A stretch of DNA of 32,000 nucleotides. Source: Acaryochloris marina S15 (GTDB lineage: Bacteria > Cyanobacteriota > Cyanobacteriia > Thermosynechococcales > Thermosynechococcaceae). Positions 1 through 32,000 of this stretch are shown here, one piece after another (positions within the stretch are counted from its first letter, which is position 1; each line of letters opens with the position of its first letter). Made by a program: the position numbers and the translations under genes. A model generated the notes under the pieces. That model was not told where the DNA came from, did no database searches, and saw nothing but the letters and a program-made list of their open reading frames with translations. The stretch spans positions 3,600,001 through 3,632,000 of the forward strand of contig NZ_CP064923.1 in assembly GCF_018336915.1 (NCBI RefSeq), read 5' to 3'.

Positions 1-322
1 GAGACCAGTTAAATAAAGCTCCAAAAAATCGCATAATCAACTGCCCCATCACCAGACTGGCGAGATAAAAGCCCAGACCCGCCGTCGCCACATTAGCGAT
101 GGCCAAAATAAACTGAACATCAATCTCTGTTGTCGATTGTCGCCAGTAGATCTGGAGCCACAAAGCCAATCCCACCAACCCTAAACGGAAAAAGGCAAAA
201 CTAAAAAGTCGTACATCTAGCTCAATGCCTTCATCCCAGGTAAATTGCCAAAGCATTTGTTGTATGGCCCACTTATCTTGAGGTTGGGCAGGACGCAGCA
301 CGTAAGGAGTAGAAGTTGACAT
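1..322 (-). CDS. hypothetical membrane protein, N-terminal fragment (gene runs off the left edge)
   Basis: Not in the supplied track. The reverse-strand ATG at 322-320 opens a frame that stays open to base 1: MSTSTPYVLRPAQPQDKWAIQQMLWQFTWDEGIELDVRLFSFAFFRLGLVGLALWLQIYW... Hydrophobic stretches suggest TM helices. About 107 aa is too little for a family call. Confidence 0.45.
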   Translation of the reverse strand, partial: MSTSTPYVLRPAQPQDKWAIQQMLWQFTWDEGIELDVRLFSFAFFRLGLVGLALWLQIYWRQSTTEIDVQFILAIANVATAGLGFYLASLVMGQLIMRFFGALFNWS

Positions 323-418
323 GGAACTAGGGACATAGGAAGGGTCTGTTCCATTCATATCATTTGCCCACCAGAATCTCTGCGGTTCTTCGGCGGGTGA
401 TCTGCGGAAAAACTTGGG

Positions 419-1792
419 CTAGGGAAATAGCTTAGAGCAAAGAATATGATTGGGGTCGAAGGTGTCTTTGGCCTGCTGCCACCCTTGCCAATCAGAACCA
501 AAGTGTTGGGACCAGAAATCGGGGGTAGTCTCTCCCAACCATCCGGACAAATATCGCTTGCCGCCTGCGCCCATCACTAACTGATGGACTTGTTCTAAGG
601 CCGTCAACGCTTGAGTCTTTAAGGAGGGCGGAATGCCGGTCGGCAATACGGCGAAGAGAAAGGCCCGTTCAGGCTTCATCAGGAATCGAGGGGTAGGTCG
701 TTCGGCGACCAACAACACTCGATGACCATCACCAAAGCAGGGGGGTAAGATCTCTAGAATTTTTGGAATGATCTCTGTTGCGGCACTTAAGGGCAATAGA
801 CAGTCAAACCACGGATGGAGCTGTTGCCAAGCTCCGCTGGCCTGCATGGACCGAAACCGTAGATCGTAACGGGCGGCATAATCAGCCGTATCGTCATCTT
901 CTATATGGAGAAGCTTGTGGTAATTCAAGCCTGCCAATACCTGTTCTTGCTGGGGAGGCGTTGCAGGATCAAACTCTACACTTACATGTAGGCCCCACAA
1001 CCACTGCACTAGGGGGCGACGCCCTGTAGGCGTTTTCTGTAAACCCTGCATACTAGCAGAGCAAAATCCTTCTAAGTAATCGATGCGATCGCACAGCTGA
1101 TTCTGATCCCTCATCCAGGTTTCTAGATCTTCATAGACCAAAAAATAAGTGCGTATCTGAGGTTTAATCGGTCGCGTGGCTAAGGTTGCCGATAGGATGA
1201 CCGCACATCGTCCCTGTCCCCCCAACACTGCGGCATAGAGATCAGGATTTTTATCGACGGTACACCAAAGTCTTTCCCCTGCCCCGGTCACCACTTCTAG
1301 GGCAATCACGTTTGCGATCGCAGGCCCATACCGATGACTATTGGCCCCAAATCCTCCCGCTGATAACGTTCCCCCCACCGTTAAATTCAGATTGAGGGGC
1401 ATCATACAAGGCAAATGCTGATAGGGCTTCAGTGCAGCAACCAACTGTCGCCACGTAGTGCCAGCACCACAGGTCACTTGCTGAGGCAAAGTTTCAGAAT
1501 AGTTAATATCATCCAATCTTGAGGTATCCAAAGTGATCCCCCCAGGACTAATAGACTGTCCATTTTGGCTACATCCTTTGCCCCGCAGCGTGACCGGCAA
1601 CTGGTCACGATTAGCCAACTGCAACAATGCAGCCACATCCTCCCCATGCCGAGGTTGAACCACTAAGCGTGATTGTCCCTGAATCAGATGTCCAAAATCA
1701 TGACTAGCAGTAGTTAAAACAGCAGGATCACTATCAAACGGCAATCCAATTTCGCTAACTCCATGAGTTAATGCAAAAGTTTTCTGAAACAC
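419..1792 (-). CDS. FAD-binding PCMH/VAO-type oxidoreductase, cytokinin-dehydrogenase (CKX)-like
   Basis: 457-aa ORF with a GVG-type alternative start (GTG at 1792). FAD-domain signatures LRGKGCSQNGQS and TVGGTLSAGGFGANSHRYGP. The C-terminal half and the DTFDPNHIL tail resemble the substrate domain of CKX-family enzymes. Confidence 0.8.
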   Translation of the reverse strand: MFQKTFALTHGVSEIGLPFDSDPAVLTTASHDFGHLIQGQSRLVVQPRHGEDVAALLQLANRDQLPVTLRGKGCSQNGQSISPGGITLDTSRLDDINYSETLPQQVTCGAGTTWRQLVAALKPYQHLPCMMPLNLNLTVGGTLSAGGFGANSHRYGPAIANVIALEVVTGAGERLWCTVDKNPDLYAAVLGGQGRCAVILSATLATRPIKPQIRTYFLVYEDLETWMRDQNQLCDRIDYLEGFCSASMQGLQKTPTGRRPLVQWLWGLHVSVEFDPATPPQQEQVLAGLNYHKLLHIEDDDTADYAARYDLRFRSMQASGAWQQLHPWFDCLLPLSAATEIIPKILEILPPCFGDGHRVLLVAERPTPRFLMKPERAFLFAVLPTGIPPSLKTQALTALEQVHQLVMGAGGKRYLSGWLGETTPDFWSQHFGSDWQGWQQAKDTFDPNHILCSKLFP

Positions 1793-1968
1793 TGTCTCAC
1801 CCCTCCAAAAAAGCTCTAAACTCGAAAAAGTTATCCAGTCATTTTCAAAAAATCGTTAATTAGTCGAAAGGTGAATCAAAGTCACCGATAGTTCACTTAA
1901 ATGAGATTTAATAACATCAGCATTCTGTTTAATCTCTGGTTTTAGAAAGAATTCTTCAAAAATATTGG

Positions 1969-2006
1969 GAAATCAAAAATAGATAGCTTTTTCTATTTTT
2001 GATTTC
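1969..2006 (-). terminator. hairpin downstream of the 2197-3210 gene
   Basis: Perfect 15-bp inverted repeat gaaatcaaaaataga / tctatttttgatttc with an 8-nt loop, about 190 nt past the stop codon. No clean U-tract. Confidence 0.3.
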
Positions 2007-2196
2007 TGCTGATGCAACATTTTCGTAGAGCTAAAGATATGGTTATCTATCTGACATGCAATTACTAGAAAAAATCCTCTAGGTACTCAAAAAAGAGTGG
2101 AATTAGATAGCATTCAACGTCCTTTCATGATAGAAACTGGTTTTAGTTCCCTTCTATAAGACTGAACCATATCTCTACCTCTACTTAACTTAGGAC

Positions 2197-3210
2197 TTAG
2201 CCTACGTTAATGATGGAAGCTTGTTGATGATTACGCTGAGGCAACACCACATTTTGCATCATGTACTCAACGGTATGGGGATGAATCCACCCCTTATCAG
2301 CAAGGAGTTTTCCAATAGGCTTGTTCACCTCTTGTTGCTCTTGTAATGCCTCCTCAAGCTGGGCATGAGTGACTAAATTTGCTTCTAACAAATAGCAACC
2401 AAATGGCTTTAAGTCTGCAGTAGGTGCAGCCGTTGCCGGCGCAGCCAGTCGATCGGTATAGAGGTTGTTCTGAGTCGTAACTTTGAGATAATCGAGATAT
2501 TCACTTTCCAAAGCAGGCTGAATATTCGCTTGCTGTGCAAAGGCCAACAACTCATTCATCAAGTTCGTGAACACCGCAAAGGTTTCATCTACCGCCACAT
2601 AAGCCGCTTGCCGCTCTTCCTCCGATAGTTCTACCGCTTCGATCACCTGTCGTGACTCGGTTGAACAGAACGTATGACCTGTATCGACTTCTAGATGGCC
2701 TGCACCGAAGTATTCGTAGTCATATTGAGTTTTTTTTGTGAGCTCACGAGCAGGAGCCGCTGAGTTAGCGAGCAGAATATTTCCCGTCGATTCAGTGGCT
2801 TCAATGATTGTGAACTTACGGGCTGGACTCGCCTGGTAGGTCGCATTGTAAAGGTAGTACGCAGCCGCGCGGGCATTGATCGTTTGCTCATTCCAAAGGA
2901 ATTCCAAAGATTCATTGAAACTCAGTCTGGGGTTGAATCTGAGCTTGTCCATATCACTGAGCAACCAAGGCCAGTGATGGTCATCTTCATAGGTATGAAC
3001 ATTAATAATTTTCTGGAGCTCATCGGTGGTCGGTTCATCCCGAAAAACCTGGCGATTTAGTTCACCAAAACTCATAGCAAATGGTGCAATGCAGGGTGCA
3101 AAGGCTAATCTTCGCCTTGGATCAATGGTTTGATCTTGGAGGAATTCAAACAAAGGCAATTGCGCAAATTCTTTCTTTTTTTGGTTGATATGAGCAAGAA
3201 CTTTTTTCAT
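2197..3210 (-). CDS. heme-oxygenase-like di-iron oxidase/oxygenase (HDO, UndA/CADD-type fold) with C-terminal GspE-N-like helical tail
   Basis: 337-aa ORF with ATG at 3210. Candidate ligand motifs spaced as in UndA-type HDOs: HTYEDDHHW (E-x2-H), IEATESTGN (compare UndA AIEGATGE) and HLEVDTGH (H-x3-D-x2-H, compare UndA HAQYDDAH). The last ~70 aa (FGCYLLEANLVTHAQLEEALQEQQEVNKPIGKLLADKGWIHPHTV) resemble the T2SSE_N/PilB N-terminal repeat. Confidence 0.6.
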   Translation of the reverse strand: MKKVLAHINQKKKEFAQLPLFEFLQDQTIDPRRRLAFAPCIAPFAMSFGELNRQVFRDEPTTDELQKIINVHTYEDDHHWPWLLSDMDKLRFNPRLSFNESLEFLWNEQTINARAAAYYLYNATYQASPARKFTIIEATESTGNILLANSAAPARELTKKTQYDYEYFGAGHLEVDTGHTFCSTESRQVIEAVELSEEERQAAYVAVDETFAVFTNLMNELLAFAQQANIQPALESEYLDYLKVTTQNNLYTDRLAAPATAAPTADLKPFGCYLLEANLVTHAQLEEALQEQQEVNKPIGKLLADKGWIHPHTVEYMMQNVVLPQRNHQQASIINVG

Positions 3211-3675
3211 CCCGATCCCCTTCGTATAGGTAAAATACTTGAATCTATTTTTCTCTCTGAGCTTAATTTTTTGAGAGATACTTCCTCGACAACTAATACA
3301 GAAATTACTATTTACGTAAATGATTATTGCAGAAATATTTAATTTAGTGAAGTAATGAAAAATACATTAATATATTGTCAGTTTTTGATATAGAAAAAGA
3401 GATCTTGTGAATTCCTAAATAGATATTATTTTATTTATTCCATAAAGAATATTTTTATAGTCAGTTATCAGCAAATACAGTTCTTTTTTTACATTAGTAG
3501 TTAGTTCAAATACATCAATAGAGCCTTGACAATATTTTTTCTTGGCATACTTTTTTCCCTCTAGCTATCAGCATCGATAGTTAATACCAAATTCAACTTG
3601 TTTTATCCAAAAAGGTTAAAAAAGTGGAATAGATATTTATTTATCTGCAGTAAATCATCTTAAAACAGCTAAATA

Positions 3676-3710
3676 GAGTGAATCCTCCACTTTTAACGGA
3701 GGATTCACTC
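3676..3710 (-). terminator. hairpin terminator candidate of the SLH gene
   Basis: Perfect 13-bp stem gagtgaatcctcc / ggaggattcactc with a 9-nt loop, 23 nt downstream of the stop at 3733. On the minus strand it is followed by tatttagctgtttt (T-rich). Confidence 0.5.
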
Positions 3711-3732
3711 TCAAGAGGGGAATAAAGCTGTG

Positions 3733-5094
3733 CTAGCTCAGGTTAAACGGCTTTTCCAAAATGAGGTTGAGGTCGGTCTGTGGATCAATAACAACGACTT
3801 CATCCACGGCAGGATCGATAACGCCACCAATCGTTGCCCCCGAAGCAGCGCCTGCTAGAACTTTCTCGGCTGTAATGGTGCGATCACCAATGACCGTTGA
3901 TAGGCCAGCGGCGGCGGCAGCCCCCAGAGCAGAGTCTCTAGCCACTGAAAGCCAAGGACGATTGCGGTTGGTTTCAATGGCCGTCCCTACCGCAGCTCCC
4001 GTCAGGACTTTTTCTGCTGTGATGTTGCCATCTCCAATCACACTCGACAACCCTGCAGCAGCACCGGCACCTAAAACAGCATTTCGAGCCAGGGCTAACA
4101 AATTTGGATCGCGAGCGCTGATAGTACGGGTAATAATCTCAGAAGAGGCATCAAGGGAATAGTTTTTGCCATCAATCATGACCTCACGGGCAACAAATTG
4201 AGTCCCATCCCTTTGGGGTTGAAGTTCGCCCCTGATAGAGCTGCCTTTGGGAATGATAATATTGCCCTGATTATCTTTAATGTCCTGAGCCACCTTGAGG
4301 GTTAGGGGTGCAGTCTCTTGGGGAGAGACAATCACTTTTTGGGCCACATCATAAAAGACCGGAATTTCGGTTCGAACTTGTAAACCTTGAGATGGAACCC
4401 CTGCAATGTAGTTGCCAGAGATCAATGATGCCTGTTGCGGGGTCTTGAGCGCTTGGCAAAGGAATGATGCGACTTCTGCCCGTGTTGCTCTATTGTTGGG
4501 TTTTAAGTACCGAACATCAGGATAATTGACAACAAGTTGAGTTTGGGTTGCGGCTGCGATCGCATCACGCGCATAACTGGGTATTGCACTGGCATCAGCA
4601 TAGGTATTACCGAGGGTGGCATTAATTGACCCTGTAGGTGTGTTCCCCAAACCATTGTTGAGGGACACCAAGACTTGAGTTCGAGGAATTTGCTGGGAAG
4701 GACGAAACTCACCACTGGGGTAGCCGGTTAGAAATCCAGTTTGGGAAGCGGTCCGAATCGCATTGGCGGCCCAAAAGTTAGACCGAACATCGGTGAAAGA
4801 ACGGGCATTGCGATCGCGGGTTGCATTGGGAAATGCATTGACCACCATCGTGGCATATTCGGCCCGGGTGACAGGAGCATTTGGGCGAAATTCGCCGTTG
4901 GGATAACCATTGATAATATTGCGTTGGGCCAGGGATTGAATACAACTTTGCGCCCAATGACCTTGAGTATCTGAAAAGCGAGTTTGGGCAAGGACGGTAG
5001 ATTGAGCGAGGAAAGGACTAACCAGAGCGGTAGAGAGTCCCAAACTCAAAAGCGCAGCCGTTGAAGACTTCCATTGGTGTGAGGGTGTCATCAT
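3733..5094 (-). CDS. S-layer homology (SLH) domain cell-envelope protein
   Basis: The track ORF starts at TTG 5106; the first ATG is at 5094. Signal-like N-terminus MTPSHQWKSSTAALLSLGLSTALVSPFLAQSTVLAQ. Three SLH repeats (FSDTQGHWAQSCIQSLAQRNIINGYPNGEFRPNAPVTRAEYATMVV; FTDVRSNFWAANAIRTASQTGFLTGYPSGEFRPSQQIPRTQVLVSL; YADASAIPSYARDAIAAATQTQLVVNYP...RATRAEVASFL). The C-terminal part is Gly/Ala-rich. Confidence 0.85.
   Translation of the reverse strand: MMTPSHQWKSSTAALLSLGLSTALVSPFLAQSTVLAQTRFSDTQGHWAQSCIQSLAQRNIINGYPNGEFRPNAPVTRAEYATMVVNAFPNATRDRNARSFTDVRSNFWAANAIRTASQTGFLTGYPSGEFRPSQQIPRTQVLVSLNNGLGNTPTGSINATLGNTYADASAIPSYARDAIAAATQTQLVVNYPDVRYLKPNNRATRAEVASFLCQALKTPQQASLISGNYIAGVPSQGLQVRTEIPVFYDVAQKVIVSPQETAPLTLKVAQDIKDNQGNIIIPKGSSIRGELQPQRDGTQFVAREVMIDGKNYSLDASSEIITRTISARDPNLLALARNAVLGAGAAAGLSSVIGDGNITAEKVLTGAAVGTAIETNRNRPWLSVARDSALGAAAAAGLSTVIGDRTITAEKVLAGAASGATIGGVIDPAVDEVVVIDPQTDLNLILEKPFNLS
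3826..4080 (-). repeat. internal tandem duplication encoding two Gly/Ala-zipper-like units in the SLH protein
   Basis: Unit 1 LGAGAAAGLSSVIGDGNITAEKVLTGAAVGTAI (about 3976-4077). Unit 2 LGAAAAAGLSTVIGDRTITAEKVLAGAASGATIG (3826-3930). They are separated by 15 aa. Confidence 0.8.
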
Positions 5095-5375
5095 GCAGGT
5101 CACCAAAAAATTAATTTCAGTGATAAATGATGGATTGCTAATTATTTTAGTTCCTAATAAAGTAAATGAAACTTTTATAGGACTATTGAGTCTTATAATT
5201 CAAAATATAGTACTTTAATCCCATTTTTAATTATATTTGAAACTTTATAGGGTTATCCGTAGTCGCCCTTTCTTTTCATCCCATTCTCCCTGCCCATGAG
5301 GGAAGCATAACTTTCCTCTCTCTAACTCCCTTGACGTGTTAGAACTGGCTTGGGTTGCCAGGGATAACGCCTTAC

Positions 5376-5903
5376 ATGTCAGACTCAGAGCAGGTTCAGA
5401 TTCGATTTTGTACGCCAGCGGATTATGTTGCGATCGCATCCATATACAATGAAGCGATCTCCACGGGCAGTATCACCTTCGATACTCGTCAATTCAAAGC
5501 AAAAGATATTCAAGCCTGGGTAGATAAATTTTGCGATCGCGAATGTCTATTAGTGATTGAGCGTCAGCAGCAGATTCTGGGCTGGGGCATTGTCAAACAA
5601 TATAGTGATCGCCCTGGGTATCGGGTCTGCTGCGAAACATCGATTTACCTGACCTTTGCCGCAAAGGGTCAAGGGTTGGGGAAAATGATGCAAACTGCTC
5701 TGCTAGAAAAGGTGGTTGAGCTAGACTACCACCATGTCGTCGTCAAAATTGTCGCTACCAATGATGACAGTATTGCCTTCCACAAGGGCTTTGGTTTTGA
5801 AATGGTCGGTGTGCAAAAAGAGGTTGGGCATGTTGCTGATCGCTGGCAAGATGTTGCCATCATGCAGCTCATTCTGCCTCAAGTGCCACCCTACTCTCCC
5901 TGA
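5376..5903 (+). CDS. GNAT N-acetyltransferase, phosphinothricin-acetyltransferase-like
   Basis: The track ORF begins at TTG 5355; the in-frame ATG is at 5376 (MSDSEQVQIRF...). Pattern IRFCTPADYVAIASIYNEAISTGSITFDT...QGQGLGKMM...NDDSIAFHKGFGFEMVG is typical of the PAT/MddA-type GNAT subfamily. Confidence 0.8.
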   Translation: MSDSEQVQIRFCTPADYVAIASIYNEAISTGSITFDTRQFKAKDIQAWVDKFCDRECLLVIERQQQILGWGIVKQYSDRPGYRVCCETSIYLTFAAKGQGLGKMMQTALLEKVVELDYHHVVVKIVATNDDSIAFHKGFGFEMVGVQKEVGHVADRWQDVAIMQLILPQVPPYSP

Positions 5904-5937
5904 GTCGTAGTTGATACAGAATGAGTTGAATAGAGAC

Positions 5938-6324
5938 ATGAACGAAGCAGAAGAAGCAGCGGGACTCCCAAAAACATCAAACTATCGTTATGCCAAACGA
6001 GTGGGCAACCAGCTATTTGTGGCTGGACAAGTTCCACACGATTCCAATGGCCAACTGGTTGGTCAATCGGCTCCATCCGTCCAAGCAACTCAATGCCTAG
6101 CCAATCTTCGCCAGCTTCTTGTTGTGAATGGATTTAGCGAAAGTGACATTCAGCAGGTCACCATTTATGTGGTCGGTGAAGCTACCAATCTTGCTAGTGC
6201 CTGGAATGCTGTCGAACAGTGGTTTGATGATGAAGTACCCCCTGCAACCCTTTTAGGAGTCGCTCAATTAGGCTATGTCGATCAGCTAGTCGAAATTGAC
6301 GCCACTATTATCCAAGAGACATAA
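5938..6324 (+). CDS. RidA/YjgF/L-PSP family protein
   Basis: The track ORF begins at TTG 5911; ATG 5938 gives 128 aa, the usual RidA size. Motifs RVGNQLFVAGQVP, TIYV and VEIDATI are typical of the family. Confidence 0.85.
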   Translation: MNEAEEAAGLPKTSNYRYAKRVGNQLFVAGQVPHDSNGQLVGQSAPSVQATQCLANLRQLLVVNGFSESDIQQVTIYVVGEATNLASAWNAVEQWFDDEVPPATLLGVAQLGYVDQLVEIDATIIQET

Positions 6325-6365
6325 GATCATACAGACCAAAAAAGCATTCTTGGAATACCACCCAA

Positions 6366-6650
6366 TTAGGCTGTAACCTGCACCCCTTTCCAAAAAGCAA
6401 CGTACCCCTTAATATTCTTGACTGCATCTTTGGGGTCAGGGTAATACCAAGCGGCGTCTTTATTTACCTGACCCTCCACTTCAAGACTGTAGTAGTTGGC
6501 AACACCTTTCCACGGACAATTTGAATGGGTATCACTGGCCTTGAAGTAGTCAGTTTCAACGGCATCAGGGGGGAAGTATTGATTTCCGTCTACTACTTCG
6601 CATTGATCGCTTTCAGCGATAACTACTCCATTCCAAACTGCTTTTGACAT
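6366..6650 (-). CDS. DUF427 domain protein
   Basis: 94 aa: AVWNGVVIAESDQCEVVDGNQYFPPDAV...CPWKGVANYYSLEVEGQVNKDAAWYYPDPK...GYVAFWKGVQV matches the DUF427 consensus nearly residue for residue, as I recall it. Confidence 0.8.
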   Translation of the reverse strand: MSKAVWNGVVIAESDQCEVVDGNQYFPPDAVETDYFKASDTHSNCPWKGVANYYSLEVEGQVNKDAAWYYPDPKDAVKNIKGYVAFWKGVQVTA

Positions 6651-6713
6651 TAAGACTCTCTCCGACTCAAACTCTTCTTCCTTGTAACGTACCGTGTCAA
6701 ATCTGACAAGTGA

Positions 6714-7184
6714 ATGGGAAACCTGTGGTTAGGGCCAAATAGACTTTTTTGGCGACCTGACAATCCTTTTATCCAATACAAACTAGGGAATATGGCTCCA
6801 ACAAAACCCAGGCCCCCCGTTCAAGTTATTGATTCTTTTCTCACTCAGCAAGATATTTTGAGTGCCTTAGTGGTTTGGATTATTCTCGAAGGGTTTAGCT
6901 TTATTCTCTTGCCCAACTTCACCCTCATCTCCGGGGAGAATAAAACCCTGACCTGGGTTTTGATTACTACCCCTCTGGGTATCGCTGGGTCGATCATCAT
7001 TGGTATTTGTTCAAGCTGTTTGCAATACTGCCATGTGCGACTGCATAAAGCCGATCCTAAAAAAAAGCTCTTGGTTGCCTTCGCGAATATGGGTAGTTGG
7101 CTGGGCTTGGCAGGAATCGGGTTTCCCCTGATCGTTGTGGGCCTAGAATTTTGGCTGCTGATTGTTCACGGTATTGATAGTTAA
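6714..7184 (+). CDS. hypothetical small membrane protein
   Basis: 156-aa ORF with ATG start and about 4 hydrophobic segments (LSALVVWIILEGFSFILLP, WVLITTPLGIAGSIIIGIC, WLGLAGIGFPLIVVGLEFWLLIV). No recognisable family. Confidence 0.5.
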   Translation: MGNLWLGPNRLFWRPDNPFIQYKLGNMAPTKPRPPVQVIDSFLTQQDILSALVVWIILEGFSFILLPNFTLISGENKTLTWVLITTPLGIAGSIIIGICSSCLQYCHVRLHKADPKKKLLVAFANMGSWLGLAGIGFPLIVVGLEFWLLIVHGIDS

Positions 7185-7244
7185 CCCATTTGCGGGAAAA
7201 ACCTACAGTGTTTAGGGTGTGAGGTGATACGGAAAAGATTCAAT

Positions 7245-8195
7245 CTATTGCCCATCCTTCAGCCAGTAGGGGTCTTCCGTAAAGACAATGTCGATTTCAG
7301 GGAACGGATGTAAATCTGCGATCGCATCTGCAAACTTCTGCCTCAACTGGTCGAGTTCTTGCACCCGCTCAACCGCAAACTCAGCAGGGACGAGAAGCTG
7401 AATAAAGACATACAGCACTCGTCCTTGAACCATCATCTGCAAATGAAATCGATCGATGGGGTGTTTTTGACTGCGGGCAACTTGGGCAATGGTCTTGCGA
7501 ATCTCTCGGTCCAACTCGCTTTCTGGAGCAACGCCTAATAGTTGATTGACCCCTTCAAATACAGTGCGTAACGGTAGGGGGATGATAACCAGCACCAAAA
7601 GAGCGACTAGCAGCGGGTCAACGTAAGGGAGATAAATATTCCAAGCGGTGTCTTGCAGTAACATCGTCACCACAAAGGTCAAGGCAACTGCGCTACTAAT
7701 ACAGCCATCCACCGTCCAGTCTCGGGCTTCAACCTCTAGCAACGGTAAGTTCAACCGTCGGGCATAGCGATGCATCAAGATGGCAAAGGTAAAACACCCC
7801 ATTGTGGACAGGGTAGCATAGGCCAAGGCTAAGCCCACGACAAGATCTCGTCCTCCATGCAGCAAGTCTTCTATCGCCGATACGAAAGCAAACAAGCTGA
7901 CGGATAGAACAATAATGCCCTTAATCGTATTAATAAAAGGCTCAAATCCGTAATAGCCAAACTGGTAGCGACGACTGGGGCCTTCCTGGATCAGAGCTGC
8001 TACTTTGAGACTGACAAAGCTCATGGTCATGGTCATCAGGGAGTAAAACCCATCCAGCAAGATAGCTCCAGAATGGGTATATAGCCCAAACACCCCACCC
8101 AACACGGCAAAAATAGCCGATCCTATGATCGATAGAGTCAACGCCCATTGCTCTTGGGTGCCCTGATCCGGCGGTGTTGTTGTCGTAGCTATCAT
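7245..8195 (-). CDS. cation diffusion facilitator (CDF) family transporter
   Basis: 316 aa. Six-TM N-terminal domain plus a cytoplasmic C-terminal domain. The FGYYGFEPFINTIKGIIVLSVSLFAFVSAIEDLL segment is typical of CDF TM3. Lies 18 nt downstream of the methyltransferase gene on the same strand. Confidence 0.8.
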   Translation of the reverse strand: MIATTTTPPDQGTQEQWALTLSIIGSAIFAVLGGVFGLYTHSGAILLDGFYSLMTMTMSFVSLKVAALIQEGPSRRYQFGYYGFEPFINTIKGIIVLSVSLFAFVSAIEDLLHGGRDLVVGLALAYATLSTMGCFTFAILMHRYARRLNLPLLEVEARDWTVDGCISSAVALTFVVTMLLQDTAWNIYLPYVDPLLVALLVLVIIPLPLRTVFEGVNQLLGVAPESELDREIRKTIAQVARSQKHPIDRFHLQMMVQGRVLYVFIQLLVPAEFAVERVQELDQLRQKFADAIADLHPFPEIDIVFTEDPYWLKDGQ

Positions 8196-8213
8196 TTCAC
8201 TGCCTATCTGTGA

Positions 8214-9494
8214 CTAACGGGAGGACAACTGTTCATACCCTGGCCATTCCAGCCAAACAACTTCTTCTCGCAGTTGTTCGCCCGTGACACTGGATAAACG
8301 AGTTCGAAACAGCTCGACGCCCCGGACTTCATAGCCGAGTTCTTCAGCAATGGCGGCCAACAGCTCTCCTGTTCGAATTAAAACCTGGAGAAAAGAAGCC
8401 TGATCACCCACAACATAGGCCAGTTGGGCTCCCGGCTTTAGAATAGGGCGCAAGTTCGCAAAATGGCGCTTCATGCCCCCAAAGTAGAGGGCGGTGACCC
8501 TATGATATAACTTCTCAAACCCCGAATCTTTGTCCATTTCCAAGCGACGGCGTTCGATAGTCGCGGCGAGCTGAGTGACTTGCGGTGTGTTTGCCACCCA
8601 TAAATCATCCCGATCGGCGGCAAACGCATTGCGGGTATTCGAGCGGAGCAATGACTGTTTATAGGCTTTTAAGTCGGATGGATCCTGAAGAAACCCTAGC
8701 AGTACCGACTCTAACCGCGTGGTGCGGGTGTAGTCTTTTTCATTCGGATAGGGGGGAGAGGTAATCACCGCATCAATGGATTCTGGCTGAATCACTCGGG
8801 TTAAATCCCTGGCATCCTGGTGATGGCAAACCGTCGGCGGGGGGCAATCGATGCCACCTAAGTCTACGGCCATCGCCAAAACCTGCTGATGCCAAGCGGT
8901 TAAAACGGGAGCATCCTGTTTGCGCTGGCGGCTGATACCGACTTCTGGGGCAAATCGCAGGTTACTGGCGGTATGGACACTGGTATGGGCCAGGGCAAGC
9001 TGGAGGAGAGGTCGCAGTTGAGGATTCCGTTCGGCATCGATAGCATCCCGCAAGACCAGACATTTATGGAGGGGCAGATCGCCAATGGAGTTTTTGAGCA
9101 GCAGCGATTGTGCCTCTGGTGCCAGCTTTTTTAGGTGGGTTGTATTTTTAGGTGTAATGTCGCGGGAGAGGAGATAGCAAATCCGTTCTGCGGCTCCTCG
9201 CACTTGATCTGGATCAGCGGTCCAGGTGGTTTTGGTGCGGGAGGCAAACCAGGACATGGGAGTCGCCTCCACTCCCACAGCAGGAATCCCTTGTTTCTTG
9301 GCTTCTACAATCGTGGTCCCAGTGCCACAAAAAGGATCTAGGAGGGTGCTGTTCGCCGTTAGACCGAACTTATCAATATAGGTCCGGACCAAATGGGGTG
9401 GAAAGGACAAGATAAAGCGATACCAATCATGAAAACTGCGATCGCTCTCCTGCAAGCGATTCAGATTGAGATCCTTGGGATTAGAGGCGTCCAT
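8214..9494 (-). CDS. SAM-dependent N6/N4-type (SPPY motif) methyltransferase, DNA-methylase-like, no adjacent restriction gene
   Basis: 426 aa. SAM motif I LLDPFCGTGTTIVEAKKQG near the N-terminus and catalytic motif IV AVITSPPYPNEKDY about 190 aa later (alpha-type order). Its ATG overlaps the TAA of the upstream SDR by 1 nt (TAATG at 9492-9496). Confidence 0.75.
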   Translation of the reverse strand: MDASNPKDLNLNRLQESDRSFHDWYRFILSFPPHLVRTYIDKFGLTANSTLLDPFCGTGTTIVEAKKQGIPAVGVEATPMSWFASRTKTTWTADPDQVRGAAERICYLLSRDITPKNTTHLKKLAPEAQSLLLKNSIGDLPLHKCLVLRDAIDAERNPQLRPLLQLALAHTSVHTASNLRFAPEVGISRQRKQDAPVLTAWHQQVLAMAVDLGGIDCPPPTVCHHQDARDLTRVIQPESIDAVITSPPYPNEKDYTRTTRLESVLLGFLQDPSDLKAYKQSLLRSNTRNAFAADRDDLWVANTPQVTQLAATIERRRLEMDKDSGFEKLYHRVTALYFGGMKRHFANLRPILKPGAQLAYVVGDQASFLQVLIRTGELLAAIAEELGYEVRGVELFRTRLSSVTGEQLREEVVWLEWPGYEQLSSR

Positions 9495-10309
9495 TAAGAG
9501 GATTGCGATCTCGTCTGGGTAACAATCCGATCAAAATACCAGTTCAGTCCTGGAGCTAGAACGCTGTGTAGTTTGGCCAATAATCCCATTTCCAATCCAG
9601 GAGCCACCACAAACTGGTTATTTTTTACCCCTTGGACAATCTTTTGGGCCACATCTTCCGGCTGCCACATTTCCGCAGAGGCGGTAATGTTCTTCGTCTC
9701 TGGGGGTTTTGTTTTATTTTCCGCTTCCAGTTGGGGGGTATCCGTATCGGGAGGATAGACAATTGACAAGCCAATCCCAGTCCCTTTCAATTCTCCCCGC
9801 AAGGATTCAGCCAACCCCCGCAGTGCAAACTTGCTGGGGCTGTAAGGGGTATATCCAAAGAGCCCCACTAGTCCTGCCCCTGACGAAATCAACACAATAT
9901 GTCCCCGGTGACGCTCTTCCATTAGGGGCAAAACCGCTTTAACGGCATACAAAGTGCCAAAGTAATTGACCGCCATCGTTTGCTCAAAGACTTCGAGGGG
10001 AACATCTTGGAAATAACCTGGACGGGCCATACCTGCAGCGGTCATTAAAATATCGGGTGGTCCCAGTTGTGCAGTTGCAGTGTAAATAGCTTGGTTTAAG
10101 GCTTCTCGGTCAGCGACATCCGCCTCTAAAGCTAAAACTTGCTGGCCGGACTGGACTGCTTTAATGTCCTGAGCGGCTATCTCTAATTGACTAGGAGTGC
10201 GGGCAATCAGGGAAATATTTGCCCCATGACTGGCTAAGAGGCAAGCGGTAGCCTTACCAATACCACTCGATCCACCCGTAATCATGACATGGCGTTGATC
10301 AAAGTCCAT
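9494..10309 (-). CDS. SDR oxidoreductase, 3-ketodihydrosphingosine reductase (KDSR/Tsc10)-like
   Basis: The track ORF starts at TTG 10321; the ATG is at 10309 ([19 protein letters not shown]). Catalytic YSPSK. The C-terminal block [45 protein letters not shown] parallels human KDSR as I recall it ([43 protein letters not shown]). Confidence 0.8.
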   Translation of the reverse strand: [271 protein letters not shown]

Positions 10310-10362
10310 CCGTTGACTCAATAGTTGTCCTTAACGATAGAAATTACCCCGAACGCTCATCC

Positions 10363-11034
10363 CTATCGATGAACAATCTGTCGCAGCAGATAATTCCAGA
10401 TCTCCGGGATGGGGTGGCGAGGCTGACTCAGATGGGAAGTTTCTCCCGTAAAAGCCATGTTCCATTGTCCTTGCTCATGGACCAGTTTAGTTAACCCACA
10501 GGTGGGAAAGCGAACGGGAGAGCGCTGATCGACCAGTCCCCAAGCGGCTCCCTTGCCAATTAACTCATGGGTAACGATGAGCAGCGGCCCTGAAAAGGTC
10601 TCCACCAATTGCTGAAGCGCTTTTCCTGCCCGGGCAAGCGCCTCTGCTTCAGTTTCTGGGAACGGGGGAATGATATGGCTCCGGTAATGTCGATCAATTT
10701 GAGGGAAGCGATCGGCCATCTCACCAACAGGCAGCGGTTCTGGACAACGCTTAAACAGCTTGGAACTCATATGTTCTCCCAATCCAGCCTCCAGATGGAT
10801 GGGCAAATTCAAAGCCGTTGCTGTATGGACTGCCGTCACTACGGTTCGTAAAAAAGGAGAAGCAACGATATTCTCGATGGGTTCTGACTTAAGACACCGA
10901 GCCACATCCTGAGCCTCCACCACCCCTGCCGCTGAGAGACCTGGATCATGGGGACGTTCTGCCCGTTTGCGCCAGCCTAAGTCAGCATAATCTTGCCGAT
11001 GGCCATGGCGTGCAATCCAGACTACTTCAGACAT
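10363..11034 (-). CDS. histidine phosphatase (phosphoglycerate-mutase-like) family protein
   Basis: 223 aa. The N-terminal catalytic RHG motif (VWIARHGHRQD), the downstream ASPFLRTVVTA and the LLIVTHELIG second His are typical of branch-1 histidine phosphatases. Confidence 0.85.
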   Translation of the reverse strand: MSEVVWIARHGHRQDYADLGWRKRAERPHDPGLSAAGVVEAQDVARCLKSEPIENIVASPFLRTVVTAVHTATALNLPIHLEAGLGEHMSSKLFKRCPEPLPVGEMADRFPQIDRHYRSHIIPPFPETEAEALARAGKALQQLVETFSGPLLIVTHELIGKGAAWGLVDQRSPVRFPTCGLTKLVHEQGQWNMAFTGETSHLSQPRHPIPEIWNYLLRQIVHR

Positions 11035-11048
11035 ATTGGCACCCCAAA

Positions 11049-12383
11049 TTAGGCAGGGATTTCAGTCTCTATTTGAGACAGAGCAGAAGCAAGGGTCTCT
11101 ACGGTTTGGCGAATTTGGGCTTCCGTATGGGTGCTACTCAGGAAAAAGCGGAGTCGAGCCTCATTTTGGGGCACCACAGGGAAGGTCATAGGTTGGACAT
11201 TAATCCCTTGGTGAAAGAGCTGCTGGGATAGATGCAGCGCTTTGAGGGTATCGCCCACCATCACGGGAATAACAGCCGAACCTTGACTGGTCCCGGTGTT
11301 CAACCCTTTTTCTTTAGCTAAGTCTAGAAATAATTGAGCCCGAGCATGAAGCCGAGCCACGCGCTCTGGTTCTTGCTTTAGGACCTGTAGTGCCGCCAAA
11401 GACGCAGCCGTATTGGCAGGGGTAATGCCAATGCTATAGATAAAGCCGGGTGCCGTACATTTGAGGTATTCAATCAAAGGCTGGGAACCAGCAATATAGC
11501 CTCCACAGCTGGCAAAGGACTTACTGAGGGTGCCCATCCAAATATCAACGGTTTTAGGGTCAATACCAAAATGCTCACTAATACCCTGACCGTGCTCGCC
11601 CAAAACCCCAATCGAGTGGGCTTCATCCACCATTAGAAAAGCTTTATGGCGTTCTTTGAGTTCAATAAATTCGGGTAAATCGGGAATGTCGCCATCAGCA
11701 CTGTACACCCCTTCAATCACCACCAAAACTCTCTGATAGCGTTGCCGATGCTGCTTCAAGAGTCTTTCTAGATCTGCTGTATCATTATGGGCAAAGGACA
11801 TGGCCCGTGCACCTGACAGCATACATCCGAGAAAAATGCTGTTGTGGCTATAGGCATCGTAAAGAATCAGGTCATCACGGCCAAATAAATGTCCAATTGT
11901 GGTGACGTTGGTACCATGACCCGCGACGTAGAGAACGGCGTCATCTACACCAATAAAGTCTGCAATTCCTTGTTCAAGCTCTAAATGTAAGGCTTTCTCG
12001 CCAGAGACGGGGCGGCTAGCTGAGACTGAAGTGCCATAGCGATCAATGGCTTGTTTGGCGGTTTCTGAAACAGTTGGATGTCCGGCTAGCCCTAAATAGT
12101 TATAGCTGGAAAAATTGATCAGCTCTTTGCCATCAATGCAGGTTGTATCTCGAGCAATCCCTTCATGGACAGAGAAATAAGGGTTGCGGATATCATTCGC
12201 TTGCAGTTGGGCTTGCTGCTCTTTGAGCTGAAGATATTCAGGATAGAGATCGAAGCGATAATGTTCGGGAGGAATTTCGGGTTCAGATTCTGCTTTTTTC
12301 TGCAATAATTCCGCCAGCAATTCGCGTTTTTCTTCTGCGGAGAGATGATCCAGGGAATTAGAGGAATTACTCATGGGCAACAT
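11049..12383 (-). CDS. PLP-dependent alpha-oxoamine synthase, serine palmitoyltransferase-like
   Basis: 444 aa. NPYFSVHEGIARDTTCIDGKELINFSSYNYLGLAGHP, DEAHSIG and the PLP-lysine context GTLSKSFASCGGY (SPT-like GTFSKS rather than BioF GTFGKG). The start overlaps the carrier-protein stop by 17 nt, or 8 nt if Met4 is the start. Confidence 0.9.
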   Translation of the reverse strand: MLPMSNSSNSLDHLSAEEKRELLAELLQKKAESEPEIPPEHYRFDLYPEYLQLKEQQAQLQANDIRNPYFSVHEGIARDTTCIDGKELINFSSYNYLGLAGHPTVSETAKQAIDRYGTSVSASRPVSGEKALHLELEQGIADFIGVDDAVLYVAGHGTNVTTIGHLFGRDDLILYDAYSHNSIFLGCMLSGARAMSFAHNDTADLERLLKQHRQRYQRVLVVIEGVYSADGDIPDLPEFIELKERHKAFLMVDEAHSIGVLGEHGQGISEHFGIDPKTVDIWMGTLSKSFASCGGYIAGSQPLIEYLKCTAPGFIYSIGITPANTAASLAALQVLKQEPERVARLHARAQLFLDLAKEKGLNTGTSQGSAVIPVMVGDTLKALHLSQQLFHQGINVQPMTFPVVPQNEARLRFFLSSTHTEAQIRQTVETLASALSQIETEIPA

Positions 12384-12822
12384 TATGCTCTGACAACATC
12401 GCGTTCAGCAGGCCATCCACTTCATCGTCACTCAATACATCCAATTTGGACAGGAGTTCATCGGCATCTGCGGGTAATGCTGAAGTAGTGGGAGAACTGC
12501 CTTCATTATCGGTTACTAAGTGCTCTGATAATTCACGAATATTGGAATAATCTAGAACAAGCATGGGATCCAAACGGCGACCCAGAAAATGTTCCAGTTC
12601 ACCTGAAACATTGACGACTTCTACGGAGTTCATTCCGTAGTCAATGAAATCCACATCGATATCAATTTCCTCTGGACTCATTTCCAAAGAAGTTGCCAAG
12701 TGTTTTTTTAACCAGGCTTGAATGTCTGCCAATGTAGGGGAAGTCTGCAGGGGCGAAACAGTTCCCTGAGACTGTGCTTCCGCTACAGCGACCGTGCTTT
12801 GATAGTTATCCTGGATTGGCAT
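12367..12822 (-). CDS. free-standing acyl carrier protein with extended termini
   Basis: 151 aa. Phosphopantetheine-site region IDVDFIDYGMNSVEVVNVSGELEHFLGRRL (Ser within GMNS, a variant of G-x-D-S). About 40 extra aa at the N-terminus and about 50 at the C-terminus (DADELLSKLDVLSDDEVDGLLNAMLSE). Confidence 0.8.
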   Translation of the reverse strand: MPIQDNYQSTVAVAEAQSQGTVSPLQTSPTLADIQAWLKKHLATSLEMSPEEIDIDVDFIDYGMNSVEVVNVSGELEHFLGRRLDPMLVLDYSNIRELSEHLVTDNEGSSPTTSALPADADELLSKLDVLSDDEVDGLLNAMLSEHNVAHE

Positions 12823-12892
12823 ATTGTTTTTACTCTAATTGCTTAAACAACAGGTTAAACCGAATTGTGAATTTAAGTTAAAACTTCGGTTC

Positions 12893-12921
12893 ATCATAAA
12901 AGATTTATTTAACAGCAACAA
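12893..12921 (-). promoter_or_regulatory. candidate sigma70-type promoter for the ACP-AOS sub-operon
   Basis: Minus strand reads TTGTTG (12921-12916), a 17-nt spacer, then TATGAT (12898-12893), about 70 nt upstream of the ACP ATG and inside the only large gap (363 nt) of the array. Motif match only. Confidence 0.25.
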
Positions 12922-13185
12922 GGTGGCATGTAGAGATTACTCAATTGGCCCATTCTTTAAAGTCCTTAGAACTAAATGTTCTAGTCTCCTTAGTAATGCC
13001 GTTGATCAATCTAGCCCTTTGCCGTTATGGGAAAGTTATAACTTAGTCCAGATGGGGTGGGAGTGATCAAGGTTGCTTCAGTCGAAACTGCCTCATGTTA
13101 CGCATGGCTGATGTCTTTCCTGAGATAAGTGTGTAAGTTGAGACTGACTTTCTGCCTGAAAAAGTTCCAAGGTTTACTGTTTTTT

Positions 13186-15066
13186 TTAGGCGCGAGGCAT
13201 GCTCTTGGCTACACTCTCTAAGTCTCCCTCTAGAAATTTGGCTCTACAAGTAAACCGCTGAATTTTACCACTAGATGTCTTGGGAATACTGCCGGGTTTG
13301 AGCAGCAGCAGGGCATGAATCTGCAGGTCATGGTCTTTGGCAACCGCCCGACGAATTTGGGTGAGGATGTCTTTTTCGACGGCGGCAGGTTCTGAGTCTG
13401 AGGTCAGGGTTGTGGGAGGGACAAAATTATTGAGCTGAGCGGTTTGGGAGGATGGCTTCTTGCCATTTTTTTGATAGCGATTGATATAGTTCCGCTCCAA
13501 CTCCGCCACTACTACTAGCCGTTCTTCACCTGCTTCTGTAATCGAAAATGCAGCGGCACAATTGGGTCGAATACCGGGATAGCTTTGGACCACGGTCAAC
13601 TCAATGTCCTGGGGATAATGATTACGGCCGTTGATAATAATCACATCCTTTAAGCGACCCGTCACAAAAAGCTCGGAACCCACCAAAAAGCCATAGTCTC
13701 CAGTCCGTAGAAATGGGCCAGACCCGGTATCTGCTAAATGGGCCTGAAAGGTTTCTCCAGATACTTCTGATTGCCGCCAGTATCCCTGGGCAATGCTTTC
13801 GCCAGACACCCATATTTCGCCGACTTCTTCTGCTGAACATTGTTGGAGGGTTTCAGGATTGGCAATAACGATTTCCTGGCCTTGGAGGGCGGAGCCGCAA
13901 CCCACTAAGGTGCGGGCATCGGCATCTTTAGAATGGGCAGAGACAACTTGATGTTGTTCTAGGGCTGCGCCTTGGACTGTTTTTAGAGCGGGTTTGGCAT
14001 TTCTCTGTCCCCCGGAAACGATCAGGGTGGCTTCGGCAAGGCCATAGCAGGGGAAAAATGCTTCAGACCGAAATCCACAGGGGGCAAATTTGGTGGCAAA
14101 GTCTTCAAGGGTTTGAGCGCTGATGGGTTCTGCTCCGTTAAAGGCCACCCGCCAGGAGCTCAGGTCCAATCCCTGGAGCTGCTCTGGTTTGACTTTGCGC
14201 AAGCATAAATCATAGGCAAAATTTGGCCCACCGCTGGTAGTGGCTCGATAGCGAGAAATCGCTTGTAACCAGCGAATAGGACTTTGCAAGAACATAAAGG
14301 GGGACATCAACGCCACGGGAAACCCTCCATATAAAGGCTGCAAAATCCCACCGATCAAACCCATGTCGTGATAAGGCGGTAGCCAAATGACCCCTTGGCA
14401 TTGGGAACTATGCTCAAAGCATTGATGAATTAGAGATAGATTCTGTAAGAGATTGTCATGGGTGATCATCACCCCTTTTGGCGTTGCAGTTGATCCAGAG
14501 GTGTATTGAAGAAAGGCTAAATCTTGTCCTTGGGGATGAATCTCTTGCCAGGCTTGGCGGGGTTCGGTGACGCTGAGGCTATCGGTCGCCAGCCACTTGA
14601 GGGCGCTCAACTCTGCTGCATCAATCAGCTGTCGTTCGAGTTTCGACAGGATTTGGGACGTTGTCAGGGCAAAAATGGCTTGGGAATCAGCAATCACGCT
14701 TTGCAAGCGCATCAGGGAGCGATTGGGACGGGGTGGATAAATCGGGACTGCCGTGACGCCTGCATAGAGGCAGCCAAAGAAGGCGGCAACATATTCTAAT
14801 CCGGGCTGATACACCAATAGGGCTCGGTCACCCGGTTGGCAAGCAGACTGTAACGCGGCTGCGATCGCACGGGCCTTAGCATCCAACTCTGCATAAGTGA
14901 GATGGAGGGTTTCATCTTCACCATCGACTAAAAAGGTAAAGCCTTGATGATCTGGCTGGTGAGCCGCTCGATAGCGGAGTAAATCCACCAAACTTTCCAC
15001 CTTCGGTGGGCAAGTTCCTTCGACCTTGGCGTCCCAATTTGTTGTTTCAGCCACGTTATACTCCAT
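13186..15066 (-). CDS. fatty acyl-AMP ligase (FAAL)
   Basis: The track ORF (662 aa) extends into the upstream gene. The plausible start is ATG 15066 (MEYNVAETT...), 13 nt after the upstream stop. FAAL hallmarks: LVDLLRYRAAHQPD, FLQYTSGSTATPKGVMITHDNLL, GPNFAYDL, YGLAEATL, LRTGDYGF, PKTSSGKIQR. Confidence 0.9.
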   Translation of the reverse strand: MEYNVAETTNWDAKVEGTCPPKVESLVDLLRYRAAHQPDHQGFTFLVDGEDETLHLTYAELDAKARAIAAALQSACQPGDRALLVYQPGLEYVAAFFGCLYAGVTAVPIYPPRPNRSLMRLQSVIADSQAIFALTTSQILSKLERQLIDAAELSALKWLATDSLSVTEPRQAWQEIHPQGQDLAFLQYTSGSTATPKGVMITHDNLLQNLSLIHQCFEHSSQCQGVIWLPPYHDMGLIGGILQPLYGGFPVALMSPFMFLQSPIRWLQAISRYRATTSGGPNFAYDLCLRKVKPEQLQGLDLSSWRVAFNGAEPISAQTLEDFATKFAPCGFRSEAFFPCYGLAEATLIVSGGQRNAKPALKTVQGAALEQHQVVSAHSKDADARTLVGCGSALQGQEIVIANPETLQQCSAEEVGEIWVSGESIAQGYWRQSEVSGETFQAHLADTGSGPFLRTGDYGFLVGSELFVTGRLKDVIIINGRNHYPQDIELTVVQSYPGIRPNCAAAFSITEAGEERLVVVAELERNYINRYQKNGKKPSSQTAQLNNFVPPTTLTSDSEPAAVEKDILTQIRRAVAKDHDLQIHALLLLKPGSIPKTSSGKIQRFTCRAKFLEGDLESVAKSMPRA

Positions 15067-15079
15067 CCTGACTACAGGA

Positions 15080-15862
15080 TTATGAATTCGTTTTCGATTT
15101 GAATAGCCCTTGTAACCGCTGATCCCATTTCTTCTGATTGGTCTCTGCATCTTTGATATAGGGAGACCAAGCAATCAATTGGATAATGAACTGATTCAGT
15201 AGGGAAGCAGGGAATTTTAGAGGACGGACAATATCGACAAAAAGGACGACCCGAACTTCATCGGTATTATTCCAGGCCTCATGCTCGAAGGAGTCATCGA
15301 ACACTAGGCTTTTGCCTTCTTGCCAATGGCGCACATCATCTCCCACTCGAATCCCGCAGTCTGAAGCGGCCTCGGGAATGACCAGTCCCAGATGGTAGCG
15401 CAGAACGCCATTAAAGGGGCCACGATGGGGCGGTATTTGCTTTTGTGGCAGCAAAATAGAGAAAAAAGCAGTCTTTACACCGGGAATACTGACTAATAGT
15501 TTCGCCGTTTCCGGACAAAGACGACAGTTTTGCTCTGCCGTCACCCCGTAGGCATAAAAGAAAAAGGTTTTCCAGCGCTGATCATTCGTGATGTTGTACT
15601 GATCGGGGGAAATGTCTTGAAAATTAGGGAGGTCATCTCTATATTTAAGAATTTCATCTAATTCCTTACGGATAACCTGCCAATTATCCTCAAAAGTTTT
15701 TACCCATTCAAACTGAGCGGTATCAAAGAACGTCGAGTTTCCCACCAGGGAAGCAGACCGAATGATGCGCTCTAATTGACGCAACAGATTTTCACCTGCT
15801 TTTAGGGCGACCTCACGGTTCTTAGTTTTGAAATCGGTGTAAAACTGGCTCAATGCACTCAT
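15080..15862 (-). CDS. aspartyl/asparaginyl beta-hydroxylase (AspH/LpxO/OlsC) family Fe(II)/2OG dioxygenase, paralog 1
   Basis: 260 aa with ATG start. Conserved block KTAFFSILLPQKQIPPHRGPFNGVLRYHLGLVIP...HWQEGKSLVFDDSFEHEAWN, the two-His AspH-type core. No TM segment. Confidence 0.85.
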   Translation of the reverse strand: MSALSQFYTDFKTKNREVALKAGENLLRQLERIIRSASLVGNSTFFDTAQFEWVKTFEDNWQVIRKELDEILKYRDDLPNFQDISPDQYNITNDQRWKTFFFYAYGVTAEQNCRLCPETAKLLVSIPGVKTAFFSILLPQKQIPPHRGPFNGVLRYHLGLVIPEAASDCGIRVGDDVRHWQEGKSLVFDDSFEHEAWNNTDEVRVVLFVDIVRPLKFPASLLNQFIIQLIAWSPYIKDAETNQKKWDQRLQGLFKSKTNS

Positions 15863-15935
15863 AAGTTAGGGGGTAGAAATCAACAATTGGGCGCATTAAC
15901 ACTCCAGCCAATGTACACCATGATCTGTCTCGATG

Positions 15936-16682
15936 CTATTGGGACCCTTTAGCCGCTGATAACGCATCAAATCGCTGGTCCCATTTCTTTTGATTAGCGG
16001 CTGCACCTTGAATATAAGGGGACCAGGAAAAGAGCTGAATCACCGCTCGGTTCAACAGAGAGATCGGGAATTTAACCGGCCTCACCACATCCAAAAACAG
16101 GACGACACGTACACTATCCGCATCGTTCCAAGCCGTATGTTCAAAAGAGTCATCAAACACTAGGCTTTTACCTTCTTGCCAATGACGAATGTCCTTGCCG
16201 ACGCGAATGCCACATTGGTCCGTGGCCTCTGGCACCATCAACCCGAGGTGATAGCGCAGGACACCGTTATAGGGACCTCGATGGGGTGGGATGCGTTGGT
16301 GGGGTAGCAAGATCGAGAAAAAGGCTGTTTTTAACCCAGGGATTTGTTCAATCAACCGGGTGGTTTCTGGGCAGCGATCGCAGTTCTTTTCAGCCTTGAT
16401 GCCATAGGCATAAAAGGCAAACATTTTCCACTGGGTATCTTTAGTGAGTTCAGAGTCATATTCCACCAATTCTTCAAAATTGGGCAATGCCTCTTGGTAT
16501 TGGAGGACCTGTTCCAACTCTTGACGAATCGTTCGCCAATTCTTTTCCAAGAGAGAGACCCAACTAAACATATTGGGGTTAAAAAAGGTGTTGTGGCCCA
16601 CCAGGGACGAACGCGAAACCAACCCGCCAATATGTTTGCGCATTAAAGTTTCGAAAAATTCTTTCACGGGACTGTATTCCAA
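15936..16682 (-). CDS. AspH/LpxO family Fe(II)/2OG dioxygenase, paralog 2
   Basis: 248 aa from TTG 16682, or 235 aa from ATG 16643. KTAFFSILLPHQRIPPHRGPYNGVLRYHLGLMVP...HWQEGKSLVFDDSFEHTAWN. Clearly paralogous to 15080-15862. Confidence 0.85.
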   Translation of the reverse strand: MEYSPVKEFFETLMRKHIGGLVSRSSLVGHNTFFNPNMFSWVSLLEKNWRTIRQELEQVLQYQEALPNFEELVEYDSELTKDTQWKMFAFYAYGIKAEKNCDRCPETTRLIEQIPGLKTAFFSILLPHQRIPPHRGPYNGVLRYHLGLMVPEATDQCGIRVGKDIRHWQEGKSLVFDDSFEHTAWNDADSVRVVLFLDVVRPVKFPISLLNRAVIQLFSWSPYIQGAAANQKKWDQRFDALSAAKGSQ

Positions 16683-16711
16683 TGATGTGTTGACTATCGT
16701 AATAAATCCTT

Positions 16712-16742
16712 AATTCTGATGGCTGAGTGGGACATCAGAATT
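16712..16742 (-). other. intercistronic hairpin between hydroxylase paralogs 3 and 2
   Basis: 10-bp stem aattctgatg / catcagaatt with an 11-nt loop, starting 4 nt after the paralog-3 stop. Confidence 0.35.
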
Positions 16743-16745
16743 AGA

Positions 16746-17576
16746 TTAGTGAGATTTCATAATCGCACCTAGGCGTTGTTCCCACTGGTTCTGAAGCTTT
16801 TTAGCATCCTGAACAAAGGGCGACCAAGAAATTAAGCGAATAAGGGTTTTGTTGAGGACAGAGACGGGAAATTGAAGGGGTCGGATCACATCGACAATGA
16901 GTACGACCCGAACCTCGTTGCTATCGTTCCAGACCTCATGGGGAAATCGATCATCAAAGACTAAACCTTGCCCCTGCTGCCAATGACGAATTTGATCCGC
17001 TACCCGCAGACGGCATTGGGTTTCGGGTTGGGGCACTTTTAGGGCCAGATGGTACCGGATGACTCCCTTGAAAACCCCGCAATGCTCGGGAATATGTTTG
17101 TGGGGCAACAAGATGGAGAAGAAGGCCGTTTTCATGCCCGGAATGGATTCGATCAGTTGGCTGGTTTGAGGACAGTGAGCACAGTTTTGAGCCGCTTTTA
17201 CCCCAAAGGCATAGAAGAAAAAGGTCTTCCAGCGATCGTCTTGGGTGAGACGGTACTGATCTGGCGATAAATCTTGGAAGTTGGGTAGCTCATCCTGATA
17301 CTGGAGAATATCATCCAGTTCTTGGACAATGATGTGCCAGTTGTTTTCTAGCCTCTTGATCCAGGGGAACTGTTGAGCTTCGATAAAAGGCGTATTTCCC
17401 ACTAGGGAGTAGGACTCGATCAGACCTTCGAATCGCCGCAATAACTGCTCGGCTCCCTTTAAAAAGAGCTGACGACTTTTAGTCTGCCAATTTCCATCGT
17501 GTTGACTGAAAGCATTCATAGCACTGGAGGTTTGAGTAGACAATCTGTCCTTGGCTTTCACTAAGGATGACGACAT
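16746..17576 (-). CDS. AspH/LpxO family Fe(II)/2OG dioxygenase, paralog 3 (most divergent)
   Basis: 276 aa with ATG start. KTAFFSILLPHKHIPEHCGVFKGVIRYHLALKVP...HWQQGQGLVFDDRFPHEVWN. Longer N-terminus than the other two. Confidence 0.85.
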   Translation of the reverse strand: MSSSLVKAKDRLSTQTSSAMNAFSQHDGNWQTKSRQLFLKGAEQLLRRFEGLIESYSLVGNTPFIEAQQFPWIKRLENNWHIIVQELDDILQYQDELPNFQDLSPDQYRLTQDDRWKTFFFYAFGVKAAQNCAHCPQTSQLIESIPGMKTAFFSILLPHKHIPEHCGVFKGVIRYHLALKVPQPETQCRLRVADQIRHWQQGQGLVFDDRFPHEVWNDSNEVRVVLIVDVIRPLQFPVSVLNKTLIRLISWSPFVQDAKKLQNQWEQRLGAIMKSH

Positions 17577-17595
17577 CAGATCGGGGAACGTTAAA

Positions 17596-19389
17596 TTACG
17601 ATTGATTCGCGGCCATAGGGGCCATCAAATCTGAGATATTGCCTTGGGTTTCTTGTTTCCACTCAGCAACGGGTTGAAAACTGTTTTCTAAAAATTTAGT
17701 TCGACAAGCGCGACGCTGGATCTTGCCACTAGAGGTTTTGGGGATGGCACCCGGCTTGAGAAGCAACACGGCATAGACTTCAGCCATATGGTCCTCGGCA
17801 ATGGCCAAACGAATTGCTCCGATAACCTCTTCGACGGGTAAGCGACGGAAAAAGTTTCGTTCCACTTCATGGACAATCACCAGATGCTCTTCACCATTCA
17901 GGGGAATGGAAAAAGCAGCGCCATGGTTGGGCCGTAGGGCCGGATGGCATTGCTCAACGGTTTGTTCAATCAGCTGGGGATATTGGTTACGCCCCCAGAT
18001 AATCATCAAGTCTTTAATACGGCCCGTGATATAGACTTCACCATCCTGGACAAAGCCTAGGTCGCCGGTACGTAGAAAGGGTCCTTCGCCGGTATCAGCC
18101 AAGTGGGCCTGAAAGGTCTCGGCGGTGATGTCAGGTCTGTTCCAATAGCCTTTGCCGACGCCGGCCCCAGACACCCAAATCTCACCGACTTGGTTTTCCG
18201 CACATTTAGTTCGGGTATCGGGATTTGCGATCGCAACCTTATCCCCTAACAACATGCGGCCACAGCCGATAATCGCCTGGGCTTTGTCAGACTCCGGCTC
18301 TACAGACACCACTTTATTTTCGGCCAGGGCCGTACTGTCGAGATAGCGAATCACGGGTGGCTCTGACTTCAGGCCCCCGGAGATAAATAAGGTGGTTTCA
18401 GCCATGCCATAACAGGGATAAAAGGCTTCCCGGCGGAAGCCACAGGGGCCAAAAAAGTCCACAAACTTATCCAGGGTATCGGCCTTGATGGGCTCTGCCC
18501 CAGAAAAGGCTACTTCCCATTTGCTCAGATCCAGCTTGTCTCGCTGCTGCGGCTTTACCTTTTGGCACAGTAAATCATAGGCAAAGTTGGGTCCGCCGCT
18601 GGTGGTCGCCCCATATTTAGACACGGCTTCTAGCCACAAAATCGGTTTTTGGATCAGGGAAATCGGCGACATCAGGGTCACTGGGAACCCCCCATACAGG
18701 GGTTGAAGAACACCCCCCACCAGACCCATATCGTGAAATAGCGGTAGCCAAATCACGCCTTGACTCGTGTCTGAATGGCCAAAGCCCTCATAAATCAATT
18801 TAGAGTTATGGAGCATATTGCCGTGGGTGACCATCACCCCTTTCGGATCTCCAGTGGACCCCGAGGTGTATTGCAAAAAGGCCAACGTGTCCGGCTCTAA
18901 GTCGGGCTGCACCCAAGCAGAGGCCTGATCCATGGGCACGGTATCCGTGGCCAGCCAGGTCAACTTATTTAAGTACGGCGCTAAATCAGGATTCTTTTTT
19001 AGCTGGGTTTTGAGATGCTCCAAAAATCCTGCGGTGGAGATCAGTACAGTCGCTTCCGAGGCTCGGGCGCGGATTTGGAGTTTGGCAATGGCTGCTGATT
19101 TACGGGGAGGATTATCGGTGACGGCCACTACCCCGGCATAGAGACAGCCAAAAAAGGCAGACACAAATTCTAGTCCGGCATCGTAGGGATAGACGACCAG
19201 AACGTTGGTGCCACGGGCGGTCAGGGCTTGTATTGCGGCTGCGATCGCACGGGCTTGCAAATCCAAGGTGGCATAGGTGAGAGTGCCGGATTCAGTTTTA
19301 CCATCGGCTAAAAAGGTATAGGCATCTAGATCAGACTGGTGCTGAGACCGCTCTCGAAGCAAATCGACTAGAGTTGAAGGCTGGGTCAT
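17596..19389 (-). CDS. fatty acyl-AMP ligase (FAAL)
   Basis: 597 aa with ATG start. LVDLLRERSQHQSD, FLQYTSGSTGDPKGVMVTHGNML, GPNFAYDL, YGMAETTL, LRTGDLGF, PKTSSGKIQR. First gene of the array. Confidence 0.9.
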   Translation of the reverse strand: MTQPSTLVDLLRERSQHQSDLDAYTFLADGKTESGTLTYATLDLQARAIAAAIQALTARGTNVLVVYPYDAGLEFVSAFFGCLYAGVVAVTDNPPRKSAAIAKLQIRARASEATVLISTAGFLEHLKTQLKKNPDLAPYLNKLTWLATDTVPMDQASAWVQPDLEPDTLAFLQYTSGSTGDPKGVMVTHGNMLHNSKLIYEGFGHSDTSQGVIWLPLFHDMGLVGGVLQPLYGGFPVTLMSPISLIQKPILWLEAVSKYGATTSGGPNFAYDLLCQKVKPQQRDKLDLSKWEVAFSGAEPIKADTLDKFVDFFGPCGFRREAFYPCYGMAETTLFISGGLKSEPPVIRYLDSTALAENKVVSVEPESDKAQAIIGCGRMLLGDKVAIANPDTRTKCAENQVGEIWVSGAGVGKGYWNRPDITAETFQAHLADTGEGPFLRTGDLGFVQDGEVYITGRIKDLMIIWGRNQYPQLIEQTVEQCHPALRPNHGAAFSIPLNGEEHLVIVHEVERNFFRRLPVEEVIGAIRLAIAEDHMAEVYAVLLLKPGAIPKTSSGKIQRRACRTKFLENSFQPVAEWKQETQGNISDLMAPMAANQS

Positions 19390-19480
19390 AGGGGCAATAT
19401 CCGCAATAGCAAAATCCTAAGTTTGAGAACATAAACCCGCTAGTACTTACATCACGACAAAGGCGGATCTGCATCACATT

Positions 19481-19510
19481 ACTGTAGTTGAGGGATGCTT
19501 TAGACTTCAA
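19481..19510 (-). promoter_or_regulatory. candidate promoter of the lipid array
   Basis: Minus strand reads TTGAAG (19510-19505), an 18-nt spacer, then TACAGT (19486-19481), about 90 nt upstream of the FAAL ATG. Motif match only. Confidence 0.2.
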
Positions 19511-20177
19511 GTATTCTTGCGTGCACTAGCCGTTTCTTACTCTTAATCAGACATAGTATTAGCCCTCTAGTTCTTACCTAACGATGGATTTGCCGATCAA
19601 CTGTGACGGTCAATTTTGTTGCATATTCGATCCGAAAATGCCATTTCGCCTGTCCATACTAGCGGTAGTTATGAGTCTGTTGATTGCCCACTCACCATCT
19701 AGCTTTCTGAGGTAAATACCTAGATTTCGCCCCTTAGATATTAGGCGTCTTAGACCCGGTTCTTAAGACAAATCACCACTCTAAAGGGATAATAGCTACT
19801 ACATGCATGAAGAATTAAGGCTCTAAGATTTTGTTTCTCTTATAGGAATGCACCAGAAAAGCGTTTACTAAGCTTGGTTGGAGAAGGTCAATCTACCAGT
19901 CAATAAATGAACCTCATGGTCCCTATTTACCTGTTTCTTGGTCATTTCTTTTACCCCACTCATTAATCACTCCAAAAATCCAAGCAAGCAGAGTTAGAGA
20001 GACTAAGAACAATAATTATTTCCAAGAAAAAATAGCCGACAATCGTAGCTATTGCGAACAGAGCCTCTGCCTAGAGCATAAGACCCAACAGTGGAGAAGG
20101 AGCCTAACCATGCAGTGTTTAAAGATGTTATTACCCAATTCAACCTCTAATGCCAAACTTGATCACACTACAAACTG

Positions 20178-21191
20178 ATGAATAAGTTTTGGCAACACAA
20201 AACGATTTTTCGCCTCCTGCTGCTGTTCTGCATTGGGCTAGGACTCGTTTTTCTCTTTCAAAAAATCAATCTCCAAGGTCGTGATCTGCTAGATGCATTT
20301 CAGCGGTTTAGCATCGAATCCCTATTTCTAATGTTAGGGGTTACTTTGGTACAAATGGCCTTTCAGGTAACTCGTCTCTGGGTACTTTGTCCTCAATCGG
20401 CAGGAGTGAGTTGGGCCCAAGCCGCAAATACTTACGTATCGGGCCAATTTATTGGCAATTTTGTTCTCAGCCAAGCGGGGCATGCCGTTAAAATTGCCCT
20501 GTTGCGCAAGGATAAAGATACCAAGGGCCGAAAAATTGATGCAGCTGAGGCTACAGCCGTCATCCTAGTGGATAAAATGCTAGATGTCGGCATTCTGGTC
20601 ACCCTAGCTGTTCTATCAGCATTACAAGTCTCCGTCGGTTTGCCCCAAGTCGATTGGTGGGAAAAAGGTATTATTTTGCTGATCGGCATCCCTTTTCTAG
20701 GGGTCGCATTGTGGGCCATCCTCCGAGGTTTGCGCCAACGGTTTCCAAAATTACGTCAATGGTTCCGAAAGTTTAAGATCGGACTAGCTGTAATTCGTAA
20801 TCCTCTCCAAATTCGTAATGCTGCGGTCATGGACTTGGGAGACTGGTTTACGGAATGTTTACTGTTGCAAATGCTATGCATGGCTCAAGGTCATGTCCTA
20901 TCTTTACCCCAACTTTTGATCTGCTTGTTTGTTCTGAACTTGGGGCTGACGGTGCCTACGACTATGGCCAACCTGGGTACCTACGAAGCTGCCCTAGCCT
21001 TTTCTCTCAATGGTATGGGGGTGCCCCTGGCGCAAAGTGTGGTGATTGCAACGATGTTTCATGCTTATCAACTATTCAGTTTGCCTGTGTGGACGTTTAT
21101 CCAAAAGTTGAGTTATCGCTTCTCACCCAAGTTAGACTCGACACTGTCCATTCCCATTCCTCAAAAACGCACAAAAGTTACCTCCAAGTAA
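20178..21191 (+). CDS. MprF-TM / lysyl-phosphatidylglycerol-synthase transmembrane-region (UPF0104, flippase-like) family protein
   Basis: 337 aa, about 8 TM segments. The N-terminal pattern FRLLLLFCIGLGLVFLFQKINLQGRDLLDAFQRFSIESLFLMLGVTLVQMAFQVTRLWVL fits the LPG_synthase_TM family layout. Divergent from the FAAL array. Confidence 0.6.
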   Translation: MNKFWQHKTIFRLLLLFCIGLGLVFLFQKINLQGRDLLDAFQRFSIESLFLMLGVTLVQMAFQVTRLWVLCPQSAGVSWAQAANTYVSGQFIGNFVLSQAGHAVKIALLRKDKDTKGRKIDAAEATAVILVDKMLDVGILVTLAVLSALQVSVGLPQVDWWEKGIILLIGIPFLGVALWAILRGLRQRFPKLRQWFRKFKIGLAVIRNPLQIRNAAVMDLGDWFTECLLLQMLCMAQGHVLSLPQLLICLFVLNLGLTVPTTMANLGTYEAALAFSLNGMGVPLAQSVVIATMFHAYQLFSLPVWTFIQKLSYRFSPKLDSTLSIPIPQKRTKVTSK

Positions 21192-21634
21192 CTGATTTAT
21201 AGGCATATGCCCCTTCTTTTTCAGTAAAAGGACTGATGGGTTGAGTCAAGCGGTTGTACAATCGCAAAATTGAATATAAACGAGCTACCGTAGTCTTGAT
21301 ATTTAAAAGGCTAACGTCTAGATAAGTTAAAACTCTTATCCTTTCATCAGCTTAAACCTGTACTTCTTCGTAAAAGTAGTTGAAGCTAGGGGATAAACCC
21401 AAACTGATATTAAAGCAGGTATAAAATGAGAGGCTATCTGAAACTAAGCTTTACCCATAAATCCTAAAACCCTCTCTAAGCAAGGCTTAAACTTTTCTGG
21501 AAAGTCTCATCTAGAAGTGTTAATCTAATAATTTAGCATCTATATTTTTATACTGACTGAGTTTTATATTTTCATAAAATAAATATCAAAACAAGATCAA
21601 AGGATAAAAATAATCTTATTAAATCAACAGAAAG

Positions 21635-23011
21635 TCATGAATATATCTCTTGCTCTGACTTTACTGACATTGCCATATTTTCATTCAAATGCAAGCAGTT
21701 CTTTTGACTTAAATAATAAGCCAAAATACCAACTATAAAATTAGATATTATTGCTGCAGTAAAAATTCCTGTCAAGCCACTCATATTGTTACCAATATAG
21801 GCAACAGGAATATAAATAATAAAGAATTGAAGAAATGAAATTGATATAGCCGGCAAGGGTTTTCCCATCGCATTAAATGCTGAGCTTGCAACTAAAATAA
21901 TGCCAACCATGCCATAGCTAATAGGTACAAAAGAATAATAAGTAGCCGTAATACCAACAACATCTAAATCTTGGTTAAAGTATGTCGCAATAGTTTGCCC
22001 TGAGAAATTCAAAACAACTGCAACAAATAAGCCCCACCCTAAACAGAATCTATAACTATATTGAAGAGCTTTTCGAACTCTTCCAAAGGCATTGGCTCCC
22101 CAGTTTTGCCCCACAAAAGGACCTATACTGGCAGCCAGCGCAGAAACAGTGATCAATGCAAAGGACTCTGTTCGAGTTGCGATACCAAAGCCAGCAACTG
22201 CTGCAGAACCATGACTAGAAATTAATCGAGTAATAATACCAGTGGCAAAGGGTGTAAGCAACATTGCGATTGCCACTGGACAACCAATTTTTAGAATTTC
22301 TTGCCAGCACTCAATGGTCTTTTGAAGACTAGGATGCTTCCGGGATAAGAGATTCTCCTTGACGCGCAGGACAAAAAGAACTGCTAGTAACGTGAATGCT
22401 CTTGAAATAACGGTTGCGATTGCGGCCCCTTGCAGCTCCAGTCGAGGGAAACCAAATTCTCCAAAGATAAAGAGTCGATCGAGAAAAATATTTAATGCTG
22501 CAGCAAAAGCCATTATGATTGTTGGCGATAGCGTATTCCCCGCAGCTCGAATTGCATTGGTGCCTACCATTGGAATAACTAAGAAAAGCATTCCTAAGTA
22601 CCAAATTTGCATATAATCTTTGATATAAGGCAAGACATATGGTCCTGATCCTAAGAGTTGAAATAAAGGTTCAATAGTAAAGAAACCAAGACTTACAAAG
22701 AGCATAACGATGACTAGGGAAAGACTCAAGCTTGCAGTAGTATATTGCTGTACTTGCTTCAAATTGCCTTTACCAATAGCTCGGGAAATGACTGAAGAGG
22801 TTCCAATTCCCAACCCCATCGCAAGACTGCCAAAAGTCATCACTACGGGAAAGGTAAAACTCATCGCTGCGAGCTGGTTGGTTCCTAGCTGTCCGACAAA
22901 ATAGGTATCAATTAGATTAAAAGCAATAACTGATATGATTCCCAATACCATGGGAGCCGTCAGTTTGAGAAGAATAGGCCCTATCGGTCCTTCGGTCAAT
23001 TTACATGTCAT
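21635..23011 (-). CDS. MATE family efflux transporter
   Basis: 458 aa, 12 predicted TM. N-terminus GPILLKLTAPMVLGIISVIAFNLIDTYFVGQLGTNQLAAMSFTFPV plus an internal duplicated half are typical of MatE/NorM. Markedly AT-rich codon usage. Confidence 0.9.
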   Translation of the reverse strand: MTCKLTEGPIGPILLKLTAPMVLGIISVIAFNLIDTYFVGQLGTNQLAAMSFTFPVVMTFGSLAMGLGIGTSSVISRAIGKGNLKQVQQYTTASLSLSLVIVMLFVSLGFFTIEPLFQLLGSGPYVLPYIKDYMQIWYLGMLFLVIPMVGTNAIRAAGNTLSPTIIMAFAAALNIFLDRLFIFGEFGFPRLELQGAAIATVISRAFTLLAVLFVLRVKENLLSRKHPSLQKTIECWQEILKIGCPVAIAMLLTPFATGIITRLISSHGSAAVAGFGIATRTESFALITVSALAASIGPFVGQNWGANAFGRVRKALQYSYRFCLGWGLFVAVVLNFSGQTIATYFNQDLDVVGITATYYSFVPISYGMVGIILVASSAFNAMGKPLPAISISFLQFFIIYIPVAYIGNNMSGLTGIFTAAIISNFIVGILAYYLSQKNCLHLNENMAMSVKSEQEIYS

Positions 23012-23697
23012 GAGCTGAATTCTCGAAACTGTATATTCTCGGATGCAGTTGAAAGGAAGAACTCAAGTCAAGAATTTCTAGTTCTTACGAATTGAGCACC
23101 AAATTTTAGTGAACATAAACCTAGTATTTCGAACACTGTGGCGGGATAACATCAGGCCATTGCAAACATTAATAGTTCTGTTCACTAAACCAACTGATTT
23201 TTTTCGTTGAACTAAATAACTAAATAACAAGGAATCAATGGTCAGCAACAATCTCGAATTCGTTGCCAAACAATAAGCAAAGCCTTTGACTATCCTGCTA
23301 ATCTTTTGAACGTCATAGATTATGATAAGTGCCAAATCAATTTGGTGATGTATACCAATATTTCCAGATACAGCAAAAGCCTTACATAATCAAAAAAATA
23401 ATTCTAATACCAATCACCAAAATACCAATTGTTTTTTGAGACAAACTACTCGATTTTAAAAAGCAAACAGTTTGCAGAAATTCCGAATATCAATACAGGT
23501 CATTTTGCTAGGTAATTGGTATAAAACTTATGAAACATTAAATTCAAAATATTCATGCATAAGAATCATCTTTCATTCTCTTTGTGGAGTAGCAAACTTA
23601 ACACTCTCTACTAGAAGCTAGAATTTTCGAGTGGCTAAGCTCTAGTATTTTTTTAAGCTTTTAATTTTTTGACTTCTATACATAAATCCTGAACTAT

Positions 23698-23733
23698 CTG
23701 CTGCAGAAAAAGTTCGGACTTTTTCTGCAGCAG
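23698..23733 (-). terminator. strong hairpin downstream of the RTX gene
   Basis: Perfect 16-bp stem ctgctgcagaaaaagt / actttttctgcagcag with a 4-nt loop, 37 nt past the stop at 23771. No U-tract on either strand. Confidence 0.5.
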
Positions 23734-23770
23734 CATAGCGCTATATTACTAGGAACTAGTAATGGCGAGA

Positions 23771-24817
23771 TTAGATGATAGAAGCAGCAACTTGTGCTTC
23801 CGATGCACCGCCCTGAACAATTGCGATTAAGTCACCACCAATAGAAATGCTAACTCCAAAAGGTAATGGACCAATGGTACTACCGATGCTGAAAACAGTA
23901 CCTGGTGATAGCTGAATCTTATCTAGTTGACCAAATTTAAAGTCTTGGATAAGGGCATAATCAGCATCCCCTTCACCCAGGTAATAGTTTTTAGGACCGC
24001 TACCTGCAGGTTGGCCGAGGATAGTACCATCATCTCCAAGAACGAAGACATCAGCTCCACGACCACCTCTTAGTTCATCAATTTCACCATCACCAAACCC
24101 AAAGGGGTCGATAAAGGGATCGACGCCAACGAGGACATCATCCCCACCACCACCAGATAGGGTGTCGTTCGAGAAACCACCGCCAACAAGGGCATCATTT
24201 CCTCTCCCCCCTCTGATTTCATCATCGCCGATACTTCCGAAAATAACGTCGTCACCAGCGCCACCATCTAAGAAATCATTACCATCTTCAGCATCAATGA
24301 GGTCGTTACCAGCACCACCGAAAATGCGATCATTCCCACTGCCACCGAAAAAGCGATCATTCCCAGCATCTCCGCGAATCCAGTCTGCGCCATCGCCACC
24401 GTTGAGAATATCGTCACCAGATCCGCCGCGAATATTGTCATCGCCAGCGTCTCCAAAGATATTATCTGCACCTAATCCTCCGGCAATAAAGTCATTACCG
24501 CCTCCGCCAAATAGGTTATCGTTTCCTGCGTCGCCTCGGATATCATCGTTTCCACCTTCACCAAAGATTAGGTCATTCCCATTGCCACCCCTGATAAAGT
24601 CATCATCTCCAGCAGCAGGATCAAAGACCCTAGAATCGCCAAAGATGACGTCATCACCATCTTGTCCAAAAAGCCGATCATTCCCAGCGCCTCCGATGAT
24701 GATATCTACACCAGCACCACCACGGATCAAGTCATTGCCATTAAGACCAAAGATGCCATCACCATCAGCAGTTCCTGTAATGAAATCAGCGAGATTAGAA
24801 CCAACAATAGTAGCCAT
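23771..24817 (-). CDS. RTX / hemolysin-type calcium-binding repeat protein
   Basis: 348 aa. More than 20 tandem nonapeptides of the GGxGxDxUx type (GGAGNDRLFGQDGDDVIFG, GGNGNDLIFGEGGNDDIRGDAGNDNLFGGGGNDFIAG...). No N-terminal signal peptide, as expected for type-I-secreted proteins. Confidence 0.9.
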   Translation of the reverse strand: MATIVGSNLADFITGTADGDGIFGLNGNDLIRGGAGVDIIIGGAGNDRLFGQDGDDVIFGDSRVFDPAAGDDDFIRGGNGNDLIFGEGGNDDIRGDAGNDNLFGGGGNDFIAGGLGADNIFGDAGDDNIRGGSGDDILNGGDGADWIRGDAGNDRFFGGSGNDRIFGGAGNDLIDAEDGNDFLDGGAGDDVIFGSIGDDEIRGGRGNDALVGGGFSNDTLSGGGGDDVLVGVDPFIDPFGFGDGEIDELRGGRGADVFVLGDDGTILGQPAGSGPKNYYLGEGDADYALIQDFKFGQLDKIQLSPGTVFSIGSTIGPLPFGVSISIGGDLIAIVQGGASEAQVAASII

Positions 24818-25386
24818 GTGTTTACCTCATTAAAGCTAATACTTCAACGTCAAAAAATAAAACTAATCTAAATGCAGAAATCTTAGTGCCACAAATTAAA
24901 CATCATCTTTTGATAATGTTTAACGACACTACTTTGTAGTGCCCATATATAAAAAACGCTCAATAATAACGCTCCAACTCAAGAGGGCGTATTAGAAAGT
25001 TTTGCCGTGAAATAAATATCACGGTTGCACAGCACGCTATAAATTACATACCTAAAAAATAAAGCAAGCAATCCATGAGCTATACATCAAATCAATAAAA
25101 GATTCGTCAACGAACCTCTTTATTTCTGAACAAATCAATTGATATGCGTTTTAGATTAATTTTGCGAGGCACGTTTAATTTAATCTGAATTAATCCTACA
25201 TGAGGGATGTGATTTTGTATATATATTTTTTTAATATTTCAATTTCATCTATGCAAAATATCTAAATTAATTACTCTGAAAATAAAATAATCTAATAATC
25301 CTTAGGCACAATAAAAATTTAGAATAATATGACATATCAATAATATATAAGCGATCACACTATATAAGTATGATTTTAAATTTGAT

Positions 25387-25402
25387 TGTGATTTAAATCA
25401 CG
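25387..25402. promoter_or_regulatory. CRP/FNR-family (SyCRP-type) binding-site candidate
   Basis: TGTGA-TTTAAA-TCACG matches 9 of 10 positions of TGTGA-N6-TCACA. The inner 14 bp gtgatttaaatcac form a perfect palindrome. Sits in a 1.15-kb non-coding spacer, about 570 bp from either flanking start. Confidence 0.3.
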
Positions 25403-25966
25403 GTAAATTTTTGCTGTTTCTGAAGATAGTATTAAGATGCCCTAATCTTGCAAGTTCAATACTAGCAGTGCCTTCACAGCAGTAAGTAGGTTTAGACTCA
25501 AGTAAAGCGAAAGAAAATAACACTTAAGTTTTGATTAAATTCAAACCAAGCCCTCATCTGCCAATAATTTAGATATTTTATATATAAGCCAATCTCATTC
25601 AGGGGATAATGATAACTCTCTAAAGCTATAGATATAGAGGTTTTAATATGAGTATCAGCCAGATAAATCTGTTTAGATCATGTTGCTGTTATTCGAGATT
25701 TAGCATCGATTAATGGAAGAATTTTAATGCTATTTTTCTCCTATTCTCACAAAAGTCGTCACTCGCAGAAATTTTTATATGGATACTATAGATTGACATC
25801 CTGGAATAAATAATAAGTCTTACATAGCGTAAAGATATTCTATGATAAAAATTATTACCATGAATATTGATGAGTTTAAGCCTTGCTTTTAGTCTACCTA
25901 TAGAAAGTACAGGCTTTAGCTTGAGACAAGATAGAAACTTAGATTTATATTCACTAGTAACGTCAT

Positions 25967-26323
25967 ATGTGCAGTGATTCAAAATCTTTATCCCATATAA
26001 GATTAAACCTAGTTGTTTTACGTTCTGGCCACCCCAGAGAACTAGCGATTTGGTATGGGCAATTGTTGAAGCAAATGGTCAACGAAGAAAAACACGATAA
26101 GGGTCCTCTCCATTTTGCGATTCAACTTGATGATTCTGTGATTGAGTTTTACCCCCAAAAGTCAGAGAAACCCAACACTCCCATGACATTTGGTTTGAGC
26201 GCAGATGTTGATACGTTTGAATATTTGCAAACAACGACTGAATGTAAGAATTTGAACAAAAATAGCTTAATCATCAGTGATCCAGAGAATAATCAGATCA
26301 TTGTGCATAAAATGGCCGTTTAG
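25967..26323 (+). CDS. VOC (glyoxalase/bleomycin-resistance fold) family protein, tentative
   Basis: 118 aa with ATG start. LSHIRLNLVVLRSGHPRELAIWYGQLL...LHFAIQLDDSVIEFYP...IISDPENNQIIVH fits the beta-alpha-beta-beta-beta module and the usual DP-G/N-N-x-I ending. Confidence 0.5.
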   Translation: MCSDSKSLSHIRLNLVVLRSGHPRELAIWYGQLLKQMVNEEKHDKGPLHFAIQLDDSVIEFYPQKSEKPNTPMTFGLSADVDTFEYLQTTTECKNLNKNSLIISDPENNQIIVHKMAV

Positions 26324-26411
26324 AATCGTAGAGATTACGTTGGAACAGATATTCTTGTTTACACGCCATTGTGGTAAATCTTTTGAAGCTATTGAAAGAC
26401 AGATCTCTAAC

Positions 26412-27116
26412 TTAAGCTTTGCCCTCAAGTCGAAAGCTGGGGTCAGGAATAATTCCTTTAGTTGCACGCTGGGTTAAAGTGCGTTGCCAATTAATCGCCA
26501 ATTCTGGACACCTAGCTAACTCTAGGGTGGTTTCTCGATCGTCAAATTGATGGTGCATCACCTGATTGGCGCGGGCAATTGACCACTGTGGATGGGGACG
26601 ATCACACAGGAGCAAGGATAAATTAGGCTCCACATAACCTGCCTTTAGAACCCGGAAATACCAGCCCGTTTTGCCATTATTTTGCACCTGCAAGGCTAAA
26701 TCTCGAATGTGCCAGCGACGCGATAGTTTCCAACAAGGTTGCCGAGGTTGTGAAATTTGAATTTGAGCTTCACCCAGTTGATAAATATCACCAATACATA
26801 CCGATGATTCAGTTTGTCCTTCAATCGTGAAATTTTCGCCAAAGGCACCATAGAAAAAATCTGACAATTGGAGCGAAGCTTGCCAGCTTGGGTAATGTTC
26901 TGCGGCATAAGCCAGAACCGCTTTTTCCGTGCCACCGTGATGTTTTAAATCGGCTTGGCCATCACCGTTTAAGTTAGTCAAACCTAGCCAGATTTTCCCC
27001 TGAGTCGGCATCTTCAAGAAGCCAGTTGTCCAGGGTCGGTCCATAAAATCAGTGGCTCCCTCCTTCCCTAGGGTTTGGGGTAAGCCCACCTGAATTGAAA
27101 TAACGCGAGGTGTCAT
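26412..27116 (-). CDS. MOSC domain protein (YiiM-like)
   Basis: 234 aa. GDGQADLKHHGG, GENFTIEG and ISQPRQPCWKLSRRW (MOSC core with the conserved Cys), plus a C-terminal helical domain as in YiiM. Confidence 0.85.
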   Translation of the reverse strand: MTPRVISIQVGLPQTLGKEGATDFMDRPWTTGFLKMPTQGKIWLGLTNLNGDGQADLKHHGGTEKAVLAYAAEHYPSWQASLQLSDFFYGAFGENFTIEGQTESSVCIGDIYQLGEAQIQISQPRQPCWKLSRRWHIRDLALQVQNNGKTGWYFRVLKAGYVEPNLSLLLCDRPHPQWSIARANQVMHHQFDDRETTLELARCPELAINWQRTLTQRATKGIIPDPSFRLEGKA

Positions 27117-27206
27117 ATAAATTTCTGAGTCACAGGCAAAGTTGATAGTGGCATCCTTTGATTTAAATGCAGAGGGTAAAGTCTGACTTTTAACCCAACA
27201 GGAGGG

Positions 27207-27596
27207 CTACTCATCAGGTGCGACCCAACCATGCTCCCTTAACATTGCTCGGATTGTGGTGTTTTTTGCAGGCTTGTTATTGGGAAGCACATCAAAAGCG
27301 GTTATTCCACAACTCTTTGTATACAAGGGGGTTGCCCCACCTTTAAGGAGGAGGTCAACCATTTTGATATTGCCAGTCGAAATAGCACAGTGGAGCGGAT
27401 TGTCATATATTGCCGAAACAGCATTCGGATCGGCCCCAAGTTCGAGCAATACCATGGCCGCTTCAAATGCCCCGACGAACACAGCATTAATCAATGGCGT
27501 TGTACCATCCTCGTCACGCTCATCAATCAGCCAGCCCCGATTTACTAGAAAACGTATACCGTCAGGATAATTCTCGATAGTCAAGAAATTCGCCAA
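27207..27596 (-). CDS. ankyrin-repeat protein (start uncertain; probably the 3' part of a frameshifted gene)
   Basis: The track ORF begins at TTG 27596 with no SD and no upstream ATG in frame. ANK repeats: DGTTPLINAVFVGAFEAAMVLLELGADPNAV and DNPLHCAISTGNIKMVDLLLKGGATP. The first repeat is truncated at its N-terminal helix. Confidence 0.7.
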   Translation of the reverse strand: MANFLTIENYPDGIRFLVNRGWLIDERDEDGTTPLINAVFVGAFEAAMVLLELGADPNAVSAIYDNPLHCAISTGNIKMVDLLLKGGATPLYTKSCGITAFDVLPNNKPAKNTTIRAMLREHGWVAPDE

Positions 27597-27708
27597 GTAA
27601 TGTTGCCGATTTTAGCTCAGGATATTCTTGCAACAGCCTATCTGCTAGCGGCGGATCCAGTAAAGCTGCATCCACGAATTGTCCAACAATTTCACGTGAA
27701 ACCGTCAT
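27562..27708 (-). pseudogene. 48-codon ORF, likely the displaced 5' end of the ankyrin gene
   Basis: Not in the track. ATG at 27708-27706 overlaps the ARH stop (GCATGA). It encodes MTVSREIVGQFVDAALLDPPLADRLLQEYPELKSATLLGEFLDYRELS*. Skipping one base near 27597-27600 would join ...KSATLL to ANFLTIENYPDGIRFLVNRG and complete an ANK repeat. Confidence 0.45.
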
Positions 27709-28682
27709 GCTCTGAACAGGGCTACTTCCAAACGATCTGCCAACCTTTGAATATCGTGGGGACGTGCAATCCCGTTAATCCACTTGGATGGAATATTCTC
27801 AATTCCATAATGGATACCTGCTAATCCTCCCGTTACCGCTGCAGTCGTATCTGTATCTTCACCCAGATTGACGGCCTTCAATACTGCCTCTGGATATGAT
27901 GATGTCGTCAGCAAGCACCACAGGGAGGCTTCTAATGTGTCAATCACATATCCTTCTGAATGGATACTTTCAATGGGCAAATTTTCGATGTCACGGCTAA
28001 ATATCCGCTCAAAATGGTGCTTTTCTAAAAGATAGGGAAATGCCTGATAAATCTCCTCAGCTTGCTCCAATCCTTGGACATAAGCCTCTCCCGGACTAGC
28101 CCCTTCAAGCAAGGTTACTGCGATACAAATGTAAATCCCGCAAGCCATTTGTGAGCGAGGATGGGCATGGGTGATGCGAGAGACTTGATGAACCCTGTCC
28201 ATCAAAGTGGGTAAGTCTATCGTTTTGTAGCAGTATGCCATGGGTAAAATTCGCATCAGTGAACCATTGCCATTGCTGCGCTCCACCGTATCACCGGCTT
28301 CTAACGGTGCAACACCATTTTGCAGCTTCTGAATGGCCATCTGGGTAGTAATGCCAATATCAAATACTTTCCCCCGTGCCGTCCATTCCTGTTCGTAATA
28401 CCAACGACAAAATGACTGAGCAATGGCCTGGAGCGAAAACCCATCACATAGACAATCCGCGAGACAAAAGGTTAAAGAACTGTCATCCGACCATGTTCCA
28501 GGGGGTTCTTTCCATTCATTGCGGCTATCCAGTTCAGTAACCGGACTCTCTATCAGTTCCTCTCTACTCAGGAATTCGACGGGTACCCCCAATGCATCCC
28601 CCACACATAAACCCATCAATCCCGAACGTACTTGTGAGAATGGACGGTCTGTAGAAGCTTCTTCAGTGATGAGATTGACCAT
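27705..28682 (-). CDS. ADP-ribosylglycohydrolase (ARH/DraG) family protein
   Basis: The track ORF begins at TTG 28727; the ATG is at 28682 (MVNLITEE...). GLCVGDALGVPVEF near the N-terminus, SDDSSLTFCLA, NGSLMRILP and GEDTDTTAAVTGGLAG near the C-terminus are the family metal-binding motifs. Confidence 0.9.
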   Translation of the reverse strand: MVNLITEEASTDRPFSQVRSGLMGLCVGDALGVPVEFLSREELIESPVTELDSRNEWKEPPGTWSDDSSLTFCLADCLCDGFSLQAIAQSFCRWYYEQEWTARGKVFDIGITTQMAIQKLQNGVAPLEAGDTVERSNGNGSLMRILPMAYCYKTIDLPTLMDRVHQVSRITHAHPRSQMACGIYICIAVTLLEGASPGEAYVQGLEQAEEIYQAFPYLLEKHHFERIFSRDIENLPIESIHSEGYVIDTLEASLWCLLTTSSYPEAVLKAVNLGEDTDTTAAVTGGLAGIHYGIENIPSKWINGIARPHDIQRLADRLEVALFRA

Positions 28683-28883
28683 CTTACCCACACAAGACCT
28701 ATGGAACTGCCAATACAACCTTAACAACTGGACAGTGGAGGCTTATGCCAACCTGTCTTTAGCTAAATCGCATGTTGCTTCCAGGTCCTAGATCTGGGTT
28801 AAAGTCTGCAGCCATTTTTCAGATGTTTAAACTTTTGCAACAAGATAAGGTCACGACCTGATGGGCTTGCTTAGAATATTAAC

Positions 28884-28895
28884 GAACGTACGTTC
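28884..28895. promoter_or_regulatory. candidate TetR operator
   Basis: Perfect 12-bp palindrome gaacgtacgttc ending 5 nt before the TetR ATG, in the 218-bp divergent spacer between the ARH (ATG 28682) and TetR genes. Confidence 0.4.
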
Positions 28896-28900
28896 ACTAT

Positions 28901-29533
28901 ATGGAACTGCCAACATTGGAGATTACTCAACCTAAACGTTCTTATCGTCGTGATGGGAAACAAGCCATCTTAGAGGCGGCCCTTGAGTTGTTTACCCATC
29001 AAGGTTATGAGGAGACTTCGGTTGAGGATCTACGTAAAGCTGCAGGATTTAAATCAAAGGCTAGTCTCTATGCTCACTTTGAAAGTAAAGAAGCGGTTGC
29101 TGAAGCATTATCAGTGCAAATTTTTAAGCTGACAGAGCGTCAAATTCTGATTGAGTATGAGAAGGCAGGTTCAGATCCCCTTGAGATTCTAATCGCAATT
29201 ACCAAAGGCTTTATTCGTTGGGGGCTTGAGCACCCAAAAGAATATACCTTTCGGTTCATTCGAACCCAACAGAATCGCCTGGTTCAAGGCCAATATGACT
29301 ACACGACGGATCAGTTCTCAATTGCTTACGGCAAAATGTTGGAACTTCTCCAATATTTACGTCAGCAATACCCCGTCCGCCAAATTGCAGATGAAGCCTT
29401 AATCAGCGTCACCCTGGGATTGGTGAGTCGATCTGTGATTGATCGGGAAGCGTTTGGCAATATTAGCCTTGAGGAACAGGTCAACCAAGTGTTGGAACTC
29501 TGTATGGGAATATTTTTCTCTGAACCCATCTGA
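28901..29533 (+). CDS. TetR/AcrR family transcriptional regulator
   Basis: 210 aa. N-terminal HTH KQAILEAALELFTHQGYEETSVEDLRKAAGFKSKASLYAHFESKEAV is the canonical TetR_N signature. Confidence 0.9.
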   Translation: MELPTLEITQPKRSYRRDGKQAILEAALELFTHQGYEETSVEDLRKAAGFKSKASLYAHFESKEAVAEALSVQIFKLTERQILIEYEKAGSDPLEILIAITKGFIRWGLEHPKEYTFRFIRTQQNRLVQGQYDYTTDQFSIAYGKMLELLQYLRQQYPVRQIADEALISVTLGLVSRSVIDREAFGNISLEEQVNQVLELCMGIFFSEPI

Positions 29534-29741
29534 TGGGTTGAAACTGGCTCTGCTTCATTATCCCCTCACAATAGTTCAAATCTACTCAGTAAAGAGGATA
29601 GATCTCTTGCCTTTTCATGGCTATTTGTTCATGAAAAAGTTTGTTGATGATTTTTGTCTTGCTCTATTGAGCAATGGCTCGCCCTGTTAGTGCAAGTTCG
29701 ATGAGTGCATTTTCACATAATCCTACGGAGAACGATGACTA

Positions 29742-29942
29742 ATGTCCAAAAATAACCCTAAGCAGTTAGGAGAAACAATAGATCGCTTAGTCCAAATTAG
29801 AGATTTATGTTCAAATCTGGCTCAATCAGTAGATGCAGGTCTAATTCCAGCTCAGATAGCCGAAATTTGCGACATTGGTGCTGAAGAACTCCAGGATATT
29901 GGCCAACAACTGAGTCGATTGCATACTTCTACCCAAAATTGA
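29742..29942 (+). CDS. hypothetical small protein
   Basis: 66 aa, ATG preceded by GGAG 13 nt upstream. Helical, acidic. No recognisable family. Followed by a 21-bp-stem hairpin. Confidence 0.4.
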   Translation: MSKNNPKQLGETIDRLVQIRDLCSNLAQSVDAGLIPAQIAEICDIGAEELQDIGQQLSRLHTSTQN

Positions 29943-29959
29943 TCGACATCTTGCTCGAA

Positions 29960-30011
29960 CAATTCATATTGGACTATCAAGTATCTTCCATTGATAGTCC
30001 AATATGAATTG
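29960..30011. terminator. long perfect hairpin (bidirectional terminator or protein-binding dyad)
   Basis: 21-bp perfect stem caattcatattggactatcaa / ttgatagtccaatatgaattg with a 10-nt loop, 18 nt after the 29942 stop. No U-tract. Confidence 0.45.
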
Positions 30012-30073
30012 AGCTAATTCAATTTAATGCAAGCGCTTCGGACGAGGTTATTTCGCACTCGAAATACTTGAAT

Positions 30074-30102
30074 GGTTTCAGCACTGCTTCAGTGCTGAAA
30101 CC
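30074..30102. terminator. hairpin between convergent small ORFs
   Basis: 12-bp perfect stem ggtttcagcact / agtgctgaaacc with a 5-nt loop, 54 nt downstream of the minus-strand ORF ending at 30156. Confidence 0.4.
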
Positions 30103-30155
30103 CAGCATTGATGTTTGGGATATTTATTAAAACTGCTGTCACTGCCTTCTTTTAA

Positions 30156-30458
30156 TTAAGAAATTAATCCAAGGGTGGCAATACAAGATTGCTTTTCTGT
30201 TCTAAAGGTAAATCGTTGAATCATGGCTTCCACTGATGCTAGAGGAAGTGCATCAATAATAGTGGCTCGGAACATAATAGTGGGTCGCTCAGGAACCTCA
30301 ATACCACAATGTTCAGAACGTAGAAAGATTCGGTTGATTGGATCTTGATCAATAGAGACCTGAACCCCTAATTCTGGATGTTGGAGGAAGGCTTGAAACA
30401 TCTCTAACTGTTTCCAGAATTGGATCGTACTAGACTTGAATTCGATGTGTAAAGTCAT
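30156..30458 (-). CDS. hypothetical protein
   Basis: 100 aa, ATG preceded by AGGAG 8 nt upstream (aaccAGGAGttatgctATG). No recognisable family. Confidence 0.55.
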   Translation of the reverse strand: MTLHIEFKSSTIQFWKQLEMFQAFLQHPELGVQVSIDQDPINRIFLRSEHCGIEVPERPTIMFRATIIDALPLASVEAMIQRFTFRTEKQSCIATLGLIS

Positions 30459-30537
30459 AGCATAACTCCTGGTTAAGCTTTTATTAATTATGCCCTCAAC
30501 ACAATTGTTAGCTTAAATATTCATCGAAATCTTTATT

Positions 30538-30568
30538 ATTTAGCACTCTTAGAGTGTGAGTGCTAAAT
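30538..30568. promoter_or_regulatory. inverted repeat upstream of the 100-aa ORF
   Basis: 11-bp perfect arms atttagcactc / gagtgctaaat with a 9-nt spacer, 80-110 nt upstream of the 30458 start and 245 nt downstream of the purT stop. Confidence 0.3.
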
Positions 30569-30812
30569 ATAATGCTCTTCCCAGAAGTTGTTATTGAGGA
30601 AAACCAAGCTTATTTGAATGAAAGCTTTTCTACAAGAAAGAGTCAATCGTAATCTGATGAGCTAATGGAGAAGGATTTTTTTAGTATCTCTTGCTACGGT
30701 TTGTCTTTCAAAAAAACCTTGGATATTAATAAATAAAAAGCGATCAATGGCCTTTGTCTACAGTTAAATACAGGTGAAGATGGGGTTTGATTACTAAGTA
30801 CGAGAGATCCAA

Positions 30813-32000
30813 TTAACTGATAACGGTAACTTGCTGGGCACAGTCTTTAGCCCGTTGTCTGGCTTCCTCTATGGTCTCACCTAGGGCTAGAGCGACCCCC
30901 ATCCGTCGATTTTTATGGGCAGTGGGTTTACCAAATAAGCGAACGCGGCTGGTTGGCACGGCAAGAGCTGCAGCAACGCCTTCAATCTTGGGTTCCTTGG
31001 ATGCCTCTGAGGCCAAAATTACCGCTGAAGCTCCAGGGCTAATGAGTTGGATATCACCAATGGGGAGACCCAGAATGGCACGGGCATGCAGTTCAAATTC
31101 GGACATATTTTGACTGACCATCGTGACCATGCCTGTGTCGTGGGGGCGAGGACTCACTTCGCTGAAATAGACCGTCTGGGGCTGATCGGCCGGCCCAGCA
31201 ATAAAAAGTTCCACACCAAACAGTCCCCACCCTCCTAAAGCATCGGTAATTTGGCGGGCCATAGCTTGGCAGGCTTCCAGGGTATTGGGGTGGAGGGCAC
31301 AGGGCTGCCAGGATTCTCGATAGTCCCCGCTTTGTTGCACATGGCCGATAGGAGGACAGAAGTGGGTGCCCGACTGGGACCGCACCGTTAGTAAGGTAAT
31401 TTCTGTTTCGAACTCGACAAAGCCTTCAACGATGACGCGGGGGGCGTTGCCACGACCGGCTTCTAGGGCATAGGTCCAGGCTGGGATAATTTCGCTGTCT
31501 GTTTTGACTAAGCTTTGGCCTTTACCTGAGGAACTCATGACGGGTTTGACCACGCAGGGAAGGCCAACGTGTTGCACTGCCTGTTCATATTCCGCTTGGG
31601 TGGAGGCAAATTGGTAGGGAGAGGTTTTTAAGCCCAGGTCACTGGCTGCCAGACGCCGAATGCCTTCCCGATCCATGGTCAGATTAGTGGCTTTAGCGGT
31701 GGGAATGACGTTCCATCCTTCCGCTTCTAGTTCGAGTAGGGTTGCAGTGGCGATGGCTTCAATCTCGGGCACAATTAGATCTGGTTTAACCGACTCTATG
31801 ACCTGGCGCAGGGCCGCCCCATCCTGCATATTAATCACTACATTACGATGGGCAAACTGCATGGCGGGGGCATGGTCGTAGGAATCCGCTGCAATCACTT
31901 CAATGCCTAAGCGCATGGCCTCTAGGGCGACTTCTCGGCCGAGTTCTCCTGACCCCAACAGCAATAGCCGTTTGGCAGATTCAGAAAAAGGGGCACCCCA
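30813..32000 (-). CDS. purT: formate-dependent phosphoribosylglycinamide formyltransferase (GAR transformylase 2), 5' end beyond window
   Basis: Near-colinear match to E. coli PurT as I recall it ([68 protein letters not shown]). The frame stays open upstream of the track's Met to base 32000 (..[20 protein letters not shown]), so the true start lies outside the window. Confidence 0.95.

Follow-up and report, generated by a model that had tools for sequence, protein, structure and literature searches.

A candidate carrier-protein assembly line for a hydroxylated sphingoid-base analogue in Acaryochloris marina

Introduction

Cyanobacterial sphingolipids have been reported from two genera only, Moorea and Scytonema (PMC8895605, PMC6272925), and a 2022 study stated that no cyanobacterial sphingolipid enzyme had been characterised (PMC8895605), in line with the first-pass annotation of the locus described here, which knew of no characterised sphingoid-base pathway in cyanobacteria. 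A 2025 review of fatty acyl-AMP ligases (FAALs) in natural products mentions no alpha-oxoamine synthase (AOS), PLP or sphingoid partner, and no published characterisation of an AOS-FAAL cluster was found in the literature.

A window of 32,000 nt from A. marina S15 was found to carry two FAAL genes, three hydroxylase genes and genes for an acyl carrier protein (ACP), an AOS and a short-chain reductase (SDR) in one array. We lean slightly towards the view that this locus specifies an assembly line built on a carrier protein, with a hydroxylated long-chain vicinal amino alcohol, an analogue of a sphingoid base, as its product.

Results

Organisation of the array

Eleven co-directional ORFs run on the minus strand from 19389 to 7245 (Table 1), separated by ten spacers of 19, 63, 73, 13, 363, -17, 14, 41-53, -1 and 18 nt; the spacer before the SDR gene measures 41 or 53 nt according to whether a TTG or an ATG start is chosen. 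The spacers recomputed from the coordinates agree with those of the first-pass annotation, and a Pfam scan of each ORF bore out every domain call made there. A domain search also disclosed no KS, NRPS C/A domain or N-acyltransferase among the 11 ORFs, as had been claimed. The same array is present on the chromosome of A. marina MBIC11017, where the part matching 9494-19389 lies at about 703.8-713.8 kb of CP000828.1. Synteny extends to A. marina NIES-2412 and MBIC10699 and to Acaryochloris MAGs, and the array is therefore no chance arrangement.

In an alignment of four Acaryochloris-type loci the last ~140 nt of the 363-nt spacer are near-invariant, while its 5' half has diverged. A search of this spacer against Rfam gave no match, its fold z-score of -1.17 is not significant, and no conserved leader before the ACP gene was found outside Acaryochloris. 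The array probably comprises two transcription units: one would run from FAAL1 to FAAL2, the other from ACP to SDR and on through the methyltransferase and CDF genes, with a conserved leader between them. The divergent LPG_synthase_TM gene adjoins FAAL1 in loci L001, L102 and L103 and in no other genus; with synteny only within Acaryochloris, it is an unproven candidate associate of the cluster.

Table 1. Features of the A. marina S15 array and its upstream neighbour, in window coordinates.
Feature	Coordinates	Strand	Evidence or remark
Divergent LPG_synthase_TM (MprF flippase-like) membrane protein	20178..21191	+	PF03706 E 1e-23; several TM segments
FAAL1, accessory fatty acyl-AMP ligase, 597 aa	17596..19389	-	Pfam AMP-binding E 5e-63 and DIP2-like C-terminal domain
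Hydroxylase 1, AspH/OlsC/LpxO-type Fe(II)/2-oxoglutarate oxygenase, 276 aa	16746..17576	-	Asp_Arg_Hydrox E 3e-52
Hydroxylase 2, 248 aa, TTG start	15936..16682	-	Asp_Arg_Hydrox E 8e-57; OlsC 266 bits
Hydroxylase 3, 260 aa	15080..15862	-	Asp_Arg_Hydrox E 4e-59; OlsC 294 bits
FAAL2, loader of ACP/AOS module, 626 aa	13186..15066	-	AMP-binding E 7e-70
Non-coding spacer, 363 nt	12823..13185	-	~140 nt adjoining ACP start: conserved leader or internal promoter region
Free-standing acyl carrier protein, 151 aa, acidic C-terminal tail	12367..12822	-	PP-binding E 3e-14
Alpha-oxoamine synthase, distinct uncharacterised clade, 444 aa	11049..12383	-	Aminotran_1_2 E 4e-55
Histidine-phosphatase-superfamily protein, 223 aa	10363..11034	-	His_Phos_1 E 6e-19; RHG motif present
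KDSR-type short-chain reductase, 271-275 aa	9494..10321	-	adh_short E 2.5e-50
Amino-methyltransferase-like protein, 426 aa	8214..9494	-	Partial N6_N4_Mtase/UPF0020 match, residues 28-77, E 4e-11
CDF metal-cation exporter, 316 aa	7245..8195	-	Cation_efflux E 5e-32

The FAAL2-ACP-AOS module

The two FAALs fall into separate groups of a neighbour-joining tree, used for its topology only. FAAL2, for which an ATG start at 15066 was taken (the listed ORF extends to a TTG at 15174), clusters with the FAAL that immediately precedes ACP/AOS in all relatives, a group that includes the single-FAAL clusters of Trichodesmium, Dapis and Pseudanabaenales and is coupled to the AOS. FAAL1, whose best NCBIfam matches are FAAL subfamilies, all under cut-off, groups with orthologues that always adjoin a hydroxylase gene, of either the AspH or the FA_hydroxylase type (10/10 intact loci). 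In most relatives either the ACP is fused N-terminally to the AOS or a single protein combines FAAL, ACP and AOS, and acyl-ACP is accordingly taken to be the acyl donor of the AOS.

The AOS contains the motif GTLSKSFASCGGY, the lysine of which (Lys288) falls in the alignment on Lys244, the PLP lysine of the serine palmitoyltransferase (SPT) of S. multivorum, and its His180, Asp253 and His256 align with His138, Asp210 and His213 of that enzyme (numbering and roles from PMC10196870). Since SPT recognises the serine hydroxyl through water and the PLP phosphate (PMC10196870), serine as the substrate cannot be read from the sequence. The protein fails all three NCBIfam SPT models (351 against 640, 299 against 500 and 239 against 670) and is under the cut-off of every NCBIfam AOS equivalog. 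Its matches in the PDB include SPT (245 bits), with E. coli BioF (184) and CqsA (89) weaker; identity to the references is 29-37%, about equally distant from each. In the tree the AOS family forms its own clade with 100% bootstrap, apart from BioF and from the SPT+KBL clade. A true SPT is ruled out by the model failures together with this separate clade, so that of the SPT likeness first proposed the alignment of the PLP-lysine motif stands and membership of the SPT family does not.

The reductase

The best PDB match of the SDR is TSC10, the fungal 3-ketodihydrosphingosine reductase (E 2e-31), in an alignment that takes in the AEN(K/R)TKP block; the parallel with KDSR drawn earlier from this C-terminal block is thereby upheld, with a modest margin over generic SDRs in the PDB (113 vs 101 bits). 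Orthologues are called 3-dehydrosphinganine reductase in JGI and UniRef, a KO-based name. AOS and SDR orthologues adjoin in about ten genera. SDR orthologues of 57-64% identity follow the AOS gene directly in loci L004, L019, L024, L031, L069, L075 and L089, and at a distance of ~1 kb in L055 and ~3 kb in L023. In Lyngbya PCC 8106 (L012) the SDR gene is found elsewhere in the same genome, in Leptolyngbya a homologous SDR stands beside a lone KS and a cyclase, and in the majority of AOS loci no SDR gene lies within 10 kb.

The hydroxylases

Hydroxylase 1 scores 252 bits on the OlsC model (cut-off 450) and 115 on LpxO (cut-off 500). Hydroxylase 2, whose relatives are called at 242-249 aa, shares 51-59% identity with its two paralogues, and the three are a lineage-specific duplication. 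In an alignment of hydroxylase 3 with the catalytic domain of human AspH, PHxGP and FEHE are kept, which we take to be the two iron-binding histidine motifs. No TM segments were found in the three proteins.

Flanking genes

The first-pass annotation had placed a phosphatase in the pathway and had added a methyltransferase and a CDF protein, and none of the three keeps its place as a general member. Orthologues of the His-phosphatase (at least 69% identity) occur in Acaryochloris/Acaryochloridaceae only, the next relatives being 212-aa cyanobacterial proteins at 48% identity, and its match to the phosphoserine phosphatase PspA model is weak (25 bits); it is an Acaryochloris-specific addition, a cluster member there only. 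L100, a close relative with an otherwise identical cluster, has neither the methyltransferase nor the CDF gene, and the flanking genes come directly after the SDR gene; the two genes are probably neighbours outside the pathway. The methyltransferase shows the motifs FCGTGT and SPPY, has weak PDB matches to a modification methylase and a tRNA m2G methyltransferase, and resembles DNA/RNA amino-methyltransferases, while the CDF protein is under the cut-off of the CDF superfamily model.

Distribution and variable tailoring

The AOS family is present in at least 599 species genomes, mainly of cyanobacteria, and also in Planctomycetota, Acidobacteriota, Myxococcota, Desulfobulbaceae and Thiomargarita. 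Among loci with enough flanking sequence, a FAAL adjoins or is fused to ACP-AOS in most. The order FAAL1-hydroxylase-FAAL2-ACP-AOS recurs in Lyngbya, Limnoraphis, Arthrospira, Moorena and Oxynema and in a Prochloraceae and a Chloroflexaceae MAG; a gene combination that had not been recognised at first thus has counterparts in several genera, and the gene order is kept in other cyanobacteria as well as in Acaryochloris strains. In relatives the hydroxylases are replaced by a halogenase, a desaturase, PKS modules or a B12 radical SAM enzyme. The ACP-AOS(-SDR) core is surrounded by a CylC-like halogenase in L101 and by a fatty acid desaturase, a second ACP and a thioesterase in L089, while a Microcystis locus has a FAAL-PKS with methyltransferase, SMR, acyltransferase and ABC genes. 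Such variable tailoring suggests that sphingoid-like specialised lipids are made on a carrier-protein assembly line, a reading favoured at least as much as a membrane sphingolipid pathway.

Discussion

With a conserved FAAL2-ACP-AOS module and a TSC10-related SDR, the best reading of the locus is synthesis of a long-chain 2-amino-3-hydroxy lipid, every step being predicted by homology. FAAL2 would adenylate a fatty acid and load it on the dedicated ACP, as the FAAL-ACP-AOS fusions also suggest. The AOS would condense the acyl-S-ACP decarboxylatively with an amino acid, Ser, Ala or Gly being the obvious candidates, to a free 2-amino-3-ketoalkane, consistent with the chemistry of the family and the intact PLP site. 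Judging from its closest solved relative and conserved adjacency, the KDSR-type SDR would then convert the C3 ketone into an alcohol. The three soluble Fe/2OG oxygenases would hydroxylate, most likely, the ACP-bound acyl chain before release, by analogy with relatives in which a CylC-like halogenase or JamB-like desaturase, enzyme types acting on acyl-ACP, occupies the same position. FAAL1, as a hydroxylase-paired accessory module, may activate a second or alternative (hydroxy-)acid; the cluster encodes no transferase for this acyl group. The failure of the AOS on every curated subfamily model speaks against the assembly line, as do the modest margin of the SDR for TSC10, the SDR homologue beside a KS and cyclase in Leptolyngbya and the many AOS loci with no SDR nearby. 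Of the amino-lipid array proposed at first, the FAAL/ACP/AOS/KDSR core fits, while the SPT identity and the membership of methyltransferase, CDF protein and phosphatase do not.

A genuine sphingolipid pathway, evolved independently and yielding a membrane ceramide or glycosphingolipid, seems rather unlikely. The AOS would use L-serine to form 3-ketosphinganine for reduction by the SDR, the FAAL1 fatty acid would be N-linked to the base from acyl-AMP, from acyl-ACP or via an acyltransferase encoded elsewhere, and 2-hydroxylation of the acyl chain(s) would fall to the hydroxylases. Of the named families the nearest are OlsC and LpxO, whose known members act on the secondary acyl chains of already complete lipids and not on acyl-ACP, and the AspH-type and FA_hydroxylase-type enzymes that interchange beside FAAL1 both include known acyl 2-hydroxylases; OlsC/LpxO-type enzymes together with a second FAAL suit a two-chain (ceramide-like) product more than a free base. 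Both genera with reported sphingolipids have AOS family members (Moorea L023, Scytonema L028), N. punctiforme has no sphingolipids and reportedly a BioF-type AOS only (PMC8895605), cyanobacteria have been noted to encode homologues of human ceramide kinase (PMC10331486), and in Oxynema the SDR gene is followed by a GT39/PMT_2 gene. However, neither the tree nor the SPT models place the AOS with SPT, and the cluster holds no bCerS, GNAT or Lag1-type N-acyltransferase or CerR (a nearby GNAT at 5355-5903 is ArsN1/PAT-like). All cluster enzymes are soluble, mooreaside A, which stems from field-collected material, lacks a hydroxy acyl chain (PMC6272925), and the patchy, HGT-like distribution with halogenase, acetylenase-like desaturase and PKS tailoring is typical of specialised metabolism.

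That the AOS is simply the BioF (or KBL) of the strain among unrelated genes has been largely refuted and is now hardly credible. Its highest NCBIfam score is indeed on the bioF model TIGR00858, and JGI names many homologues 8-amino-7-oxononanoate synthase, but that score, 371.6 bits, is under the cut-off of 426.45 and generic, a bona fide SPT reaching 323 and a Priestia AOS 385. The tree puts the family outside BioF, the PDB match to E. coli BioF is one of the weaker ones, the AOS is fused to ACP and/or FAAL or PKS in most relatives, a domain search of the window ORFs found no bio genes nearby, and cyanobacterial BioF has been described as a distinct monophyletic group of 394 aa (PMC8895605). 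Also quite improbable is a diffusible alpha-aminoketone or alpha-hydroxyketone signal of the CqsA/LqsA kind, or an aminoketone dimerising to an alkylpyrazine, with no structural or sphingoid lipid formed. In its favour, many family loci have FAAL-ACP-AOS with no reductase within 10 kb, alpha-aminoketones left unreduced are reactive, and the CqsA model match is real if weak (181 bits vs a cut-off of 428). Against it, CqsA is the most distant solved AOS relative, and in the Acaryochloris window the KDSR-type reductase and the AOS are translationally close.

The sphingoid-base analogue that we favour can be set beside the systems already described. Known CqsA/LqsA systems are without the three hydroxylases and two long-chain FAALs that the Acaryochloris cluster has, which argues against a signal molecule. 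The order of activating enzyme, dedicated ACP and AOS is paralleled by the ACP-SPT-GT39 arrangement on a Roseomonas plasmid, and the FAAL2-ACP-AOS layout resembles ACS-AcpR-Spt of Rhodobacteria (PMC9386255), both in favour of the ceramide alternative.

Gene content and limits of the cluster

The 11 minus-strand ORFs running from 19389 to 7245 form a gene cluster that is real, conserved and uncharacterised. On recomputation the ORFs and all ten spacers proved correct, and the start of the gene for the second putative fatty acyl-AMP ligase (FAAL2) was refined to the ATG at 15066, which gives a protein of 626 aa, the same as in relatives. HMM scans with Pfam and NCBIfam bore out the domain calls of the first-pass annotation, namely two adenylating enzymes of the FAAL type, three oxygenases with Asp_Arg_Hydrox domains, a carrier protein (ACP; PP-binding), an alpha-oxoamine synthase (AOS; Aminotran_1_2), a His_Phos_1 protein, a short-chain reductase of the classical kind (SDR), a protein that matches N6/N4 amino-methyltransferases in part (MT) and a CDF transporter. 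As had been stated, the same models detected no KS, NRPS or N-acyltransferase domain among the 11 ORFs, and the absence of any GNAT or epimerase-type domain (Pfam) agrees with the view that the array is not of the Caulobacter Spt-bCerS-CerR type. TM-like segments were predicted in none of the nine enzymes, save one borderline stretch in FAAL1.

Features of the window discussed in the text
Feature	Position	Strand	Remark
Cytokinin-dehydrogenase-like FAD protein	419-1792		flanking gene
MshE-related c-di-GMP-binding-motif protein	2197-3210		flanking gene
SLH-domain protein	3733-5106		flanking gene
GNAT	5355-5903		opposite strand to the cluster, 1.3 kb off
RidA-family protein	5911-6324		flanking gene
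DUF427 protein	6366-6650		flanking gene
CDF	7245-8195	-	transporter
MT	8214-9494	-	methyltransferase-like protein
SDR	9494-10321	-	KDSR-type reductase
His-phosphatase		-	His_Phos_1
AOS	11049-12383	-	alpha-oxoamine synthase
ACP	12367-12822	-	carrier protein
Leader	12823-12960	-	directly 5' of the ACP start
FAAL2	13186-15066	-	fatty acyl-AMP ligase
Hydroxylases 1-3		-	Asp_Arg_Hydrox
FAAL1	17596-19389	-	fatty acyl-AMP ligase
MATE exporter	21635-23011		flanking gene
RTX-repeat protein	23771-24817		flanking gene
Low G+C segment	25001-26000		G+C falls to 0.29

The array is syntenic in A. marina NIES-2412, MBIC11017 (CP000828.1, 702-723 kb, the cluster itself at about 703.8-713.8 kb) and MBIC10699 and in Acaryochloris MAGs. 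A database look-up of the exact AOS sequence returned no match, and relatives were used instead, among them an A. marina NIES-2412 protein of 97% identity. The MT and CDF genes, counted as members in the first-pass annotation, are present together in the window, MBIC11017, MBIC10699 and NIES-2412, and both are missing at 9729-9760 of a more distant Acaryochloris-like contig (L100), in which FAAL1, three hydroxylases, FAAL2, ACP, AOS (85% identical), His-phosphatase and SDR directly adjoin the flanking genes known from the window. The pair was therefore inserted or deleted at the 3' end of the cluster, and both genes are probably outside the pathway. MT has motif I (FCGTGT) and SPPY, and its sole matches, all weak, are to a modification methylase and tRNA m2G methyltransferases.

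The His-phosphatase is retained across the Acaryochloris clade; outside it, the nearest relatives are 212-aa cyanobacterial proteins of 48% identity that were not seen in AOS clusters, and the match to the phosphoserine phosphatase PspA (25 bits) is far too weak to use. Synteny of the divergent LPG_synthase_TM flippase-like gene is confined to Acaryochloris. The nearby GNAT was considered as a hidden ceramide synthase and ruled out: it is ArsN1/PAT (phosphinothricin-acetyltransferase)-like, and its sole non-Acaryochloris counterpart near an AOS gene is 30% identical and lies 6 kb distant.

In the 363-nt spacer between FAAL2 and ACP, the leader of ~140 nt is near-invariant in four Acaryochloris-type loci, the remaining spacer having diverged, and it holds a 7-bp hairpin (AACCGAA...TTCGGTT). 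Such a conserved leader fits two transcription units. An Rfam scan of the whole window, leader included, gave no family at gathering score, and the spacer contained no credible conserved small ORF; its conserved 3' part folded no better than shuffles (z -1.17) and was not found outside Acaryochloris. In a promoter/terminator scan of 6500-21500, promoter-like sites were fewer than in shuffles and the operon ends were not defined by any site.

The alpha-oxoamine synthase

Membership of the AOS superfamily (PLP fold type I) is clear from a PF00155 score of 187.9 bits against a cut-off of 19.7. The active site is intact, keeping its PLP lysine, its N1 aspartate and both the stacking and the O3' histidine; K288, H180, D253 and H256 align with K244, H138, D210 and H213 of S. 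multivorum serine palmitoyltransferase (SPT) and are invariant in the family alignment. The 'SPT-like' assignment had been made from GTLSKSFASCGGY, a motif that is no criterion of membership, and it did not stand, the protein failing the SPT models and belonging to a clade of its own. It scored under the cut-off on every curated NCBIfam subfamily model (score/cut-off: bioF, TIGR00858, 371.6/426.45; KBL 329/460; ALAS 252.5/338.55; CqsA-type 181/428; SPT-CFB 351/640; SPT-beta 299/500; SPT-alpha 239/670), and a control, the Roseomonas SPT, reached 613/500 on its own SPT model. The ranking of AOS relatives in the PDB is shallow: S. multivorum SPT 245 bits, Thermus BioF/KBL 234, E. coli KBL 229, human SPTLC2 227, Sphingomonas SPTs 206-213, ALAS 194, E. 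coli BioF 184, cysteate acyltransferase 171 and CqsA 89.

A tree was built by neighbour joining (NJ) only, from 390 columns with 100 bootstraps and a limited reference set (four SPTs, three KBLs, one BioF, one HemA and several orphan AOS proteins). In it the window protein, 20 family members, a Microbulbifer AOS and a Streptomyces AOS form a clade with 100% support, placed, with respect to these references, outside the SPT+KBL clade (91%) and outside BioF. Identity is 29-37% to every reference and 30-34% to the four SPTs, and within the family the topology departs from taxonomy. A Phocaeicola 'plasmid' AOS, first considered as an SPT reference from Bacteroidetes, proved by sequence and tree position to be a Kbl and served as one in the tree. 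Its residues mark the enzyme as a competent AOS, and the clade to which it belongs is distinct and uncharacterised.

A function as BioF was rejected on the TIGR00858 score, the position outside the BioF branch and the lack of bio genes among the scanned window genes. The bioF score is in itself uninformative, since a true SPT and other AOS proteins reach 323-385 on that model, 323 being the value of the bona fide Roseomonas SPT. The amino-acid substrate is not inferable from sequence because SPT reads the serine hydroxyl via water molecules and the PLP phosphate (PMC10196870); a sequence rule for it was sought in this paper on the S. multivorum SPT structure, and none exists.

A plasmid of Priestia megaterium (L098, NZ_CP137804.1) has an AOS gene (SPT-CFB 525/640) together with genes for an SMR transporter, a methyltransferase and a protein of the acyltransferase family, and the same accessory set follows the FAAL-PKS/AOS genes of Microcystis (L002/L003) and Nostoc. 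A 441-kb plasmid of Roseomonas mucosa (L091, NZ_CP025195.1) carries the bona fide SPT (NF047599 613/500; 399 bits to S. wittichii SPT), flanked by an ACP gene and a family-39 glycosyltransferase gene. Oxynema shows a similar trait, its AOS-SDR pair being followed by a GT39/PMT_2 gene.

The short-chain reductase

The SDR has the classical TGxxxGxG and YxxxK motifs as TGGSSGIG and YSPSK. Its top PDB match is Cryptococcus TSC10 (8jat; 113 bits, E 2e-31, residues 8-242), a 3-ketodihydrosphingosine reductase (KDSR), with a modest margin over generic SDRs of ~12 bits (113 versus 101). The alignment spans the C-terminal AEN(K/R)TKP region (AENKTKP/AENRTKP) to which the KDSR likeness had first been ascribed, and the motifs, the closest characterised SDR and this region together place the protein with KDSR by sequence. 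JGI and UniRef label many cyanobacterial orthologues of 60-73% identity 3-dehydrosphinganine reductase (KDSR/TSC10, KO K04708).

Orthologues of 57-64% identity directly follow the AOS gene in Oxynema, Calothrix, a Pseudanabaenales MAG, Microcystis LSC13-02, Nostoc minutum, Nostocales LEGE 12452 and Nostoc C117. The SDR gene is found ~1 kb after that of the AOS in a Nostocaceae MAG and ~3 kb after it in Moorena; in Lyngbya PCC 8106 the two genes are on different contigs of one assembly. The family is not exclusive to AOS clusters, as one homologue adjoins a lone KS and a cyclase instead.

Putative fatty acyl-AMP ligases and hydroxylases

The top NCBIfam matches of FAAL1 and FAAL2 are FAAL models (FadD32, PRK05850, PRK12476, PRK09192), all under cut-off, and 'fatty acyl-AMP ligase' is the PGAP name of the plasmid paralogue. 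Read for topology only, an NJ tree of FAAL domains resolved an FAAL1 and an FAAL2 group. Members of the FAAL2 group always adjoin ACP/AOS and are the sole FAAL of single-FAAL clusters, such as that of Trichodesmium; the FAAL1 group has a hydroxylase gene alongside in all ten intact loci.

FAAL2 is the one gene of the cluster with 83%-identical DNA copies, which occur on four A. marina plasmids, among them pREB6 (L085, NC_009931.1 44010-45890) and pREB2 (L086, NC_009927.1 106311-108191). The lone plasmid FAAL gene adjoins a divergent metallothionein/SmtB pair downstream of cobW/zigA-type GTPase genes, with extra copies of cysS, thrS, RNR and metE in the surroundings, a setting suggestive of a paralogue island for zinc limitation. 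When FAAL2 and the plasmid copy were aligned, no obvious zinc-related or metal-site difference was seen.

All three hydroxylases belong to the Asp_Arg_Hydrox superfamily (Pfam) and fail the equivalog models (OlsC 252, 266 and 294 versus 450; LpxO 115, 134 and 146 versus 500). They share 51-59% identity with one another and group with one Chloroflexaceae sequence (77%); the duplications in Lyngbya and Limnoraphis are independent.

Distribution and layout of related clusters

Scanning one genome per species disclosed at least 599 AOS relatives of about 55-65% identity, in many cyanobacterial orders and in Planctomycetota, Acidobacteriota, Myxococcota, Desulfobulbaceae, Thiomargarita, Methylomirabilia and Chloroflexaceae. 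Window proteins were mapped on 84 loci and all neighbouring ORFs were clustered. FAAL, ACP and AOS are the constant feature, present as separate genes, as an ACP-AOS fusion, as an FAAL-ACP-AOS fusion (Planctomycetota, Nostocales) or with a PKS replacing the simple loader. The FAAL-ACP-AOS order recurs in relatives, and the gene combination, at first not recognised, is not unique.

Its layout, here type A, consists of FAAL1, one to three AspH-type hydroxylases (sometimes with a Rieske oxygenase), FAAL2, ACP and AOS, often with a B12-binding radical SAM/DUF4070 gene next, and is shared by Lyngbya PCC 8106, Lyngbya CCY1209, Limnoraphis, Arthrospira platensis, Moorena bouillonii, a Prochloraceae MAG and a Chloroflexaceae MAG. 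In the type A cluster of Oxynema an FA_hydroxylase-type enzyme replaces the AspH-type ones, and SDR and GT39/PMT_2 genes follow. Type B, in Pleurocapsales, is the ACP-AOS fusion alone; type C, in Microcystis and Nostoc, comprises FAAL-PKS, AOS, methyltransferase, SMR, acyltransferase_3 and an ABC exporter; type D, in Planctomycetota, is the fused FAAL-ACP-AOS, often with a GNAT nearby. Two variants carry additional genes, one (L101) for a CylC-like halogenase between FAAL and ACP, the other (L089, Nostoc sp. C117) for an FA desaturase, a second ACP and a thioesterase.

The Pleurocapsales ACP-AOS loci have no FAAL within 10 kb (loci without FAAL: L022, L027, L033, L034, L036-L038, L041, L043, L045, L047, L050, L051, L061 and L065). 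An ORF of 323-346 aa lies directly upstream in all of them and a related one of ~255 aa directly downstream in about eight; L070 has the downstream ORF only. By eye, from region 2 motifs, these flanking ORFs look like sigma-70-family factors.

Proposed biosynthesis and alternatives

The cluster is best read as an assembly line on a carrier protein, with a hydroxylated 2-amino-3-hydroxy lipid as the predicted product, and the route to such a lipid put forward in the first-pass annotation was judged sound on the domains, the intact AOS site and the KDSR-type SDR. FAAL2 would load a fatty acid on the ACP, tailoring enzymes would modify the tethered chain, the AOS would free it through decarboxylative condensation with an amino acid, and the SDR is predicted to reduce the ketone to the hydroxylated 2-amino-3-hydroxy lipid. 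We infer that hydroxylation takes place on the ACP-bound chain, because the oxygenases are soluble and the corresponding place in relatives is taken by a CylC-type halogenase or a JamB-type desaturase. Enzymes of these two types act on acyl-ACP. Jamaicamide is an example of such tailoring (PMC11837247). Acyl-ACP or the amino-lipid is the probable substrate of the hydroxylases.

The chief alternative is a genuine ceramide pathway, with FAAL1 as the source of a second acyl chain for N-linkage and subsequent 2-hydroxylation. It is favoured by the likeness of the oxygenases to OlsC/LpxO and by the strict pairing of FAAL1 with a hydroxylase, and also by the occurrence of the AOS family in Moorena and Scytonema, the sole cyanobacterial genera with reported sphingolipids (PMC8895605; PMC6272925); however, none of the 11 ORFs encodes an acyltransferase, and the AOS family has the character of specialised metabolism. 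A signal-molecule product is a weak alternative and a BioF role is largely refuted. A wider proposal, which we regard as rather unlikely, is a third, independently evolved sphingoid-base/ceramide route in cyanobacteria, Planctomycetota and several other phyla, built of FAAL, a dedicated ACP, an AOS clade with no relation to known SPTs and a eukaryote-like KDSR, with a second FAAL in place of ceramide synthase. If true, it would provide the missing genetic basis of the sphingolipids reported from Moorea and Scytonema, and one would expect Arthrospira, Trichodesmium, Microcystis and Acaryochloris to have such lipids or toxins that are sphinganine analogues.

On the assembly-line reading, the chemistry is of a known kind, an acyl thioester and an amino acid being joined by an AOS and the product reduced by a ketoreductase, as in sphinganine, capnine and fumonisin-type routes. 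New or uncharacterised are the AOS clade and its coupling to FAALs, the occurrence of a eukaryote-like KDSR in cyanobacteria and the accessory module of AspH-type hydroxylases and FAAL1. No description of an FAAL-ACP-AOS cluster in cyanobacteria was found in the searchable full-text literature, which leaves subscription journals largely outside, so that an earlier description is possible. A 2025 FAAL review mentions neither AOS, PLP nor sphingoid products, and according to a 2022 study no enzyme of sphingolipid or long-chain-base synthesis had been characterised in any cyanobacterium (PMC8895605). The cluster is a concrete, testable candidate in the culturable, fully sequenced A. marina MBIC11017, and its core is common to the ecologically and commercially important Arthrospira (Spirulina), Trichodesmium, Microcystis, Moorena and Lyngbya. 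The products, if sphinganine analogues, could be membrane lipids, signalling molecules or ceramide-synthase-type toxins, and the AOS clade, often with fused ACP or FAAL, would be a new type of chain-releasing enzyme for lipid engineering. Spt-like matches are no proof of sphingolipid capacity without a phylogenetic check.

Comparison with known systems

In the fungal routes to sphinganine analogues, such as fumonisin (Fum1/Fum8/Fum13/Fum3) and sphingofungin (SphA), an AOS uses an amino acid to release a long carrier-bound acyl chain and an SDR reduces the C3 ketone; Fe/2OG or other oxygenases add hydroxyls, and a separate ligase activates an acid for later acylation. The cluster shares this logic, as known in general of these pathways, and SphA is a weak PDB match of its AOS. 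It differs in its bacterial host, in a chain that would be an FAAL-loaded fatty acid rather than the product of an HR-PKS, in AspH-type oxygenases and in having no condensation/esterification enzyme.

The capnine/sulfonolipid route employs a cysteate-C-fatty acyltransferase and a dehydrocapnine reductase. It is alike in that an AOS joins a fatty acyl thioester and an amino acid and SDR reduction yields a 2-amino-3-hydroxy lipid; the cysteate acyltransferase, however, scores below SPT, KBL and ALAS, close to BioF, and no cysteate synthase was found among the scanned window genes. OlsC and LpxO are the acyl 2-hydroxylases of ornithine lipids and lipid A, respectively. The cluster hydroxylases belong to the same Pfam family, have OlsC as the top NCBIfam match of all three paralogues and keep the metal-binding histidines, but they have no membrane anchor and no ornithine-lipid or lipid A genes nearby.

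PigH and TamD (SerT domain) of prodiginine and tambjamine synthesis resemble the cluster in an ACP fused to or docked on the AOS, and TamD, an ACP-AOS fusion, condenses an ACP-bound acyl group with L-serine (PMC4698589). Their substrate is a pyrrolyl-beta-ketoacyl group and the product cyclises to a bipyrrole, whereas the cluster would use an FAAL-loaded fatty acyl group.

In Alpha-, Beta- and Gammaproteobacteria, an acyl-ACP synthetase (AasR), a dedicated ACP (AcpR) and SPT form a module followed by ketoreduction (PMC9386255). Both systems have an adenylating enzyme, a dedicated ACP gene beside that of a PLP-dependent AOS and, as a predicted next step in the cluster, 3-keto reduction, and ACP-SPT adjacency is also seen on the Roseomonas plasmid. 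The ACS-AcpR-Spt arrangement of Rhodobacteria (PMC9386255) likewise resembles the cluster. The cluster, in contrast, has no bCerS or CerR by its domain content, its AOS fails the SPT models and falls in a different clade, and its activating enzymes appear to be FAAL-type rather than FadD/Aas-type; its reductase is a eukaryote-like KDSR/TSC10 and not a Caulobacter CerR, and it has the hydroxylases and the second FAAL in addition.

What the first reader, a model, noticed from the sequence alone, without database searches (positions are those of the whole stretch)
9494..10309. Eukaryote-like KDSR homologue rather than the proteobacterial CerR-type reductase
Seen: the SDR carries [9 protein letters not shown], YSPSK and a C-terminal block [43 protein letters not shown]. 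From memory, this block aligns position by position with human KDSR/FVT1 ([43 protein letters not shown]).

Established: the Caulobacter-type bacterial ceramide pathway uses a different reductase family (CerR). KDSR-like SDRs are used in eukaryotes, in Bacteroidetes, and in capnine/sulfonolipid synthesis.

Inference: reduction happens directly on the 3-keto amino-lipid, in the eukaryote-like order. The enzyme's ancestry (vertical, from Bacteroidetes, or shared with plastid-bearing eukaryotes) is worth asking about.
Basis: partly seen in the sequence, partly recalled or inferred. Interest (0 to 1): 0.6.

Follow-up and report, generated by a model that had tools for sequence, protein, structure and literature searches.

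The report
Cyanobacterial eukaryote-type KDSR ketoreductase
An Acaryochloris cyanobacterium encodes a soluble enzyme that is a true relative of the eukaryotic 3-ketodihydrosphingosine reductase, placed beside the enzyme that makes its likely substrate, so a sphingosine-like lipid base is probably made in the eukaryotic order of steps; the enzyme kind is known, the cyanobacterial pathway is not.

Summary
A 271-aa classical SDR lies on the minus strand at 9494-10309 and carries [9 protein letters not shown], YSPSK and the PPDTDTP block.

It is an orthology-grade member of the KDSR/Tsc10 family:
- 43% identity to a coral KDSR and 50% to Acanthamoeba KDSR.
- Reciprocal best hit, 36 orders of magnitude ahead of the next SDR in the genome.
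- The substrate-loop block aligns without gaps.

The family is tied to alpha-oxoamine synthases (AOS):
- An AOS lies on the same strand within 3 kb in 26 of 80 prokaryotic loci, across five phyla.
- Four AOS-SDR fusion proteins exist.
- 20 of 21 SDR-positive cyanobacterial genomes carry a dedicated AOS.

The most likely function is NADPH-dependent reduction of the 3-keto amino lipid made by the FAAL-ACP-AOS genes upstream. Order of steps, substrate and product are inferred, not shown.

It is neither CerR-like nor Bacteroidota-like. The ancestry shows no plastid signal. The cyanobacterial clade is patchy (21 of 401 genomes) and among the closest sampled bacterial relatives of the eukaryotic clade, with moderate support.

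Automatic pipelines already call these proteins 3-dehydrosphinganine reductase, and Pseudomonas PfSgaC is a published precedent, so this is a new member of a known kind. The scan noted similar SDRs on other genomes.

The parts
9494..10309 (-). KDSR-family classical SDR (P0001, 271 aa; stop codon 9494-9496). Catalytic N115/S143/Y156/K160, cofactor motif TGGSSGIGK 11-19 plus R37, substrate-loop block 185-227.
11049..12383 (-). Alpha-oxoamine synthase (SPT/BioF-like, 444 aa), the likely producer of the SDR's 3-keto-2-amino substrate.
   Evidence: Pfam Aminotran_1_2. It falls below every NCBIfam equivalog cut-off: BioF 372/426, SPT 351/640. Best PDB hit is Sphingobacterium SPT at 1.7e-71, against BioF/KBL at 3.8e-68. 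It co-occurs with the SDR across cyanobacteria.
12367..12822 (-). Free-standing acyl carrier protein (151 aa) whose gene overlaps the AOS start.
   Evidence: Pfam PP-binding 3.2e-14; coordinates
13186..15174 (-). Fatty acyl-AMP ligase (FAAL) that probably loads the carrier protein. The true start is probably downstream of 15174, because the listed ORF overlaps the hydroxylase gene.
   Evidence: AMP-binding 7.3e-70; FAAL NCBIfam hits
10363..11034 (-). Histidine phosphatase (His_Phos_1) between the AOS and the SDR. This placement was seen only in the Acaryochloris loci, so it is accessory and not part of the core.
8214..9494 (-). Methyltransferase-like protein (426 aa). Its start codon shares one base with the SDR stop codon.
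   Evidence: It is conserved next to the SDR in A. marina MBIC11017.
15080..19389 (-). Upstream part of the same-strand array: three OlsC/LpxO-like hydroxylases (15080-15862, 15936-16682, 16746-17576) and a second FAAL (17596-19389).

Best explanation
P0001 is a soluble, cytoplasmic bacterial member of the KDSR/Tsc10 family (3-dehydrosphinganine reductase, EC 1.1.1.102).

Proposed pathway (inferred from gene content):
1. A FAAL activates a fatty acid and loads it on the stand-alone ACP.
2. The AOS condenses the acyl-ACP with an amino acid, possibly serine, to give a long-chain 3-keto-2-amino compound.
3. P0001 reduces the 3-keto group with NADPH to the 3-hydroxyl, giving a sphinganine-like amino alcohol.
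4. Other cluster enzymes (three OlsC-like hydroxylases, a methyltransferase-like protein, a second FAAL) then modify it.

Shown by computation: family membership, conserved catalytic and cofactor residues, the conserved substrate loop, and genomic and phyletic linkage to AOS.

Inferred: the substrate, the cofactor, reduction before any N-acylation, and the final product.
For: Family membership:
- 43% identity over 249 aa to coral KDSR.
- 50% identity to Acanthamoeba KDSR, with a 36-order E-value gap to the next SDR in the genome. In the other direction, own-genome paralogues are at most 36% identical.
- Tsc10 is the best PDB sequence hit.
- N115, S143, Y156, K160 and R37 are invariant or at least 90% conserved across 46 family members.
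- The substrate-loop block is 41-55% identical to eukaryotic KDSRs.
- The AF2 model is a confident SDR fold, pLDDT 96.5.

Linkage to AOS:
- AOS lies immediately upstream in 8 of 20 cyanobacterial orthologue loci.
- 11 of the 12 other cyanobacterial genomes carry the cluster-type AOS (57-64% identity) elsewhere.
- In a 401-genome cyanobacterial sample, 21 genomes have the SDR and 20 of those have a dedicated AOS.
- AOS lies on the same strand within 3 kb in 26 of 80 best prokaryotic loci, in five phyla and in both gene orders.
- Four AOS-SDR fusion clusters exist: P0148, P0322-P0324.

Precedent: the KDSR homologue PfSgaC sits in the sphinganine-producing Pseudomonas sga cluster (PMC12134224).
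Against: - No biochemical data exist.
- The AOS reaches no SPT equivalog cut-off, so the amino-acid substrate is unknown.
- Cyanobacterial orthologues also sit in other contexts: KS + SRPBCC + SDR + a ~600-aa membrane protein, or next to lgt. The family may therefore accept other long-chain 3-keto lipids.
- Many unrelated SDRs can reduce 3-ketosphinganine.
- No ceramide synthase was recognised, so the step order relative to acylation is open.
- The Foldseek PDB search did not single out Tsc10; the top hit was HSD17B13.
- Eight sampled cyanobacterial genomes have the AOS without this SDR.
Confidence: 0.75

Rival explanations
1. P0001 is a KDSR-family reductase, but it acts on a different long-chain 3-keto lipid. 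Candidates are a carrier-bound or PKS-derived beta-keto acyl chain, or an already N-acylated keto-ceramide-like intermediate (the CerR-type order of steps).
For: - Three of 20 cyanobacterial orthologues sit in a KS-SRPBCC-SDR-membrane protein cassette with no adjacent AOS, and four sit next to housekeeping genes.
- KS genes neighbour the SDR in Roseomonas, Falsiroseomonas and Streptomyces loci.
- SDR fusions to AMP-binding, MFS and methyltransferase domains exist.
- The cluster has a second FAAL with no obvious role.
Against: - The genomes with KS or lgt contexts still encode the cluster-type AOS elsewhere, several times as a domain of a 2,465-2,746-aa open frame.
- AOS-SDR fusions argue for consecutive steps.
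- The window holds no KS near the SDR.
- The substrate loop is conserved with enzymes known to act on the free 3-keto base.
Confidence: 0.17
2. P0001 is a generic housekeeping SDR that lies beside the lipid genes by chance. The KDSR resemblance would be ordinary SDR similarity.
For: - NCBIfam gives only generic SDR names, all below cut-off.
- The fold search returns generic SDRs.
Against: - Reciprocal best hit to named eukaryotic KDSRs with a very large margin.
- A family-specific loop.
- AOS linkage repeated across five phyla.
- Patchy distribution, found in 21 of 401 genomes, which is unlike a housekeeping gene.
Confidence: 0.03

Closest known systems
Eukaryotic 3-ketodihydrosphingosine reductase (KDSR/FVT1, yeast Tsc10; EC 1.1.1.102)
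   Same: - Same SDR subfamily, at 41-51% identity.
- Same catalytic N-S-Y-K residues.
- Same TGGSSGIGK and Arg cofactor signature.
- Same PPDTDTP...E-N-x-x-KP-x-ET substrate loop.
- It follows an AOS (SPT-like) step.

   Different: - P0001 is soluble. It lacks the N- and C-terminal hydrophobic anchors present in the eukaryotic sequences.
- It is encoded in an operon with FAAL, ACP and AOS.
- Its activity is untested.
PfSgaC, the KDSR homologue in the Pseudomonas fluorescens MYb115 sga (PKS + AOS) sphinganine cluster (PMC12134224)
   Same: A bacterial, cluster-encoded KDSR homologue beside an AOS, proposed to reduce 3-keto bases before further modification.
   Different: - There the acyl chain comes from an iterative PKS. 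Here it comes from FAAL plus a free ACP.
- PfSgaC's activity is itself only proposed.
Fungal Fum13 / SphF (3-ketoreductases of the fumonisin and sphingofungin clusters)
   Same: KDSR homologues recruited into secondary-metabolite clusters that contain an AOS (cited in PMC12134224).
   Different: They are eukaryotic and PKS-fed. They were not compared by sequence here.
CerR, the Caulobacter-type ceramide reductase
   Same: It reduces the same keto position of a sphingoid backbone.
   Different: CerR is NDUFA9-like and periplasmic, and acts after N-acylation (PMC11087976). P0001 is a classical adh_short SDR with no export signal.
Bacteroides BT_0972 and the Bacteroidota 3-ketocapnine reductases (CapC/KCR)
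   Same: Bacterial SDRs shown to reduce 3-keto sphingoid or capnoid bases with NADPH.
   Different: They are only 16-30% identical to Tsc10/FVT1 and are not clustered with SPT. P0001 is far closer to the eukaryotic enzyme.

Membership tests
KDSR/Tsc10 family (3-dehydrosphinganine reductase) | Classical SDR Rossmann fold with the TGxxxGxG cofactor motif | tested here: met
   adh_short E 2.4e-50; TGGSSGIGK at 11-19; AF2 model pLDDT 96.5 with the alternating strand-helix pattern of an SDR Rossmann fold.
KDSR/Tsc10 family (3-dehydrosphinganine reductase) | Catalytic Asn-Ser-Tyr-Lys residues | tested here: met
   S143, Y156 and K160 are invariant and N115 is at least 90% conserved in a 46-member alignment that includes 11 eukaryotic KDSRs.
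KDSR/Tsc10 family (3-dehydrosphinganine reductase) | Family-specific substrate-loop block (PPDTDTP ... KP-x-ET ...) after strand 6 | tested here: met
   Gapless alignment at 41-55% identity to 11 eukaryotic KDSRs. 22/43 identical to a vertebrate KDSR block.
KDSR/Tsc10 family (3-dehydrosphinganine reductase) | Orthology-grade similarity: reciprocal best hits, and a clade with named KDSRs apart from other SDRs | tested here: met
   In the careful tree the eukaryotic clade and the cyanobacterial clade are neighbours. Rooting is unreliable because the outgroups are not monophyletic.
KDSR/Tsc10 family (3-dehydrosphinganine reductase) | NADPH-dependent reduction of 3-ketosphinganine | not testable with these tools
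   Only the sequence signature of NADP(H) preference is present: K19 after the Gly motif and R37 after strand 2, with R37 at least 90% conserved. Reading this as NADP(H) preference rests on my knowledge of SDR cofactor rules.
KDSR/Tsc10 family (3-dehydrosphinganine reductase) | Membrane anchoring by terminal hydrophobic segments (eukaryotic members) | tested here: not met
   P0001 starts the Rossmann strand at residue 7 and has no hydrophobic tail. The eukaryote-type sequences have both. This is a localisation feature of the eukaryotic branch, not a catalytic one. About 70 soluble bacterial family members share the bacterial form.
CerR (bacterial ceramide reductase) | NDUFA9/epimerase-like fold and periplasmic location | tested here: not met
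   Only adh_short, adh_short_C2 and KR Pfam hits. No N-terminal extension is present. The description of CerR comes from PMC11087976.
FabG / 3-oxoacyl-ACP reductase | Score above the NCBIfam equivalog cut-offs | tested here: not met
   PRK07666 scored 159 against a cut-off of 286. FabG PRK12826 scored 123 against 222.
Bacteroidota KDSR / ketocapnine reductase group (BT_0972, CapC, KCR) | Close sequence relationship to those characterised enzymes | not tested
   Their sequences are not obtainable with the tools. Indirect evidence: no Bacteroidota among the 80 best loci, and the literature gives only 16-30% identity between them and Tsc10.

The most novel reading that the evidence does not exclude
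KDSR-family reductases paired with alpha-oxoamine synthases mark a widespread route to sphingoid bases that does not use CerR or bCerS and runs in the eukaryotic order of steps. It appears in Cyanobacteria, Chloroflexota, Alphaproteobacteria, Spirochaetota and others, and surveys based on Spt+bCerS+CerR miss it. The cyanobacterial-type enzymes are the closest prokaryotic relatives of the eukaryotic KDSR, which would bear on where eukaryotic sphingolipid synthesis came from.
Probability: 0.3. Interest if true: 0.7.

Novelty: new member of a known kind. Interest (0 to 1): 0.5.

Why it matters
Sphingolipids are almost unknown in cyanobacteria. The literature I could search records only two ceramides, from Scytonema and Moorea (PMC8895605), and both genera carry this SDR.

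Current genomic surveys of bacterial sphingolipid producers rely on Spt, bCerS and CerR. A true KDSR orthologue tied to an AOS in about 5% of sampled cyanobacterial species, and in several other phyla, points to a second route. That route can be tested directly by expressing two to four genes.

It also gives a soluble bacterial model for an enzyme that is membrane-bound and hard to study in eukaryotes.

Tried and rejected
- Foldseek PDB search of the AF2 model: the top hits were HSD17B13 and other generic SDRs. The SDR fold is too uniform to discriminate, so this was not used as evidence.
- ESM Atlas: it returned only generically named SDR or '3-dehydrosphinganine reductase' clusters, with no alignment.
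- FastTree and quick IQ-TREE trees placed cyanobacteria with Alphaproteobacteria and Actinomycetota, and eukaryotes as sister to that whole group.
- AU test: a tree constraining cyanobacteria and eukaryotes into one clade had a log-likelihood 39 units higher than the free quick tree, and the grouping was not rejected (p 0.83). The quick topology was therefore dropped in favour of the careful search.
- Plastid origin: rejected as unsupported. P0001 is most similar to Acanthamoeba (51%), not to algae (43-44%).
- Bacteroidota origin: no support.
- Asgard link: the one Asgard sequence groups with Chloroflexota, not with eukaryotes.
- Eukaryote-type ceramide synthase (TLC domain) in the genome: none found, but the control genomes were silent, so this is uninformative.
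- Rosetta-stone check: the SDR-methyltransferase and SDR-LPG_synthase_TM fusions found elsewhere have no significant pairwise similarity to the window's own methyltransferase-like protein or LPG_synthase_TM protein.
- Literature searches for a described cyanobacterial FAAL-AOS-KDSR cluster found nothing.
Full report
**Observation**

The stretch 9494-10309 encodes, on the minus strand, one open 271-aa protein, P0001. The plus strand is closed by many stops. The ORF list gives 9494..10321 from an upstream TTG. The ATG at 10309 matches the 271-aa length of close homologues.

The stop codon (9494-9496) shares one base with the start of the next gene (8214-9494). The gap to the upstream histidine-phosphatase gene is 53 nt, with no promoter-like or terminator-like site in it.

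- TGGSSGIGK at 11-19
- YSPSK at 156-160
- the YPPDTDTP...IVQG block at 185-227

**Organism and cluster**

The closest homologues are Acaryochloris proteins, at 90% identity to A. marina NIES-2412. A. marina MBIC11017 carries the same array, with the SDR at 88% identity.

On the minus strand the window holds, from upstream to downstream:
- a FAAL
- three OlsC/LpxO-like hydroxylases
- a second FAAL
- an ACP
- an alpha-oxoamine synthase (AOS)
- a His_Phos_1 phosphatase
- the SDR
- a methyltransferase-like protein
- a CDF transporter

**Is it really KDSR-like?**

Yes, by several independent measures.

- PDB sequences: the best hit is Tsc10 of Cryptococcus neoformans (8jat), E 2.6e-31. The alignment runs through the C-terminal block, whereas the next-best hit, a generic SDR, matches only to residue 212 of the query.
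- Representative library: a search of 1.84 billion representatives gave 935 hits below 1e-30. Among the best 150 are 320-345-aa proteins with terminal hydrophobic segments.
- Named members of those clusters: coral KDSR-like XP_020628746, Acanthamoeba castellanii KDSR, Haematococcus, the glaucophyte Gloeochaete, Pythium, and EukProt and MMETSP transcripts.
- Pairwise: P0001 is 43% identical to the coral enzyme over 249 residues with 2 gaps.
- Reciprocal search: Acanthamoeba KDSR searched against the window's own genome hits this gene at E 3.6e-65 (50% identity). The next SDR scores 3.3e-29.
- Forward search: the genome's other SDRs are at most 36% identical to P0001.
- The block 184-227 lies just after strand 6, where the model shows short helices. 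In SDRs this region is the variable substrate-binding loop (my knowledge of the fold). It is 41-55% identical to 11 eukaryotic KDSRs, no lower than the Rossmann core.
P0001 matches either at 22/43.
- S143, Y156 and K160 are invariant across the family, and N115 and R37 are at least 90% conserved.
- JGI and UniRef already label many homologues '3-dehydrosphinganine reductase'.

**What it is not**

CerR is NDUFA9-like, periplasmic and acts after acylation (PMC11087976). P0001 is a classical adh_short protein whose Rossmann strand begins at residue 7.

The characterised Bacteroidota enzymes (BT_0972, ketocapnine reductases) share only 16-30% identity with Tsc10/FVT1 (PMC9278070; PMC11211663). No Bacteroidota appear among the 80 best prokaryotic loci.

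**Link to the AOS**

*Within cyanobacteria.* In a sample of 401 cyanobacterial genomes, 21 carry an orthologue (E at most 1e-92; 16 of 156 genera).
- Of the 20 orthologue loci outside this genome, eight have an AOS immediately upstream, flanked by FAALs. Four of these AOS are about 60% identical to the window's and four about 36%.
- The other contexts are lgt plus a tetrapyrrole methylase (four loci), a KS-SRPBCC-SDR-~600-aa membrane protein cassette (three loci), and miscellaneous.
- Eleven of those twelve genomes encode the cluster-type AOS (57-64% identity) elsewhere. In four it is part of a 2,465-2,746-aa open frame.
- Overall, 20 of 21 SDR-positive genomes have a dedicated AOS. Eight genomes have the AOS without this SDR.

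*Beyond cyanobacteria.* The 80 best loci span Chloroflexota, Pseudomonadota, Actinomycetota, Verrucomicrobiota, Spirochaetota, Myxococcota and others.
- 26 of the 80 have an AOS on the same strand within 3 kb, usually within 50-280 nt.
- These 26 fall in five phyla and show both gene orders.
- Four distinct AOS-SDR fusion proteins exist.

This repeated linkage is the main evidence that the family reduces the AOS product. The fusions favour consecutive steps, that is, reduction of the free keto base.

**Mechanism proposed**

FAAL and ACP supply an acyl thioester. The AOS condenses it with an amino acid. P0001 reduces C-3 with NADPH.

The amino acid is unknown. The AOS scores best against Sphingobacterium SPT in the PDB (1.7e-71), but BioF/KBL enzymes follow closely (3.8e-68), and it passes no NCBIfam equivalog cut-off. 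The genome has one other AOS, at 42% identity, presumably BioF.

No ceramide synthase was identified. A TLC-domain search was negative but uncontrolled.

**Ancestry**

*Trees.* The careful IQ-TREE run had 123 rows under LG+G4. Support is given as ultrafast bootstrap / SH-aLRT.
- The 20 eukaryote-type sequences form one clade (99/94), joined by a Chloroflexota SDR-AMP-binding fusion (90/86).
- The cyanobacterial sequences form one clade (86/94). It also contains an Oceanococcus and a Paraburkholderia sequence.
- With Thermoflexales and Opitutus it forms a group (85/93) that is the neighbour of the eukaryotic clade (60/82).
- Quicker trees differed. An AU test does not reject cyanobacteria plus eukaryotes as one clade (p 0.83).
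- The outgroup SDRs were not monophyletic, so I read the tree as unrooted.

*Similarity to eukaryotes.* Mean BLAST scores against five eukaryotic KDSRs:

| Group | Mean bits |
|---|---|
| Cyanobacteria | 196 |
| Chloroflexota | 165 |
| Actinomycetota | 155 |
| Pseudomonadota | 140 |

P0001 is closest to Acanthamoeba (51%), not to algae (43-44%). There is therefore no plastid-transfer signal.

*Within cyanobacteria.* The gene is patchy. It was not found in the four other sampled genomes of the same family.

*Caveat.* The bacterial sample was chosen by similarity to the cyanobacterial clade, so closer bacterial relatives of the eukaryotic enzyme may have been missed.

**Novelty**

A bacterial cluster-encoded KDSR homologue beside an AOS has been published. 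PfSgaC sits in the Pseudomonas sga cluster, which makes C24-C28 sphinganines. That paper calls the step unusual in bacteria outside Bacteroides and Prevotella (PMC12134224).

I found no paper on the cyanobacterial FAAL-ACP-AOS-KDSR arrangement. The only cyanobacterial sphingolipids on record come from Scytonema and Moorea (PMC8895605), and both genera carry this SDR.

The finding is therefore a new member of a known kind. Its wider implication, that an overlooked KDSR-type route is common in bacteria, is of moderate interest.

Earlier notes of this scan recorded similar KDSR-like SDRs in other cyanobacterial genomes, including the KS-SRPBCC cassette, which I saw independently.

Noticed in passing
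L032:8186-13422 and L044:9164-12578 (other cyanobacterial genomes): In three cyanobacterial genomes the KDSR-like gene sits in a tight cassette: type I KS, an SRPBCC/polyketide-cyclase protein, the SDR, and a ~600-aa protein with no Pfam hit. The cluster-type AOS in the same genomes is a domain of a 2,465-2,746-aa open frame elsewhere.
   Followed up: partly
P0313-P0318 (523 aa): Six clusters of KDSR-like SDR fused to a class I SAM methyltransferase. The window's SDR is translationally coupled to a methyltransferase-like gene (8214-9494), but the two methyltransferase parts show no significant pairwise similarity.
   Followed up: partly
window 20178-21191 (+): An LPG_synthase_TM-family membrane protein is transcribed divergently from the cluster's first FAAL. 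A KDSR-like SDR fused to the same Pfam family exists elsewhere (P0320), but the pairwise similarity is not significant.
   Followed up: partly
L110 (Candidatus Harpocratesius repetitus, an Asgard archaeon MAG): An Asgard MAG contig of 4.36 Mb encodes a KDSR-family SDR (37% identity to the alignment's lead sequence P0127). It groups with Chloroflexota sequences and the AOS-SDR fusion P0148, not with eukaryotes.
   Followed up: partly
L055 and L058 (Oceanococcus sp. and Paraburkholderia sp. MAGs): Two proteobacterial SDRs nest inside the cyanobacterial clade, which suggests transfer between phyla. The Paraburkholderia copy follows an AOS.
   Followed up: no
window 10363-11034 (-): The histidine phosphatase between the AOS and the SDR is present in that position only in the Acaryochloris loci. 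In other cyanobacterial clusters the AOS is followed directly by the SDR.
   Followed up: partly
window 23771-24817 (-): A 348-aa protein made almost wholly of RTX calcium-binding nonapeptide repeats (HemolysinCabind, 10 stretches), downstream of a MatE transporter gene.
   Followed up: no
P0138 (698 aa, Chlamydia sp. 32-24 MAG and others): A KDSR-like SDR fused to an FAD-binding D-arabinono-1,4-lactone oxidase-type domain. The window has an FAD_binding_4/cytokinin-dehydrogenase-like gene at 419-1792, but about 7.7 kb from the SDR.
   Followed up: no

Follow-up and report, generated by a model that had tools for sequence, protein, structure and literature searches.

Three diverged OlsC-like PF05118 dioxygenases are predicted tailoring hydroxylases of a FAAL/AOS lipid gene cluster in Acaryochloris marina S15

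Within the PF05118 family of Fe(II)/2OG dioxygenases, LpxO, OlsC and OlsD all introduce their hydroxyl at acyl C-2, as reviewed in PMC12971839. OlsC of Rhizobium tropici is an ester-linked acyl 2-hydroxylase of ornithine lipid, and LpxO is the lipid A 2-hydroxylase of Salmonella. We know of no structure for any lipid-acting member of the family, and the only solved relatives of the proteins described here are those of the human AspH oxygenase domain (5apa, 5jqy; E 1e-27, about 30% identity). Protein Asp/Asn beta-hydroxylases of the AspH type dock their substrate, an EGF-domain protein, through a TPR domain. Meanwhile, the bacterial sphingolipid core of Caulobacter and Rhodobacteria consists of an acyl-ACP synthetase, a dedicated ACP, Spt, a reductase and bCerS (PMC9386255). 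Hydroxylating enzymes of bacterial sphingolipids are known only for the DesA-type in Caulobacter, where the ceramide acyl hydroxylase, CCNA_00202, belongs to a family other than PF05118 (PMC11324152). In cyanobacteria, no more than two ceramides have been reported, and the sole gene tested, in Nostoc, proved to be BioF (PMC8895605). Our literature searches for the Acaryochloris fatty acyl-AMP ligase (FAAL) cluster, for sets of FAAL, alpha-oxoamine synthase (AOS) and ACP, and for LpxO-type bacterial sphingolipid hydroxylases found no paper; the enzyme family is known, and the pathway and its product are uncharacterised.

The window, meaning the whole 32,000-nt stretch analysed here of DNA from the marine cyanobacterium A. 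marina S15, encodes three PF05118 Fe(II)/2OG dioxygenases (Hyd1, Hyd2 and Hyd3) in tandem on its minus strand at 15080-17576. The original prediction of three consecutive ORFs (260, 248 and 276 aa) between two FAALs is borne out by their coordinates and PF05118 matches, and both flanking AMP-binding proteins have FAAL families as best NCBIfam match. The gene order is FAAL_A-Hyd3-Hyd2-Hyd1-FAAL_B, then ACP-AOS(SPT-like)-His phosphatase-SDR, in which the FAAL, ACP, AOS and SDR genes are co-directional and tightly spaced or overlapping. The features are as follows.

9494-10321, minus strand: short-chain dehydrogenase/reductase (SDR), candidate 3-keto reductase, 275 aa (Pfam adh_short and KR)
10363-11034, minus strand: histidine phosphatase superfamily protein, 223 aa (Pfam His_Phos_1, E 6e-19)
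11049-12383, minus strand: AOS of the SPT/BioF/KBL family, 444 aa (Pfam Aminotran_1_2)
12367-12822, minus strand: stand-alone ACP, 151 aa (Pfam PP-binding, E 3e-14)
12823-12954, minus strand: non-coding block immediately before the ACP gene, conserved to near-invariance in Acaryochloris
13186-15054, minus strand: FAAL_B, fatty acyl-AMP ligase-like, 622 aa according to gene callers (the ORF reaches 15174)
15080-15862, minus strand: Hyd1, PF05118 dioxygenase paralog 1, 260 aa
15936-16682, minus strand: Hyd2, PF05118 dioxygenase paralog 2, 248 aa from TTG (243 aa according to gene callers)
16746-17576, minus strand: Hyd3, PF05118 dioxygenase paralog 3, 276 aa
17596-19389, minus strand: FAAL_A, fatty acyl-AMP ligase-like adenylating enzyme, 597 aa
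19390-19670, minus strand: conserved non-coding blocks upstream of FAAL_A, with invariant stretches in the alignment
20178-21191, plus strand: LPG_synthase_TM (flippase-like) family membrane protein, divergently transcribed (Pfam PF03706, E 1e-23)

A. marina MBIC11017 (L004) and several MAGs have the same gene order, and the FAAL, ACP, AOS and SDR genes too are syntenic in MBIC11017 and in MAGs. For the Hyd triplet, synteny holds across five or more genomes or MAGs of Acaryochloris. Therefore, the triplet is neither a chance arrangement nor an assembly artefact.

Hyd1, Hyd2 and Hyd3 match the PF05118 profile over its full length (1-157 of 157; E 4e-59, 8e-57 and 3e-52), scoring 199, 192 and 177 bits against a gathering cut-off of 22.6. 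None of the three ortholog groups varies at the positions equivalent to AspH S668, H679, G681, R688, H690, H725 and R735; we take these to include the two His iron ligands, the Gly that stands in for the usual carboxylate, and the Ser and Arg that bind 2OG. The full-profile matches and the retention of this site support the proposed membership of the AspH/LpxO/OlsC family. The label "AspH/LpxO-type" was thus right as to the family, but the nearest curated family is OlsC rather than LpxO or AspH. In comparisons that rest on NCBIfam profile scores, the OlsC model NF052565 scores best among curated models for all three proteins (294, 266 and 252 bits for Hyd1, Hyd2 and Hyd3, below the equivalog cut-off of 450), and the alignments run colinear along almost all of its 259 positions. 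The LpxO model NF033391 gives 146, 134 and 115 bits (cut-off 500), with only profile positions about 34-238 of 297 aligned. The Hyd proteins resemble OlsC in length (about 250-280 aa), in having no transmembrane helix and in the Fe(II)/2OG PF05118 fold; they differ from it in score, in being three diverged copies, and in belonging to a FAAL-ACP-AOS-SDR cluster with no ornithine-lipid synthase genes nearby. LpxO is of the same Pfam family and also acts on a lipid acyl chain; the Hyd proteins differ from it further in lacking a transmembrane helix and a lipid A context. The predicted absence of such helices agrees with a Kyte-Doolittle scan of Hyd1-3, in which the highest 19-residue mean was 1.42-1.56, against 2.5 for membrane proteins of the window. 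Since OlsC is the nearest family and the Hyd matches run colinear with its profile, solubility is expected here and is not unusual.

The AF2 model of Hyd1 (pLDDT 88.5) is closest in structure to the human AspH oxygenase domain (target-normalised TM-score 0.76), whose fold it shares; additional helices lie at the N-terminus (amphipathic) and at the C-terminus. The iron and 2OG sites are common to both; however, the Hyd proteins (248-276 aa) comprise an oxygenase domain and terminal helices without a TPR domain, their genes stand in a lipid context, and K666 and R686 of AspH, presumably its substrate-binding residues, are replaced by Phe and Val. The absent TPR domain, these two replacements and the rank of OlsC as best model argue for a lipid rather than a protein substrate, as had been suggested.

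The blocks quoted earlier as common to the three proteins (KTAFFSILLP..., LVFDD.F.H..WN and RVVL..D..RP) are all present in the paralog alignment. Amino acid identity is 59% between Hyd1 and Hyd2, 57% between Hyd1 and Hyd3, and 50% between Hyd2 and Hyd3. At the nucleotide level the paralogs are 57-62% identical, their longest exact matches are 11-14 nt, and the same codon is used at 40-43% of the identical residues, which rules out gene conversion or recent duplication behind the identical blocks. The blocks are maintained by selection on the protein. Each copy is under strong purifying selection, with dN/dS of 0.018-0.035 for Hyd1, 0.036-0.044 for Hyd2 and 0.065-0.104 for Hyd3. The contrast noticed around the first His (PEHCGVFKG in Hyd3 versus PPHRGP(F/Y)NG) does exist, but it is Hyd1 and Hyd2 (PPH..N), not Hyd3, that are derived: PEH..K is the majority state in the wider family, and only the Cys and Val of this region are Hyd3-specific. 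Conserved copy-specific substitutions are C147, V149, A159 and R191 in Hyd3 (Hyd1 numbering), and loop 82-91, M99, A101 and T195 in Hyd2. They adjoin the iron-binding His residues and sit in loop 82-91, which corresponds to AspH residues 612-620.

In the phylogenetic tree, Hyd1 and Hyd2 are sister duplicates (bootstrap 85), whereas Hyd3 is an older branch whose orthologs form an Acaryochloris clade (bootstrap 100); the supposed triplication was therefore not a simple one. The three copies have been kept together since before the split of the sampled Acaryochloris lineages, between which synonymous sites are saturated. The old divergence, the low dN/dS of every copy and the copy-specific substitutions near the active site favour the view that the paralogs are not redundant. 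At MAG locus L006, Hyd1 is the sole intact copy, and Hyd2 and Hyd3 are missing. Hence at least one lineage can do without Hyd2 and Hyd3, unless the L006 contig is mis-assembled.

Both FAALs carry Pfam AMP-binding and DIP2-like domains (the AMP domain in FAAL_A), to which FAAL_B adds a Mug62 domain; they are 51% identical, and dN/dS is 0.05-0.065 for FAAL_A and about 0.04 for FAAL_B. Their top NCBIfam matches are FAAL/FadD32 or NRPS-PKS loading families, all below cut-off (e.g. 457 and 403 bits versus a FAAL subfamily cut-off of 775). In other cyanobacteria (L084, L087), a single Hyd gene is followed by a FAAL with 58-62% identity to FAAL_B, and Hyd1 followed by FAAL_B corresponds to this Hyd-FAAL pair, which stands alone there. 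The cluster follows the logic of the bacterial sphingolipid core (PMC9386255) in that it combines an SPT-like AOS and a reductase with an acyl-activating enzyme and an ACP that are both dedicated. A dedicated ACP, whose gene overlaps the AOS start by 17 nt, and an acyl-activating enzyme were both found by the SPT-like gene; the activator is of FAAL type and replaces the ACS type of the described core, with two FAAL-like genes upstream.

The best PDB match of the AOS is the Sphingobacterium SPT (3a2b/8guh, 1.7e-71), with KBL and BioF close behind. It falls below the cut-offs of the NCBIfam bioF, SPT and KBL models (SPT models, 239-351 bits versus cut-offs of 500-670). As it lies below all equivalog cut-offs and its BioF and KBL scores are near those for SPT, serine is no more than a candidate for its amino-acid partner, a point against the pathway proposed below. 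The AOS (dN/dS 0.03) shares 56% identity with the AOS encoded after a PKS at L037, a SgaAB-like locus of Stellaceae; in the Acaryochloris cluster FAALs are present and no PKS. A tblastn search of the window, with a 389-aa protein of L037 that we take to be a candidate ceramide synthase (bCerS) as query, found no bCerS-like gene, which is a further difference from the described core and likewise counts against that pathway.

At the downstream edge, the SDR is the last conserved gene of the cluster: at L029 and L008, unrelated conserved neighbours come directly after it. The His phosphatase gene is present in L004, L007 and L029 and absent in L008. The LPG_synthase_TM family gene, which keeps its place by FAAL_A in L003-L005, L010 and L034, possibly belongs to the cluster. 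A 426-aa gene (8214-9494), whose start overlaps the SDR stop by 1 nt, was considered as a pathway methyltransferase and rejected; it encodes a permuted (S)PPY amino-methyltransferase of the DNA/RNA type, and is absent from the L008 and L029 clusters. A cation-efflux gene, also missing from those two clusters, was excluded as well.

Two non-coding regions of the locus are conserved. The block 12823-12954 contains the inverted repeat AACCGAA-N20-TTCGGTT and is near-invariant in Acaryochloris lineages with saturated synonymous sites, while the rest of the 363-bp gap is unalignable; the probable role of the block is that of an internal promoter or a 5' leader. The hairpin predicted there is weak (z -1.6). 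Likewise, the 280 nt before the FAAL_A ATG hold long invariant blocks next to an unalignable distal spacer, and judging from this conservation 19390-19670 is probably a promoter or leader. An Rfam scan of the whole window matched no family, and a promoter and terminator scan of 8000-21500 was uninformative, with promoters not above shuffled expectation.

Relatives of the Hyd genes occur repeatedly beside lipid genes. At 23 Actinomycetota loci, a gene of the Hyd clade is convergent with an SPT-like AOS and a conserved 300-aa protein. Locus L037 has the order PKS-AOS-SDR-Hyd-sphingolipid-desaturase-like-3xGT2/GT21 and appears as a glycosphingolipid-like cluster. At L021 (Salinicola), Hyd adjoins DAGK_cat (ceramide-kinase-type), CDP-OH_P_transf and a homolog of the 389-aa protein of L037. 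Hyd-FAAL pairs or FAAL-NRPS neighbours are found in other cyanobacteria and one gammaproteobacterium. Many cyanobacterial Hyd homologs are singletons with no AOS nearby, and hence the clade is not confined to AOS pathways. L037 is also similar to SgaAB, a PKS+AOS pair whose products are sphinganines (PMC12134224). The suggested link to a sphingoid-type scaffold gains support from the ACP, SPT-like AOS and SDR of the cluster, and, in three further phylogenetic groups, from the genomic association of the clade with sphingolipid or SPT-like AOS genes.

The gene content of the cluster and the recurrent linkage of the Hyd clade to AOS, sphingolipid and FAAL genes point to a role of Hyd1-3 as tailoring hydroxylases of a FAAL/AOS-derived amino lipid, a role well supported by context. 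More specifically, we consider it somewhat probable that all three are active and non-redundant, soluble or peripherally membrane-associated members of an OlsC-like branch of PF05118 that tailor the lipid of this cluster. For the pathway, we infer the substrate, amino acid, order of steps and regiochemistry as follows. A FAAL would adenylate a fatty acid and load it onto the dedicated ACP; the SPT-like AOS would condense an amino acid, most probably serine, with the loaded acyl group to form a 3-keto amino lipid, and the SDR would reduce the ketone to a sphinganine-like amino alcohol. The Hyd enzymes would add hydroxyl groups, alpha to a carbonyl by family precedent. A hydroxylated C-2 of the acyl thioester would become C-4 of a phytosphingosine-type long-chain base, and/or the hydroxyl would be placed on C-2 of another acyl chain, one that the second FAAL activates, and the paralogs would differ from one another in substrate or position.

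How the paralogs divide this work can be explained in more than one way. The original prediction was of a single long-chain scaffold hydroxylated by them at three positions, to yield a polyol that resembles phytosphingosine, a fumonisin or a sphingofungin. The diverged copies, each under selection and with differing residues by the iron ligands and in the loop, agree with it, as does their place in one operon-like block with the scaffold-building genes; however, the characterised lipid-acting enzymes of the family (LpxO, OlsC, OlsD) hydroxylate acyl C-2 (PMC12971839). In addition, the presence of two FAALs hints at a second acyl substrate, and three positions on a single scaffold seem to us possible but rather doubtful. 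To our knowledge, no PF05118 member acts on remote unactivated carbons. The paralogs might instead share one reaction, acyl 2-hydroxylation, and be specialised by substrate or condition, for example by the chain length or carrier of the two FAAL products, by condition-dependent expression or by action as a hetero-oligomer, so that the product would have at most one or two hydroxyls. The same C-2 precedent (PMC12971839), the Hyd-FAAL pair that forms a stand-alone module elsewhere in cyanobacteria and includes the ortholog of FAAL_B, the sister relationship of Hyd1 and Hyd2, and the existence of a Hyd1-only lineage (L006) speak for a shared reaction, whereas the copy-specific conserved changes near the active site speak against it, and we put it forward only tentatively. 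Simple dosage redundancy is disfavoured, since joint retention predates the split of the Acaryochloris lineages and synonymous sites are saturated. Given the C-2 precedent, alpha-to-carbonyl hydroxylation of different acyl substrates or at different pathway stages is favoured at least equally with three positions on one chain.

It is improbable that the Hyd proteins are housekeeping membrane-lipid hydroxylases, similar to OlsC or LpxO, of ornithine lipid, lipid A or another envelope lipid, in which case the flanking FAALs would say little. OlsC is indeed the best curated match, and many cyanobacteria have one homolog in unrelated or glycosyltransferase contexts, but the scores lie far under the OlsC and LpxO equivalog cut-offs, and the adjacency to FAAL/AOS genes is conserved across several phyla. 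Moreover, no ornithine-lipid acyltransferase gene (of the olsBA/olsF kind) or lipid A gene was found among the window ORFs scanned, and ornithine lipids have so far not been identified in cyanobacteria (PMC12971839). Even with the fold and catalytic residues of human AspH in common, we give very little credence to Asp/Asn hydroxylation of a peptide or protein, of the kind catalysed by AspH or by CinX, a lantibiotic hydroxylase: substrate-docking domains, TPR or other, are absent, hydrophobic residues stand at the K666 and R686 positions, the nearest curated families are lipid hydroxylases, and the scanned ORFs of the window include no precursor-peptide, lanthipeptide or NRPS gene.

With Hyd1-3 as putative tailoring hydroxylases of the cluster's lipid, the locus bears on a family whose characterised lipid enzymes all act, so far, as 2-hydroxylases on the acyl chains of lipid A or ornithine lipid. 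It is conceivable, though we would not presume it, that this is the first genetically defined cyanobacterial pathway for a sphingoid-type amino lipid, that PF05118 enzymes have been recruited and multiplied in it as long-chain-base or ceramide hydroxylases, that the AOS-paired clade (Actinomycetota, Alphaproteobacteria) is a widespread, unrecognised family of sphingolipid hydroxylases, and that the Acaryochloris product is a tri-hydroxylated polyol base. Hyd1-3 would be a natural set of related 2OG oxygenases for studying the evolution of substrate or regio-specificity, and the conserved, compact and experimentally tractable cluster in the cultured A. marina MBIC11017 would offer a direct handle on cyanobacterial sphingolipid genetics and on bacterial sphingolipid hydroxylation.

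Three consecutive ORFs of the AspH/LpxO type, Hyd1, Hyd2 and Hyd3, lie on the minus strand between two fatty acyl-AMP ligase-like genes, FAAL_A and FAAL_B, as described in the original prediction, and the motifs quoted there were recovered in the alignment of the paralogs.

Genes of the locus (window positions, strand, product)
17596-19389, minus strand: FAAL_A, AMP-binding protein; top NCBIfam matches to fatty-acid-AMP ligase / FadD32 families, below curated cut-offs
16746-17576, minus strand: Hyd3, 276 aa, PF05118
15936-16682, minus strand: Hyd2, 248 aa, PF05118
15080-15862, minus strand: Hyd1, 260 aa, PF05118
13186-15054, minus strand: FAAL_B, AMP-binding protein; top NCBIfam matches to fatty-acid-AMP ligase / FadD32 families, below curated cut-offs
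8214-9494, minus strand: (S)PPY amino-methyltransferase, 426 aa, permuted, DNA/RNA type; motifs DPFCGTGTT ... ITSPPYP

Each Hyd covers all 157 positions of the Pfam profile PF05118 (Asp_Arg_Hydrox), with E values of 3e-52 to 4e-59. The best curated bacterial family in NCBIfam is OlsC (294, 266 and 252 bits for Hyd1, Hyd2 and Hyd3, respectively), and the matches are colinear with its 259-position profile but far under the 450-bit equivalog cut-off. The LpxO scores (146, 134 and 115 bits in the same order) are far under the 500-bit cut-off of that model, and only the central portion of its 297-position profile is matched. Since OlsC is the best and a colinear match and both models score far below their cut-offs, the Hyds have an OlsC-like architecture, yet are not OlsC or LpxO orthologs. 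As predicted, none has a transmembrane helix: the peak 19-residue hydropathy is 1.42-1.56, in comparison with a maximum of ~2.5 for the MatE, CDF and PF03706 proteins of the window. Solubility is normal for the OlsC-like branch.

Human AspH is the only relative of the Hyds with a solved structure (E 1e-27). The AlphaFold model of Hyd1 (pLDDT 88.5, pTM 0.86) has a double-stranded beta-helix core, and its top structural match is the AspH oxygenase domain (target-normalised TM-score 0.76, 31% identity). Unlike AspH, the model begins with a long helix (residues 2-37, strongly amphipathic over 19-36) and has two helices at the C-terminus. In addition, the Hyds lack the TPR domain and have Phe and Val in place of K666 and R686 of AspH. 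The equivalents of AspH S668, H679, G681, R688, H690, H725 and R735, whose roles are known from the AspH structures, are invariant across all three Hyd ortholog groups, so all three enzymes look catalytically competent.

Amino acid identity is 59% between Hyd1 and Hyd2, 57% between Hyd1 and Hyd3, and 50% between Hyd2 and Hyd3. At the nucleotide level the paralogs are 57-62% identical, their longest common exact runs are 11-14 nt, and the same codon is used at only 40-43% of identical residues, which rules out recent duplication or gene conversion as the source of the identical blocks. In the neighbour-joining tree, which comprised 163 representatives and had human AspH as its root, all three Hyds fall inside a clade of mainly cyanobacterial members (bootstrap 72), the placement of Hyd3 within it being unresolved. 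The Hyd1 and Hyd2 orthologs are sister groups in an Acaryochloris-only clade (bootstrap 85), and the Hyd3 orthologs form a clade of their own (bootstrap 100). Therefore, the triplication proposed originally was not a single event; an older split led to Hyd3 and a later tandem duplication gave Hyd1 and Hyd2. Each copy is under strong purifying selection, with dN/dS against orthologs of 0.018-0.035 (Hyd1), 0.036-0.044 (Hyd2) and 0.065-0.104 (Hyd3), similar to the values of the FAALs (0.04-0.065) and of the alpha-oxoamine synthase (AOS) of the same cluster (0.03).

Alignment columns conserved inside each ortholog group and different between groups were compared to distinguish the copies. The Hyd2 loop at Hyd1 positions 82-91, which aligns with AspH 612-620, is rebuilt (EELVEYDxE versus the family-wide QDISPDQY), and M99, A101 and T195 are also specific to Hyd2, T195 directly following the second iron-binding His. 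In Hyd3, C147 and V149 stand on either side of the first iron-binding His, together with A159, R170, G185 and R191, while P145, N151 and E193 are common to Hyd1 and Hyd2. The divergence of Hyd3 around the first His is thus present as predicted, but its direction is reversed: the Hyd3 states, PEH...K and P-H, are those of the majority in the wider family, which makes Hyd1 and Hyd2 derived at these positions. The copy-specific changes are conserved and grouped around the active site. They are consistent with divergence in substrate or in position, and do not indicate which of these.

The proteins of the locus are 87-97% identical to those of A. marina MBIC11017 (L004; NC_009925, ~697-718 kb), and identical proteins were found on two Logan contigs. 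The order FAAL_A-Hyd3-Hyd2-Hyd1-FAAL_B, followed by genes for an acyl carrier protein (ACP), the AOS, a histidine phosphatase (HisPhos) and a short-chain dehydrogenase/reductase (SDR), is retained in the comparison loci L003, L004 and L005, and also in two remoter MAGs, each over two contigs (L034+L007 and L010+L029). In the MAG Acaryochloris sp. IP29b_bin.137 (L006 2444-3740), a deletion fuses the first ~60 codons of Hyd3 to the last ~30 codons of Hyd2, leaving Hyd1 as the sole intact copy between the FAAL genes. Either two genes were lost naturally, or the contig is mis-assembled or collapsed in assembly; the locus suggests that a lineage can lose Hyd2 and Hyd3.

All genes of the cluster are co-directional, with short or overlapping gaps: 19 nt between FAAL_A and Hyd3, ~63 nt between Hyd3 and Hyd2, 73 nt between Hyd2 and Hyd1, and 25 nt between Hyd1 and FAAL_B. 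A 363-nt gap separates FAAL_B from ACP (PP-binding), which overlaps AOS by 17 nt; the His_Phos_1 protein and then SDR follow. The AOS scores under all NCBIfam equivalog cut-offs (bioF 372 versus 426, SPT models 239-351 versus 500-670, KBL 329 versus 460). Its closest solved relative is the Sphingobacterium SPT (1.7e-71), with KBL and BioF near behind; in principle the enzyme might itself be a BioF. The histidine phosphatase, the gene of which is missing from L008, might be accounted for by an amino-acid substrate or product that is phosphorylated, for instance phosphoserine as a substrate of the AOS. No recognisable ceramide synthase was found in the cluster.

The start codon of the methyltransferase gene at 8214-9494 shares 1 nt with the stop codon of SDR. 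This gene is found in L004 and L007 and is absent at that position in L008 and L029; the CDF transporter gene after it is also missing from the L029 cluster, and in both L008 and L029 the next conserved neighbours come directly after SDR. Given these absences and neighbours, the cluster appears to end at SDR. The methyltransferase is probably an inserted orphan DNA/RNA methylase; less probably, it N-methylates an amino lipid. On the other side, a divergently transcribed gene for a PF03706 (flippase-like) membrane protein lies upstream, in a position kept wherever the flank is available, and may be part of the cluster. Elsewhere in the window, the protein encoded at 419-1792 (minus strand; 457 aa) combines FAD_binding_4 with a Cytokin-bind domain of cytokinin dehydrogenase type (E 1e-13), an annotation unusual in a cyanobacterium. 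A 348-aa protein at 23771-24817 (minus strand) is built mostly from calcium-binding nonapeptide repeats of the RTX type, with 10 HemolysinCabind stretches, and the 223-aa ORF opposite it (24162-24833) is probably a shadow ORF.

Within the FAAL_B-ACP spacer, the ~130 nt before the ACP start (12823-12954, minus strand) are near-invariant across Acaryochloris lineages with saturated synonymous sites, and the remainder is not alignable. A candidate -35/-10 pair (TTGCTG N17 TATGAT) lies in this block, as does an inverted repeat without mismatch (AACCGAA-N20-TTCGGTT); the block has no Rfam match, and the stability of its predicted hairpin is not significant (z -1.6). The block suggests that ACP-AOS-HisPhos-SDR is a unit with its own regulation. 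The 280 nt before FAAL_A (19390-19670, minus strand) also hold long invariant blocks in four Acaryochloris genomes, among them the octamers CGCTAGTA and TACTAGCG, which are complementary to each other and separated by ~200 nt; conservation does not extend to the distal spacer.

GTDB species genomes were scanned for the same hydroxylase clade, yielding 78 loci, which was followed by tblastn with the cluster proteins. A single Hyd, 56-60% identical, occurs in 23 loci of Actinomycetota (MAGs of Acidimicrobiia and 'Actinomycetes') and is convergent with an AOS whose top NCBIfam models are SPT equivalogs (378 and 354 bits, below cut-off). After the AOS comes a conserved protein of 300 aa that has a YDERVEDG motif, matches nothing in Pfam or NCBIfam and may be an acyltransferase (L013-L045, L063, L064; e.g. 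L018 10001-12850); neighbours farther out are unrelated. A Stellaceae MAG (L037 10-15635) encodes PKS(AT-DH-cMT-ER-KR-ACP), an AOS 56% identical to that of the window, a 389-aa protein without Pfam match, SDR, Hyd, a sphingolipid delta-4 desaturase-like protein (FA_desaturase/Lipid_DES) and three GT2/GT21 proteins. Its PKS+AOS core has the architecture of SgaAB, shown to produce very-long-chain sphinganines (PMC12134224), and the locus looks like a complete glycosphingolipid cluster of SgaAB type. In Salinicola (L021), which also encodes a homolog of the 389-aa protein, Hyd directly follows Metallophos, CDP-OH_P_transf, DAGK_cat and Tam41-like genes.

In other cyanobacteria the Hyd homolog often stands alone, with unrelated genes or glycosyltransferase genes around it. 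In two unrelated metagenomic cyanobacterial lineages (L084, L087), a FAAL directly follows Hyd and is 58-62% identical to FAAL_B and only 50-51% to FAAL_A, so that Hyd1 and the following FAAL_B are the Acaryochloris version of an older two-gene module. A Hyd homolog also follows a FAAL-initiated NRPS in one Nostoc, and precedes an aminotransferase, a TauD-like oxygenase and a FAAL-NRPS in Exilibacterium. Overall, the clade accompanies enzymes for the activation of fatty acids or for their condensation with amino acids. Three PF05118 paralogs also lie side by side in a Sphingobacteriaceae MAG (L080 8346-10639), two of them on the same strand and the third divergent; they are distant from those of the window (35-42% identity; OlsC model ~110 bits). 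They represent an independent multiplication of the family; relatives of this lineage include a Sphingobacterium with a solved SPT (3a2b/8guh).

In the proposed pathway, a FAAL would load a fatty acid onto the dedicated ACP, AOS would condense the acyl-ACP with an amino acid (most likely serine, by similarity and contexts elsewhere), SDR would reduce the 3-ketone, and the hydroxylases would decorate the lipid. AspH hydroxylates the carbon adjoining a side-chain carboxyl. According to a review, LpxO, OlsC and OlsD each put a 2-hydroxyl on an acyl chain (PMC12971839). Because of these activities, family precedent points to hydroxylation alpha to a carbonyl. Thus, if the acyl-ACP were hydroxylated at C-2, or the 3-keto intermediate at C-4, condensation and reduction might lead to a base of the phytosphingosine type, and a hydroxyl at C-2 of a second acyl chain, which the other FAAL would activate, might give an alpha-hydroxy N-acyl group.

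Gene content, intact active sites, selection and genomic linkage are shown, and the substrate, the amino acid, the step order and the hydroxylated positions are inferred. We lean towards the Hyds being active, non-redundant tailoring hydroxylases of the FAAL/AOS-derived lipid of the cluster. How the work is divided among the copies can be read in two ways. That they hydroxylate three positions on one scaffold to give a polyol, as originally predicted, is a rather doubtful version, and the view that they perform the same chemistry on different substrates or at different stages is equally tentative; the substitutions around the active site fit either.

The enzyme family and its chemistry are already known. 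Our literature search found no description of the cluster, nor of any PF05118 enzyme with a place in a sphingolipid-type pathway; in Caulobacter, hydroxylation of the ceramide acyl chain is the work of a DesA-type enzyme (PMC11324152). Likewise, no description of the genetic basis of sphingoid lipids in cyanobacteria was found in the literature (PMC8895605). A role of the Hyds as tailoring hydroxylases would be unsurprising in principle; it merits experiment and is tractable in the cultured strain A. marina MBIC11017.
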